A stretch of 64,000 bases of DNA from Blepharisma stoltei ATCC 30299 (lineage: Eukaryota; Protista; Ciliophora). Positions 1-64,000 of this stretch are shown one piece after another. The position numbers were made by a program, and so were the translations under genes. Under the pieces are notes generated by a model, which saw only the letters and a program-made list of their open reading frames with translations, had not been told where the DNA came from and made no database searches. How positions within the stretch are numbered: the stretch's first letter is position 1; every line of letters starts with the position of its first letter. The stretch is from positions 3,430 through 67,429 of the forward strand of contig CBFDEM010000059.1 in assembly GCA_965603825.1 (NCBI GenBank), written 5' to 3'.

Positions 1-3000
1 GATTCAAGAAATTTAAATTTAATCGATCAAAAATACTCAGTCTCTGATAATAAATATGAAAACAACTTAAAAACACGCAAGATCTCAACAATTAAGCCAC
101 CCAAAAAAAACATTCATCCTCCTGTTAAAACTCAGAATAATGAACCAGTTAATGCCTACAACTATGATATCAAGACATATATTCCTCTAAAGAAGAGCAT
201 CATAAAGCCGATAGAAATCATAGGAAGAACTATTCTAAAAGAAAATCACAAAAATACAATCAAAAAAATTTTTATAATTAAAAAGACTCCAGCAATAAGG
301 AAAAATGAACCAGAAAGAGAAGATGTAAATTGAAAGCTTATTAAGGAATCCTCGCAATCCTATAATGAAACTGCTTCCAAATCTCCAAAACTTTCTCCAT
401 CATCAGAAATAAATTCATCCACTTTGATGACAGATTTTCCTGAAATAAACGTTTCTAAAATCGAAAACCCATTCTTACATAAAAAAGAAAAGAAAGAAAA
501 ACTGATAGTTGAACCCTTGATTTCAATTTATAACACCCAAAATAAGAAAAAGTTTGAAAATCCTTTCATCAATAAAGATGAAAAAGAAATTTACAAAAAT
601 AAAAAGATACAAATACTAGAGAGCAGAATGTTCCAAGATATGATTAGACCTCTATGCACAATTCTCTTTATTGAAGCATCTGATAATCTCACAGATCCAA
701 AAAAATGATTGAAAATAACCCATTCTCCCTTAAGAAAAAATAATGTCCTACCCGTTCAAGTTGAAGAGGAAATTATAATTCCAAATCCAAGAAGATTGTG
801 CGAAAAAATAATAAGAAAAAATTTTGGATTCATCAACATTTCAGGAATTGGAAAAGACGATCTATCACGAAGACAATTAAGAAATGTTATGATCGAAAAC
901 GATATTACTATCTTAGGAATAGCAGAAACTTGATTAAAAGATAAAGTTTATATTGATGGTTTTGTGTGAATAGGTAATAATGGACCTATAGTAGGCTACA
1001 GAGGATCAGGTGGAACTGGCTTATTAATTCATAATTCACTGGCAAATGAAATAACTTGAATTGAAACTAATAACCATAGAATAACTGCAGCAAAGATAGA
1101 AGATTTTTTTGATAATATGCATATATGCACCAGTACTTGCAAACCACGAAAATGAAAAATCAATTAACGAATATAAATGAAACTTCTATATCAACTTTCA
1201 GAGGAAATAATAGACACACTATTATCGATTATATTATTTCAGAAACCCTATCAAAGATTAAATACATAGAAGTCCCACAATTAAACACCAATCACGTATT
1301 ATTACTATCTCATATAAAAAGTGTCCAGATAATACCAAAGCAAATATCCGTGATTCCATGATATAAATTAGAAGGCAAGGAATTAGAAGCGTTCCAACAC
1401 AGAATCTGAATCAATTTCCAGAATAAAGGAATCTACAAAACTCTTGATCCTTTAGCAATATTTAATAACATCAAATCAACAATTGATGAAGAATCAAAAT
1501 ACCTACTAAAACATTTAAAACCAGACCATTTTAGAACCCCAGAAATGAAAATCTTATTAAATAGAATAAATGACTCGAGGAAATGAATAAAATTTTGCTG
1601 AACGCAAAATAATAGAGAACTTGCTAACAAACTACAAAAGGTAAAAAAGGCATGAATAAATAAACTAAAAAGACTATCTAACTATGAAAAAATCAGTGAA
1701 AGCAGATTGAAAGAATGTATGCAAGATCCATATGGAGCCTGAAACAAAATAAAACGTCAGATGAATAAAAATAGAATCGCATTATCATTAAACAAAGAAG
1801 AGATTAAAGCTTGAGCAACAGAATTTGAAAATCAATTTAAAAGTAAAATAGAATTCATACCACAAAAGGGATGCTCAAAAGAAGAACTATGAGATTTCCA
1901 AGATATCCAGAAAATCATTAAAAAATTACCAAACAAAAAAGCTCCTGGACCAGACAATATAAGAAATGAGATAATAAAGAAAGGTGGAGATATAATGGCA
2001 GAAGCAATTACACATTTCCTTAATAGTTGCAAATTAAATGGAATCCCAGACAAAGCCAATGAAGCAAAAACAATCCTTATATACAAAGGAAAAGGTAATC
2101 CGAAGGAACTTAATAGCTATAGACCCATAACCTTAATGAATAATTTTATGAAGATTCTTGACAAAGCAGAACTAAAAAGAATTGAAAATACGGTTAATAT
2201 CTCAGAAAGACAACATGGATTCACAAAAGGAAAGTCATGCATGACTCAGATTTTTCTCTTAAAATCTACACTGGAATATCGTAAGTATTACAGGATTGGA
2301 AAAGGTAGAGACTCATATATATTATTTGTTGATTTCTCAAAAGCTTATGACTCAGTTAATAGAATTAGACTATTAGAGAAAATTAAAGCAAAAAATATAA
2401 AAAATGATAGCTGAAAAATAATCTCACAAATGCTAAAAGGTGAACAAACTACACTTGTCATAAATGGGATTGAAACAGAAAAAATAAACATAACAAGAGG
2501 TGTGAGACAAGGAAGTGCAATATCACCATTGTTATTTAATATATATATAGATGATATAGAAAAGGAAAATAATGACATCAATATAGAACTCCTCCCCAAT
2601 CACCAATTAAAATCAAAAATCAATTTTCAATATGCGGATGATACAGCTTTTGTAATAGAAGATTGAAAAGACATTGAAAACATTTTAAATAAACTTGATA
2701 AATGATCAAAAGATAATGATATGAACTTGAATATAGGACCGGAAAAAACAGCAATAATGCCAATCATAACAAAAAATAGGAAAAATATTATAAGTAAACT
2801 ACCTAAAATATCATACCAAAATCATGAAATACCAGTTGTTGAAAAATATAAATATTTAGGCAAAATAATGAATGGAAATATAAGAGGTACAGGATTCGAC
2901 CAAGCGCATTATAAATACCTCAAAGATAAAAGCAAAATATCTACTTGCTCTCTAATCCCTATGATTAGAAGAATGCTTAACATCCCAAGTAAAACTCTTA

Positions 3001-4080
3001 TAAACTGCTTCAAAGCAATATTCTTACCAAGATGCACATATGGTCTTGAAATATGCTCAAGAATTAAATGCAAAACTGCAATTAAACAAATTCAAAGATC
3101 ATTCAATAAGATTATAAGAGAATGTTGCCATGTTTATGACAAAACACCTATTGAACCCATATTACTTGATTTAAATATTCCAACAATACAACAATATATT
3201 GACCAAAAATCATTGATATTTTTACAAAAAATTTTTGAATTAACACATATATCTGAGATTGCAACCCATTTCCTAAGAAATTTCGATAATACAATTACAC
3301 CGACAATGAAAATCTACCAAGAGTTGCTTCAAAAATATAATTTTACAAAACCATTCGATTTTAATAACAACATGATTAGCTGAAATGACAAAAATTGAAA
3401 AGGAAATGTCAAAGATAAACTCAAAATCTATTGAAGAAACGAAAACATGAGCATAATAAATAAAAAAGTAACATTAAAGATGTTTAAAGAATTAAGGAAT
3501 CAAACTTTTACCACGAATAAACTCCCAAAATTCTGAATACTGAATAAAAACCTAATTACTGAAACAAGAATAAAGGCTGCTTGAAGATATGGTGCTGGTC
3601 CATCTAAAGTATTAGTTCTATTGAGAAACAGAAATAATCAAGATAACACTTCGAATTTATGTGAATTATGTAAAGTCAAGGAAACAGATAAACATATTCT
3701 TAACGAATGCATAAAATATAAAAACGAAAGAATCAAATTTATACAAAGATTACAAGATATGATAGGCAGATATATTAACAATACAAGCATATACAATTGA
3801 CTTATTTCAGATGTTACAGAATTAAAATTTTTAGAAGAATTAGGTGAAGAAAAATGAGAAAAGATTGACTTTTTAACAAAGATCACACTAAGAAGTATTG
3901 ATGATAAATTGCGAACTAGCAGAGAAAACAGCAAACACAAGCATTTCTTTGAAATCCAAAATATTGAAGATGACCTCAAAAAAGAAAACATATCTATTCA
4001 TGATTTAAATTTTTGAAGACTCGTTAAAAGTATAAGGCGTTTGAAATAGTACGCCAATAATTAATTTAATCCAATCCAAT
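1..4080 (+). mobile_element. Non-LTR (LINE-like) retrotransposon, cut by the window edge: N-terminal extension + APE endonuclease (damaged) + reverse transcriptase + C-terminal CCHC zinc knuckle
   Basis: With TGA=Trp, frame 1 is open from base 1 into APE motifs (GFINISG, LGIAETW, GSGGTGLL). A frameshift and deletion occur near 1105-1165. Frame 3 is then open to TAG at 4047-4049, with TFRG..IIDYI..TNH (APE end), KKAPGPDNI, YRPITL, QHGFTKGKSC, FVDFSKAYDSV, GVRQGSAISPLLFNIY, QYADD, YKYLG and CELCKVKETDKHILNEC (CX2CX7HX4C). A short AATCC repeat lies at ~4067-4080. Confidence 0.95.
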
Positions 4081-4138
4081 TTTTATAAAAAACAATAAAC
4101 CGGTTTATCATATTTAAGAAAATTAGCTTAGTTAAAAA

Positions 4139-7100
4139 ATGAACAAAAACAAGAATTTTTCTGAAATCAGATTTATAAAGATACTATCTTTTTTAGCAAT
4201 GCTCAGATTTTTGTTCTTCATTTGAAATTATTATTGCTCAAAATGATAGGAATGAGCTCAATCAAGTTTGGATTGAAGACATAAAAAAACAGTTTGAGCC
4301 AGTCATCGAATGGTATCAATGCGATTATTCTTTAATTTCAGAGTGTGTTAACTCACATCCAAATGCCATAATCGTTCTTGATTTATCAGAAAAGTTTGAA
4401 GACACAACTAAGCCTTTCTCAATTATGCAAAGAAAATAATAAAATTCATTTGGTTCCTCAGAAAACTCATGAATCCCTTTATTACGACGAATGGACATAT
4501 AGCATCTTTCCATCAAAGTTAGCCCAAACCGATGCATATTTTGCAGTTTTAGCTTACTTTAATTGAGACTCATGGACTTGTAATCACTGATGGAGATCAT
4601 GCATACATCAAGCAGAAATTTCTAGACTATTCAGAGACTTTTGACTATATAACTATAGAATCATCGGCAAGCCTTGAAAAGGTAGTAAACAGAGTTATCA
4701 AGCCTTTAGGAGCAACATTGTATTACATTTTTGCAAATTCTGTTCTCTCATCAAAAATTCAGGAGACATTGAAATCCAGAAAGCTCCTTTCAAGGGGAGA
4801 TGGGATATTGCTAACCCAAGATAGCTGCTATGGCTGCAAAACCAATGGAGCAATCATTGTGGCTGCATGCAGGGCAAGAATATGCTAGCTCTCAAGAGCA
4901 ATTTTTAATTAGCTCTTTTGAAAATTTAATTCTGTATTTATTGAATCACACAGCAGAAACAACAGAAGAACTAAAGACATTTGCTGGAGATATACAGTGA
5001 GAAAAATCAATTCTCTATTGTAAATATTCAGGACAATCAAAGGCAAATAGTTGGATCAGTCTCTGCTGGATCAGTAGCAATCTCGAAAACCTTGATTTTC
5101 CCTGGAAATACTACTGATGTGCCCAAGTCAGATAAAAAGATTTTGCATATGACAGTTTCTGGAGGCTCTTACAACCCTGGAACTCGCTTCTTTGAGCCGC
5201 TCCTCTTTTATATTATGGCGCTTATACAGCATGAAGTTTAATTAATGAAGGTGTGCTTGGAATTTTAACACATTTTCAAATAAATTATTTTATTTTTGAT
5301 TGCGGCGTGATTACTTATGATAAAGAATATGCAACAGCCTGCTTTACCAAAGATATAGATAAATTTGGACTTGCACACATATCAGCGACCTAGCTCTTTA
5401 ATGACTATTGCAGAAATAAATCTTTTTAAAAGCTTAAATTTAACAATCCCAGTTGTTGGGTCAATCCTGATGATTATTCATTGAATTCTACGTCGCTTTA
5501 TCCTTTGTTTACAAGGGTAATTATTTCAAACCGCTATCTTTATTCGCTGACTTCGCTTTTATTTAGAGCTTTAGGATGAAGGAAAATCTGTGTTTTATAT
5601 TCAGATGATGTAACTGGGAAATCAGGATATTCAGCACTTATAAGCAATGCAGAACAATATAACATAGAAATTCTAAATTCTGAAAACTCAAGGGCTATCC
5701 CTGCAGACTCTAAATAGAACTAATATAAAAAATTACTCTGGATCATTGCAGAAAATCGTTGATACAGATGCAAGGCTTCTAGTTTTATTTTTTTTGCCAC
5801 CTCTAATATATTATGTAATCGAAGAGCTTTATGATATGGGCTTAAGAAAAGGAGATCTCTTTATTTTTGTTACAAACCAAGAAATACTTACAATGATCCA
5901 ATACGATTTTATATAGAGTATAAAATTAAAGAAACTGGAGTTCCAATGATGGCTGTTAGTGGGCGAAATTGAGTAGGTAAGGTTGGGGAATTTGCTTACT
6001 CACAGATATCATCTAGATATAATGGAGTCCCTATTTGCCTCAACTTGCTCGAGCTATGATGCGGCATATTTAATAGGGATAGCTTTAGACTACATGATAA
6101 ACCAAGGATTTGATTATACTGATCCTTACCAAATAAATTCAGCAATTAGAGCTCAAAAGTTTACTGGGTGCACAGGAGTAGTTTCTATCGACAAAAGCAG
6201 CAATGACAGAGTTATGGACATTTTTGATATAATGGCCAGCAAAATAGATACAAATTCTGGAAATGTGAACAGCATACAAAATGGGTGAATTTCGCCCATT
6301 TGGTAGTACAATGCTGAGTATTAGAACACCTCTCATTTATGGAGATGGAACTACTGTAAAGCCAGATGACCTTAGAAACCAAAATAATAAATGCCCTTTC
6401 TCCTGATAAGCTTAGTAAGAACATTTGCTAAAGGAAGAATTCTCGTTTTTTCTATCTGCTTTTTGTTTGCTTTAGTGTCTTTCGCTAGCAACAGCATATA
6501 TATGAAAAAACTGATGAAATATAACCATTGAAGAACTTAAAGTAAAGCAAGAAATTTCTCTGCAAGATATTATTGTTGAGATAACCATAGGTATTGAATT
6601 TTTCCAATTTGCGGCCATGGGACCAGATATAGCCCCAATAAATAGCATCCTAGCAAAAATTAGCAGCTCTCTTTCTCTCAATCTGGAAAATATTTTTGCA
6701 CTCCAGAAAGGGATATTTTGAATTCTAATAGATGGAGTCTTTGGGGCTATTTTATTTTGGCTCGTTTTATGCTTAGTTGTTCTACTCAGTTTAGATGAAA
6801 GATTTCCCAGAGTGACAATTTTCAGATTTTTAGCTTGGCTTGCAGACTATTTAATGCCTATTTTAGGCAATTTGTGCTTTATCCCCTTTGTTTCGATGTG
6901 CTTGAATGTATTTATGTGCGACCATTCTATTGGAGATGGCTTTACTGACAGTTTTCTTGCTGCTGACTGTTATTATTTTTGCTGGAAAGACGAGCACCTA
7001 ATATATGCCATTTTTTCTTTTATTGCCCTCTTATGCTATGAACCACTGGCTGTTCTGTGCAGGCCTTTGTGGCAAGAATTGCAGCACATGGTGCATATAC

Positions 7101-7607
7101 ATACAGCTCCTCCGTTTTTAATGGTAAAAACTGTGTTTCAAGTCATATTTATAGTCATGAATAAAACAGTCAAAAGGGCTGATCAGCACTATCCATGGAG
7201 CCCTTTTTGCTGTTCTAATGGTCGCGTACATTGGATTTATATTTAGGTATAAGCCCTATAATTATCCAAGACTGTGCTGGTGGCAAGCTTTGAGCTTAAT
7301 TGGTGTGGTTTGGCTTTCTGTAATCTCGACAATCTCGTCAAATTTTGAAGGAAACGCGTATATTTATTTTTCCATAGTGTGCGTGGGATGAATTATAATT
7401 GCTCTTATCGGAATTTATGTGCAAGGAAGAAAGTATCCCAGTCTTCTGTATAGAAAAAAAGGCTTGGATACAACTCATTTATTCAAGTTCGCATTTACTT
7501 TTGGTAAGCACTCCAAGAATGCTCTTGCAAAAATTGTCCCAGATCGTCGTCCATCATCTGTAGATTTAATGCCGAAAGACTTTTCAATTGCAAAGGAAGT
7601 TGATTAA
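4139..7607 (+). pseudogene. Double Venus-flytrap multi-pass receptor, type A; full length but with many single-base frameshifts (pseudogene or consensus errors)
   Basis: Colinear with the intact copy at 13339-16791 from MNKN to the C-terminal AKEVD-TAA. Multiple 1-nt indels (e.g. ~4205, 4865, 4975, 5705, 6270, 6400, 7185). Confidence 0.85.
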
Positions 7608-7634
7608 TTTAAGTCTTTAGAAATTTAATACTTA

Positions 7635-8240
7635 ATTATTTGTTCAATATGAGAATTTGGTAGGAGTTATCAATTGAGAACTATCAGCGCTTGATGAGAA
7701 CCAATAAGAGTGAATAAGATATTATTATAATGTGATAGTGCCATGGTATAGACTTTTTAAGAACTTATATCTCGCAGAATATGATGTTAGGTTTGCTAAA
7801 TTAAGATTCAACTAATCTTATAGATTTAAGACATTAAGATAGGCTATTTACTCAAATTCCAAAAATAAGCAAGTATATATTTAATAAAAGTTAAATTTTT
7901 TTGGATAATATAAATATTATGTAAATTTATAGCATACAAATCTAAAATAAAACATAATTAAATAAAAGAAATTTATTTATATATTTTTAGCTAGACAAAT
8001 AAGTTTTAGAACCAGAAATTTTTTGACATATCAATATTGAAAAATATGTCAGAACTTCTTAATACGATTTCTCCTAAAATGGTAAATGAAATTTATGTAC
8101 CAAACAGATATTTAATCCATAAAGATATTTCAAACACTATATATTTCTATATTATTCGCTGCCTGCATAAGTCTTCTTATATATATAAAACGTTTTAAAC
8201 GTTCAGATTTCAGTAAATGAATTAAAACTCTAATACAAAA
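7635..8240. repeat. Conserved ~600-bp non-coding spacer of the receptor family, copy 1
   Basis: Direct similarity to 21415-21950 and reverse-complement similarity to 12760-13315 (e.g. TATATCTCGCAGAATATG, GATAGTGCCATGG, TATTTACTCA). Confidence 0.85.
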
Positions 8241-11200
8241 ATGAATCAAAAATCAGCAAAAAAAGAAGCAAGGCATTTCTGGCATAGGGTTTGTAAAGAT
8301 ATTATTTCTTTTATCTATGCTAAATTTAGTCTGTCTTCTAGCTGATATTCTTATTGTCCAAAGTGATAAAAATAAAGGCAGCCAAAACTGAATTAATGAA
8401 GCAAGAAGACAATTTGAGGCGGTTGTTGACTGACACTATTGCAACTATACAGCAATTTCAGAGTGCCTCGATATTTATCCTGATACTTTAATCGTTCTTG
8501 ATTTATCAGACGATTTTGAAATACAACTGAGCCTTATCTCAACTTTGTGAAGAAAACAAGAAAATCCACTTGGTTCCTCAGAAAAAGTTATGAGTCTTTA
8601 TTACTATGACGAATGGACGTATACCATCGTCTCTTCTCATTCAGCTCAAATGAATGCATACTTTGCAGTTTTAGATTGCTTTAACTGGACTCAAGGACTT
8701 GTAATTTCTGACGAAGATAACATATACAGCAAAAAAGAATTTTTTAGAATATTCAGCAACTTTTAATTATTTAGCTGTAGAGTCATCAACAAACATTGAA
8801 AGTTTAGTAAATCGGATTATCAAGCCTTTAGGCACTACTTTGTATTACATTTTTACAAATTCTGTTCTCTCGTCGACAATTCAAGAAGCTTTGAAATCTA
8901 AAAAACTTCTACTGGAAGGAGATGGATTAATTTTAAATCAAAACAGTGGTTACGATTGTATAATCGATGGAGCAATTATAATCACTATAAAAGGCCAAGA
9001 ATATGCAAACTCGGCAGAGGAATTTTTATTTAAATCAATTCAAAATTTATTGCAATATTTATTTAATAGCACGACAGAGCCAGCGACAGTTGAAGAAGCA
9101 AGATATTTAATGATGGTATATGGCCAGGAAAGCCAATTTTCTATCATTAATGTTCAGGAGGGCAAAAGAGAAATCATCGGCTCAGTCTTTGATGGAGAAG
9201 TAATAATAGTAAAAAATTTAATTTTCCCTGGAAACACTCCTAATGTGCCAAAATCAGACCAAAAAATATTACAAGTATCAATCTCTGGAGGCTCTACTAA
9301 TCCTGGCACTGCTCCAATGACATCTCTACCCCTTTTTTGCAACGGGGCATATACAGCATGGAGCTTGATAAATGACGGCACATTAGGGATTTTAAAAAAT
9401 TTTCAAATTAAATACTTCATTTCTGACTGCGGCACATTGAATTATGATGAAAAGTTTGCGAGACCTTGCTTTACCAAAGATATAGATAAAATTGGATTAG
9501 CGCATATATCAATGGGTACTGTAATAGCAACTGGAGAAATGAAGCTCTTTGAGAGCTTAAATGTAACAATTCCAGTCGTTGGGGCAGCAGCAGTAGGCCG
9601 TGCACTGAGCTCAACCGCACTTTATCCTATGTTCACAAGAATCGTCGTTCCGAACGACTACATACTTGCTTTGAGTTCGCTTTTCTTAAAAGTTCTCGGC
9701 TGAAGTAAACTCTGTGTCTTATATTCTGATGACTTATCAAGCAAGGCAACATATTCCACACTTATAGAAACTTACACGAAATATGGCTTAGAAGTTTTAA
9801 ACCCTGAAAGCTTAAGTGAGATCCCTGATAATCTAAATAGAACCACTATCAAGAATTATGCTAGCTCATTTCAAGCAATCTTAGATACACAAGCAAGGCT
9901 TTTGATTTTAATATGTATGCCTCCTGAATTATATTACATTCTTGAAGAGCTGTATGATTTAGGCCTAAGAAAAGGCGATCTCGTAGTTTTTGTTAAAAAT
10001 TCAGTACTTCTTACAATGACAGAATACGATTTTATGTATACTTATAAATTTAAAGAAACAGGAGTTCCGATGATCTCTATTTCTGGACAAAACTGGGTTG
10101 GAGAAGTTGGAAACTTTGCGTACTCAAAAATAGCATCTCTTTATAATGCAGTCCCTTATTCATATGCTTGCAATTACTATGATGCAGCTTATTATATAGC
10201 ACTTGAATTGGATTCTATGATAAATCATGGGTTTGATTATTATGATCCTTATCAGCTAAATTTGACAATGAGAGCTCGGAAATTTATCGGATGCACAGGA
10301 AAGTTTTCGATTGATAAAGACAGCAATGACAGGATTTTGGAAAATTTTGATATTAGTGTTAATAAAATAGATGCAGCTTCTGGAAATGTGACTGCTTATA
10401 AATTAGGAGAATTTCACCCATATAGCAGCATAATGCTAACTATTGATTCACCAATTATTTATGGAGATGGGTCCTCTATAAAGCCGGATGATCTAAGAAA
10501 TCAAGATAATGAATGCCCTTTTTCTAATAAGCTAGTAAGGACGTTTACAAAAGGAAGAATTCTCACTTTTGGCATTTGCTTCGGATTTGCTTTAGTCTCT
10601 TTTATTTCTACCGCATATATATGAAAAACGTGGTGAAATATCGAAATAGAAGAGCTTAAAGAAAGGCAAGAAATTTCGTTGCAAAATTTTATTGTTCAGA
10701 TAACAATAGGTATTGAATTTTTCCAGTTTGTAGCGATGGGGCCAGACATAACTCCAATCAGTACTTCTTAGCAAAAATCAGCAATTCTTTTTCCCTCAAC
10801 ATAGAAAACTTTTATAAGCTTAAAAATGGAGTATTTTGAATTGTAATTGATGGGATTTTTGGAGCTATTATTTTATGATTAATTTTGTGTGCAACTATTC
10901 TGCTCAGATTAGACGAAAAATTTCCTAGAGTGTCATTTTTCAGAATTTTAGCTTGACTTGCTGACTATTTAATGCCGATTTTAGGTAATTTATGCTTTAT
11001 TCCATTTATTTCGATGTGTTTGTGTGCGATCAATCTATTGGAGAGATTGCTATTACTTTTGCTGGAAAGGTGATCATTTAATATATGCGATTTTTTCTTT
11101 TATAGCTCTTTTATGCTATGAGCCTCTTGCAATATTTTGTAGGCCTTTGTGGCAAGAATTGCAGCATACTCTACACATACACACGTCTCCTTTATTTTTA

Positions 11201-11684
11201 ATGGTAAAAATAAAGGTCCAAATCATACTTATAGTCATGAATAAAACAGTCAAAAGAGCTGAAAGTACAGTACGCGAAGCTTTATTTGGTGTTGTAATGG
11301 CTTCCTACATTGGATTTATATTTAGATGGAAGCCTTATAATTATCCAAGATTTTGTTGATGGCAAGCATTAAGCTTAATAGGTGTATTATGACTTTCTGT
11401 GCTTTCAACAATCTCATCTAACGTTGAAGGAGGCTATTTAATTTAATTTATTTTCTGTTTCTCTGTGTAGGATGAGTTTTAATTGGTGCTATCGGTATCT
11501 ATGTACAAAGAAAAAAATATCCAAGTCTGCTGTATAGAAAAAAGGTCTGGATACAAATCATCTATTTAGATTCGCATTTACATTTGGTAAGCACTCGAAA
11601 AATGCCCTTTCAAAAATCGCCCCTCGTCGTACTTCTGAAGAACTTTCGTGCAAAGATTTTTCTATTTTGAAGCAAGATTATTAA
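8241..11684 (+). pseudogene. Double Venus-flytrap multi-pass receptor, divergent type B; frameshifts, small deletions and stops
   Basis: Homologous along its length to type A (YPMFTRIV, LGW, YYDAAY, FIGCTG, DCYYFCW). Long open blocks at 8840-10624. Short deletions near 11020-11045 and frameshifts near both ends. Stop TAA at 11682-11684. Confidence 0.85.
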
Positions 11685-11929
11685 ATAATAAAATTTATTA
11701 GAATTTAGCTTTAAGTTCTTGATTTATGTGAAAGCTATCATAACTAGTGTTATAAAGAGCATGTTTTGAATAGCTCAATATGCTTTTGCCACGAGGAATC
11801 ATGCCTATCTACTTAGCATTCATAGAGAAATTTCCTGCTCTGTTTAGCTTAAATCATCGCAAAGATCCCCAAATGCCAAGCCGGTCCAGGAGTGGAAGGC
11901 TTGGTATTATCACCATTTTATTTGTGTGA

Positions 11930-12760
11930 GATTTGCTAAGATGTTATATTTGTTATCTATGCTAAATTTGTCTTTCTTTGTTGATATTCTTATTGTCAAA
12001 AGTGATAAAAATAAAGGCAGCCAAAACTGGAAAAGAGCAATTTGAGTCAGATATAGATTGGAAATATTGCGATTAAACAGAAATTTCAGAGTCCTCAGTA
12101 TTTATCTTGATACTTTAATCGTCCTTGATTTATCAGACAATTTTGAAATACAACTGAGTCTATCTCGATAATGTGAAGAAAACAAAAAAGTCCACTTGGT
12201 TCTTCAAAAAAGGTATGAGTTTTATTGCTATGACGAATGGAATTATAGCATCATCCCTTCTGATTCAGCTCAAATAAATACATACTTTGCAGTTTTAGAC
12301 CATTTCAACTGGACTCAAGGATTGTAATTACTGACGAAGACTGAATATACAGTAAAAAAGAATTTTAGAATTTTCAGCAACTTTTGATTATTTAGCTATA
12401 GAGTCATCGACAAACATTTAAAGTTAATTAATCGAATTATCAAGCCTTTAGGTACTTCAATGTATTACATTTTGCAAATATTATTATTTTGTCAGAAATT
12501 CAAGACACTTTTGAAATCCCAAAAGCTGTTGCTGGCTGGAGAAAGTTTAATCAAAACAGCGGCTTTGGATGCAATATTGATAATTACTATAGAAGGCCAT
12601 GGATATACTAGCTCACAAGAGGGATTTTTGTTTAGCTCAACTGAAAATTTATTGCAATATTTATTCAATAGCACGACTGAGCCTGCAACTGTTGGAGAAA
12701 TAAGATAATTAATGAAGAAGACATATAATAAAAAAAATCAATTTTCTATAATAAAAATTA
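11930..12760 (+). pseudogene. 5' fragment of a type B receptor gene, degenerate
   Basis: Aligns to ~8290-9150 with stops and indels; breaks off after EPATVGEIR...QFSII. Confidence 0.85.
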
Positions 12761-13315
12761 GATTTTTTATTCATTTACAAAAATCTGAAAGTTTAATAAC
12801 ATTTTTATACCTAAGAAGACTTATGCAGCAATGAATAATACAGGAATATATAGTGTTTCAAATATCATTTAAATAACTATTTTATTGATAAATTTTAATT
12901 TTCCGCTTTAGAAGAAATCATATTAAGAAGTTCTAACATATCTTTCAGTATTGATACTAAAAACTTATTTGTCTAAGGAAAAAATATAAATAAATAAATT
13001 TTAATTATTTATGCTTTTGCTTTGGATTTTGTAGAGACATGATATTTATGCCATTCAAAAAATTTTACTTTTATAAGATATATACTTTTCTTATTTTTTT
13101 GAATTTGAGTAAATAGCCTATCTTAATGTTTAAATCTATAATATTAGTTGAATCTTAATACATCATATTCTGCGAGATATATCTCCTATAAAGTCTATGC
13201 AATGGTACTATCGCAACGTAATATATCTTATTTGCTCTTATTGGTTCTCATTAGGCGCGAATAGTTCTTAATTAATAAATTATTTAGTCGAAATTCTCAT
13301 ATTGGAAAAATAATA
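12760..13315. repeat. Conserved receptor-family spacer, copy 2 (inverted relative to 7635-8240); upstream region of the intact gene
   Basis: Reverse complement of 7635-8230 and 21415-21930. Confidence 0.85.
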
Positions 13316-13338
13316 GAGGATTTACTTAGTTTAAAAAA

Positions 13339-16300
13339 ATGAACAAAAAGGCTAATTTTTCTGATATCGGACTTATAAAAATACTATCTTTTTTAAAAAT
13401 GCTCAATTTGTGTTTTTCATTCGAAATTATTATTGCTCAAAATGATAGGAATGAGCTAAATAAAATTTGGATTGAAGAAATAAAATATCAATTTGAATCA
13501 GTCATCGAATGGCATCAATGCGATTATTCTTTAATTTCAGAGTGTGTAAACTCGCATCCAAATGCCATAATAATTCTTGATTTATCGAACAGCTTTCAAA
13601 AGCAACTGAGCCTTTCTGAATTATGCAAAGAAAATAATAAAATTCATTTGGTTCCTCAGAAAAATCAAGAATTTCTTTACGACGAATGGACATATAGTAT
13701 CGTTTCATCAAACTTAGCCCAAACAGATGCATATTTTGCAGTTTTAGCTTACTTTAATTGAACTCATGGACTTGCAATCACTGATGGAGATCATGCATAC
13801 ATCAAGCAGAAATTTCTAGACTATTCACAAACTTTTGATTATATAATTATAGAATCTTCGGCAAGCCTTGAAAAGGTAGTAAACAGAGTTATCAAGCCTT
13901 TAGGAGCAACATTGTATTACATTTTTGCAAATTCTGTCCTCTCGTCAAATATTCAGGAGACGTTGAAATCCAAAAAACTCCTTTCGAGAGGAGATGGGAT
14001 ATTGCTAACCCAAAATAGCTGCTATGACTGCAAAATCAATGGAGCAATCATTGTAACTGTTGCAGGACAAGAACATGCTAGCTCTCAAGAACAACTTTTG
14101 ATTAGTTCTTTAGAAAATTTAATTCTGTATTTATTAAATCAAACAGTAGAAACAACAGAAGAACTAAAAGATTTGCTGAAGATATATAGTCAGAAAAAAC
14201 AATTTTCTATTGTAAATATTCAAGACAATCAAAGAAAAATAGTTGGATCAGTTTCTGCTGGATCAGTAACAATCTTGAAAGCCTTGATTTTCCCTGGGAA
14301 TACAACTGATGTGCCCAAGTCAGATAAAAAGATTTTGCATATGACAGTTTCTGGAGGCTCTTACAACCCTGGAGCTCCTCCTCTTACAGTAGCTCCTTTT
14401 TTATATTATGGCGCTTATACAGCATGAAGTTTAATTAATGAAGGTGCACTTGGAATTTTAGCACATTTTCAAATAAATTATTTTATTTTTGATTGTGGCG
14501 CGGTTACTTATGATAAAGAATTGACACCAGCTTGCTTTGCCAAAGATATAGATAAATTTGGACTTGCACACATACCAGCGCCTAGCTCTTTAACGACTAT
14601 TGCAGAAATTGATTTTTTTAAAAGCTTTAATTTAACCATCCCAGTTGTTGGCTCAGAATCTGATGATTATTCATTGAATTCTACATCACTTTATCCTCTG
14701 TTTACAAGGGTGATTGTTTCAAACCGCTATCTTTTATCGCTGAGTTTGCTTTTATTTAGAGCTTTAGGATGAAGAAAAATTTGTGTTTTATATTCAGATG
14801 ATATATCTGGGAAATCAGAATATTTAGCACTTATAAGTACTACAGAGCAATATAACATAGAAATTCTAAATTCTGAAAACTCAAGGGCGATCCCTGCAGA
14901 TCTAAATAGAACTAGTATAAAAAATTACTCTGGAACATTGAAGAAAATCGTTGATACAGATGCAAGACTCCTAGTTTTATTTTTTATGCCACCTCCATTA
15001 TATTATATCATCGAAGAGCTCTATGATATGGGCTTAAGAAAAGGAGATCTCCTTATTTTTGTTACAAAGGAAGGAGTATTTCCAACGAGACTATACGATG
15101 ATGTTGATAAATTAAAGATTCAGGAAATTGGAGTTCCAATGATATCTATTAGTGGACGAAATTGAGTAGGTAAGGTTGGGGAATTTGCTTATTCGCAGAT
15201 ATCATCTAGATATAATGGTCACTCATTTCCCACCACTTGCTCTAGTTATGATGCGGCATATTTAATAGGGATAGCTTTGGACTACATGATAAACCAAGGA
15301 TATGATTATACTGATCCTTACCAATTAAATTTAACAATCAGAGCTCAAAAGTTTACTGGGTGCACAGGAGTAGTTTTCATTGACAAAGGTAGCAATGACA
15401 GAGTTATGGATGCTTTTGATATAATGGCCTGCAAAATAGATACAAATTCTGGAAGTGTAATAACATACAAAATGGGAGAATTTCGTCCATTTGGCAGCAC
15501 AATGTTGAGTATCAAAACTCCTCTAATTTATGGAGACGGGACTACTGTAAAGCCAGATGATCTTAGAAACCAAATTAATAAATGCCCTTTTCATGACAAT
15601 CTAATAAGGACATTTGCTAAAGGAAGAATTATCGTTTTTTCTATATGCTTTATGTTTGCTTTAGTGTCTTTCGCTGTCACAGCTTACATATGAAAAAACT
15701 GATGAAATATAACCATTGAAGAGCTTAAAGTAAAGCAAGAAATTTCACTGCAAGATATTATTGTCATGATAACTATAGGTATTGAATTTTTCCAATTTGC
15801 GGCTATGGGACCAGATATAACCCCAATAAATAGCATCCTAGCAAAAATTAGTAGCTCTCTTTCTTTCAGTCTGGAAAATATCTTTGCTCTCCAGAAAGGG
15901 ATATTTTGAATTCTAATAGATGGAGTCTTTGGGGCTATTTTATTTTGGCTAGTTTTATGCTTAGTTGTTCTACTCAGTTTAGATGAAAAATATCCCAAAG
16001 TGACTATTTTCAGATTTTTAGCTTGGCTTGCAGACTATTTAATGCCTATCTTAGGCAATTTGTGCTTTATACCCTTTGTTTCAATGTGCTTGAATGTATT
16101 TATATGCGACCATTCTATTGGAGATAACTTTACTGACAGTTTTCTTGCTGCAGACTGTTATTATTTTTGCTGAAAAGACGAGCACTTAATATATGCAATT
16201 TTTTCTTTTATTGCCCTCTTATGCTATGAGCCACTAGCTGTTCTGTGCAGGCCTTTGTGGCAAGAGTTACAGCACATGGTGCATATACATACAGCTCCTC

Positions 16301-16791
16301 CGTTTTTAATGGTAAAGACTGTGGTTCAAATCATATTAATAGTTATGAATAAAACAGTTAAAAGGGCTGATAGCACTATCCATGGAGCCCTTTTTGCTGT
16401 TCTAATGGTCGCGTACATTTTATTTATATTTAGATATAAGCCCTATAATTATCCAAGACTATGCTGGTGGCAAACTTTGAGCTTAATTGGTGTGGTTTGG
16501 CTTTCTGTGATCTCAACAATCTCATCAAAGGTTGAAGGAAACGCGAATGTTTATTTTCCTGTAGTGTGCGTGGGATGAATAATAATTGCTCTTGTCGGAA
16601 TTTATGTGCAAAGAAGAAAATATCCCAGTCTTCTGTATAGAAAAAACTTGGATACAACTCATTTATTCAAGTTCGCATTTACTTTTGGTAAGCACTCCAA
16701 GAATGCTCTTGCAAAAATTGTCCCAGATCGTCGTCCATCATCTGTAAATTTAATGCCGAAGGACTTTTCAATTGGAAAGGAAGTTGATTAA
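13339..16791 (+). CDS. Intact ~1150-aa receptor-like protein: signal peptide, two tandem periplasmic-binding type I (ANF-receptor/Venus flytrap) modules, multi-pass (~7-8 TM) domain, short cytoplasmic tail
   Basis: All ORF pieces (13339, 13912, 14521, 14938, 15277, 16255, 16606) share one frame and are separated only by TGA; ends in TAA. Module 1: WTYSIVSSNLAQTDAYFAVLAYFNWTHGLAITD. Module 2: LYPLFTRVIVS..RALGWRKICVLYSDD, YDAAY, FTGCTGVVFID..DR. Hydrophobic segments start at ~15630. Confidence 0.88.
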
Positions 16792-16929
16792 TTTAAGACT
16801 TTAGAAATAATATATTAGAGTATTGCTTATTTAATCTATTTTTAATCTATTTTTAATTTATTTCTATTTATTTTTAATTCTTAGAATGCAATGGCTTCAA
16901 AAAATCAGCTATTTAATAATTATTATATG

Positions 16930-17330
16930 ATGAAGAAGAAATTCTTCAAGCCAAGGTGTATGAATGAGGTTGGGTATGCATGCAAATTCTCTTTTCCTAA
17001 GGCTTTATTGTGCGGAGAGCATATTTAGGAGCATGCAAACTTGCCTAGTAGAGCTCATAATCTTGAATCAATTTTTATGCAGGACAAAAGATGCAATTCT
17101 TGAATTCATTACAAAAGAAAACACAAAATGTAGCGAGTTGAGAAGAAATATTATAGATCCTTTAGCCAGCGTCTTCCTAATCAAAGAAAGATTTAGGAGA
17201 TTTCAAAAGAAAGTTGGATTGCTACCCAGATGAAATAAGTGATTTCTTTGCAAAATTTCGCAAGCTTCAAAATTATTAAAGTCAGAACAAGATCCTATTT
17301 TAGGATTATTGAGTTTATCTCAACTAAATA
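16930..17330 (+). pseudogene. 5' fragment of a B-box-like/coiled-coil gene related to the Kelch gene at 51772-53388
   Basis: Translates as PRCMNEVGYACKFSFPKALLCGEHI*EHANLP..HNLESIF, then after a frameshift TKDAILEFITKE. This matches KCLRQVAFVCKCTNPETYTCEHHLKQH..HQLNPLL..GTKEAICNYISQE. Confidence 0.7.
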
Positions 17331-17890
17331 GAGAAAACAAAAAAATCCGCCTGATTCCTTAGAAAAAGTATGAGTTTTATTACTATGACGAATGGACTTA
17401 TATCATCATCATCCCTTCTTATTTAGCTCAAATGAATGCATACTTTACAGTTTTAGATTATTTCAACTTGACTCAATGACTTCTAATTAATGACCAAGAC
17501 GACATATACAGTAAATAACAATTTTTAGAATTTCAGCAACTTTGATTATTTAGCTGTAGAGTCATCGGCAAATATTGAAAAATTAGTTAATCGAATTATC
17601 AAGCTTTTAGGTACTTCAATGTATTACATTTTGCATATCTATTATTTCATGAGAAATTCAAGAAAAAACTGTTACTGGCTGGAGATGGCTTAAATTTAAA
17701 TCAAAACAGCAGCTAGGGATGCAATATTGATGGGGCTATTATTGTCACTATAAAGGCCAAGAATATTCAAGCTCGACAAAGGATTTTCTATTTAACTCAA
17801 CTTAAATTTATTGCAATATTTATTTAATAGCAGCACGGAGCCAGCGACAGTTGAAGAAATAAAATACTTAATGAAGAAAAATAACGAAAA
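17330..17890 (+). pseudogene. Internal/5' fragment of a type B receptor gene
   Basis: Aligns to ~8530-9120 with stops; ends at EPATVEEIKYLMK and abuts the 3' UTR of the minus-strand copy. Confidence 0.85.
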
Positions 17891-17929
17891 AAAGCAATAC
17901 TCTAATATATTAAATTCTAAAGTCTTAAA

Positions 17930-20900
17930 TTAATCAACTTCCTTTGCATAAGAAAAGTCCTTTGGCATTAAATCTACAGATGTGCGACGATCTGGGACAA
18001 TTTTTGCAAGAGCATTCTTGGAGTGCTTACCAAAAGTAAATGCGAACTTGAATAAATGAGTTGTATCCAAGTTTTTTCTATACAGAAGACTGGGATATTT
18101 TCTTCTTTGCACATAAATTCCGACAAGAGCAATTATTATTCATCCCACGCACACTACAGGAAAATAAACATACGCGTTTCCTTCAACATTTGACGAGATT
18201 GTAGAGATCACAGAAAGCCAGACCACACCAATTAAGCTCAAAGCTTGCCACAAGCACAGTCTTGGATAATTATAGGGCTTATACCTAAATATAAATCCAA
18301 CGTACATAACCATTAGAACAGAAAAAAGGGCTCCATGGATAGTGCTATCTGCCCTTTTTACTGTTTTATTCATAACTATAAATATGACTTGAACCATAGT
18401 TTTTACCATTAAAAACGGAGGAGCTGTATGTATATGCACCATGTGCTGTAACTCTTGCCACAAAGGTCTGCACAGAACAGCTAGTGGCTCATAGCATAAG
18501 AGGGCAATAAAAGAAATATCGCATATACTAGGTGCTCGTCTTTTCAACAAAAATAATAGCAGTCGGCAGCAAGAAAACTGTCAGTAAAGTTATCTCCAAT
18601 AGAATGGTCGCATATAAATACATTCAAACACATTGAAACAAAGGGTATAAAGCACAAATTGCCTAAGATAGGCATTAAATAGTCTGCAAGCCAAGCTAAA
18701 AATCTGAAAATAGTCACTTTGGGATATTTTTCATCTAAACTGAGTAGAACAACTAAACTTAAAACTAGCCAAAATAAAATAGCTCCAAAGACGCCATTTA
18801 TTAGAATTCAAAATATCCCTTTCTGTAGAGCAAAAATATTTTCCAAACTAAGAGAAAGAGAGCTGCTAATTTTTGCAAGGAAACTATTTATTGGAGCTAT
18901 ATCTGGCCCCATAGCCGCAAATTGGAAAAATTCAATACCTATGGTTATCATAACAATAATATCTTGCAGCGACATTTCTTGCTTTTCTTTCAGCTCTTCA
19001 ATAGTTATATTTCATCATTTTTTTCATATATATGCTGTGGCAGCGAAAGACACTAAAGCAAACATAAAACATATAGAAAAAACGATAATTCTTCCTTTAG
19101 CAAATCCCCTTATTAGATTTTCATGAAAAGGGCATTTATTATTTTGGTTTCTAAGGTCATCTGGCTTTACAGTAGTCCCGCCTCCATAAATGAAAGGAGT
19201 TTTGATGCTCAACATCGTGCCTCCAAATGGGCGAAATTCACCCATTTTGTATGCTACTATATTTCCAGAATTTGTATCTATTTTGGTGGCCATTATATCA
19301 AAAGTGTCCATAGCTCTGTCATTGCTGCCTTTGTCGATAGAAACTACTCCTGTGCACCCAGTAAACTTTTGAGATCTGATTGCCGAATTTATTTTGTAAG
19401 GATCAGTATAATCATATCCTTGGTTTATCATGTAGTCCAAAGCTATCCCTATTAAATATGCTGCATCATAGCCAAAGCAAGTGTGGGCAAATATAATGCT
19501 ATTATATCTAGATGCTATCTGTGAGTAAGCAAATTCCCCAACCTCGCCGACTCAACTTTTCCCAGAAATAGCCATCATTGGAACTCCAGTTTCCTTAATC
19601 TTTAATAAATCAATAGTATCGTCTGGTATTATTGGAAACATTTCTTGCTTTATAACAAAAATAACGACATCTCCTGTTCTTAAGCCCATATCATAAAGCT
19701 CTTCGATGACACAAGATAATAGAGGTGGCACAAGAAAGAAAACTAGAAGCCTTGCATCTGTATCAACGATTTCCTGCAATGTTCCAGAGTAATTTTTTAT
19801 AGTAGTTCTATTTAAATCTTCAGGGATTACCCTAGAGTTTTCAGAATTTAGAATTTCTATGCTATATTGCTCTGCAGTGCTTATAATTGCTGAATATCCT
19901 GATCTCCCATTTAGATCATCTGAATATAAAACACAGATTTTCCTTCACCCTAAAGCTCTAAATAAAAGCGAAGCCAGCGAATAAAGATAGCGGTTTGAAA
20001 TAATTACTCTTGTGAACATAGGATAAAGCGATGTAGAATTCAATGAATAATCATCAGGTATTGACCCAACAACTGGGAAAGTTAAATTTAAGCTTTTAAA
20101 AATATTTATTTCTGCAATAGTCACTAAAGAGCTAGGCGCCGATATATGTGCAAGTCCAAATTTATCTATATCTTTGGTAAAGCAAGCTGGTGTCAATTCT
20201 TTATCATAAGTAACCACGCCGCAGTCAAAAATAAAATAATTTATCCGAAAATGTGTTAAAATTCCAAGCACACCTTCATTAATTAAACTTCATGCTGTAT
20301 AAGCGCCATAATAGAAAAGAGGAGCGAATGTAACAGGAGGAGCTCCAGGATTGTAAGAGCCTCCAGAAACTGTCATATGCAAAACCTTTTTATCTGGCTT
20401 GGGCACATCAGTAGTATTTCCAGGAAAAATCAAGGTTTTCGAAATTTTTACTGATCCAGCAGAAACTGTTCCAACTATTTGCCTTTGATTGTCTTGAATA
20501 TTTACAATCGAGAATTTATTTTTCTGGCTATATATCTTCAGCAAATGCTTTAGCTCTTCTGTTGTTTCTGCTGTTTGATTCAATACATACAGAATTAAAT
20601 TTTCAAAAGAACTAATTAAAAATTCTTCTTGAGAGCTAGCATATTCTTGTCCTGCAACAGTCACAATGATTGCTCCATTAGTTTTGCAGTCATAGCAGCT
20701 ATTTTGGGTTAGCATTATCCCATCTCCTTTTGAAAGGAGTTTTTTGGATTTCAACGTCTCCTGAATTTTTGATGAGAGAACAGAATTTGTAAAAATGTAA
20801 TACAATGTTGCTCCTAAAGGCTTGATAATTCTGTTTACTACTTTTTCAAGGCTTGCCAATGATTCTATAGTTATATAATCAAAAGTTTCTGAATACTCTA

Positions 20901-21390
20901 GAAATTTCGGCTTGATGTATGCATGATCTCCATCAGTGATTACAAGTCCATGAGTTCAATTAAAATGAGCTAAAGTTGCAAAATACGCATCGGTTTGGGC
21001 TAAGTTTGATGGAAGGATGTCATATGTCCATTCGTCGTAAAGAGATTCTTGATTTTTCTGAGGAACCAAATGAACTTTATTATTTTCTTTGCATAATTGA
21101 GAAAGGCTCAGTTGCGTTTCAAAACTGTTTGATAAATCAAGAACGATTATGGCATTAGGATGTGAGTTAACACACTCTGAAATTAAAGAATAATCGCACT
21201 GATACCACTCGACGACTGATTCAAACTGATATTTTGCTTCTTCAATCCAAACTTGATTGAGCTCATTCCTATCATTTTTAGCAATAATAATTTCAACTGA
21301 AGAACATAAATTGAACATTGTTAAAAAAAATAGTTTCTTCATAAATCCGATATCAGAAAAATTTTTCGATATTTTAGCCTTTTTGTTCAT
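17930..21390 (-). CDS. Double Venus-flytrap multi-pass receptor, type A; intact except for one missing T near 18515
   Basis: ORF pieces 21390/20859/20271/19779/19440 are in one frame joined by TGA. A single 1-nt deletion in a T-run (GCG ATA TTT [T]CT) shifts to the 18550/18112 frame; possibly a sequencing error. Confidence 0.8.
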
Positions 21391-21414
21391 TTTTTAACTA
21401 AGTAAATTGTTTAA

Positions 21415-21990
21415 TTATTTTCCCAATGTGAGAATTTGGTCTAATGAGTCTATCAATTGAGAACTATTAGCGCCCTAATGATAGTAAATAAGATTTATTA
21501 TGATGCGATAGTGCCATGGCATAGACTTTCCAAAAGCTTATATCTCGCAGAATATGGTGCATTAAGATGAGGTTATTTACTCATATTCCAAAAAAATAAG
21601 CAAAGTGTATATTATAAAATTAAATTCTTTGAATAGCATAAATATCATGCAAATTTATAAAAATAAAAGCATAAACAATTAAAATAAAGATATTTAAATT
21701 TTTTTTTCTCAAGTTTTTTGGAATCCGACATATTTTGAAACCTCAATACTGAAAAATATGTCAGAATTTCTTAATATGATTTCTCTTAAAATATAAAATG
21801 AAATTTAAGAATCAAAAATATATGCAATCCATAATGATATTTAAAACACTATATATATCTATATTATTCATAGCTGCATATGCTTTCTTCTATATAAAAA
21901 AGTTATTAATGAATTAAAACTCTAATACAAAAATAAATAAAAAATCAGCAAAAAGGAAGCAAGGCATTTCTAGTATAGGGTTTGTAAAGA
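21415..21990. repeat. Receptor-family spacer, copy 3, followed by a ~50-bp remnant of a type B gene start
   Basis: Direct match to 7635-8300, including AAAATCAGCAAAAA..AAGCAAGGCATTTCT..ATAGGGTTTGTAAAGA; similarity stops at ~21990. Confidence 0.85.
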
Positions 21991-23554
21991 GGGATCAAAT
22001 TATTTAATATTAAGGCTTCTTCTTTAATATTTCAGCTGAGGTAAGCCATAAAATTCAATCTGGAAGGCGCTAAGAATGGCTTAAAGATAATGGAAAAAAT
22101 AAATATCTGATCCATTATTTATTTAACATTAAGGAGATTTTGACTTCAAAATTTTATTTTCGAAAAATAGCTATCTAGAGGGGAAATTACACTTTGGATA
22201 AACAGTTAAACACCCTATAAGCCAAACTTAATTAAAATTATGCAAAATATAGCATTTAAACCAAAATTATGCTTATTATGTTTATAAATCATAAGTGTGC
22301 ATTATGTAGAATTCTTCCAGAAATTTGATATCAAGTATCCTCGTGGATGCAATAGAGTCGCTCATCAGGCAGGCATTTAGGAATTTATAGATAGCGTATT
22401 TGTTATAGATAAATCTCAAGTCACCTTAATTTATATATTAGAATCTCGATCATTTTTATTAGAAATGCAATTGAAATAATAGCGCATATTGCGTATATTA
22501 GTGGATTGCAGAGTTTATTTAAGAAATAGAAAAAGATTAATTAAGTCTATTACATATTTCCTATTTTATATTCTGAGCATCCAAAATTGATGCAAAATTA
22601 TTTTAAATAAATTATATTTCATTAAGAGCTGATTAAAGTGAATGCGGGTGTATATATGAAAATTCTAAAATTTTATTTGCTAAATTTTTATAAGGTTGCA
22701 AAAGTGACATAAGGCAATAGAAAATATTCTAAAATTTAATACTATACTGAAGAGCTAGCAAAATTAATACTTGTGAATGGCAGATTGCCTTATTTAAGAT
22801 TTTATCCTCTTCTGAAGATGCTTGATAGAAAATTTCTTGAAGAGTTTTTAAATATGACCTAAAGATGACAATAAATGCTTTTGGCTTAAAGGCTATATGT
22901 TTTGCATTTATTCAGTTGCGGGTTATGGATTATATACCCTCAGAATAATTTTACTGAAACTAATTATTTGGGTAAAGCATTGCCTTTCATCTAGACTGGC
23001 ATTCAGGAGCATTGATGAAATTTAGATAAATCTCTCATTATTTTTAGACATCTTGATAACCTTCAGAGGAAATACCATAACAATAATTAGTGCATATTAG
23101 AGCACTGTAGAGTTTATTTTTATTATGGAAAAGGATGAATTAAAGTCTAATAATTATTTTCATATATACATTCCAAGCATTTAAGTCTCTTATTTAATTA
23201 TACTATATTTTAGTAAAGGTTGAGCTGAAAAAAAAATCAATGCGGATAGATATAAAACTTTTATCTAAAGAGCTGTAAATAATATAGTAACATAGAGTGA
23301 ACAGCATGGAACTTCTGATCCTAACTCACTATATAATTTTTCTGAATTTATTCAAAAAGAATGCACAAGGGAGTTTTCCTAAAAATTATAATATCGCAGC
23401 GAAGTTATTAATTATATTTTAAAATCAAGTTATTTTTCTATAACAGCCAATACAAAATATATTTATAAAATTTAAATGTATAATTTTTATTAAACATAAT
23501 GCATCAAAATCTAAGATGCTTTTTATACAGAATAAAATTAATCTGAAATGCAAT

Positions 23555-24733
23555 TTAATTGCTAAAATCAGCTTTAAGCTGAGTGCCATCAGGCATTGTA
23601 AGTAAAGATTGATTATTTTTGATTCATGGATGATTCAAGGCGATGTCAATAGTTATCCTTTTATTGAAGTCAAATTCAAGCATTTTTCTAAGCAAATCTT
23701 TCAGTTCTCCTGCAGCTAAAATTCAATTATTTTCTTCAAAATCAAGGCCTCTTTTATAGCTGTTTAGGAGATCATTCTTGCTTTGCCCTCGAAACGGAGG
23801 CTTTCCTTGGATCATTAAATATAAAATAACTCCAACACTTCAAATATCACTAGCAGGATTATCATAAACCCGACTGAGTATTTCAGGAGCCATATAGCAA
23901 GTCTATATGTAATTTACCACCCCATTTATTTTAATTTGGTCTTCTGGTTCTCAAGGATAATTTAAACCAATTATTTTGCAATTAGTTTTCACATCTCTTG
24001 AGTCTATATAAATGTTTTCAAGGTTTAACCCTAAATGAAAAATTCTGTTCTTATGAAAATAATGTAAACCGCATAAAATATCTTTTATTATATTGCAAGC
24101 CATAGAGCTCCCAATATTTCCATTATGAATCTTATGAAGTAAATTATTTCCAGGAAAGAACTCATAAATTAAAGATCAATTTTCTTCTGATTCATAGACT
24201 TCGTGAAGCTTGATAACGTTTGGGTGATCCTAAATTATTCTTACAAGACATTGGAATTTTTGAATTTCCATTATATATTTTTCTTGAGCTTCTATAGGTA
24301 TTGAAGCTTTTTCAACTTCTCTAATAACCCTTTTAAGCCCAGTTTTTCGATCTTTTGCCAAAAAAGTTTTTCCATTTTTCTCAGAATGTAGCTTTCTGAC
24401 GACTGAGAAATTATCTTTAATAAGGATTTTCAAAAATGCATGTGAGAAGCCTTCATTAAATAAGTCACCTGAAGAGTTAGTATCAGGAGTTTTTGTTGAG
24501 GATAATTTCATGTTTTTTGATAAGAATGGGCTCTTTGGCGGTGAAGGGCTTGATGATCAAGCTTTATAATGTCGCTTTGGTGTTCTTGGCGACAGTTTCG
24601 ATTTTCGCCCTATATTAGATGTTTCTGGAGCAATTATTTTGAACTCGATTTCTGACTTTAAAGATTTAGTAGAAATGGCAACCTGATCCTCTTCACAGGT
24701 GGGATCTGACCGTTTGGAGCAGCAGCAACCCAT
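23555..24733 (-). CDS. CAMK/CDPK-like pseudokinase (382 aa) with N-terminal MGCCCS acylation motif; two 15-nt introns
   Basis: Exons 24733-24245, 24229-23918 and 23902-23555 give DHPNVIKLHEVYE, YMAPEIL, DIWSVGVILY, GKPPFRG, ALNHPWI (W=TGA). Catalytic motifs are replaced: VAIK->VIRE, HRD->HLG, DFG->IGL. Confidence 0.9.
23903..23917 (-). other. 15-nt spliceosomal intron GTAAATTACATATAG
   Basis: GT..AG with A at position 10 and an in-frame TAG; removal joins INGV to TCYMAPE. Confidence 0.92.
24230..24244 (-). other. 15-nt spliceosomal intron GTAAGAATAATTTAG
   Basis: GT..AG with A at position 10 and an in-frame TAG; removal joins QCL to DHPNVIKL. Confidence 0.92.
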
Positions 24734-25543
24734 TTTCTTTGTTCTAAAAACGATAATTAAAAACGGAATAAAAAAATGTTTTGGAAGTAAATTATTCAAA
24801 AGTTGGGGTTTTTAAAGTGATATATTCTAATCTATAATCTTATGTGATAGCCTAATATGCATAATTTTATTATAAATCAATTTTTTTAAAATATCAAACT
24901 TTATGGCATTTTTAACAATAAATTTCCAAAATTATATAAATGAATAATAGTCTATTAATATAAATTTTATTACGTTTATTAAAGATTTAGATAGAATAAT
25001 GCTATGCTCTAAGGATTTGCTTATATTTTAATTAGATTATAATTTTAACTTCCCTTTTTATTAATTACTTGAGATGTGAATTTAAATTTGTCTAGCTCCA
25101 ATTAAAATAATAAAAAATTAGCTTAATTTGTTCTTATATGATAATATGGAGTATTGAAGGTTTAGGACACCAAAGATTATTATTTGCTTATCACACTTAA
25201 AGCAGCTGCCATATTCTGTTGACAAATTAGCAATAATTTTAATGCATATTCTTTCTAATAGCTTCATAAGACATGACTTTACTAAATTTCTATTATCATT
25301 CCTTCACAATATGCTTCTTTGTTTGGGATAAGTCTGGTAATAAAATCAAGAATTTATCATATAATAGTTAATATTAATAAATATAATATTTTAACATAAT
25401 ATAGTCCTAAAATTCATGTAAAATTTTAAAAAATTGGAGATAAGTGCTCCATATAAACAATAAAGGAACTGGTTTGCAAAAATAGTCCGATTTTTAAACA
25501 AATTTCTATTATTTCTATTTTAATAAGCCCCCTATAAATCAAA

Positions 25544-26053
25544 ATGAAATATCGTAAAGGAAGCGATAAAAAGGAAGAAAAAGAAGAAAATGACAAGCAA
25601 AACCAATCTGCTGAAACCAAGCGAGAAGCCTATTTTTCTCATCTTTCCAAAGAATTCACAAAATCCCTCAGAGAAGAAAACTACGAAGATGCAGAAGCTC
25701 TTCTAAAAGACCTTGCCAAGCCTGAACTAATGGAACTTATTAAACGGGAAAGGCTCAACCTATTTAAGCTTGCCCTTATCACTTGCAAACTTCCTACAGT
25801 CCTTAACTGACTTATCAATAACTTACCGACAAAGCAAATGAAAAGAATTATTTCCTCAGAAAAATTCGCAAAACTTAAAGATTTTTTGCTAGAATTTATA
25901 GTCCACTCTAAAAGAAACCGAGTTTCAGAGAAAAAGCGGAACCTTTCAATACAAAAAGCTAAATTGCTGTTTAGCATTGGGGATAAACAAGTTAATAAGA
26001 TCATACTTAACCACGTGCCATGGGTTAAAGAATACAAACTAAAAGAAAAATAA
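25544..26053 (+). CDS. Hypothetical basic, helical protein (169 aa)
   Basis: Two same-frame ORFs joined by a TGA, ending in TAA; AT-rich leader; convergent with the p24 gene. Confidence 0.7.
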
Positions 26054-26087
26054 TTTATAGACTAATAAATATGTTATTCATTATTAC

Positions 26088-27017
26088 CTAAAGCATTCTT
26101 CTGTTTTCCAGCAATTTCTTTATATAAAACATTTGCCAAAAAGTAACCACAGCCACCCCAAAGCTCTCTAAAATGCTGAACCAGAACAAATTATCATTAG
26201 CACTCGCCACAGTCCTATAATGAGACTCCATTCTTAGCGTCGCGAATTGATTATCAACCTGAAAATCCTTTACTCCTTTTTGGATTTTCACTAAATATTG
26301 CTCTACAGGCTCTAAGTGCTGATTTAAAAGAATTTCTTCGGTTGAGTTCCCAGTATGCAGAGCTAGCGTCACATAATGTTTTTGCAATAAGCTGTAATTT
26401 TTGAACCTCAGGAAATACTGGCCTTTATACATAGCATCAAACCAAAAAACAGCTTCTTTCCTTTTTCTGAGCTCAATAAGGACTCTGTCCCTGGGGTCGA
26501 CAACAAAAAAGTCAATATCAGTAGTTTCTTTACTTGAGATAAACCAAGCTCCACGTACGTGTGAAGGTGAAATAGTTATATCAGCGTAAAATTCGTCTTC
26601 GCCACGTGGGACCATTTCAAAAGTGATCATTTCGTCAGGGACGAAGTCTTTCATGTGCTCTTCCCATTCTTTGGCAAGATCATATGTAGGGTCATCAGGG
26701 TTAACTTCGTGATGCTTGTAATCAGGGTCGTTTTCTCTTAATAAGTCTTCTTTGGTTATAGTATTTAAAGGAATTCCTCTAAAAGGCTCTTTAGCAGCTT
26801 CATCCTTTGGGGCAGGATTTTGAGCTGGAGGGTCTGCTGGCACAAATTTTTCATCATTAATTGGATTATTTGGGGCTTGATATATTTCTTCTTTATTTAG
26901 CGCTGAGTTTTCAAGTTCTTGCTGCTCATCAGTACTGTGTTCATGCTTTGGGATTTGCTCTTCTTGGTCTATTTGAGCAAAAGCTATGCTGATTATGATA
27001 AATAGTAAAATTTTCAT
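26088..27017 (-). CDS. p24/emp24/GOLD (TMED) family ER-Golgi cargo receptor with an acidic N-terminal extension
   Basis: Signal peptide MKILLFIIISIAFA (alternative ATG at 27041), GOLD-like DIDFFVVDP..GQYFLRFKN, coiled coil, LFWFSILES..WQMFYIKKLLENRRML tail. Confidence 0.92.
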   Translation of the reverse strand: MKILLFIIISIAFAQIDQEEQIPKHEHSTDEQQELENSALNKEEIYQAPNNPINDEKFVPADPPAQNPAPKDEAAKEPFRGIPLNTITKEDLLRENDPDYKHHEVNPDDPTYDLAKEWEEHMKDFVPDEMITFEMVPRGEDEFYADITISPSHVRGAWFISSKETTDIDFFVVDPRDRVLIELRKRKEAVFWFDAMYKGQYFLRFKNYSLLQKHYVTLALHTGNSTEEILLNQHLEPVEQYLVKIQKGVKDFQVDNQFATLRMESHYRTVASANDNLFWFSILESFGVAVVTFWQMFYIKKLLENRRML

Positions 27018-27338
27018 AATTATCTTATGTGGAATTGCCATGTACCCAATTTATTTCACATTAAAAGAAAATTCTAAGCAATATGATTGTAAATTATCAA
27101 ATAAAATTCTACTTTTCTTTAAATTTTGCGAATCTAATGTATTTTTCTATAAATAGCTCGCTGAAAATATAATTTTGAGAGAAATTTTCATGCGTTGTGT
27201 TAGTAATATATCTAGATAAAATGAGATCATAAGGCATCAAATTGAAGCTTTATCCTAATATATATTTCTTTCTGTTTAAGTAAATAAGAATTAATGATCC
27301 ATTGCATATTTTTAACACTAAAATAATTAATTTTTAAG

Positions 27339-28541
27339 ATGGCATCAGAACAAAAAGCTAGTCTTCAATGTTTGAGCTTAAATCTGCTTACAGAAATTTC
27401 TGAATATCTTCTACCCCTTGATATAGTCTCTCTCCTTGGAGTCTGCAAACGCCTCCACTCTTTTTGGACCTCCAAACTCGCCTATAAAACAATCCTAAAC
27501 CCACCCTATTTCAATCTAACTGTTAGAGAATCATGGCTTCTTTTGCAAATCAAATATTTATCTGAGCGTAAAAATTATCCTGAAATTCAAAGAATTGGTT
27601 CCTTGAAAATGATTTATGTTCTCGATATATCTTATAGCCCTTTGGTTTTGACCTTATTTTTAGATAAAAATTTATCAAAATGAAAACCATATAAAAACAA
27701 TAGATACAAAATTATCAAAAATCTTGAAACGAATTTCTCAGTTCATTCTCTGGCTTATCACAATGGCCATTTATGCATTCTATATACCAATAATATGCTG
27801 AGATGTTTATTAAATAGTGAAATATTGCTTAATATTGAGAATTTTGAAATAAATTATTTAAATGTGCTGAAAATGTTTTATTTGAATAATGCTGAGTATT
27901 TAGTATTATTTCTCAATTCAGGATGAGTCGTTTTTATGAATAATCAATGCGAAATTATTTCAAATCGAAAAATAGGTACTATTTCTGAATATAAAGTAAT
28001 AAAAAATGATATCTTTATTGCGTGTGTATATAATGAAGTCATTGCTATATCCCCAAATAAAGTCCAAAAACTTTGTGTCTTCAAAGATATAGTTAGCCCA
28101 AATATTTTTATAAATAAAGAAAGTCAAAAAATAATAATAGGAATTTCGAAAAATGTAGAGACTCAATTTCAGCATAAATCAATTCAAATTGCAAAAAAAG
28201 GAAAATATTATGCAGATATTGAGAGGCGTTTGTTTTTCCAAAAGATTAACAATAGAAGTTGTGTCTCAGTCGTTGATGAAAAAACTAATAAAAAATATCG
28301 ATTTAAAGCTGCTAGGGAAGTTGCTAGCATATTTGGCGACAAAAGAATGATACTTGTAGCAGTAAACCACTGAGAGAATAGGCAAACAAGTCTTTTATTT
28401 TATTTATGAGAAGATGGATCGCCAATTTTTACAAAAGATTTTGATAAGAATATAAATGTTTTAGGATTTGAGTTTCCTTATGTCATTTATTCGTATACTT
28501 CTGATATAATGATTGAGGAAATTCATGTTATGAAGTTGTAG
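27339..28541 (+). CDS. F-box protein with beta-rich C-terminal domain, tandem copy 1 (400 aa)
   Basis: LQCLSLNLLTEISEYLLPLDIVSLLGVCKRLHSFW is an F-box pattern; single frame with TGA=Trp to TAG. Confidence 0.8.
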
Positions 28542-29073
28542 GGAAAAAATTAGATAAATTTTAAAAATTATAAATAATTTATAGTAAGTCATCTCTCCAT
28601 ATAAGAACAGTCTCAGTTATTAAAAATACTTTTAGATACTATAGAGAAAATAGCCATGTGATATTTAAATTCAATTTAATGTGGAAATATTTTTAAGTCT
28701 AATAATTCTCTTATTTCAATTGATAATTGAGCATAGAGAATGCATATTAAATTGAGCAAAGATTTTAAGATTAAAGAATTAAGCTTCAATCCTTTAATAA
28801 TGAATTTTTCAGTACAAAAATAATAGTAGTTTAAGCATTAATAATATAATTTTAAAAAATCAACAATGAAGATCGAATTCCTTGAATTAGGCTTTGTTAT
28901 AAATTGGAGTTACACAAAAATAATATTTTGTTTTAACGATTTAAAAAAAATTTTTTATTTTATTTAGCCAATAAATCCTTGTAATTTTGAGGCATTAATA
29001 TAAGATTGATATGGATATCGATATAATAAATTTATAAACTCTTATTATAAAGTTGTTTATTTAATAACTATAA

Positions 29074-30270
29074 ATGGCATCAGGCTTCTTCAGATTGTCA
29101 GCTTTAAGTTACAACCTCTTCAATGAAATCGCTGATTTTTTGGAACCTCAAGAAATAGTCACAGTTTTGAGCATAAATAAATACTTTAATAAATTTTGGA
29201 ACTTCAGGGTCGCTGAAAAAATTTTCCCTCATATAAACTTTAGCACTGGTCTGAAACCTCGAGACAGATGAAGACTGGGAAAAATTAAATATTTTGCTCC
29301 TAAGTTTGCCTCATCAACAAAATCAATCGCTTCAAGCAAACGAATTTATCCTCTTTCAATCACATTTGACCCATTAAAAATTATCGCTTTAAGAGATATG
29401 TCCTTATCATTATGATTCCCTGAAACTAACGAAATAAAAATTATACCAATTTTACATGAAAATTTTTCTATTCACTTAATTGCATATGAAAATGATCAAT
29501 TAGCGATTATTTACACAAACAATAAGCTAGTTTTTTATACAGAAAGTGGGGAAATTAAACGAGAGCTTGATATTTGCTATTTATATATATCTAAAATATT
29601 TTATTTGGAAAAAGGAAATTATTTGGCTCTTGTCTCAACCTCTAGTGAAATAATATTTATGAATAATTTAGGAGAAACTGTGTCAAAAAGGACAATTGGG
29701 TTTCTTGCTAAATATAAAATAGTAAATTCTGACATATTCATAGGTCTTGTCAGAAGCCAATTATTAGCTATATCTCCCCATAAAGTAAAATTGCTTTTAG
29801 AGTGAAATGATTATAGGCGGATTCCAGATTTTTGGGTAGATAAGAAAAACAGCAAAATAATTGCTCATAGTACAACTGATTTTCAGTTTGGATATAAGAA
29901 TCCACAAGTAGAAGTTAAATCTTTTGGAGGGTTGATTTTCTTAGTAAATGAGCACTATCTTATGTGATTACAAGCGCAGCATGGCATTGAGAGTACTGTT
30001 ATAATTGACCAAGAAACCGAGGATATGTATGAAATTGATATGAAAGGAAAAATTTTTCAAATAGTGGGAGATAAAAATTTAATTGTAGCCCATTTTATAG
30101 ATATGAAAAGAAACACTATTTTATATTTTTTTATATGAAAGGAGAGGGAGCCACTTTATGCCTTAAAAATACATGAAAGTTTTGAAATATTAGATTTCCA
30201 ATTTCCTTATCTAATTTATATGGTGACTTGCGATGATGGAATAGGAAAATTAAAAGTAATGAAGGTGTAA
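29074..30270 (+). CDS. F-box protein, tandem copy 2 (398 aa)
   Basis: LSALSYNLFNEIADFLEPQEIVTVLSINKYFNKFW; single frame to TAA; shares the C-terminal ILDFQFPYLIY motif. Confidence 0.8.
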
Positions 30271-30370
30271 TTATTTAAGTTTATTAATTAATTTCTTTGA
30301 TATTTAAAAATTTTTATAGGGTTTATATTCCATAATTTCCTCAATTTCTACAATTATTTAAGTCTTGTAT

Positions 30371-31857
30371 ATGTCATCGGGAAACCTAGTTGATACCCTC
30401 AACCATAATCTCCTCAATGAAATTGCTGGATTTTTAAAGCCACACGAAATTGTAAGGCTTTTTAGCATAAACAAGCATTTCAATAAGTATTGAAATACCA
30501 AAATCGCTAAAATTTTCCCAGGTTTTCAAATCAGTTCAGATATGAATCTCCAAGACTTATGGAGATTGGCCAAAATTAGATACCTTGAATCAGAAAATCT
30601 CCATTGGTCCGTAAAGCATTTTCGAATTAGATGCAATTCTCCTCTCTACACCTTATATATGATCCTTTAAAAATAGTTCTTTTCAGCGAAAACGATTTTA
30701 TTATATGACTTCCAGAATCTGATGAAATAAAGTTCATCAAGATTTCATATCAAAATGATTATCGCTTGAGTTCATATGAAGGAAACAATTTAGCTGTTTT
30801 ATATAAAAATAACAAAATTGTTTTTTACTCAGATGACGGAACTGTAAGAAATGAAATAAGTTTGAATAAAATTAAAAATCATGAAGTTAGCAAAATGCAA
30901 CTCTTGAAATGTGGAAAATATCAATTATTAAGATATCCACCTGTAAGATTAAGGAATAGCAATGCATAAGCTAGATAAAGCTATTAGTAAGATTAAACTA
31001 ACTTCTGATGATGCAGTAGTTTATCATTCAGGAAAGAAAATTTATAAACTTTCTCCATGATTAATTATTAGCTTAGAGTTATTCATGCATTCGCAGCTAT
31101 TGTAATTTTGGTTTAGATAAGCTAAAAGCATTATTGATGATACTATTATATATCAATTCGATGTGTGTATATGCTAGGTTTCACAGGCGAAAGTGTATCG
31201 GAGATGGTGATGAACCAAAGTTCAGTCCTGGGCATGAATTTATAGTGGGAAAATGGGACATTAAGCTGGAAAGGATTCCCAACATGCCAGAGGGATGATT
31301 TTATTTTCCAGTAGAAACATATATATAGTACAATGCCAGATGTTGCATCCTAGACTGTGAGTTTTCATTTCTTCATCAGCTGGCCAGAAATTTCAGCCTT
31401 TTGAATTTTCTATAACGACTCTGATAAACTTGGAAAAATAATCGTTCATACCCCATATTATGGTGAATTCAAAAAGGACCCTTCAGTCATGATAGTAAAT
31501 TTTGATGAAAAAGCATGATTTGCGAATGGACTCCTTTTAACAGCGCCTTCAAAACTTGAAAGAAATTTTCTAATAACTGAAGAAACGTCTTATATGAAGT
31601 ATGAAGTCCCGAAGTGCGGAAAAGTATCAAGTATCATTGGAGATAGCAATATATTTTTAGTTCATCTTTCTGATTATTTTTATCCTGGATATGGACTTAT
31701 TCATGTTCTGTATTTCTACATATGAGGAGAGAGGCTTCCATTTTATGAAAAATATTTTTTTAAGCACATTGAAATTTTAGAAGTCAAATTCCCATATATA
31801 GTTTATATGATACCAAATAAAGATGGAGTGAATGATTTCTATGCAAAGAGGCTTTAA
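30371..31857 (+). pseudogene. F-box protein, tandem copy 3, disrupted by frameshift/deletion and an ~300-bp insertion
   Basis: MSSGNLVDTLNHNLLNEIAGFLKPHEIV; aligns to copy 4 except for lesions at ~30640 and ~30935 and foreign sequence at ~31065-31365. Confidence 0.75.
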
Positions 31858-32019
31858 TTGCTAAATGCTTTACTATTATTAACTTTAGTTTCTTATATAT
31901 AACTACTTTATAATTCTAATAGAATCCGCAATTTTTATGTAAGAAAAATTATTATAAAATGCTACTAGTTAAGCTAGCAAATTTATCAACTTAATAAAAA
32001 GAATTCATATTCGTTTATC

Positions 32020-32530
32020 TAAGGGTATATAGGCAGACATCTCTATAAAATTTCACCACGATTATTTACATCTCGTTAAATTCCATAAATATTTACTAGA
32101 GAACTTTTGGTTTGACCAAGAAAACCCAAAAATAATTGCTCATCGTCTATATCAAAAGCAAATAGGAAAACCCTTCAGTTTTAGTGAAGAAATTAATGGA
32201 AAATCTTTTTAGTGAGTAGGCTCTTTTTAACAGTATCTTGGATTATGCCTGAATCAAATTTTATAATTTGTGAAGTGAAATTTCGTATACAGAATGAAAT
32301 CCCAATGGCAGGAGGGGTATTAAGCGGACAAAAATTAGCTTTTATATCACCTTTATTGTAGTTATGATAGTGAGCTCGCGAATATTGTATATTTCTACAT
32401 GATAAGAAAGGCTTCCTTTTTATAAAAAACTTCTCAATAAGCGATTTTTTAGAAGTCAGTATCCATATGTTATATTTAAGATACCTAATAAATGTGATGT
32501 TTCTGATATCTATGCTGCGAGACTTTATTA
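32020..32530 (+). pseudogene. Degenerate 3' fragment of the F-box family
   Basis: Residual similarity to the 3' halves of copies 3 and 4 (AAAATAATTGCTCAT, GAAATCCCAATG, TATTTCTACAT..GAAAGGCTTCC). Confidence 0.65.
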
Positions 32531-32865
32531 GTTGGTATTATAAGTTTTAGTTTCCTTATATATTTTTAATATATATTTCATATTTATCTTAGTCTCTCAT
32601 TGTCCATGCTCTAATAAAATAAGGGGACATCCTTCAGTTTTAAAGACCATTTTGATGAAAAAGTGCGGCTTTTCGTCAGCTTCTTGAACCATGCATTAGC
32701 AAAAAGCCTAATAAATTCCAAACAGAGAAAGAGCAAGAGTGTAAACATAGAATTGAGGATATTAACATATTTTCAGCTCGAGATAAATATGGATATATTC
32801 ATATTCTGTTTTTCAGAATTAGGAGTCTCATAAATTAATTATTCTATATCATTATATTTATAATA

Positions 32866-34083
32866 ATGACGTCAAGAAGCTTATTCGAAACCTTGAACTA
32901 TAATCTTCTAAATGAAATTGCTGAATTTTTGAAACCACATGAAATAGTTGCAATTTTAAGCGTAAACAAGCACTTAAATAAGTTTTGAAATAGCAATATT
33001 ACTGACAAAATTTTCCCTGGTTTAGAAAGCAGTGGAAATTTAAACCCTTGGATCCGATGGAAACTGACCAAAATAAAATACCTAGAGACTGAAAATCTTG
33101 ATTTGCCTATTAAAAGCATATGGCTTCACAAAAATAACTACCCTCTCAAAATCTCATTTGACCCTCTAAAAATCATTCTTTTTCAGCACGATAATTTCAT
33201 TACATGAATTCCAGAATCCGACAAAACAAAAAGCATAAAAGTTGGGAATAAAGAGGATTCTGCTTATTTAAGTGCTTATGAAAACAATAATCTAGCAGTT
33301 TTATACACAAATAGCAAGCTGGTATTTTATTTAGATAATGGAATTATTAGAGTTGAGAATAATTTAGGAAGCTGGAATAGCCTTGCTTCGACCAAACTAC
33401 TCTATTTAAAAGGTGGGAGATATTTGATTATTGCCAATAAATTTAGTGAAATTGCTTTTATAGACAGTATTACTGGGAAAATTATAACAAAGCAAAAGCT
33501 AGAAAGTCCTATTGAAAAGCTAAAGCCGCTAACTCGAGATACTCTAGTTTGTCTGTCAGGGAGGCAGCTTTGAGCAGTTTCTCCATGATTAGTTAAGCTT
33601 CTCATTAGTTTTCCTGGTGATATGCCAATTGATTTTTGGTATAATAAAGAAATTCAAAAAATAATCATCCACAGCCCATATAGTAACTATCTTTTTGATA
33701 AAGACCCTTCCGTTATATTGAAAAAGTTTAGTGGGAAAATTTTTCATGTAAACAAGCGCTTTTTCACAGTTCCTTGCGATATGTCAAGTGAAAGATTAGT
33801 TGTTGGAGAAGAAGACTCTCAAATGCACTACGAAATTCCAATGAATGGAGAGGTATTTAATATTATTGGAGATAATAATATGTTTGTAGTCCATCTGGTT
33901 CATTTTACTCCAGAATGCCAATATATTTATTTTATGTATTTTTATTTATGAGGAGAAAGGCTGCCGTTTTATGAAAAGCATTTCTACAAATGCTTTGAAA
34001 TTTTAGATTTTAAATTTCCAAACTTGATTTACATGATAATTAACGATGATGGTATAAATGACGTTTGTGCAATGAGACTGTAA
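32866..34083 (+). CDS. F-box protein, tandem copy 4 (405 aa)
   Basis: MTSRSLFETLNYNLLNEIAEFLKPHEIVAILSVNKHLNKFW; single frame with TGA=Trp to TAA. Confidence 0.8.
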
Positions 34084-34348
34084 TTTATTCTGTTATCTAG
34101 TTTATTTATTTATATAGATACTCAAAAACAAGATAAAAATTAATTACAGAAATAGGCTTAGAACTAAATTAAATAAGCTTAAAATAAAATTCATAAATAA
34201 ATATCTGAAAATACCAATATATCTACTTACCAAGGATGTATTCATATTAAAATCATATTTCACAATTTTATTGATTTTTCTTTAATTAAATATTTTATCA
34301 CATTTTAGCCTTTTATGTTTTCCACAAAATATAATTAAATTATAGCTA

Positions 34349-35809
34349 ATGTATTGCAATAGCGAGGGATGCCAAGGCAAGCCAGCTGCATGATGTGAGT
34401 GCCAAAACCAAAAAACCCTTATTTGCCAATCCCACATAGCATCTCATCTCCAGACCCCAGCTCCCAATGGCCAGATTCACTTTATTAAAGTAATCGAATA
34501 CAAAAGCATCAATTTATCAGCATCAAAAAACCTCATTAAAACAGTCCAAACCAAAAGAGAAAAACTAATCTCTTCTAAGGAAGAAATGATCAAAACTGCT
34601 CATGAAGAAATATTTGCTATAGAAGCAAGGCTAAAAGAATCAATAAGAAAAATCAATGATGAATTAGAAAATTTAAATGGGCTAATTTGCGAAATAATTT
34701 CAATTTCAGAAATCCCAAATATCCCCCTAAGTCCAATCCGCGAAATATTAAGCCTGCCAGACCTCGATGCTGCTAAAAAACTTGACGAGCTTTTATCAGC
34801 TGAAACCTCCGAATTTGCAGATGCTTCGCCCTCTCTCGTAATATCAGCCTGAAAAAGTGCTCAAAATACTATTGACTATGGCAGCTTGCATGAATGCTGC
34901 AACCCGATAAAAGTAAGCTCAAAAGGAATAAGAGCAGTTTCCTTTTCCCCATCTGGACATCTATTTGCTACTGCAGGATTAGACTCAAATTTGCGACTTT
35001 GGAACTTCAAAACTCAAACACTGGTCGCAACTTATGGAGAGCACGACCCAAAAAGGATAAATTCAATAGCATTTCACCCTACTGGGAGCTTTGTCGTATC
35101 ATCCAGTGCCGACAACACCATGATCCTTTGGACTCCTTTCCATCAAAAATCTATAAAAACATTCAAAGGTCATGAAGGCTCTGTCAGATCTGTGTGTTTT
35201 TCACCAGATGGCTATTTTATAGCATCTGGAAGCAATGATAAAACAGTAAAATACTGATTTATAGCCCAAGGCTTAATTGTTCACAGCTTTAGAGGCCATT
35301 TAAAAGAAGTCACATGTGTCACATTTTCCCCTAGTGGTCGTTTTATTGCCTCAGGAAGTGCGGATTCTACGGTTAAAATATGGAAAATTGCTGAAAGGTG
35401 TATGGGCACTGAGATAAAATCAGAACCAGGCGAAATTAAAACGATTTCTTATTCTCATTCAGGTAATTTAATTGCATGGGGAGGGGAAAATAGGGCAATT
35501 TGGCTTTATTTTTTTAAAACAAAAACAAGTTCAAAACTGGCAGGACATACAGATACAGTTGAAAGTTTGGTTTTTTCACATTGCGATAATTTTATTATTT
35601 CAGGGGCTGGAGATAAGATTATTATTGTGTGGGATTTGAGGGATAATCGACAAGTCAGAGTGCTGAGAGGACATTCAGCAGCAGTTAGGTCATTAGCGTT
35701 TTCACCATGTGGGAAATATATTATTTCAAGTAGTGAGGATGGGTGCATTAAAACTTGGGGAGTTGATGAGACCGCAGCTCTTGGGCAACGCTCAAAGACT
35801 ACTATTTAA
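34349..35809 (+). CDS. B-box-like Cys/His domain + coiled coil + WD40 beta-propeller protein (486 aa)
   Basis: MYCNSEGCQGKPAAWCECQNQKTLICQSHIASH; heptad-rich middle; about 7 canonical WD40 repeats ([30 protein letters not shown], W=TGA). Confidence 0.92.
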
Positions 35810-35957
35810 ATAATTAAGGACAAATTTAATAATCTTATGATATATTTATAACTTTTTGTATTTAGGGTATATCTTAAAGAATTCAGCTTCGATAAAAATT
35901 ACTCTTTTTTGGAATACTATATCATACTTCATACTAATTAATATTTTATTTATAAAA

Positions 35958-38900
35958 ATGCTGAATCTCAGAGCCCTTATAAGATTTTTCTCAAGCAGAA
36001 ATGGGATTTTACCTCCAGGCCTTTCCAAACAAAGATCGATAATAGAATTCGAGCTAAAAAAGGTTAGGAACCCTGAGTCTTTTATCAGCATTTTAAAGGA
36101 CACACATTGATCGCCCCACCAGCAGATCTATGGGATTCTGCTTTTTAATAAGTGATTCGACAAGCATGATATAAATACCTTTATAATCAAAGAATATCAC
36201 CATGTGATTGAGATGATTTTAAGTGACATCCAAAATCTTGACTACCAAGCCGTCATTGATTTAGCTAATTTAATATCCAATTCCACCGGATGAAGAGAAA
36301 GATACCTAAACACAGAAAATATCGAATCCCTTAGATTTCGGATACATGAGCTAATTGAATCAAATTGCTATAACAAAACACAATTAATCAGCATTCATAA
36401 AGCATTGAAAAACTTAAAATTCAATGTGGAAAATCTCTCGCAAGAAATTGAAAAGATTTTGAAAAATCCTGCTATTCAGCTGAGTTTACAAGAAATAGCT
36501 GATATTGTGGTAGGATTGGACCTGAAATTAATGATGAGCCGCAAGCATTTATTTGGCCCAGTACTTGATCGAGTGATAGATATAAAAATTGAGAATTTTG
36601 ACTCACAATCAGCTTTAACAATATTGTCATTTTTTAAAAAAATTGATTTTGGTGCAGAATTTGAGTCTATTTTGCTAAAATATGTAGGGATTTTGGAAAC
36701 AAAAATGACTAATTGAAGTGAATATGAGCTGCTGGAGGCAGCAAAATGCTATAGCAAAATCAAAATAATGCCATCTGCAAAGTCAAATAGGCTTTGAAAT
36801 AATATCATAGAGGTGTTATTGAAGAAAGGAAATAAGACTGATTTGAGCTTTTTAATTGAAATTCTAAAAAATAGTGAAATTGCTAAAGAGAAGCTAGTAA
36901 AGCTGGCTTTAAGCTTAGTCTTTCCTAAACTAGAAAGAAGACTTATTAGAACTGAAGATTTACTCCCAATATTAGAGAGCTCCAAAAAAACTCCATTATC
37001 TTCAGTGAATTCAGAATTCCTAAAAAAACTCTTAGAAAGCTTACCATTTTATAATGAACTTGTCCTCTTTGAAGCTATCAATCATATATCATTCATTAAA
37101 TTTTCTAAATTAGGCTATATTTCCTCATTTTCATCAGTTCTGAACTTTGATAAAATTTTAAATTTTGACAAAAACTCCCTATCAAGATTGCCATATGACC
37201 AAAAGTTTATTATTTTAGATAAAATTTTCACCACACATCCCTCATTAAGGCCTATTCTTATGCCATGATCTGATTTTCTTATAGAAAATATTTCCCAAGA
37301 AATTTCAGATCCCCATAGATTATTTCAAATGCTTGCAAAGATTCGTAAGATCTCAACAATCCCAAATGAAACTTATATCTCCTCAGCAACTTTTAAAGAG
37401 CTAAAACCAATCCAGGAAAAAGTTTATAAGTTTTTGGACTTTAAACTGGCTGAAAAGAAATTTTATAAAGGGGTCTTGCTGTTCTCTTCAATATTTTATG
37501 AAAGCGATCCGAGTGCGTGGGTATATTTTATTGAGAAAAACAAGCTAATGATAAATGACCAAGATGAAATCCATCAAACAGTAAAATTCACAAATGCGCC
37601 TTTTGAAAAAATCAATTTGCTTCTTGAAAAGTATGATATTTACACGCCTAATATCATAAGGTCAGCGGTGCTAAGACTTCAGGGTTCCACTGATAAAGAG
37701 TTTTCTGATTTTTTGACCCACATTAACAATATTCATGCAGATAATTTTACGATTCAGCCAACTTCTTTTATTGATTGGCACTTGTTTTGGAAAATTTGCA
37801 GAGAAAATAAAACAAGTTTGATTTCAGACTTGCTTGACAAAATTAGCATGAAAATGATGAACTTGCCTTATTCTAAGCAAAATATTGATACTGCCATTTC
37901 AATAGCTAATATACTAAGCAATGCAGGAAAACTTACAAAAGAATATGCCAACAAGCTTATTAAAGAGCTAGATCCTAAGCTTGCTCTTAAAAAAGAGCTT
38001 ATAATTCCAATAATTCTTGAATCTTCAAATGAAGAGCTTAAAGTGCTTTTATTTGAAGAAATACTCAACTCTAAAATAAACTCCAGTCAATTTATCAATA
38101 TCATTGAGTTTATTCTGCAGAGGCCAAGGCAAGAAAATATTGAAAACATTGTTACCCAAAATATTTGAAATATCATAAAAAACTATAGCGTAGATGATAT
38201 CATATTAATTTTAAGCAGCCGCGAGCTATTTGAAAATTACAAAACAGAGCACTCAGGCTTAGTACACTTGATGCTGAGCAAATGCTCAGAGGTAATGAAA
38301 CATAAGCCAATTTACTTGCATCATATTTCAAATATATTTAGTATTTTACCATATGACTGACAGAATATCATTTCCCCAAATTCAATCATTAAAAAATTGT
38401 TACAGTCAAATGAAAGCTTGAAAATTGGATCATGAAACCAAAAGTTCATACAGAAAATGACTAACTCAGGATACAAAGATGATCTAATTAGTCAAATTCT
38501 GTTCAACAGTAAGAATACACAAGACCAACAATTTTTCCCAGATTGCCTATCATATATAGCTGATTTTAGACTAGAAGAAGACCCACTTGCAGTTGTGACA
38601 CATTCCAGGATCATGGCAGCCACCGAAAAGGACCAAATTGTGTTTGACAGCAATTTAGCGACTGTGAAGTATTGCTATGGACTTATCCGATGTGGAGGGA
38701 AAGAAGCTGAGATTAAGAGACACTTAACAAATGCCAAACAATATGAGGAAGAAAATTTGACGTTCAAGCACGTTTTAATTGATAATCATTTGGCCTTAAA
38801 TCATCCAGATTGGGGTTTACATCAGGAATATCCGAATTTTGGATTCAATTATTTGAGCTACTTTGGGATTGAACCAGAATTAATGAATCGATATAAAATG

Positions 38901-39155
38901 ATATTCCAAAGCCAAGGGGTAAGGGTCGGTGAATTCGTAAATAATGTCTGGGTGCCTCTATTTATACCTCTAAGACAAATTGCTTTGTGGCCGATCTCAA
39001 ATTTCATATTTTTTTACCAAACGAAAGATTTGAAAGGGGAATTTCACATGTATAAAACTCAATTGAGTCAAGTTTGCAAGAAAGTGGTCTTTTTGCCAAA
39101 AAATGTGGGTAAGGACTTCAAAATCCATGAATTTCTTGAAAAACCATCTATATAG
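35958..39155 (+). CDS. ~1065-aa helical-repeat protein, probably mitochondrial, with a possible degenerate C-terminal RAP domain (FASTK-like)
   Basis: MLNLRALIRFFSSR resembles a presequence; five ORF pieces in one frame joined by TGA; Leu/Ile-rich helical composition; C-terminus RQIALWP...LKGEFHMYKTQLSQVCKKVVFLP resembles RAP. The family call is tentative. Confidence 0.65.
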
Positions 39156-39372
39156 GTTAAAATAGCATAGATAAATTTACTATATTTATTTCATCAATTT
39201 CTAATTTTAAGTATTAATTATTTAAAAGCTATTAATTTTATATGAAAATTTAATTCACAAGCAGCTCCAGTTCTTTAATAATAGCTATTAAGCCTTTGTA
39301 AGAGAAATATCAGCCTTATAAGAACGAACTTTTAATTGAATATGAAGCCATCTAATATACAATAATTATAGA

Positions 39373-40722
39373 ATGGTCGATCAAAAAGATGCCTATTTCA
39401 GTAGCTTCACAATGATTAAAGACATTTCAAGGAAAAGCACAAAAACCATTATTTGAATTGTACAATTTAAGCATTACCAGGAAAATTTAGGCTTCCCTAG
39501 AACTGCAGTGATGAAGAGATACAATGAGGCATCAAATAGACGTATTGAAAAAGAAGCCTTAATCCTAGAATACGTCGGGAGGCTACACAATAATATTGTA
39601 AAAATTTACCATCACATGATAATTGGAGGCAAATTTACAATTTTCATGGAAACCTGCAGCAAAGACAGCATTGCCTACATGATATTACAAAATAATGGAA
39701 GAGAAGTCTGAAATAAAAGCCAACTTATAAAGAATTTTATCACGGTTTCAGAAGTTTTAGCTTACCTTCATCTAATCAATATTGTCCATAGAGACATCAA
39801 GCCTGACAACATATTTGTGTGCGAAGATGATGAATGGAAGATCGGCGATTTTGGAGGAGCAAAAAAACTTATTAAATGCAATGAGCCTAATACAGTTGCA
39901 GGGACAGAACTTTATATGTCCCCATTTTTAATAGAAAAGTACAACCTCAAAATCCCTAAGAGCGATGATATTGATCCAAAGAAAGAAGATGTGTACTCAC
40001 TGGGCAAAACTTTTTATGAAATCGCCAGTATGAGCCTATATGAGAAATTTCCACAAAATGAGACACAAAGCAAAAAACAAGTACGTCGTGGCATGTTAGG
40101 GCACAGTAAAGAGCTGATAAGCATTGTTTTAAGCATGCTAGCACACAATCCTATTAAAAGGCCTTCTATGAAAGAAGTTTGAGAAAGACTGAGAGAGCTC
40201 CAGGAAGCTTTTGCAAAATTAGAATACTCAGAAATCCAGGATGCAATGCCAGTTGAAGAAGAAAAAAGCTCAGCTCGAGAAGCTAACATGATTATAAATG
40301 TTAATTCAATCCTTCAAAGTACAATAGAAGGAAGAAGGCCAGCAATGAGAATTTCTGACTATTATGCCTCATCTTCGTCAGCCCATGAAACAGAAACTGT
40401 TCATGATTTTTCTGGCAACTTTACTTTGGAAGAATTCAATGATTATTTTTCTAATGGGATGGATGTAGAGGAGAACTCTGGTCAGGCTGAAAGATTAAAT
40501 GGAGAAACCTTGGTTTTGAATGGGCTAGAAAATCTAGGAATCAGTCAAAGCTATTTGCATAATGGAAAAGTAAGATGCAGCTGTGGGCTTGAGGTTGAGT
40601 GGGAGGAATTTGAATCATATTTTACGACATGTTTGTCTTTTGAGCAAAATGCTACAGATATTTGCTGCAACCATTGTGGAAATAGATACCCTCAAGAACT
40701 GATTCAGAAAATTACACAATAA
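39373..40722 (+). CDS. Ser/Thr protein kinase with Cys-rich C-terminal zinc-binding tail, copy 1 (449 aa)
   Basis: AVMK, HNNIVKIY, HRDIKPDNIF, KIGDFG, GTELYMSP, DVYSLG; no Gly-rich loop; tail CSCG...CCNHCG. Confidence 0.92.
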
Positions 40723-41050
40723 TAATTGTAAATGCAAAAATTAATAGGTATAATTTTAGACTTGCTAAACAATTTCTAATTAATAAAAGTTATATAACTT
40801 TTCCATACTTTAATGCTTATTGGTGCAAATAGATTTAGATAAAATGTATGCCTAAGCCCTTATGCATAAAATATAAAAAATGAGTAGGAAAGCTTTTGAA
40901 ATTCCTAAATCATAATTAAGAGAAGAAAATTATTTTCAATTTTCCTAAATTTCAAATAATCATGATTAAACTTTAATTTTAATTTGAAAAATCTTTTTGT
41001 TAATCTTATTAATAAAAATAATTGTAAATTCTATATTAATTTTTATAGAA

Positions 41051-42544
41051 ATGAGAAATCGAAAAGAGTATTATAGAAATTTCAACATCATCAAAACAAT
41101 CTTTTTCAATTAGAAGACTTTAGTGCAAAAAGTAGAATTTAAGCATTATAGCAAAGGCTGCGGTTATCCAAAATACGCAATCATGAAACAATATCATGAA
41201 ATCAAATCAAATGAGCGCATCAAAAAAGAGGCCAAAATCCTTCAATTCGTGGGGAAGCTTCACAAAAACATTGTCCAATTCTACCATCACATGGAAATAA
41301 AGAAAAAAGTACTAATTTTCATGGAGATCTGCAGTCAGGAGAGTCTTGAAAAAGTAATTATGCGTAAAACAGGTGAATACTGGACTGAAGACTTCCTGCT
41401 AAAAAAATTCGCAACGATAACAAATGTCTTGGCTTTGCTCCATTGAAAAACAATAGATGTGGCGCACAGAGACTTAAAGCCACAAAACATTTTTGTCTGT
41501 GAAAATGATGAGTGAAAGATCGGCGATTTCGGAGGCGCCAAAAGAAGATATGTGACGTGCAATAATCTCAACACAATAGAAGGGACTGAAAACTATATGT
41601 CACCATTAATGCTGGAAAAGTGAAAAGAAGGACCCAAAAGCTCTGAAATTGATCCAAAGAAAGAGGACGTGTATTCGTTAGGTAAAACATTTTATGAAGT
41701 TTTGACAAAAAATATAAACTCCACATTCGAGGAAGGTGAGGCAGAAAATCGGGAAAAAATAAAAGCAGAGATGCTCGGGAAAAAGTATAGCGAAGAGCTC
41801 ATCAAAATCATTTTAGAGATGGTTACTCATGATCCTAAAATAAGGCCTACTATGAATGAAGTCCATGAAAAAATCAACCAGCTTATAGCTCGAAGATTAA
41901 CAATGGCTCCTGCTTATTTAGAAAACCAAATTGAGATTCAAATGGAAGAAAAGAAAGGGTTTGCCCGTGAAAGTGAGGATATTTTTAGCCTTGAGGCTAT
42001 AAGTGAAATAAAAATAGTTCCTATCTCTTCACAATGTCAAAGCCAAATGCGAGTGGAAGAAGAAAAGGTGTCTGCTCGTGAGGGCAATAACGTTTTTAGC
42101 ATTGAATCTTGACATGAAAGTTCCATAGAGGAAAGAAAAAGAATTGAAGCTCTAATGGATATTGATAGCACAATGCAAGGGTGGCTAAAAGAGTATTTTG
42201 TTAGCAGATCAATTGAATTTCCACTTACTAGTGAAACAGAAAGCTCTGAAGCAATTGACCAGAGCAGCTTCTCAACAGATAATTTAGCTACTGATAATAG
42301 AATAGCAGAAAGCCTTTTTTCTACCAGACCAGCAAATCAAATCACAGAGCCAAGCAGTCCTGAACTAAGTAATAATATAAAATGCCCTAATTGCTGGCAG
42401 ATACAGCATTTTGAAATGTTTAAGGCTTTTGTCTCCACATCCTTAGATGATATCAAAGTGAATCCGACAGATATTTATTGCATCATCTGTGGAAACAAAT
42501 TTCCAGAAGATTTTATCAATGATTTTCTAGCGCATAAACAATAA
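41051..42544 (+). CDS. Paralogous Ser/Thr kinase with Cys-rich tail, copy 2; one in-frame TAG at 41111-41113
   Basis: AIMK, HRDLKPQNIF, KIGDFG, GTENYMSP, DVYSLG; tail CPNC...CIICG; single frame throughout. Confidence 0.8.
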
Positions 42545-42851
42545 ATTACAAGCCAACTGAGAAACTAATGCTACACTTTGAAGGATTAAGAAAAAGAAGA
42601 TTTATGATAATTTAACATTTATATATCAATAAAAATTAGCATTTCTCCCGCTCTATAATATTATAGCAATGACATTTTATCAATTCGCCTTATAAATATA
42701 GATTTTATAATTCCATAGTAAATTTCTTGACGACCTTGGATTTGAAGACTGGGAGCTATTTAAAAATATTTTTGATAGTCTAAAGTAATTTTAACCTTTT
42801 TCATCTATTTCTCAAAACTTAAATGAGTTTTATTTATGCTAATTTTAATAA

Positions 42852-44747
42852 ATGATGGACGAGCTTAGAAATTCTTCAGGAGCATTGCCAGCTCATTTTA
42901 GAAGGCATTCACAAAGGAGATTCACAGAAGCCAACGCTGAACATTTCGAAACTGAGACAGTCAAAATGACATTAAATTCTTTGCCTAAGCTTCCAGATGG
43001 TCAACGGCTTGGGATTTACAGCCTTTTTGCAGTCTATGCAAATTCTAGCGACATCAATGCAAACATTCCTACCACATTAATTAGAATTGACAACGAGTCT
43101 TTATATTTACTAAAAACAAACGAGCATGGCAAAATTTCTTCTCGTCCTTGTCGTGATGATGATTTTTTCCATCCTTTAGAGACTAAAAAAGGAGCAACTT
43201 ATTTTTACAAGACCCTTTATAAAGAAAGCACTGTATTTAATTCAAGAAAAAGCGCTGAGCTTTTCTGGAAGTCATCTAAAGACTGGCCAGCTTTAATTCA
43301 AACCTGCATCCAATCTAAAACGAAGCCGCCTTCAGTTACAAGAGCACTGTGGAGGGCAGGAATGAAAACAAGATACTACACCATCATAAATCGTCAGCAG
43401 CTTAACCAAGATCCAAAAGCTCCTAAAAAGTGCACAATGCCGAGCATGTATCATAGAAAAAGTCAAGTAGATTTCAAGTACATCAATATGATTCACAGAA
43501 CTTCTCGATCTATCAACAACCCTTACAAAGTCAACGTTACAACTCGAAAAAGCTTTGATGATAAGAAAAAGCTTGACCGTGCCGCTACTTTACAGAGCCG
43601 AGAAAAGCCAGCTCCTGATCCTCAGGAGAATTTAGGTAGCCAAAATGAACTAATTGTAAACACAAGGGCTCCAGAGAATCTTCTCGTAGTAGAAGACCCT
43701 ATAAAGGAAAATGACTTAGAGCCACTAGTTGATGAAATAATTGATTTTTTGAATATCAATATTTACAAAGACCAAAAGCTGATAGGAATTGTGCTTGATT
43801 TCATTAGAAATCAAGACGAGCAGTGGTTTCTGCTAGACTGCAAAGAAATTTCAACAGTAAGTAACTACGCCGTAATTAAAAATAAAAGGAAAGCACAGAT
43901 TATCGGAAAAGAGACCAGAACAAGGCTCAGTATTGACACAACTAAGCTGAAATTCAAAAGCCACAAGACTGAGACTGACGAAGACATTGACGAAAAACAA
44001 TCCTGCCCATTCATCATGAGATCTCCTCCTCCGCCGCCATCTCCAAGCATGACTAAAAAATCAGCCCAAGATCTTGTCGAGCGCTGAAACAAAATAAATG
44101 AAAAGCTTGAATCAGTGATAAGCAAAAGTCTCCCTAATAAATTAAAAAATGCAAGTATAGAAGAACAGAGCATCAAGGCTTACCAAACAAGACTTACAAT
44201 GAAAAACAGCATGCCTGATAGTGAGCAATCCAGCGTCAATGATATTTCCCCATTGGCCCCACCCACGTCAAATTCCTTATGGTCAGATGAAAAAGATGAG
44301 CATATTAATAAATGCTTAACTGATGTAATAGAAAAATTCGAAGAAATGAATATGAATAAAGAGCTGCTGAAAGTAAAAAAACAGAATTTAATCGGGAAAT
44401 ACGGAGGGGACGAGTTTTGGACGATGTTTATTGATAGCTTATATAAGAAAATCATGTCGACTGGCTCTCCGTTGAAAAAGCATTTTTTGAGCTCAGATTT
44501 GTCAATGATTACCAGTGGGATGCATAAGGTCTTTAACGGCTGTGCGAGTCTGCAGTTTCGAAGGAAAATTAAAGCGATTCATGAAAATATGGGGATTCTT
44601 GAAAGTGAGTTCGCGATTTATTCAGGGTTTTTTGAAGACACACTCAATGAGTTTAACGTAGAAGAGGGAGATAAAGAAATGATTATGTCTCAGATAAGGC
44701 TAATGAAAAGCTTGATATGTCAGCCACTGAGTCAGCAAAGTAACTAA
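42852..44747 (+). CDS. ATP-grasp-like N-terminal domain + C-terminal group I truncated haemoglobin domain, copy 1 (631 aa)
   Basis: Two same-frame ORFs joined by TGA. C-terminus LIGKYGGDEFWTMFIDSLYKKIM..LKKHF..DL..VFNG..IKAIHENMGILESEFAIYSGFFEDTLNEFNV follows the 2/2 globin pattern. N-terminal IPTT, ALIQ, GIVLDFIRNQDEQWFLLDCK resembles ATP-grasp. Confidence 0.82.
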
Positions 44748-45223
44748 TTTTTGAGTAATTAATGCTTGATCCATTATAAATAATTTTATAATAAATTTAT
44801 TGCGATATAAGCGGAGATATTAAGGAGGGATGAAGGTCTTTATCATAGATGCATATAAAAGCTGAAAGAAGATCTAATTAAATTGGTTATGACAGAATTA
44901 AAAATATTATTGTGACTAGCATTAATTTATAATTTTTTAAAAGGCAATTTAAAATCTTAAATAAAGGGAATAGTTGTTAATAAAGACACCTAGAAAAGTT
45001 TAATTAGTATTTTCCATGCTTTATTCAATCTGATAGCATCAAAATATCCATTTTGTTTTATAATGATATAATAGCTGGCGAATAATAGTTATTGTTAGAT
45101 CATCTAAAATTCCCATAAATTTTCAATTAAATACCAAATTCTCCTGTGAGAATGCTAAAATGAACAATGCATAGAAAATCCATATTTCTGATGGTCCTGG
45201 ATAAATAAAAGATCCACAAATCC

Positions 45224-47131
45224 ATGGACGAACACAAAATTCTCCCAGCGAGTTTATCTTTCCCATTTAAGCGGACATCGATAAAAAGCGTCACAACAGC
45301 CATGAGCAGCCATTTGGAAGAAGAGTCTCTTAAGAGAAACCTCAGTAATCTGCCCAATCTTCCAGATGGCCAGCGACTCGGCATATACAGTCTTTTTGCA
45401 GTATATGCAAATTCGAGTGACATTAATGTAAACATACCAACAACTCTAATCCGAATAGACAATGCAGCCTCACTTTACCTTCTAAAAACAGATGAAAATG
45501 GCACCATCACCTCACGAGCCTGCAGTGACAATGATTTCTTCTATCCTGATCGAAATACAAAAACCTCAAGGCGTGATGTCTTTTTCTATAAAACTTTATA
45601 CAGAGAAAGTATCCTGCTTAACTCTCGCGAAAGCGCTGAGTTCTTCTGAAAGTCCTCAACAGACTGGCCAGCCATGATCCAATGTTGCGTCCAGTGCAAA
45701 TCCAAGCCGACTTCTGTTACAAGAGCGATTTGAAGGGCAGGTCTAAAAACCAAGTACTGCACCATCATAAACCGTCAACAAATGAAGCACTCCAAAGGAG
45801 CTAAAAAGCCAGCGGCCTATCAGAAGAAAAAAAGTCTGTCCATTTTGGGAGATTTCAAGTACACTAACATGATTCTCAAAACCTCAAGGTCAGTTAACAA
45901 TCCATTCAAAGTCAATATGACAGCCCGTGCCAGCATTTCTGAGAAGCCAAAACTCGAAAGGACACTGTCAATGAAAAACCAAGAATTCAGAAATCCTGAT
46001 AGCCAGCATGGGCTGATTGTCAACACCAAAGCTCCAGATAGCATACTTGTGGTTGAGGATCCTATTAAGGCTGGAGACCTAGATCCAATTGTGGCAGAAA
46101 TCGTTGATTTCTTGAATATCAACATTTATAAGAACCAGGAGCTAAAAGGGATTGTGCTTGACTTTATCCATGATAAAGACTATAAATGGTACCTGCTAGA
46201 TTGTAAAGAAATTTCGACACACAACCGGTCTCCGTCTATCAACAGCATGCGAAAAGGCCAACCGCGTAGCAAAATCAATAAGTCAAGGCAAAGCTCAGAA
46301 GTGGAAACAGTCTCTACAAGCAGCAGAAAAAGCTCAGAAAGTTCTCCGCTAAAGTATCGGTCATCCCCGATCGCTATAAACATTTCAGAAGAAAAACAAG
46401 CTTGCCCATTCGTAATAAGGTCTCCTAGACCGCCTCCAAGCCCAGCCAACAAGTCTACACAAGGAATAGTGGAGCGCTGGAATCGGGTGAACCAGAGGCT
46501 TGAGCAGATCTTGAATCTGAAGCCTTTTAATGAAGTTGCATGTGCAGATATCGAAGAACAAAGCATCAAATCATACCAAACCCGGTATTGCTTAAAGAAC
46601 ATTGATTTTGGGGAGCCATCCAGCGGCAGTGACAAGTCTCCTCACCTTTCTCCTCCCACTTCTAATGCATTGTGGACTGATGAAAACAATGACCACATCA
46701 ATCGATGTTTTACTGATGCTATCGGCAGAATTGAAGAAATGAACATGAACACTGAGCTTTTGAAGGTAAAAAAGCAAAACCTGGTAGGCAAGTATGGAGG
46801 GGATGAGTTCTGAAGCAACTTCACACAGAGCTTGTATAAGAAAGTCATGTCCACTGAGTGCCCACTACGAAGATATTTCACAAAAAACAACATTGACATG
46901 ATTTTGAATGGGATGAATAAAGTCTTCAACGGATGTGCCACGCTACAGTTTAGGAGGAAAATCAAAGCTGCCCATCAAAACTTGGGGATTTTGGAAAAGG
47001 ATTTCAATATTTATTCAGCACTTTTCGAAGACACTTTGAATGAGTTTAATATTGAAACTGAAGATAAAAGCATGATCATGTCACAGATCAGATCAATGAG
47101 ATGCCTAATTTGCCAAGCTCCGAACCAATAA
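45224..47131 (+). CDS. ATP-grasp-like + truncated haemoglobin fusion, tandem copy 2 (635 aa)
   Basis: Single frame with TGA=Trp; TGA codons align with TGG in copy 1 (EFFW, RAIW, DEFW). LVGKYGGDEFW..LYKKVM..LRRYF..IKAAHQNLGILEKDFN. Confidence 0.82.
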
Positions 47132-47191
47132 AGTATTTTGATATTAAATAAGTACCTTAAAATCATATTTTATAAAATTGAGCTTAAAATA

Positions 47192-50100
47192 ATGCAGGAA
47201 AGGCTCGAGAGAAAACCGACGGTATTGCCATCGGAAAGAGCTGCATATGCAAATAAGCTGGAATTAGAAGAAGAACTGCTATTGGACTTAACAATGAACC
47301 TTGACTCGTTCACGATCTGTGAAATAAAAAAAGAATTCGATAAAAAAAGCGGCGCATTAGATTTGGAAGATTTTGTAAACAGCTTGAGGTTTTATTTTGA
47401 CCAATGGAAGCCAAACTTAGAAAACCGAGATAAAATCATGCTAAAACTAATTATTCAGCTATTCAAAGACATTGATATTAATAAAAATGGGATAGTTGAA
47501 TGAGAAGAGTTCACGAATTATATCATTGAAAAAGCTACAGCTCTGAATGCGATGAAAAAGACCCGAACTGATGTCATTAAAAATTACTCACTCAGTCCTG
47601 TTTTAATTGCTTGTCCTAATAGCATGACTGTTGAAAGGCTTGTGCTGATGGAGACACTTGATAGAATTGGGGTGATTGAGGACTATACACATATCGTCAA
47701 ATTTTATAATCCAGAAACGGGAAAAACTATGGGAAAAGAGCTACAAGTACAAAATGAGGAATTTCAACAAATCAATATACATCAAGCTTCATATCTATAC
47801 AAAGGCCCAAGAAGGGTAATAGTAAATAATGCTGCATTTTTACCTGAGCCTGAGTATCAATATTTAGTAACCTTATGCAATGATGGGACTATTAGATCTT
47901 GAGGCACAAATGGGTCTCACTTTCACTCAATGAACCACAAGGGTGGATACCCAATACTTTACTGTAAAGAGCCTCAGAGAGCAGTAGCATGAAATTACCT
48001 GAACAGGATTTTATATACAGGAGACAGTGAAGGAGACATCAAGATCTGGAACTATGAAGACCGAGAGTCAAATTTTCCAGCCCAAGTCTTAAGTGAAGGC
48101 CACGAAGACCTGGTGACTGACATTTTTGCGATTCCAAAATTTGAGTTTTTATTTTCCTGCTCGCTAGACCGTAAAGTAATTTTATGAGATACTATATCTA
48201 ATAAACCACGCAGAGTCTATAGCAGCCATACTCAAGGAGTCCTTTCTCTTGCCTTTAATTCTGAGTACCGGCTTCTTTTCTCTTCTGGGTTTGATCATGA
48301 TATTTATGTATGAAACCCGTATATTGACTCAGCAGCATTTACTATTGAAGGCCACAGTGCATCATTGGTAGGGGTTAAAGTACTCCCAAACAGTCCTCAA
48401 ATAATTTCTGCTGACATTGACGGATATGTAAAAGTATGAGACATAAGAAACTTAAGCTGCGTGCAGACATTTAATATTGAAGAAAAACGATCTGGAGAAA
48501 GGTTTTCATTGAATGATTTTTTGTATATTCCCAAGCTGCAAAGGCTGATATTCGGAGGCAAGTCTTTGGTTTTTTATGATTATGATAAGAACTGTAGCCC
48601 TCACCTGGTTGACGATAACATCCCATTAGGCTGCTATTACACCCCAAATTCACAAAAAATGGTTACACCAATTGTAAACAAAGTCAAACTGTGGAATGCA
48701 CTGACAGGGAAATATGAAAATTTTTATGCACCCTCTGCAGATGGAGACATCTCCTGTGCAGAAATGGATTATTTAGCAAAGAGAATCATTTTAGGGAACC
48801 AGAAAGGTCATGTCAGAGTGTATAATATAAAGAATGGGGCTTTGATGAAGTCATTAACTGACCATAAAGCAGAAATAAATTGCATTAGCTCGTCAACACA
48901 GCTTAATTTAATTGTAACGTCAAGCTTAGATATGGTCATAATGGTCCATGACGACAATGTACTTTCAGACTCACATCTTCTTTATTACGTAGATGAAGTC
49001 TGAAGCATTGCTCACTCACTAAAACTTGTGTATTTCCTTGACATGCTAGTAATTGGTGCAGGTGATGGCTCAGTTAAATTCTGAGATCTAGAAGCAGGTG
49101 AGCTTTCTGACCATGAGTTTTCCCATAATAGAGAGATTTCTGCTATTCAGGTGGTCGAGCTTTATCCCTTAGTTTTCTCTTGTGATGTGAGTGGAGAAGT
49201 AAAGCTTTGGTCACTTCCACCCTCCCCTTATAAATGGTGTAATATTTACAAGTTTTTAAATTTAGACCAAGAAGGGGTGAATTCATATGTACAGTCAACA
49301 GAATATGACAATAAAAGGCATATTTTATTTATAGGCGATGAAAAAGGATGCCTTAAAGCCTTTTCATTCGAAAAATTAATAAGCGTTCTTGAGATTGCTC
49401 CTATTTCTTCAGATGGAAGAGAAAACAAGCTAAAATGCTTACGCAATCAGCTTGGAAAAGATTTGCCTGATCTCCCAAAGAATTTAGTTTATCAAATATC
49501 TTCTATGAAACTGCATTCAGAGTCGATCCGCCATTTGCACTTTATGACTGAAAACTCTACACTGATAACAACAAGCTACGATAAAAATGTGAAATTAGTG
49601 TCCACAGAGGCTTGGGAGGTCATTGGAGCTCTTCAGCAAGGCTTAAATATGAGACCCTATGCCAAAACTGAGTTTGAAAGCCAAATTCCATGACGGTTTT
49701 ATTTGAATACAAGTGCGATTGATGCCCAAATTGACTCTGAAATTAATAAGCTCAGCCAGAACATGGAAAAGCAGAATTTAAACCCAAAGCCACATGATGA
49801 GAGGTCAATGCTAATTGAAGGTCGAGGCTTTATGGAGCCGCAAACATTAATGAATTTAATTAAGGTAAAAAGGCCTAATAAATTCAGCAGAATTCCGACT
49901 TTAAAAAGCACCCTATTTCAAACGAAAATAAAAATAAACCCGCAAAAGCTGTCAAGGAACCATTCTTTGATGCTTGTAAATGCTAAAGCAATCAAAGATA
50001 AGAAATTGAGTGAATTGAACAGGTCAATGATAGACAAAAAGATCAGACCTCCTGAAAAAGAATCAAAATATAAAATTTTAAATAAGTCATTTGTTCAGCC

Positions 50101-50248
50101 AAGCAAATTGCAAACATTGCCTTCTCTTTCAAATATTTATAAAAATGACAATTATAAAAGCAGCCTTATACTGCAAAAAAGATTAAGCAAAAGTGTATTC
50201 AAGACAGCATCTAAGCTTGCTGAAGCATTGTCGGAGCCTTACTTTTAA
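47192..50248 (+). CDS. EF-hand + WD40 repeat protein (WDR49/EFCAB8-like, probably ciliary; 1018 aa)
   Basis: LFKDIDINKNGIVEWEEFTNY EF-hand (W=TGA); many WD40 repeats (SSGFDHDIYVWNP, GHSASLVGV, VKVWDIRN); basic low-complexity tail; single frame to TAA. Confidence 0.88.
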
Positions 50249-51115
50249 TTTCAGATTTAATTGTAAAAAACTGTTTATATGCATAATCAAATAAAAAATT
50301 ACTAATAAAACAATCAACCGATTTTAGCTATTTATTTAAATAAAATAATTTTTTATAGAGAAAGATAATAAAACTTTAGCCAAATTCGAGATTCAAGTAG
50401 AAGATATTCTGACTAGTCCTTTTGAAACAAAGCCAAATTAATTTTGCTATGCGTTAAATTAAGAATTTTTATTAAAAAAACTCCCAGACTTTAAAAGAGT
50501 GAATTTAAGAGATTATTTAACTTTTCATTTTTCTGCAATAGCCTTAACATTAGACTGCCAATTCTTCCATTTCCGCTTCGATTGCAAGATATTATCAAAA
50601 AAGATATGCTTCTATTCAGAAATCCTCATAAATCTTCTCTTTTCCCATTTATTAATAATGTCTCATTACATTATTGCAAAATGTTACTTAAGTATAATAT
50701 TAAGGAGCTCTATTTTTAAATTCTTATAAAGAATTATATATCTACTCTTAGACGATAGATAAAGATTCTATACTCTATTTCATCTTTTGAGAGATTGGAT
50801 TATTTAAAGATTAGTTCCTAAGCTGCTGGCCGTATAATTTCTTATAATGACTATTATTTGCACTTCGAAGCCGAATTATAAAGTAGGAATCCCTATAATG
50901 CTGAGAAAAAATTTTTAAATTGAAACAATGCCAGATGATTTAGAAAACTTCAACTTTGGATGAACTGAACGCTTATACTCATTAAATAAAATAATTCTGC
51001 TACATAAAGTATCTTTTCAATCGCAGATTCTGAAATTGCAATTTATAATTTTGAATGAGAAAGTTTAATCCTCTGAGAATGCTGCCTCCAAGCTAACATT
51101 GAAGTATAAGTTTTT

Positions 51116-51204
51116 GCTTAAATCAGCTCCTGACTGTAGACCTCTCGAAAATAAGGAACCGGTTCCTTATTCCCGAAAGGTCTACAGTGAGATGCTATTT
51201 AAGC
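51116..51204. repeat. ~90-bp loopless imperfect palindrome flanked by TTAA
   Basis: Core 51133-51188: ACTGTAGACCTCTCGAAAATAAGGAACC|GGTTCCTTATTCCCGAAAGGTCTACAGT (25/28 complementary); outer GCTTAAAT...ATTTAAGC. Confidence 0.9.
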
Positions 51205-51771
51205 TGAAATCTAAATTTCTGAATTCAGTTTCGTCTCTACTTAATATGCAAGCTCATTTAAGCTGAAAAATATGTTAATTTAAGTATTTCGTATAATTTT
51301 TTTTTAAAATCATAAGTTATAATTTGCAAACTGTACCAGAAGTATATTTAGCAGGGAGTCATTTGCAATATTTATTCTATTGAAATAGCAGTATTTCAAT
51401 GATTTCACTGCTCTACTAAGATTAAGAATTTGAATTTATTGGCAAGGATAAAAGGTTCAGATACCTAAGTTTTGCATTTCATTATTATTTTAGGCAATTC
51501 AAAACTCAATCTTTAAGTTAAATAAGATGAGATATTCATAAGTTTTATTTGAATTTGGTATAATTTCTAAACTTTTGGTATGGTATAGTATTTAAACTTA
51601 TATGAAATAACGGTATAGGCTCTTTATGACCAGCAGCTCCTTTGCTATTATATTAATCTTTTAAGGAGCAATATCAAGGAGAGCTCTGGAATTTTCATAT
51701 TAGCTAAACTTCTAGGTATATAAATGGGAATTTTTATAGAGCGATATACCATTGAGAATGAATTTATTAAA

Positions 51772-53388
51772 TTAAAATTTAAGCTGCTTATTTTTCAGTT
51801 CATTTAGCAGTTTTTCATCTAAATTAAACTTGTAGTATCTCTTTTTATGTTTTTCGAAGAAACTATATTCAAATATCCCAATATAGAATTCTCCTTTGTT
51901 GTTTAAAATATAAACTTGCCAAGGAAGATTGCTGCTTGGCGAAGCAGAAACTCGTGCCCAGTCAGTATCGCTTCCCATTCCACATTCATAAACTGACCCA
52001 TTATTACCATACTCAATCAAATACAGCCTCTCTGCGTTTATCAGGAGCTTTCTTTTCTCTGCCATAAATTCGAAAGGAATAGTCGTGAAAGAATTGGTAT
52101 CAATTGAATATCGCAAAAGATTCTTATTTAGCCATCCAGAAATCAAGATATTTCCATTAATTATGATGCTATTGCAATAGGCATCCACTTGAGTCATTGG
52201 AGTTAGCTTATTCCATCGATTTTCATTTAAATCAAACCTATCTGATAAAGCTGAATGAATAGGGTAATTGACATCTATCCCTCCAAAACAATAAATACTC
52301 CCGTTAAAATAGGTAGCTGAGGAGTAGTTACAAGGTGTTCCAATGGGCAGGTTTCGAATTTCATAATTTTTACCAATTATCAACGCAAATCCTGAAGATG
52401 GAGGGTGTATACCGAAACAGAACAATTCGCCATTTGGAAGCCTAGCAATGCATGTGCCTGGGTCGAACGGCTCCTCAGTCTCTAGAGGTATCACCTCTTC
52501 CCTTTCATTATCAGTGTCATAAATAAGCAAATTCTTATCATCAATAAGGTAAATATTGCTGCTTGTCTCATCTATTTCTGGATCTGCAGGCTTTTTGATT
52601 GATTCTTTATCTTTTTTACCGAATGTCATCTCAACAGTTTTTCCACTCGAGTATTTATCAGAGCTATAAATATCAGAGTCCTTACTCTTGTTTTCTAAGC
52701 TGCCCTCTTCAAGCTCTTGCATAATTTTCTCAGTATCTCCTATAAGTTCCTGAATATAACTCTGCAATTTCACTAGCTCATTTGCATTTTCATTGGCACT
52801 TGCTTTGCAGTTTTCAAGAAAGCTGTCTATTTGTAAAATCTTGTTCAGCAAGTTATCCTCAATAAAGCAGCTTATCATTTTCTTGACAAACTTGCTTTTT
52901 CCAAAAATTTCTTTAGCATAATTCGGTGGAACTGTGCTCTCTGGAATAAATTTTTTTACCCTTAAAACCGCATTTTCACGATTTAAAGAAAGTGATTTTA
53001 TCAATGGGTCTTTCTCCAATTTGGATACTGCTTCAACATGATTAACTTTGTCAATATATTTTTGCAATTCTTCTATCTCTACGTCTACTTTCTTAAGAAA
53101 CTCTTTCATTCTTTGTTCTAGATCACAAAAATGATTGCTAAAAGAATTTAAGAGATCTTTCTTTAGCTCTTCCTTTTTCTTGATTTCTTGTGAGATATAG
53201 TTGCATATTGCTTCTTTGGTTCCATATATTGGATCAAAGAGAAGAGGGTTTAATTGATGAATTTTACCAGGGTCTTTGGTGTGCTGTTTTAAGTGATGCT
53301 CGCATGTGTAAGTTTCAGGATTTGTACACTTGCATACAAAAGCAACCTGTCGTAAGCATTTTGCTGCTCAGCATGGCTTAAGTTCCAT
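51772..53388 (-). CDS. B-box-like Cys/His domain + coiled coil + Kelch beta-propeller protein (538 aa)
   Basis: The 445-aa ORF extends upstream through one TGA to MELKPCWAAKCLRQVAFVCKCTNPETYTCEHHLKQH. Kelch motifs: LPNGELFCFG, YFNGSIYCFGG..DRFDLNENRWNKLTPM, NGNILISG. Confidence 0.9.
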
Positions 53389-53778
53389 TTTATTATATCT
53401 ATAATATTTTAGTGTCATTTGACAATTCGCTTTCATAGATTGATCCATTATAATCACATTCAATTAAATACAGTCTCGTTGCACTTATAAGAATTTTGCA
53501 TTTTTTAGCTTAAAATCATAAGGAATTGCTCCGAAAGTGTTGCTACCAATTGAATATCTCAAAAGATTTTTATTTTTACTTTCAGAAATCACAATATCCC
53601 TGTTAAATATTGCACTATTGCAATGGTAATTTAATTTATCGGTTTTCATTTAAATCAAATCTCTCTGATAGAGTTAAATAAATACGATTATATCCTCCAA
53701 AGCAATAAACACTATTATTGAAATAGATATAACTTTTCAATTTAATACTCTAATATATTAAATTTCTAAAGTCTTAAA

Positions 53779-56700
53779 TTAATCAACTTCCTTTGCAATT
53801 GAAAAATCCTTCGGCATTAAATCTACAGATGATGGACGACGATCCGGGACGATTTTTGCAAGAGCATTCTTGGAGTGCTTACCAAAAGTAAATGCGAACT
53901 TGAATAAATGAGTTGTATCTAAGCCTTTTTTCCGATACAGAAGGCTGGGATACTTTCTTCTTTGCACATAAATTCCGACAAGAGCAATTATTATTCATCC
54001 TACACACACTACTGAAAAATAAATATACGCGTTTCCTTTAGTGTTTGATGAGATTGTCGAGATCACAGAAAGCCAGACCACACCAATTAAGCTCAAAGCT
54101 TGCCACCAGCACAGTCTTGGATAATTATAGGGCTTATATCTAAATATAAATCCAATGTACGCCACCATTAGAAGAGAAAAAAAGGTTCCATGGATAGTGC
54201 TATCAGCCCTTTTAACTGTTTTATTCATGACGATAAATATGACTTGAACCACAGTTTTTATCATTAAAAATGGAGGAGCTGTATGTATATGTACCATGTG
54301 CTGCAATTCTTGCCACAAAGGTCTGCACAGAGTAGCCAGTGGTTCATAAAGCACAAGTCGCCTAAAATAGGCATTAAATAGTCTGCAAGCCAAGCTAAAA
54401 ATCTGAAAGCTGTCACACTGGGGTATTTTTCATCTAATCTGAGTAGAACAACTAAGCATAAAACTAGCCAAAATAAAATAGCCCCAAAGACTCCATCTAT
54501 TAGAATTCAAAATATCCCTTTCTGGAGAGCAAAGATATTTTCCAAGCTGAAAGAAAGAGAGCTACTAATTTTTGCTAGGATGCTATTTATTGGGGTTATA
54601 TCTGGTCCCATGGCCGCAAACTGGAAAAATTCAATGCCTATGGTTATCTCAACAATAATATCTTGCAGCGACATTTCTTGCTTTTCTTTAAGCTCTTCAA
54701 TGGCTATATTTCATCATTTTTTTCATATATATGCTGTGACAGCTAAAGATACTAAAGCAAACATAAAGCAGATAGAAAAAACGATAATTCTTCCTTTAGC
54801 AAATGCTCTTACCAACTTATCAGGGAAAGGGCATTTATTATTTTGGTTTCTTAGGTCATCTGGCTTTACTGTAGTTCCATCTCCATAAATGAGAGGTGTG
54901 CTAATACTCAACATTGTGCTGCCGAATGGGCGAAATTCTCCCACTTTGTATGTTGTCACATTTCCAGAATTTGTATCTATTTTGCAGGTCATTATATCAA
55001 AAGCATCCATAACTCTATCGTTGCTGCTTTTGTCAATAGAAACTATTCCTGTGCACCCGGTAAACTTTTGAGCTCTGATTGTTAAATTTAATTGGTAAGG
55101 ATCAGAATAATCAAATCCTTGGTTTATCATGTAGTCCAAAGCTATCCCTATTAAATATGCTGCATCATAACTAGAGCAAGTACTGGGAAGTGGAAAACCA
55201 TTATATCTAGATAATATCTGCGAGTAAGCAAATTCCCCAACCTTACCTACTCAATTTCGCCCACTAATAGATATCATTGGAACTCCAGTTTCCTTAATCT
55301 TTAATTCATCAGCATTATCATCGTATATTCTCGTTGGAAATATTGCTTCCTTTGCAACAAAAATAAGGAGATCTCCTTTTCTTAAGCCCAAATCATAGAG
55401 CTCTTCGATGACATAATATAATGGAGGTGGCATAAAAAATAAAACTAGAAGTCTTGCATTTGTATCCATGGCTTTCTTCAATGTTCCAGAGTATTTTTTT
55501 ATACTAGTTCTATTTAGATCTTCAGGTATCGCCCTTAAGTTTTCAGAATTTAAAATTTCTATTTCATATTGCTCTGCATTGCTTATAAGTGCTAAATATT
55601 CTGATTTCGAAGATACATCATCTGAATATAAAACACAGATTTTCCTTCATCCTAAAGCTCTAAATAAAAGCAAACTCAGCGATAAAAGATAGCGGTTTGA
55701 TACAATTACTCTTGTAAACAGAGGATAAAGTGACGTAGAATTCAATGAATAATCATTAGAATCTGACCCAACAACTGGGATGGTTAAATTAAAGTTTTTA
55801 AAAAAATTAATTTCTGCAATAGTCGTTAAAGAGCTAGGCGGTGATATGTGTGCAAGCCCAAATTTATCTATATCTTTGGCAAAGCAAGCTGGTGTCAATT
55901 CTTTATCATAAGTAACAGAACCGCAATCAAAAATAAAATAGTTTATTTGAAAATGTGCTAAAATTCCAAGTGCACCTTCATTAATTAAACTTCATGCTGT
56001 GTAAGCGCAATAATATAAAAGAGGAGCGACATATAGAGGAGGAGCTCCAGGGTTATAAGAGCCTCCAGAAACTGTCGTGTGCAAAATCTTTTTATTTGAT
56101 TTGGGCACGTCAGTAGTATTTCCAGGGAAAATCAAGGTTTTCGAGATTGTTACTGATCCAGCAGAGACTGATCCAACTATTTGCCTTTGATTGTCTTGAA
56201 TATTTACAATAGAAAATTGTTTTTTCTCACTATATATCTTCAGCAAAAGTTTTATTTCTTCAGTTGTTTCTGCTGTTTGATTCAATAAATACAGAATTAA
56301 ATTTTCTAGAAAACTAATTAAAAGATTTTCTTGAGAGCTAGCATATTCTTGCCTTACAGCAGTCACAATAATTGCTCCATTGTTTTTACAGTCATAGCAG
56401 CTATTTTGGGTTAGCAATATCCCATCTCCTTTTAAAAGGAGTTTTTTGGATTTCAATGTCTCCTGAATTTTTGATGAGAGAACAGAATTTGCAAAAATGT
56501 AATACAAAGTTGCTCCTAAAGGCTTGATAGCTCTTTTTACTGCCTTTTCAAGGCATGCTGACGATTCTATAGTTATATAATCAAAAGTTTGTGAATACTC
56601 TAGAAATTTCTGCTTGATGTATGCATGATCTTTATCAGTGATTACAAGTCCATGAGTTCAATTAAAGTAAGCTAAAGCCGCAAAATATGCATCGGTTTGG

Positions 56701-57092
56701 GCTGAGTTTGATGGAGAGATACTATATGTCCATTCGTCGTAAAGAGATTCTTGATTTTTCTGAGGAACCAAATGAATTTTATTATTTTCTTTGCATAATT
56801 GAGAAAGGCTCAATTGTGTTTCAAAACTTTCTGATAAATCAAGAACGATAATGGCATTTGGATGTGAATTAACTCAGTCTGAAATTAAAGAATAATCGCA
56901 TTGATACCACTCGACAACTGACTCAAATTGATATTTTGTTTCTTCAAATCAAATTTGATTGAACCTGTTCATATCATTTTGAGCAATAATAATTTCAAAC
57001 GAAGAACACAAATTGAGCATTGCTAAAAAAGATAATATCTTTATAAATCCGATATCAGAAAAATACTTCGATATTTTAGCCTTTTTGTTCAT
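53779..57092 (-). pseudogene. Double Venus-flytrap receptor, type A; intact except for a 157-bp frameshifting deletion near 54347
   Basis: One frame from 57092 to the LGDLCF codons, then joined directly to YEPL; the segment equal to 16071-16227 of the intact paralog is missing. Confidence 0.85.
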
Positions 57093-57159
57093 TTTTTTTA
57101 ACTAAGCAAAAACGAAAATTCTGTTTTATTATTTTGATATAGCAACATAAACTCATTTA

Positions 57160-60100
57160 TAAGGCAAAAAAGTAACAAAATTCATTTCGTTCCTCAAAAA
57201 AAATACGACTCCACTTACTATGACGAATGAACATATGACATCATTCCATAAAACCTAGCTCAAGAAAATGCATATTTTTCAATTTTAGCTTACTTTAATT
57301 GAACTCGTGGACTAGTAATCACTGATGAAGATAATGCATACATCAAGCAGAAATTTCTAGAGTATTCAGAGACTTTTGACTTTATAACTATAGAATCATC
57401 GGCAACTCTTGAAAATTTGGTAAACAGAATTATCAAGCCTTTAGGTGCAGCTTTGTGTTACATTTTTGCAAATTCTGTTCTCTCACTAAAAATTCAGGAA
57501 ACGCTAAAATCCAAAAAGCTCCTATCAAGAGGAGATGGGATATTACTAAGTCAAAATAGCGGTTATAAAAGCAAAATTAATGGAGGGATTATTGTGACTG
57601 CTGCAGGACAAGAATATGCGATTTCCCAAGAACAATTTTTAATTAGCTCTTTTGAAAATTTAATACAATATTTACTAAATCACACAGCAGAAACAGCAGA
57701 AGAGCTAAAGCATTTGTTAAAGATATATAACGAGAAAACTCAATTCTCTATTATAAATATTCAGGGCAATCAAAGACAAGTAGTTGGATCAGTTACTACT
57801 GGATCAGTAACTATCTTCAAAGATTTTATTTACCCTGGAAATGCTACTGATGTGCCAAGATCAGATAAAAAAATTTTGCACATGACAGTCTCTGCAGGCT
57901 CTACCAACCCTGGAACTCCTCCTATAACCGTTGCGCCTCTTGTATATTATGGCGCTTATACAGCATGAAGTTTAATTAACGAAGGCAAACTTGGAATTTT
58001 AAGACATTTCCAAATAAAGTATTTTATTTTTGATTGTGGTGTTATTACTTATGATGAAGAATTTGCAACAGCCTGCTTTAAAGATATAGATAAATTTGGA
58101 TTAGCACATATACTGCGCCTACCTCCTTAATGACAATTGGAGAAATAGATCTCTTCAAAAGCTTAAATTTAACTATCCCAGTCGTTGGATCTTCAGCTGA
58201 TGACTATTCATTAAATTCTACATCACTGTTTCCTCTGTTTACTAGAGTAGTTATGTCAAACCGCTATATTTACTCTCTGACTTCGCTATTACTTAAAGCT
58301 TTAGGCTGAAGGAAAATCTGTTTTTTATATTCTGATGATGTGTCTGGAAAGTCAGCATATTCAGCGCTTATTGGCAATGCAGAGCAATATAACATAGAAA
58401 TTCTAAATTCTGAAAATTCAAGAGTGGTTCCTGCAGATCTAAATAGAACTAACATAAAAAATTACTCTGATTTATTGCAAACAATTATTGATACACAAGC
58501 AAGGCTTCTAGTTTTATTATTATTACCACCTGTATTATATTATGCAATTGAAGAACTTTATGATATGGGTTTAAGGAAAGGAGATCTCGTTATTTTAGTT
58601 CAAAGCCAAGAAATGATTACACTAATTCAATACGATTTTTTGTATGAATATAAGGTTAAGGAAACTGCGGTTCCAATGATGGCTGTTAGTGGGCGAAATT
58701 GAGTCGGCAAAGTGGGGGAATTTGCTTACACAGAGATAGTATCTCGATATAATGGTGTACCATTCGCCAACACTTGCTCTGGCTACGATGCAGCATATTT
58801 AATCGGGATTGCTTTGGAATACACTATAAACCAAGGATATGATTATAATGATCCTTACCAAATAAATTCGGCAATCAGAGTTCAAAAGTTTGCTGGGTGT
58901 ACAGGAATAGTTTCTATTAATAAAAACAGCAATGATAGAGTTATGGATGCTTTTGACATCATGGTCGGCAAAATAGACAAAAACTCCGGAAGTATGATCT
59001 CGTACAAAATGGGTGAATTTCGCCCATTTGGCAGTACATTGCTGGCTATTAATGCACCTTTTATTTATGGAGATGGAAGTACTGTAAAGCCAGATGACCT
59101 TAGAAACCAAAATAATAAATGCCCTTTTCCTGATAAGTTGGTAAGGACATTTGCTAAAGGAAGAATTCTCATTTTTTCTATATGCTTTATGTTTGCTTTA
59201 GTGTCTTTCATAGCAACAGCATTCATATGAAAAAATTGATGAAATATAACTATTAAAGAGCTTAAAGAAAAGCAAGAAATTTCACTACAAGATATTATTG
59301 TTGAGACAACCATAGGAATTGAATTTTTCCAATTTGCAGCTATGGGGCCAGATATAGCCCCAATAAATAGCTTCTTACTACGCCTTCCATTCGCGAACAT
59401 GTATTTTTTGGATTAAAAGCAGTACAAAAACTAAATTTTATGTTGAAAAACTATATAAATGAATAAAAAAGATTCAAATGAGAAATTATGCGCCGTTAAT
59501 TAAAGTTTATTAGAGAGATTATAAATATTTATTTGTTTTAAAAAGCCTAATATTTGGTAAATTTTGAAGAATTAATCTAATTTTTCTCAAAATGCGAAAA
59601 TACGCTCTTCTTTTATGTGGCTATAATTTCTTTTTAAGCCTTTATGTCTTTATTTTCTTAGCAAAAATCAGTAATTCTCTTTCTTTCAATCTAGAAAATA
59701 TGTTTGCTCTACAGAAAGGAATATTTTGAATCGTCATAGATGGAGTTTATGGAGCCATTATACTTTGGCTAATTTTATGTTTAGTTATTCTGCTCAGCTT
59801 AGATGAAAAATATCCTAAAGTGACGGCTTTCAGGATTTTAGCTCGACTTGCAGACTATTTAATGCCTATTTTAGGAAATTTGTGCTTTATACCTTTTGTT
59901 TCAATTTGCTTAAATGTGTTTATATGCGATCATTCTATTGGAGATAGCTTTACTGAGAGTTTTCTTGCTGCCGACTGTTATTATTTTTGCTGGAAAGATG
60001 AGCACCTAATATATGCAATTCTTTCTTTTATTGCGCTCTTATGCTATGAGCCATTGGCTGTTCTGTGCAGACCTTTGTGGCAAGAATTGCAGCACATGGT

Positions 60101-60608
60101 ACATATACATACATCTCCTCCGTTTTTAATGGTAAAAACTGCCATTCAAGTTATATTTATAGTTATGAATAAAACAGTTAAAAGGGCAGATAGCACTATC
60201 CATGGAGCCATTTTTGCTGTTCTAATGGTTGCGTACATTGGATTTATATTTAGATATAAGCCCTATAATTACCCAAGACTGTGCTGGTGACAAGCTTTGA
60301 GTTTAATTGGTGTGGTCTGGCTTTCTGTGATGTCGACAATCTCATCAAACACTAAAGGAAACGCGTATATTTATTTTCCAGTAGTGTGCATAGGATGAAT
60401 CATAATTGCTCTTGTCGGAATTTATGTGCAAAGAAGAAAGTATCCCAGTCTTTTGTATAGAAAAAACTTAGATACAACTCATTTATTCAAGTTCGCATTT
60501 ACTTTTGGTAAGCACTCCAAGAATGCACTTGCAAAAATTGTCCCAGATCGTCGCACATCTGTAGATTTAATGTCTAAGGACTTTTCAATTGCAAAGGAAG
60601 TTAATTAA
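57160..60608 (+). pseudogene. Double Venus-flytrap receptor, type A-like; 5'-truncated, frameshifted near 58080-58120, interrupted by a 283-bp insertion
   Basis: Similarity begins at the KIHFVPQK-equivalent, lacking the first ~95 codons; remainder colinear to AKEVN-TAA. Confidence 0.85.
59378..59660. mobile_element. 283-bp IES-like insertion bounded by a TTCTTA direct repeat
   Basis: TTCTTA at 59372-59377 and 59655-59660. Removing the insert with one repeat copy gives AATAGCTTCTTAGCAAAAATC, matching paralogs (AATAGCATCCTAGCAAAAATT), and restores the frame. Confidence 0.8.
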
Positions 60609-60659
60609 TTTTAAATCTTTATTTGCTCTAAGAAAACTAACTTATAAAGATGCTATCGC

Positions 60660-61215
60660 TTTTAGCAATCCTCAATTTGCTCAAAATCATAGAAATCAAC
60701 TCAATCAAATTTGATTGAAGAAGCACAAACCAGTTTGAATCAGCCATCGAATGGTACCAATATAACTATTCGCTAATTTCAGAGCGTATTATGTAATTAA
60801 TATTCAAATGGTATAATCGTTTTGATTAATCAGACAGCTTTGATACACGACTGACACTTTTACTAAATATGCAAATAAACGATAAAACTCATTTGGTTCC
60901 TCAGAAAAATCAAGATCTATTTACAAGGAATGGGCATTCCCTCAAACTTAGCTTAAACAGATGCATATTTGCAATTTTAGCTTACTTTAATTGAACTCAT
61001 GGATTTTCAAGTACCGATGGAGACCATGCATATATCAAACAGAAATTTCTAGAGTATTCAGAGATTTTGACTATATAACATAGAGTCATCGAAAAGCTTT
61101 AAAAGAGTTTTAAGTAGAATTATTAGGAGCAACATTGTATTACATTTTTGCAAATTCAGCTCCTCAAAAATTCAGGAGACCTTTCAAGAAGAAATGGGAT
61201 ATTGCTAAGAAGTAT
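60660..61215 (+). pseudogene. Highly degenerate 5' fragment of a type A receptor
   Basis: Matches 13370-14010 with many indels (ATTTGGTTCCTCAGAAAAATCAAGA, TTTTAGCTTACTTTAATTGAACTCATGGA). Confidence 0.8.
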
Positions 61216-61249
61216 TACTAAACCAAAATGAGGTTTTGTTTCTTTAACC

Positions 61250-61400
61250 CAAACCTGATTGAGTTGATTCCTATCATTTGAGCAATATATATTTCAAATG
61301 AAGAATATAAATCTTGAATGGCTAAAAAAAACTTTAATATCTGATGCCAGAAAATTCAATATTTTATCCATTTTGGTCAATTTTTTATTAAGCTTATTTT
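61250..61400 (-). pseudogene. Short inverted remnant of a type A receptor 5' end
   Basis: Similar on the same strand to 21250-21400 and 56950-57100 (TTCCTATCATTTGAGCAATA..TTCAAATGAAGAA). Confidence 0.6.
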
Positions 61401-61769
61401 CTTCGACAAAAATTAAAATTATTTTATATAAAATAATTCTAAAATTTATTCATTAGCTATTTTGATTCAAAATATAATATTGCTATATATTGCTTCAAGA
61501 TAGAAAGGAGATATTTATTTCTGTTTTTTATGAATCAAAGTGAATTTCTTTTAAGTAAAACTATTTACTCTACTCCCCTCTATAAGTGAGCAAATTTTGG
61601 CATAAAAGTTATATAAATATAAAATTAGTTTTTATCCGATCTTAAACTCTTAATGGTCTCAAAATTGCAAGTGAGATCGCTTATATATATGCATTCTTAA
61701 TTTTTGCTGATTAAAAGTGATAAAATCTTATAAATAAATATAATAGTCCTTAATGTTTATTATGTTTTT

Positions 61770-62462
61770 AACTCCAAACAGTGTTTGATTAATTGAATCA
61801 TAGAATACCAAAATTAATGCTCCTCCAGAGTAGCTTATTAAGTTTGCTAAAGCTTCTTTAAAAATGCTTTACTCCCACCTTCATTAGTATAGATTTTTTT
61901 AACGCAATCCAATGTACTTTCATAAATGACATCTTTCCTTCAACCTTGCATCATTAATCTTCTTCTCACAATATCTAATAGGTATACAAAAATCCAGCGA
62001 ATATGAACCAATGCAAATTTAATTAAAAAATCAAAACGCCTATTTGAGATAGAATCTTTTTAAGTGTCATATCACCCAAAATATGTCTAATGGATATCCT
62101 ATAAATAATGAAGCAGTCCCAGCAAACCCTCCAGACTGTATATTAGCGATGATAAACTTCCAAAATTTTTCTTTTTTGCCATATTTTTTAAAGTGTTTAT
62201 TAAAAAGTCTTTAATTGCAAAATTAAGGGAAATACCTCAGAACATTTGCAAGATTTCCACTCAAAATGATAAAAATTCTTGCTCATGGTAAAGCCTTTTA
62301 AAACAATCTGTAATTCCTTTATAAAGTTTATTTGGATCCATTTGAGTGCTTGCATGCTGTACTTGGAATAATAGCTTAACTCTTTCTAGTGGTGCTACAG
62401 TAGTTTTTCAATACTAGGACTTATGCTTCCTATAAAAAATCTGATAAAAATGACCCAGACAT
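61770..62462 (-). pseudogene. Mitochondrial ADP/ATP carrier (adenine nucleotide translocase) pseudogene
   Basis: Fragments [104 protein letters not shown]; frameshifts, stops and an internal deletion. Absent from the ORF track. Confidence 0.9.
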
Positions 62463-62759
62463 TTATAGGATTCAGCACTTACAATTTTATCATTAAATTT
62501 TATTTAGATTTGAACTTTATATAATGCAAAACTATTTATAAAATATAAGCAATCTCTGTTATTCGTATTAATTGAAAGTGTTAGATTTTAAATATTTATA
62601 GGATTAATTTTTGCAGATAAGCTGAAAATATCTAGAGAATCAAATTCCTTTTAATTTAAGATTAAATTTAATTATAGTTATCATAATAAATGCAGAGATA
62701 AAATCAGATTTCATCCGGCTTAGAATAAGTTTTAAGATCATTAATCCATAATTAATGAA

Positions 62760-63520
62760 TTAGGGTGTTAGGGTGTTAGGGTGTTAGGGTGTTAGGGTGT
62801 TAGGGTGTTAGGGTGTTAGGGTGTTAGGGTGTTAGGGTGTTAGGGTGTTAGGGTGTTAGGGTGTTAGGGTGTTAGGGTGTTAGGGTGTTAGGGTGTTAGG
62901 GTGTTAGGGTGTTAGGGTGTTAGGGTGTTAGGGTGTTAGGGTGTTAGGGTGTTAGGGTGTTAGGGTGTTAGGGTGTTAGGGTGTTAGGGTGTTAGGGTGT
63001 TAGGGTGTTAGGGTGTTAGGGTGTTAGGGTGTTAGGGTGTTAGGGTGTTAGGGTGTTAGGGTGTTAGGGTGTTAGGGTGTTAGGGTGTTAGGGTGTTAGG
63101 GTGTTAGGGTGTTAGGGTGTTAGGGTGTTAGGGTGTTAGGGTGTTAGGGTGTTAGGGTGTTAGGGTGTTAGGGTGTTAGGGTGTTAGGGTGTTAGGGTGT
63201 TAGGGTGTTAGGGTGTTAGGGTGTTAGGGTGTTAGGGTGTTAGGGTGTTAGGGTGTTAGGGTGTTAGGGTGTTAGGGTGTTAGGGTGTTAGGGTGTTAGG
63301 GTGTTAGGGTGTTAGGGTGTTAGGGTGTTAGGGTGTTAGGGTGTTAGGGTGTTAGGGTGTTAGGGTGTTAGGGTGTTAGGGTGTTAGGGTGTTAGGGTGT
63401 TAGGGTGTTAGGGTGTTAGGGTGTTAGGGTGTTAGGGTGTTAGGGTGTTAGGGTGTTAGGGTGTTAGGGTGTTAGGGTGTTAGGGTGTTAGGGTGTTAGG
63501 GTGTTAGGGTGTTAGGGTGT
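62760..63520 (+). repeat. Telomeric repeat (TTAGGGTG)n = (CCCTAACA)n, ~95 units
   Basis: Perfect 8-mer array with the G-rich strand running toward the window end; matches the repeat known from heterotrich ciliates (Stentor, Blepharisma). Confidence 0.97.
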
Positions 63521-63544
63521 TAGGTGTTAGCGTTATACTTTAGT

Positions 63545-64000
63545 AACTTTATAACTGTTAACTTTATAACTTTATAACTTTATAACTTTATAACTTTATA
63601 ACTTTATAACTTTATAACTTTATAACTTTATAACTTTATAACTTTATAACTTTATAACTTTATAACTTTATAACTTTATAACTTTATAACTTTATAACTT
63701 TATAACTTTATAACTTTATAACTTTATAACTTTATAACTTTATAACTTTATAACTTTATAACTTTATAACTTTATAACTTTATAACTTTATAACTTTATA
63801 ACTTTATAACTTTATAACTTTATAACTTTATAACTTTATAACTTTATAACTTTATAACTTTATAACTTTATAACTTTATAACTTTATAACTTTATAACTT
63901 TATAACTTTATAACTTTATAACTTTATAACTTTATAACTTTATAACTTTATAACTTTATAACTTTATAACTTTATAACTTTATAACTTTATAACTTTATA
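63545..64000. repeat. (ACTTTATA)n 8-mer array distal to the telomere, ~55 units
   Basis: Follows a short scrambled junction (63521-63560); same 8-nt period as the telomere. Confidence 0.9.

Follow-up and report, generated by a model that had tools for sequence, protein, structure and literature searches.

The gene at positions 13339 to 16791 of the window, by which we mean the whole stretch of 64,000 nucleotides of Blepharisma stoltei DNA analysed here, is intact and encodes, in this order, a putative signal peptide, two Venus flytrap (VFT) modules, nine transmembrane (TM) helices, and a short cytosolic tail. We lean towards the view that its product is a cell-surface sensor, putative for now, from a large ciliate family. 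This architecture, the expansion and turnover of the family, and a VFT2 that changes faster than the membrane domain lead us to infer a role as a chemoreceptor.

Reading frame and domain organization of the intact gene

The frame that opens at position 13339 closes with a TAA stop codon (16789-16791) and contains 10 in-frame TGA codons. These fall on columns in which homologues, including those from Stentor, carry a conserved tryptophan, for example in CW..H (residue 945), GW (residue 478), and IWK.WW (residues 785-789). Stentor uses the standard genetic code. The translation with TGA read as tryptophan was used in our scripts, searches on the intact gene were made with its stop-free pieces, and the gene matched each of the three domain HMMs from end to end. 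Structures were predicted domain by domain on two stand-ins, P0217 (the product of window copy 6) and P0188 (a B. stoltei paralogue). The gene and its parts are:

13339-16791, + strand: intact gene, 1150 codons, uninterrupted when TGA is read as tryptophan (frame analysis)
13339-13425, + strand: putative signal peptide, residues 1 to about 29 (Kyte-Doolittle peak at residues 10-33)
13426-14382, + strand: VFT module 1, shortened and diverged, residues about 30-348, type I periplasmic binding protein (PBP)/ANF_receptor-like
14398-15570, + strand: VFT module 2, full-size ANF_receptor domain, residues about 354-744
15586-16632, + strand: nine-helix membrane domain with no family match, residues about 750-1098 (hydropathy and AlphaFold2 model of a paralogue)
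16105-16182, + strand: extracellular Cys-rich loop between TM4 and TM5, residues 923-948, C..DC...CW...H
16633-16788, + strand: cytosolic tail, about 52-55 residues

The tail piece had no Pfam match and no enzyme domain; in the P0188 model it consists of one helix past TM9 followed by a low-confidence stretch.

Both ectodomain modules are type I clamshells

Profile matches identify VFT2 as a clear ANF_receptor domain. Its stop-free pieces matched Pfam ANF_receptor collinearly (E 3.5e-4 and 2.3e-3) at profile positions 121-208 (20.2 bits) and 265-349 (17.5 bits), each score lying below the cut-off of 25.4 bits. The paralogue P0005 matched PF01094 with 76 bits over profile positions 7-340, and a Pfam scan found ANF_receptor in 41 of 42 full-length homologues (best E 8e-56). 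Searched against PDB sequences, the VFT2 profile retrieved the amino-terminal domain (ATD) of AtGLR3.4 and the VFTs of GABA-B, CaSR, T1R, and mGluR with E values from 1e-25 to 1e-19; the best single-sequence PDB match of VFT2 was NPR-C (E 7e-4).

The N-terminal module is of the same kind. Its HMM covers positions 13501-14382, and a search of PDB sequences with its profile yielded the GluN1 ATD (E 2e-15). The N-terminal 350 or so residues model as a type I PBP fold: window copy 6, which is 84% identical, gave a VFT1 model with a pLDDT of 92.2 and alternating strand-helix elements, and a Foldseek search of the PDB gave at least 500 matches, the GluN1 ATD again at the top (E 9e-16). Pfam ANF_receptor was found in 37 of 90 homologous N-modules standing alone, the N-module of the window subfamily itself lying below Pfam detection.

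When the VFT1 and VFT2 profiles were compared with hhalign, E values of 7.8e-15 (controls 0.59 and 0.67) and 3.3e-13 were obtained, and the VFT2 HMM found the Stentor N-module (E 3e-7). Profiles are needed to see this kinship, since BLASTP between the two modules of the gene itself was not significant (E 0.5). Single sequences gave little elsewhere as well: a word search with a 221-residue N-module piece reached just one short B. stoltei match, as a result of its length filter, a PDB search with a 332-residue piece of a paralogue had no match, and a single window piece matched the VFT2 profile weakly at its C-terminal end (E 1.3e-3, Prob 19%). A preliminary description of this DNA had pointed to a motif occurring twice in the protein; both strings are present, at residue 117 in VFT1 and residue 452 in VFT2, and as these copies align in the profile-profile alignment, homology rather than chance accounts for the repeat. 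Its reading of two tandem type I VFTs, one of them shortened, is thus borne out by the ANF_receptor matches to both halves, the hhalign comparison, and the model with its Foldseek matches. Our results demonstrate that both ectodomain modules are type I PBP/ANF_receptor-like clamshells born of an internal duplication.

The amino-acid-binding signature is partly kept in VFT2. Of two lobe-1 positions checked, numbered as in CaSR, only the one aligned to Ser147 is well conserved, with Ser or Thr in 71% of members, and at the position aligned to Ser170 the window subfamily has Asp.

A nine-helix membrane domain without detectable relatives in Pfam or the PDB

Hydropathy and the AlphaFold2 model of paralogue P0188 (pLDDT 90.3, pTM 0.86) give nine TM helices, in place of the seven to eight hydrophobic segments counted earlier. 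The membrane-domain profile had no match among PDB sequences at E <= 10. When 90 membrane domains were compared with Pfam at E <= 1, only scattered noise and no consistent family was obtained, and 7tm_3 (PF00003) was absent from the 25 families listed of the 43 that were touched. A Foldseek search with the membrane-domain model returned no PDB fold, GPCR structures included, at E <= 0.001 (best E 0.12, TM-score 0.19). A word search with the membrane-domain profile (306-975 residues, E <= 1) recovered family members only, and the Stentor membrane domain had no relative in viral contigs. No internal repeat was found in the domain, hhalign of its two halves giving a Prob of 1.8%. The multi-pass domain is therefore non-canonical, as had been suspected. 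As modelled, it is a conserved, confidently predicted nine-helix bundle without a detectable relative in Pfam or among solved structures, and it may represent a new membrane-protein fold.

Conserved polar residues lie within the membrane: D and Q in TM2, H at the start of TM5, K and Q in TM6, and H in TM7. The linker between VFT2 and TM1, about 10-15 residues long, contains one invariant cysteine, C749, and the loop between TM4 and TM5 has invariant C923, C940, C944, and H949. The strings by which this Cys-rich loop had been recognized are in place (VFICDH at residue 920, DCYYFCW at residue 939), and from the N-out topology we infer that the loop faces outward. Two further motifs, RPLWQE and KPYNY.R, are invariant on the inner face.

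Distribution of the family and selection on its domains

The strong expansion of the family that had been proposed from the window holds beyond it, as clustering at 50% identity gives 419 or more clusters, at least 61 of them from B. stoltei, where many members lie on shared contigs. The shorter matches among the 150 best relatives are all truncated versions of the same layout. The only named hosts among the matches are B. stoltei and Stentor coeruleus, both heterotrich ciliates. The majority of relatives were met on metagenome or transcriptome contigs of unnamed origin, so lineage specificity is a tentative reading. On one metagenome contig a single family member stands among housekeeping genes. 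Database names of the relatives are automatic ('Receptor ligand binding region domain-containing protein', 'ABC-type ... substrate-binding protein'), and our literature search found no paper describing the family, nor any description of the architecture with a non-receptor function.

Pairwise Nei-Gojobori dN/dS values, in which all pairs share one sequence and are thus not independent, were 0.22-0.40 overall, 0.13-0.23 in the membrane domain, and 0.46-1.16 in VFT2 residues 479-608. By this measure constraint is strongest in the membrane domain and weakest in part of VFT2.

Birth-and-death turnover in a subtelomeric array

The intact gene is accompanied in the window by further copies and relics, which lie about 2-59 kb from a telomere repeat:

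4139-7604, + strand: copy 1, 91.7% nucleotide identity to the intact gene, about 20 small frame-breaking indels, mostly of 1 base
8263-11675, + strand: copy 2, from a diverged subfamily, 73% nucleotide and 55% amino-acid identity, many indels
11914-12762, + strand: N-module relic with stops and frameshifts
17237-17824, + strand: N-module relic with stops and frameshifts
17930-21393, - strand: copy 6, 91% nucleotide identity, product P0217 of 969 residues
53779-57101, - strand: copy 7, 91.5% nucleotide identity, 157-nt deletion
57150-60608, + strand: copy 8, 85% nucleotide identity, first 255 nt missing
60731-61207, + strand: N-module relic with stops and frameshifts
62760-63530, no strand: telomere repeat TTAGGGTG x96, equivalent to CCCTAACA

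The telomere repeat places the array in a subtelomeric position. The product of copy 6 ends at the start of TM5, past TM4 and the Cys-rich loop, owing to a single deletion of 1 nt at codon 954. The deletion in copy 7 removes codons 910-962, that is, the end of TM4, the Cys-rich loop, and the start of TM5, and copy 8 has three frame-breaking deletions together with a 283-nt insertion at codon 833. Introns were considered as the reason why the other copies change frame, and were rejected, the differences from the intact gene being indels of 1-4 nt, the 157-nt deletion, and the 283-nt insertion. Six near-full copies are indeed present, as the preliminary description had counted, but only the gene at 13339-16791 is intact, the other five carrying frameshifts, a deletion, an insertion, or an N-terminal truncation; instead of five or more fragments we found three, all of them N-module relics. 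Our results demonstrate that one intact gene stands beside five copies that were disrupted recently, a pattern of birth-and-death turnover in the window.

Discussion

Comparison with known receptors

Several known systems share part of this layout. Class C GPCRs (mGluR, CaSR, GABA-B, T1R) likewise combine an extracellular ANF_receptor VFT with a multi-pass domain, and the VFT2 profile matches their VFTs with E values of 1e-23 to 1e-19. In these receptors the closure of the cleft is relayed to the membrane domain, and the same logic is likely to apply here. However, they have one VFT and a 7tm_3 domain, whereas the protein described here has two VFTs and nine helices with no match to a GPCR structure. 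The cysteine-rich NCD3G linker of the mGluR/CaSR/T1R type had no Pfam match in the gene pieces or in 42 relatives, whose full-length Pfam scan at E <= 0.01 yielded only ANF_receptor, Peripla_BP_6, and one stray family.

Ionotropic glutamate receptors (iGluRs; GluN1, GLR3.4) also stack two binding-protein-like modules, with a type I PBP ATD outermost, and they provide the closest solved relatives, the GluN1 ATD for VFT1 and the AtGLR3.4 ATD for VFT2. Their second module is a type II PBP split by the pore, whereas both modules here are of type I and contiguous and are followed by nine helices; no Pfam match to Lig_chan and no fold match to an iGluR membrane domain was found. Natriuretic-peptide receptors and receptor guanylyl cyclases share the ANF_receptor ectodomain. 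The former have one VFT and a single TM helix, and guanylyl cyclases add kinase-homology and cyclase domains, in contrast to the nine helices and domain-less tail of about 52-55 residues found here. The membrane domain is thus not that of a class C GPCR, an iGluR, or a guanylyl cyclase.

Proposed mechanism and alternative explanations

In the mechanism we favour, VFT2, the full-size module next to the membrane, would close on a small solute, possibly amino-acid-like, bound in its cleft. The diverged VFT1 would probably serve assembly or modulation, given that its nearest solved relative is the non-agonist ATD of GluN1. Closure of VFT2 would be relayed through the short linker to TM1, whose invariant cysteine and the three cysteines of the outer TM4-TM5 loop could pair as two disulfides, tying linker to loop. 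The nine-helix domain would then turn closure into a cellular signal. Our preferred guess is that it conducts or gates ions, as would suit the electrical character of ciliate chemoresponses; nearly as likely is coupling to a conserved cytosolic partner through RPLWQE and KPYNY.R.

A more specific version of the channel idea makes the protein a VFT-gated member of the fungal 'TRP-like' Pkd2/Flc family (PF06011), a family of putative Ca2+-permeable channels to which the nine-helix domain would be remotely homologous, acting as a ligand-gated cation channel. The best fold match of the membrane domain in BFVD was an uncharacterised Megaviridae protein (E 1.2e-4, target TM-score 0.68), and the second, from the same virus sample, is named 'Transient receptor potential ion channel' (probability 0.77, E 0.2), a name that presumably derives from PF06011. 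Fungal Pkd2/Flc proteins resemble ours in having an extracellular N-terminal ligand-binding domain, nine TM helices, and a cytosolic tail, although their ectodomain is an Ig/ML-like lipid-binding domain and not a pair of VFTs. The topology of Schizosaccharomyces pombe Pkd2, with an N-out domain, nine TM helices, and a cytosolic tail (10.1101/2022.08.11.503631), is present here, as hydropathy and the model give nine helices with the N terminus out and the C terminus in. Pkd2 is reported to be Ca2+-permeable and stretch-activated (PMC9727806). However, the Pfam signal is at noise level, PF06011 being touched by one of 90 membrane domains (E 0.1), and the word search with the membrane-domain profile led to family members only. 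We treat the link as a lead only and consider membership in this family unlikely. The protein could instead be a transporter or 'transceptor', its two VFTs catching nutrients such as amino acids and its nine-helix domain acting as a permease. Bacterial GlnPQ, with two tandem binding-protein domains fused to a translocating membrane domain, is a precedent; its binding domains belong to type II and pass substrate to an ABC translocator that has ATPase subunits, no counterpart of which was found here. Peripla_BP_6, the LivJ-type binding-protein family, is also matched by 17 of 42 members, JGI names relatives automatically as 'ABC-type branched-chain amino acid transport system substrate-binding protein', and the top Foldseek rows in the PDB are secondary transporters. 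None of those rows is significant, however, with TM-scores below 0.2; Pfam detects no nucleotide-binding, ABC ATPase, DctQM-type permease, or other transporter domain within the protein; the internal repeat common in secondary transporters is missing; and more than 60 paralogues with rapid pseudogenisation resemble a receptor repertoire more. Transport is, in our judgement, slightly less probable still than a Pkd2/Flc channel.

A variable surface coat or adhesion protein, with the array providing surface variation or cell-cell recognition instead of solute sensing, would agree with the subtelomeric position, the many pseudogenes and relics, and an ectodomain that evolves faster than the membrane part. 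Such a protein would have no need for nine helices held under strong purifying selection, nor for their invariant polar residues and the invariant cytosolic motifs, the ligand-binding clamshell fold is kept in both ectodomain modules, and the member on the metagenome contig sits alone among housekeeping genes, so that we regard a coat function as very improbable. The VFT superfamily to which ANF_receptor domains belong binds amino acids, including L-Trp in CaSR, which raises the question of whether gamone 2 (blepharismone) has its receptor in the product of this gene or of a close paralogue. Any single gene starts from a low prior, there being 61 or more paralogues, and the family also occurs in Stentor, which is not known to use blepharismone. 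Gamone receptors of Blepharisma were still called 'putative' in 2024 (PMC10892320), and we give the assignment to this gene or a close paralogue only the slightest chance. As a speculative extension of the preferred sensor reading, the nine-helix domain would be an unrecognised ligand-gated channel module, possibly a remote relative of Pkd2/Flc, and the family a heterotrich chemoreceptor repertoire in which nutrient or pheromone binding directly changes the membrane potential and one member is the gamone 2 receptor; taken as a whole, we think this doubtful.

Significance

To our knowledge, few of the receptors by which ciliates perceive food, repellents, or mating pheromones have been identified. 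The intact gene is a good candidate for a ciliate chemical sensor, and its family supplies concrete sensor candidates, hundreds of proteins with two clamshells each, of the kind used by animals to sense glutamate, GABA, calcium and amino acids, and taste. If the membrane domain signals, it would represent a new coupling between a VFT and the membrane, a third independent solution beside those of class C GPCRs and iGluRs.

Intact gene and disrupted copies

When translated with standard stop codons, the interval 13339-16791 (+) is split into nine pieces, and all of the breaks are TGA codons. With TGA read as tryptophan, the frame from 13339 is open for 1150 codons and ends at TAA. The TGA codons coincide with conserved tryptophans of the relatives (examples are the tryptophan of the 'GW' motif and the nearly invariant one in DC...CW...H), and the nearest database proteins are from Blepharisma stoltei. 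The window contains a telomere, composed of 96 units of TTAGGGTG (equivalent to CCCTAACA) at 62760-63530. Because all breaks are TGA codons located at conserved tryptophan sites, in a telomere-bearing Blepharisma contig, 13339-16791 is an intact, intron-free gene of a ciliate in which TGA encodes tryptophan. The motif strings quoted in the preliminary description were all recovered in its product (WTYSIV... at aa 117, YPLFTRV... at aa 452, VFICDH at aa 920, DCYYFCW at aa 939), and the hydropathy profile shows a signal-like segment at the N-terminus. Stop-free pieces of the intact gene and paralogues from the databases were used in searches and folding as stand-ins for the full-length product.

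Copies were searched for by tblastn with TGA as tryptophan, by nucleotide alignment, and by a six-frame scan with three domain HMMs. The six near-full copies described earlier were found again; instead of five or more fragments, three relics of the N-terminal module (N-module) were detected in the window.

Receptor genes and relics in the window (identities are nucleotide identities to the intact gene)
4139-7604 (+), copy 1: 91.7% identity, about 20 small (mostly 1-nt) indels
8263-11675 (+), copy 2: 73% identity, many indels
13339-16791 (+), intact gene
17930-21393 (-), copy 6: 91% identity, single 1-nt deletion at codon 954
53779-57101 (-), copy 7: 91.5% identity, codons 910-962 lost by a 157-nt deletion
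57150-60608 (+), copy 8: 85% identity, first 255 nt absent, three frame-breaking deletions, 283-nt insertion
11914-12762, 17237-17824, 60731-61207, N-module relics: many stops in all three

Overall pairwise dN/dS values against the intact gene were 0.22-0.40, and therefore the disrupted copies evolved as coding genes over most of their history; either their disruption is recent, or part of the indels are assembly errors. About 17 single-base insertions set copy 1 apart from the intact gene although it has a dN/dS of 0.34, and local errors of assembly or polishing, rather than true pseudogenisation, may explain the surplus. The insertion in copy 8, at codon 833, is AT-rich (59386-59658) and occurs once in the window. 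Behind each of three full copies lies one of the decayed relics, which consist of the N-module only; two relics share 79% identity with one another and about 80% with the N-terminus of the diverged copy 2. Since relics trail full copies and two of them share this identity, the duplication unit seems to have comprised a gene plus an older relic.

Neighbouring genes and chromosome end

Several other features were observed around the receptor genes.

1116-4049 (+), 977-codon open frame (TGA as tryptophan) directly upstream of the receptor array, with a reverse-transcriptase domain (RVT_1, E 8e-13 on piece 1995-2414)
26088-27041 (-), 47132-50248 (+), 51772-53463 (-), in the stretch separating the two receptor clusters: genes of ordinary eukaryotic type, for a p24/GOLD cargo receptor (E 4e-26), a WD40 protein and a protein with Kelch repeats
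27327-34083 (+), four tandem open frames (27327-28541, 29074-30270, 31354-31857, 32839-34083)
39322-47131 (+), two tandem pairs of paralogous frames (39322-40722/41114-42544 and 42852-44747/45209-47131)

The first of these has the look of a retrotransposon-like element, here in a somatic contig that bears a telomere. The four tandem frames, of which one is shorter than the other three (about 400 codons each), resemble one another in sequence at both termini and look like a second local gene family. Pfam searches with 42852-44087 and 45782-46813, pieces of the second frame pair, gave no match. Beyond the telomere, 58 units of a different 8-mer, TTATAACT, extend to the window end (64000); this repeat is unexpected, and possible explanations are an artefact of assembly, a satellite, or an end that was fused or captured.

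Two tandem Venus flytrap modules

Two tandem type I Venus flytrap (VFT) modules had been proposed, and both modules were found to belong to the ANF_receptor/VFT superfamily. For module 2 (VFT2), Pfam matched ANF_receptor on two consecutive, collinear stop-free pieces, covering profile positions 121-208 (E 3.5e-4) and 265-349 (E 2.3e-3). The same domain was present in 41 of 42 full-length relatives (best E 8e-56), 17 of which additionally matched Peripla_BP_6, and the paralogue P0005 showed one ANF_receptor stretch at aa 363-689. A profile built from 70 second modules matched, among PDB sequences, the amino-terminal domain of Arabidopsis GLR3.4 (E 1.4e-25), GABA-B2 (E 7e-23), CaSR (E 2e-22), T1R and mGluRs.

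A search for ANF_receptor on both halves had been suggested; for module 1 (VFT1), Pfam gave no match in the window subfamily but matched the N-module alone in 37 of 90 relatives (best E 1.5e-14), and the VFT2 HMM matched the Stentor N-module (E 3e-7). BLASTP of module 1 against module 2 was not significant. In hhalign, N-modules aligned with second modules over 282 collinear columns (Prob 98.4%, E 7.8e-15), with controls at E 0.59 (reversed target) and E 0.67 (membrane domain), and independent alignments gave Prob 97.9% and E 3.3e-13; both comparisons aligned the two copies of the motif that had been noticed twice in the protein. The N-module profile matched the GluN1 amino-terminal domain (ATD) in PDB (E 2e-15). 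An AlphaFold2 model of the N-module of P0217, the product of copy 6 (aa 30-358, 84% identical to the intact gene), reached pLDDT 92.2 and pTM 0.88, and Foldseek against PDB returned at least 500 matches, GluN1 ATDs first (E 9e-16, TM-score about 0.6), in agreement with the type I periplasmic-binding-protein fold suggested for the N-terminal ~350 aa. Four independent tests (profile-profile comparison, PDB profile search, Pfam and HMM matches in relatives, and AlphaFold2 with Foldseek) thus show that module 1 is a VFT. Their aligned profiles show that VFT1 and VFT2 are products of duplication. With about 320 aa, the N-module of Blepharisma is shorter than the full-size one (about 385 aa) found in Stentor and in several of the environmental relatives.

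A nine-helix membrane domain

The multi-pass part of the preliminary description held, with about nine hydrophobic segments (aa 764-1089) instead of ~7-8. The AlphaFold2 model of the membrane domain of P0188, a B. stoltei paralogue 64% identical overall to the intact gene, has nine long membrane helices and one helix after TM9 (pLDDT 90.3, pTM 0.86). With the ectodomain outside, the modelled tail would be cytosolic and the Cys-rich TM4-TM5 loop outward-facing. Invariant residues are an Asp at the inner end of TM2, three Cys in the TM4-TM5 loop, the His starting TM5, and one Cys in the VFT2-TM1 linker; nearly invariant are a Q in TM2, K and Q in TM6, an H in TM7, and the inner-face motifs RPLWQ and NY.R.

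Pfam searches with 90 membrane domains (E <= 1) yielded noise, with S_4TM as the best recurrent family (5/90); PF06011 ('TRP'), the family of S. pombe Pkd2, was matched by a single domain at E 0.1, also noise level. The membrane-domain profile found nothing among PDB sequences at E <= 10, hhalign of the two halves revealed no internal repeat, and Foldseek of the model against PDB gave nothing below E 0.1, with TM-scores below 0.2. GPCR, iGluR and TRP folds, many of them solved, were not matched in this search, in line with the non-canonical domain proposed earlier. The nine-helix output domain is unclassified and may represent a new family.

Among predicted viral structures, the one significant Foldseek match was an uncharacterised protein of 284 aa from Megaviridae (E 1.2e-4, target TM-score 0.68); a weaker match from the same sample bears the name 'Transient receptor potential ion channel' (probability 0.77, E 0.2). 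BFVD ranks 1, 2 and 17 (A0A5J6VI06, A0A5J6VHI1, A0A5J6VLW6) come from a single 'Megaviridae environmental sample'. Going by predicted folds, a giant virus may carry stand-alone relatives of the domain.

Distribution of the family

A stop-free stretch of 186 aa from the membrane part of copy 8, used in phmmer against 1.84 billion cluster representatives, matched 419 proteins at E <= 1e-3, 276 of them at E <= 1e-10. The majority have 1050-1250 aa, with the match near aa 850, and among the best 150 every shorter protein is a truncated form of the same architecture. A word search with the P0005 membrane domain found at least 61 B. stoltei clusters at 90% identity, many on common contigs, and the genes are therefore clustered. 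The named hosts are B. stoltei and Stentor coeruleus only, the other members being MMETSP transcripts and metagenome or Logan contigs; one metagenome contig, clearly of eukaryotic origin, has a single copy amid housekeeping genes. No published description of the double-VFT nine-helix family was found in the literature searched, and database names are automatic.

Proposed function

We infer that the double-VFT nine-helix protein is a surface sensor. VFT2 is the likely ligand site because it is full size, adjoins the membrane and changes fastest at aa 479-608 (dN/dS 0.46-1.16, versus 0.13-0.23 in the membrane domain). An amino-acid-like ligand is possible, and is not strongly indicated by the alignment because the position corresponding to CaSR Ser147 is kept as Ser/Thr in 71% of members but that of Ser170 poorly so. 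The suggestion that the protein is a receptor for gamone 2 has a low prior for any single paralogue. VFT1 may serve assembly or modulation, since its nearest likeness is the non-agonist GluN1 ATD. With an invariant Cys in the short linker and three in the outer loop, the ectodomain may act on the helices through a relay tied by disulfides.

Ciliate chemoresponses are electrical. For this reason, and because polar residues are conserved within the helices and the Pkd2/Flc family offers a lead, ion conduction or gating by the nine helices is favoured. Almost as probable is that the invariant inner-face motifs couple the domain to a partner in the cytosol, and a transporter role is a weaker rival. 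Pkd2 is described as having nine TM helices between an extracellular domain and a cytosolic tail (10.1101/2022.08.11.503631). The gross topology is the same, which makes a possible relationship to Pkd2 and PF06011 a lead.

As in class C GPCRs and iGluRs, a flytrap is in principle coupled to a membrane domain; by their defining membership tests, however, the protein falls outside these classes and the receptor guanylyl cyclases. The family shows birth-and-death dynamics, and its members are putative VFT receptors in which two type I modules in tandem precede a nine-helix output domain that is unclassified.

Follow-up and report, generated by a model that had tools for sequence, protein, structure and literature searches.

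Two tandem genes of Blepharisma stoltei predicted to join an ATP-grasp-fold domain to a truncated haemoglobin: candidate gas- or redox-sensing proteins

It is mainly through chimeric globins that haem proteins have become sensors, and the chimeric globin sensors known to us are almost all bacterial and carry 3-on-3 globins. A tandem gene pair in the ciliate Blepharisma stoltei ATCC 30299 raises the question whether a eukaryote has joined a truncated haemoglobin (trHb) to an ATP-grasp-like partner and what such a protein might do. The pair lies in a window of 64,000 nucleotides (assembly GCA_965603825.1, contig CBFDEM010000059.1, positions 3,430 to 67,429 of the forward strand), for which an earlier reading of the letters alone (the sequence-only reading) had proposed this fusion and a gas- or redox-sensing role. 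Our analysis confirmed the architecture, namely a degenerate ATP-grasp-fold domain followed by a disordered linker, a long helix and a trHb, in both genes (Table 1).

The gene pair, its genetic code and its family

Both genes proved to be intact tandem paralogs of about 630 codons when UGA is read as Trp; their products share 59% identity and exactly match two B. stoltei database proteins (P0001 and P0003). The standard code breaks up both frames, and if the TGAs were true stops, the domains would be separate, truncated or pseudogene remnants. However, UGA encodes Trp in the published B. stoltei genome (PMC9942806), and every TGA of the two genes, including the only one in gene 1, stands opposite a Trp of the paralog (TGG was checked for codons 412, 142 and 530), while codon 170 of gene 2 falls into a column that is Trp in 47/47 family members. 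Moreover, purifying selection persists downstream of the TGAs, and the Stentor homolog P0046 carries both domains within one protein. Within the limits of sequence analysis, the reading as separate remnants is thus refuted, and we give it practically no chance of being correct. The fusion had been described as hidden by a TGA under the standard code, which is true of gene 1. The public B. stoltei annotation, however, is already based on the correct code and contains the full-length products, without names. The Blepharisma telomere repeat is present in the window. In public records, paralogs on other contigs carry extra IES-like segments that are absent from the window; an interpretation of these interruptions as long introns was rejected.

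Table 1. Features of the two fusion genes in the window (positions count from the first letter of the window)
Feature	Position	Strand	Details
Gene 1 CDS	42852..44747	+	631 aa, stop TAA, UGA=Trp; P0001
Gene 1 ATP-grasp-fold (DC4-like) domain, aa 45-337	42984..43862	+	AlphaFold core pLDDT >90, Foldseek, column counts
Gene 1 N-domain conserved residues			K120, Q150, R164, W167, D316, F317, W325
Gene 1 insert in ATP-grasp domain, aa 181-270	43392..43661	+	low model confidence, length variable
Gene 1 variable Ser/Pro/Thr-rich linker, aa 338-478	43863..44285	+	
Gene 1 linker motif CPF.(I/M)RSP	44004-44027	+	kept in close paralogs
Gene 1 in-frame TGA, Trp412, inter-domain linker	44085..44087	+	TGG in paralog
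Gene 1 long helix before globin (pre-A), aa 479-509	44286..44378	+	AlphaFold, model residues 10-40, pLDDT about 80
Gene 1 group-1 trHb domain, aa 513-625	44388..44726	+	
Gene 1 globin sites			G518-G519, Tyr531 (B10), Phe545 (CD1), Leu550 (E7), Thr554 (E11), His577 (F8, codon 44580-44582)
Intergenic spacer between tandem paralogs	44748..45223	.	476 bp
Gene 2 CDS	45224..47131	+	635 aa, stop TAA, UGA=Trp; P0003
Gene 2 ATP-grasp-fold (DC4-like) domain, aa 44-334	45353..46225	+	alignment to gene 1, local HMM match
Gene 2 N-domain conserved residues			K123, Q153, R167, W170, D313, F314, W322
Gene 2 in-frame TGA, W142	45647-45649	+	Trp
Gene 2 in-frame TGA, W170	45731-45733	+	Trp
Gene 2 Ser/Pro/Thr-rich linker, aa 335-485	46226..46678	+	
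Gene 2 pre-globin helix, aa 486-516	46679..46771	+	by alignment to gene 1
Gene 2 group-1 trHb domain, aa 520-632	46781..47119	+	
Gene 2 in-frame TGA, W530	46811-46813	+	Trp
Gene 2 globin sites			Tyr538 (B10), Phe552 (CD1), Ile557 (E7), Leu561 (E11), His584 (F8, codon 46973-46975)

The variable Ser/Pro-rich linker that had been noticed between the domains was found in both genes; it is disordered and about 140 aa long, and in gene 1 it contains a further conserved segment, ERW..N..L....IEEQSIKAYQ. The predicted pre-globin helix of gene 1 shows a 3-4 hydrophobic spacing.

The pair is part of a large family common to Blepharisma and Stentor, with at least 10 named members in B. stoltei, some of them as tandem arrays, one in Stentor coeruleus (SteCoe_12330), and many environmental eukaryotic sequences of the same fusion architecture. 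Members assigned to named organisms come so far from heterotrich ciliates only, and a word-indexed homolog search with the alignment of the N-terminal domain added just two short environmental fragments. Three contigs with environmental members (L004-L006) showed neither telomere repeats nor other features that would place them taxonomically, and a Sec6-like gene adjacent to one member matched metagenome proteins only. The fused globins lie on one side of a tree branch (SH-aLRT 91), and the fusion apparently had a single origin. Coding-sequence comparison reveals purifying selection on both domains; pN was 0.13 and pS 0.74 (saturated) between gene 2 and P0002, and among the three parts compared, pN is lowest in the globin domain (0.087). 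The family is large and under selection, and it has been missed by standard domain annotation. Literature searches for a trHb fused with an ATP-grasp or DC4-like partner, for a Blepharisma trHb and for SteCoe_12330 returned nothing.

The C-terminal truncated haemoglobin

The C-terminal ~115 aa, about one fifth of the ~630-aa protein, had been assigned to the group-1 2/2 globins by motif, and this assignment was confirmed by profile searches, by transitive matches to Pfam-positive trHbs and by the predicted 2-on-2 fold (AlphaFold and Foldseek), which all agree. Since a single-sequence phmmer search of the PDB with the C-terminal piece of gene 1 placed trHbN first at an E-value of only about 0.6, profiles were needed. 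With a 4-sequence profile the eight best PDB matches were all group-1 trHbs (E=7e-4); with a profile of 55 family sequences (A5) the Tetrahymena trHb 3aq5 was matched at E=2e-10 and the best 24 matches all belonged to group 1, group-2 proteins appearing at E>0.3 only. A full-length profile (A1) searched against 1.84 billion sequences matched stand-alone proteins of 115-123 aa (E=1e-11 to 1e-5), and 6 of the 7 that were scanned pass Pfam PF01152 (Bac_globin). With this Pfam model, the ORF pieces of both genes remained without a match up to E<=10, where other matches were at noise level; the family members scanned (P0067, P0068, P0105 and P0023) scored 16.7-24.5 bits, P0067 alone exceeding the gathering cut-off of 21 bits. 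The AlphaFold model of residues 470-631 of P0001 (pLDDT 86.4) found its best Foldseek matches in HbN of Mtb, THB4 and the Paramecium trHb (TM 0.70-0.76, prob 1.00), and the 13 best PDB matches comprised 12 group-1 trHbs and THB4 (target TM 0.65-0.76, prob 1.00).

The globin motifs listed in the sequence-only reading, KYGG, LYKK (Tyr B10), HF/YF (Phe CD1) and KAIH/KAAH (His F8), were all recovered, and Gly-Gly at the AB corner, Tyr B10 and Phe CD1 are present in both window genes. Among the 55 members from which globin columns were counted, the proximal His F8 is the sole invariant one (55/55), followed by G519 (48/55), G518 and Phe545 (both 45/55) and Tyr531 (38/55). Apolar residues had been proposed at E7 and E11 (Ile553 and Met557); the usual Gln is indeed missing in either register, but these positions were three residues off because genes 1 and 2 lack three residues of the CD loop, and the deeper family alignment places Leu550/Thr554 (gene 1) and Ile557/Leu561 (gene 2) there. 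Both columns are mainly apolar across the family, and the polar (Gln) pair is missing. A polar E7/E11 pair, mostly Gln, that hydrogen-bonds the ligand is typical of group-1 trHbs, although it does not strictly define them. Haem b would be bound via His577 in gene 1 and His584 in gene 2, and the distal pocket would combine Tyr B10 with apolar or small residues at E7/E11. Cys623, close to the C-terminus, was considered for a special role, but this was rejected, as its column holds Cys in 35/55 members and otherwise mainly Val or Ile, which points to a buried apolar position.

The known group-1 trHbs (T. pyriformis 3aq5, P. caudatum 1dlw, Mtb HbN 1idr/1s56, Chlamydomonas THB1/THB4) share the 2-on-2 fold, Gly-Gly after helix A, Tyr B10, Phe CD1 and His F8 with the window globins. 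However, they are stand-alone proteins of 116-136 aa with Gln/Gln at E7/E11, whereas the window globins form the C-terminus of a much longer protein, have lost the three CD-loop residues and fall below the PF01152 threshold. The atypical distal positions and the failing single-sequence Pfam search would also suit a relic that has kept the 2/2 fold as a helical interaction module and lost haem binding, but an invariant proximal His, the widely retained Phe CD1 and Gly-Gly motif, and the lowest pN of the protein make this very improbable.

The N-terminal ATP-grasp-fold domain

The motifs NIPTTLI, WPA.IQ and GIVLDFI...W.LLDCKE, which are present in both genes, had been likened to the C-lobe of ATP-grasp proteins and tubulin tyrosine ligase (TTL). 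Modelling and column counts confirmed that this domain has the ATP-grasp fold and that its Mg site is altered, but its nearest solved relative turned out to be DC4 rather than TTL. DC4 (dDC4/pDC4) is a non-enzymatic subunit of the trypanosomatid outer-dynein-arm docking complex that has been described as ATP-grasp-like (PMC7617938). Three DC4 chains lead the Foldseek matches (E=4.6e-9 to 2.2e-8; structures matched: PDB 9e78 and 9y6s chain 5K, 9e5c chain 7c), compared with 3e-3 for the best enzyme; MdnC, LysX, RiPP ligases, ITPK1, TTL, synapsin, Ddl and RimK follow (E 3e-3 to 4e-2), and the 50 best matches are all DC4 or ATP-grasp proteins, most of them with prob 0.9-1.0. The TM-scores are moderate (0.43-0.59), partly because disorder affects ~130 of the 350 residues in the model. 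By sequence, dDC4 ranked first in the PDB for both N-domain profiles (47 and 19 sequences), at the sub-significant E-values of 0.25 and 0.1, respectively; a 4-sequence profile matched nothing in the PDB, and Pfam found neither a shared family among all 47 N-domains nor an ATP-grasp or TTL model at E<=1.

DC4 and the window N-domain have the patterns ilQ.fI.p....iRv.W and VL.F...W.LL.C in common, and DC4 likewise shows no canonical catalytic site within the part aligned. It differs from the window family in having no globin, and a Tyr in place of the near-invariant Asp (D316). Among the 47 members counted for this domain, W167 (47/47), D316 (D/E 47/47), Q150 and R164 (both 46/47) and K120 (K/R 44/47) are conserved. 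In the AlphaFold model K120, Q150, R164 and D316 are on strands where the ATP-grasp fold predicts such residues, and we presume, by the TTL motif and strand order rather than residue-level superposition, that they may correspond to the nucleotide-binding Lys, the hinge Gln, the Arg and the first acidic Mg ligand of ATP-grasp enzymes. Since Lys, Gln, Arg and Asp are near-invariant at these presumed positions, nucleotide binding has probably been retained.

The catalytic residues had been called altered, in agreement with the column counts. W325 is followed by F-L-L-D-C-K-E, where L328 is L/I/V in 47/47 members, position 329 is variable, C330 is kept in 40/47 and K331 is K/R in 35/47, so that the Mg-binding E-x-N of ATP-grasp enzymes is replaced by L328-D329-C330-K331 in gene 1. 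Thus TTL/TTLL, MdnC, LysX, RimK, Ddl, ITPK1 and synapsin share fold and strand order with the window N-domain, which nevertheless lacks E-x-N, the glycine-rich loop and any match to their Pfam models, and carries a disordered insert of 90 aa (with the motif DFKY.N.I..TS.S.NNP.K.N kept among close paralogs). Because the E-x-N motif is gone, a canonical ligase is unlikely. An active TTL-like or ATP-grasp amino-acid ligase, acting for example on tubulin through a non-canonical metal site under control of the globin, and close to the ligase-like option of the sequence-only reading, would explain the fold, the presence of TTL among the Foldseek matches and the four conserved residues. We consider it unlikely too, given the L-(D/variable)-C-K in place of the Mg2+ motif, the absence of a glycine-rich loop after the conserved Lys in the alignment of both genes, a TTL or ATP-grasp Pfam match in 0/47 members, and TTL matches about a million-fold weaker than those of DC4.

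Possible functions and relation to other chimeric globins

On balance, we think it slightly more likely than not that the whole protein is an ATP-grasp-like binding or docking module controlled by the haem state, probably with bound nucleotide and maybe of ciliary or cortical location. What ligand the haem carries (O2, NO or CO), or its redox state, would be signalled by way of helix and linker to the ATP-grasp-like module, whose binding or docking would thereby be regulated; by analogy to DC4, the site of action may be ciliary or cortical microtubule structures, and the many paralogs might be differently tuned or differently placed copies. The fusion would then sense gas or redox state by means of its haem, and might do so at the cilium. 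Control of the module by the haem state would constitute a new kind of eukaryotic gas/redox signalling and could give a molecular handle on oxygen responses of large ciliates.

For truncated haemoglobins, however, enzymatic roles (NO dioxygenase, nitrite reductase) are commoner than sensory ones, and we know of no signalling role of DC4; both points count against sensing. Tyr B10, being found in just 38 of the 55 members, also speaks against the favoured explanation. NO dioxygenase activity is established for group-1 trHbs such as Mtb HbN, which is also the best fold match, and the fusion might accordingly be a tethered enzymatic globin (NO dioxygenase, nitrite reductase or O2 scavenger) with the DC4-like domain as a non-catalytic anchor, e.g. 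at axoneme or cortex, and no signal between the domains. Such an anchor would be in keeping with the loss of the E-x-N Mg site, with a closest structural relative that is a structural docking subunit (PMC7617938) and with a linker of ~140 disordered residues, which fits a tether better than an allosteric coupler. Nevertheless, a pure anchor would have no need of the near-invariant K120, Q150, R164 and D316, a set that DC4, with its Tyr at the D316 position, does not fully share, and the usual polar E7/E11 that stabilises bound O2 is missing; we therefore regard the tethered enzyme as rather unlikely. Even so, it would leave a defined family and a DC4-like ATP-grasp-fold domain in ciliates.

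A narrower form of the sensing explanation, in which the proteins are ciliary docking-complex haem sensors of DC4 type whose trHb reads O2 or NO and alters dynein docking or activity via the ATP-grasp-like module, has in our estimate a slim chance. It would imply a direct pathway from gas to ciliary beat in heterotrichs, with paralogs placed or tuned differently along cilia or membranelles.

Globin-coupled sensors are bacterial or archaeal proteins with MCP, GGDEF or kinase transmitters. HemAT and DosC, whose globin domains are weak Foldseek matches of the window globin, follow the same concept of a globin joined by a linker to a second module. However, they combine an N-terminal 3-on-3 globin with a C-terminal transmitter, and the window proteins, considered as members of this class, were set apart from it by a 2-on-2 globin in C-terminal position and an ATP-grasp-like partner. 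Androglobin, a metazoan protein with a calpain-like domain and a permuted globin, has been linked to ciliogenesis (PMC11077535). It is likewise a large, cilia/flagella-associated chimeric globin, an analogy that applies only if the DC4 resemblance reflects location; its 3/3 circularly permuted globin and calpain-like protease are unrelated to the window domains, and homology is not implied. Other chimeric trHbs (reviewed in PMC7475203) include a trHb-antibiotic monooxygenase of Streptomyces, raphidophyte nitrate reductase with a 2/2 Hb and multi-unit trHbs; in these cases a trHb module is likewise part of a larger protein, but the partner differs from an ATP-grasp or DC4-like domain. Multi-unit trHbs of Perkinsus olseni were also among the matches of our homolog search.

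The two genes and the reading of UGA as tryptophan

Two genes lie in tandem in the AT-rich window (GC about 0.27-0.39), and both are intact when UGA is translated as tryptophan. Gene 1 contains one in-frame TGA (codon 412) and gene 2 contains three (codons 142, 170 and 530), every one of which aligns with a tryptophan in the paralog; TGG was verified at 412, 142 and 530, and at codon 170 of gene 2 all 47 aligned family members have Trp. A homolog search with the pieces between the TGAs led us to the database proteins P0001 and P0003 from contig CAJZBQ010000059.1 of the B. stoltei assembly GCA_914767885.1, which are the exact UGA=Trp translations of gene 1 and gene 2, respectively. Two intact tandem paralogs of about 630 aa, as proposed in an earlier sequence-only reading, are therefore confirmed; their products are 59% identical. 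The antisense ORF inside gene 2 is most likely merely mechanical.

Coordinates of the genes, interruptions and repeats discussed in the text (L001, L002 and L003, loci fetched from public B. stoltei records, GCA_914767885.1)
Feature	Location	Strand	Size	Remarks
Protein kinase	window 41183-42544	+	453 aa	upstream neighbour; Pfam Pkinase (record's precomputed hits)
Gene 1	window 42852-44747	same as gene 2	631 aa	intact ORF
Gene 2	window 45224-47131	same as gene 1	635 aa	intact ORF
Antisense ORF	window 46180-46899	-	239 aa	entirely within gene 2
Insert motif	window 43470-43535			gene 1 aa 207-228
Extra segment in L003	window 42848-42856		~517 bp	absent from window; direct repeat 9 bp
Extra segment in L003	window 43176-43177		~80 bp	absent from window; direct repeat 2 bp
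Extra segment in L003	window 43523-43534		~352 bp	absent from window; direct repeat 12 bp
Extra segment in L003	window 45405-45406		~71 bp	absent from window; direct repeat 2 bp
Interruption of P0002	L001:8781-9514		734 bp	poly-C/poly-G terminal inverted repeats (aaggattccccccc ... ggggggggatcctt)
Gene of P0023	L001:10795-11760	minus	321 aa	adjoins contig 58 pair; linker, helix and globin only, without ATP-grasp-like domain
Head-to-tail family members	L002:1-14377, contig 22 (CAJZBQ010000022.1)	one strand		at least 5 members; annotated products 672, 686, 663, 643, 690, 658 aa
Telomere-type array of TTAGGGTG	window 62760-63530			96.5 copies
8-mer array of TTATAACT	window 63533-64000			at least 58 copies; directly after TTAGGGTG array, continues past window end

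The globin and ATP-grasp-fold domains

The C-terminal domain belongs to the group-1 truncated haemoglobins (trHbs), and it was the profiles that settled this assignment. Used as single sequences, the gene pieces gave no Pfam match for the globin part, and phmmer against the PDB ranked HbN of M. tuberculosis top at only E about 0.6. The best eight PDB matches of a four-paralog profile were group-1 trHbs only, headed by that of Chlamydomonas eugametos (1uvx, E=7e-4, full-length alignment), and a profile of 55 fused family members matched the Tetrahymena pyriformis trHb with E=2e-10, its best 24 PDB matches being group-1 trHbs throughout (24/24). A full-length profile, searched against 1.84 billion representatives, matched many proteins of 115-123 aa (E=1e-11 to 1e-5) via profile positions 530-642, and six of the seven of these that were scanned passed Pfam PF01152; multi-unit trHbs of Perkinsus olseni were matched as well. 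The AlphaFold model of P0001 residues 470-631, made with the family alignment (pLDDT 86.4), was placed by Foldseek against the PDB with HbN, THB4 and the Paramecium and Tetrahymena trHbs (target-normalised TM 0.70-0.76, probability 1.00). The group I 2/2 globin recognized in the sequence-only reading is upheld by both approaches.

The haem-ligand residue is retained, and His577 (F8) is the sole invariant column across the 55 members. The Gly-Gly motif is retained too, Tyr B10 is present in 38 and Phe CD1 in 45 of the 55, and the CD1-to-F8 spacing of the family consensus equals that of the Tetrahymena trHb. Since three residues are missing from the CD loop of both window genes, E7/E11 correspond to Leu550/Thr554 in gene 1 and Ile557/Leu561 in gene 2. 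The Ile and Met assigned earlier to these positions lie one helix turn too far along; that neither position carries Gln holds in either register.

None of the 47 N-terminal domains matched a Pfam model. The AlphaFold model of P0001 residues 1-350, based on 47 sequences, reached a mean pLDDT of 77, with values above 90 in the core (aa 45-180 and 275-337) and a low-confidence insert at aa 181-270. In a Foldseek search of the PDB, three chains of DC4, a trypanosomatid outer-dynein-arm docking-complex subunit, ranked well ahead of all others (E=4.6e-9 to 2.2e-8), namely chain 5K in 9y6s and 9e78 (Leishmania tarentolae doublet microtubule; PDB label 'distal DC4 / ODA dDC4') and chain 7c in 9e5c (Trypanosoma brucei). 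The matches ranking next after DC4 were ATP-grasp enzymes throughout (MdnC, LysX/ArgX, RiPP ligases, ITPK1, TTL, synapsin, D-Ala-D-Ala ligase and RimK; E=3e-3 to 4e-2). By sequence, dDC4 was the top PDB match for two separate N-domain profiles, at only E=0.25 and 0.1, and both profiles align to it via the same two motifs. The predicted structure thus points to an ATP-grasp fold that is closest to DC4. DC4 rests on the DC1/DC2 coiled coil and touches a dynein heavy chain (PMC7617938), and its orthologs have been reported from other flagellates, Chlamydomonas (A0A2K3DVV8) among them (PMC11971395). The likeness to TTL suggested earlier holds for the fold, and TTL is among the matches; the nearest solved relative, however, is DC4, which unlike TTL is a structural axonemal protein.

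The columns best conserved across the 47 N-domains are K120 (K or R in 44), Q150 and R164 (46 each), W167 and F317 (all 47), D316 (D or E in all 47) and W325 (45). In TTL-type ATP-grasp enzymes, the presumed counterparts of K120, Q150, R164 and D316 would be the phosphate-binding Lys, the hinge Gln, the Arg and the first acidic metal ligand, as judged by strand order and TTL motifs rather than by superposition. L-D/variable-C-K stands in place of the second metal site E-x-N, so that 'ATP-grasp-like with altered catalytic residues' was an apt description. Given the loss of the Mg site, a true ligase regulated by haem is less probable. Most likely, a DC4-like pseudo-ligase that binds nucleotide would be controlled by a haem-based ligand or redox module, or would hold that module in position, possibly at ciliary microtubule structures. 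The main rival to this signalling role is an enzymatic globin that is simply tethered.

The two domains are separated by a variable stretch of ~140 aa rich in Ser, Pro and Thr, in which two islands are kept among closer paralogs (CPF.IRSP and ERW..N..L...IEEQSIKAYQ). A helix of ~31 residues with 3-4 hydrophobic spacing (aa 479-509) is predicted by AlphaFold immediately before the globin. Within the low-confidence insert, DFKY.N.I..TS.S.NNP.K.N is strongly conserved in closer paralogs and may be a partner-binding motif that folds upon binding.

Family members and the origin of the fusion

The architecture is conserved beyond the two genes. With a cut-off of E<=1e-3, 188 proteins matched the full-length profile, and at least about 54 carry both domains in the same order according to a local domain scan of the 150 matches listed. 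Among these, named members come from B. stoltei or Stentor coeruleus only (SteCoe_12330, 699 aa), and the others are unnamed proteins on gene-dense eukaryotic metagenome contigs. Contig 58 of B. stoltei harbours a second tandem pair, whose second gene (product P0002) shares 76% identity with gene 2. The comparison of gene 2 with P0002 gave pN 0.13 and pS 0.74 (saturated), with the lowest pN (0.087) in the globin, and therefore indicates purifying selection on both domains. In a tree built from 99 globin domains, which with 120 columns only is weak in detail, a branch with an SH-aLRT of 91 separates the 54 fused domains from 25 stand-alone and 20 multi-unit domains, a topology that fits one fusion event for the family.

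Chimeric and multi-unit truncated haemoglobins are already known (PMC7475203), and the fusion family belongs among the chimeric globins. Public databases carry its proteins as unnamed or hypothetical, and full-text literature searches returned no paper linking truncated haemoglobin to either ATP-grasp or Blepharisma. The Perkinsus olseni proteins P0066, P0154 and P0157 are very large multi-unit trHbs, the longest of them 2375 aa; the 1386-aa representative showed ten Bac_globin units.

IES-like segments and telomere-type repeats

The window and the loci from GCA_914767885.1 are not colinear. Four extra segments of L003, the window contig's public record, fall within or at the start of genes 1 and 2, whose ORFs are intact only without them. 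These segments resemble germline-limited IESs; the record of L003 is probably the combined MAC + IES assembly that PMC9942856 mentions. The interruption of P0002 is probably no intron but a transposon-derived IES, of the same kind as the IES-like segments of L003. Similar interruptions occur in other paralogs of L001 and L002.

Near the end of the window, TTAGGGTG corresponds, in permuted form, to the Blepharisma telomere unit CCCTAACA (PMC9942806). The TTATAACT repeats adjoining it could mean that the telomere array is internal, that the assembly was joined here or that a subtelomeric satellite is present.
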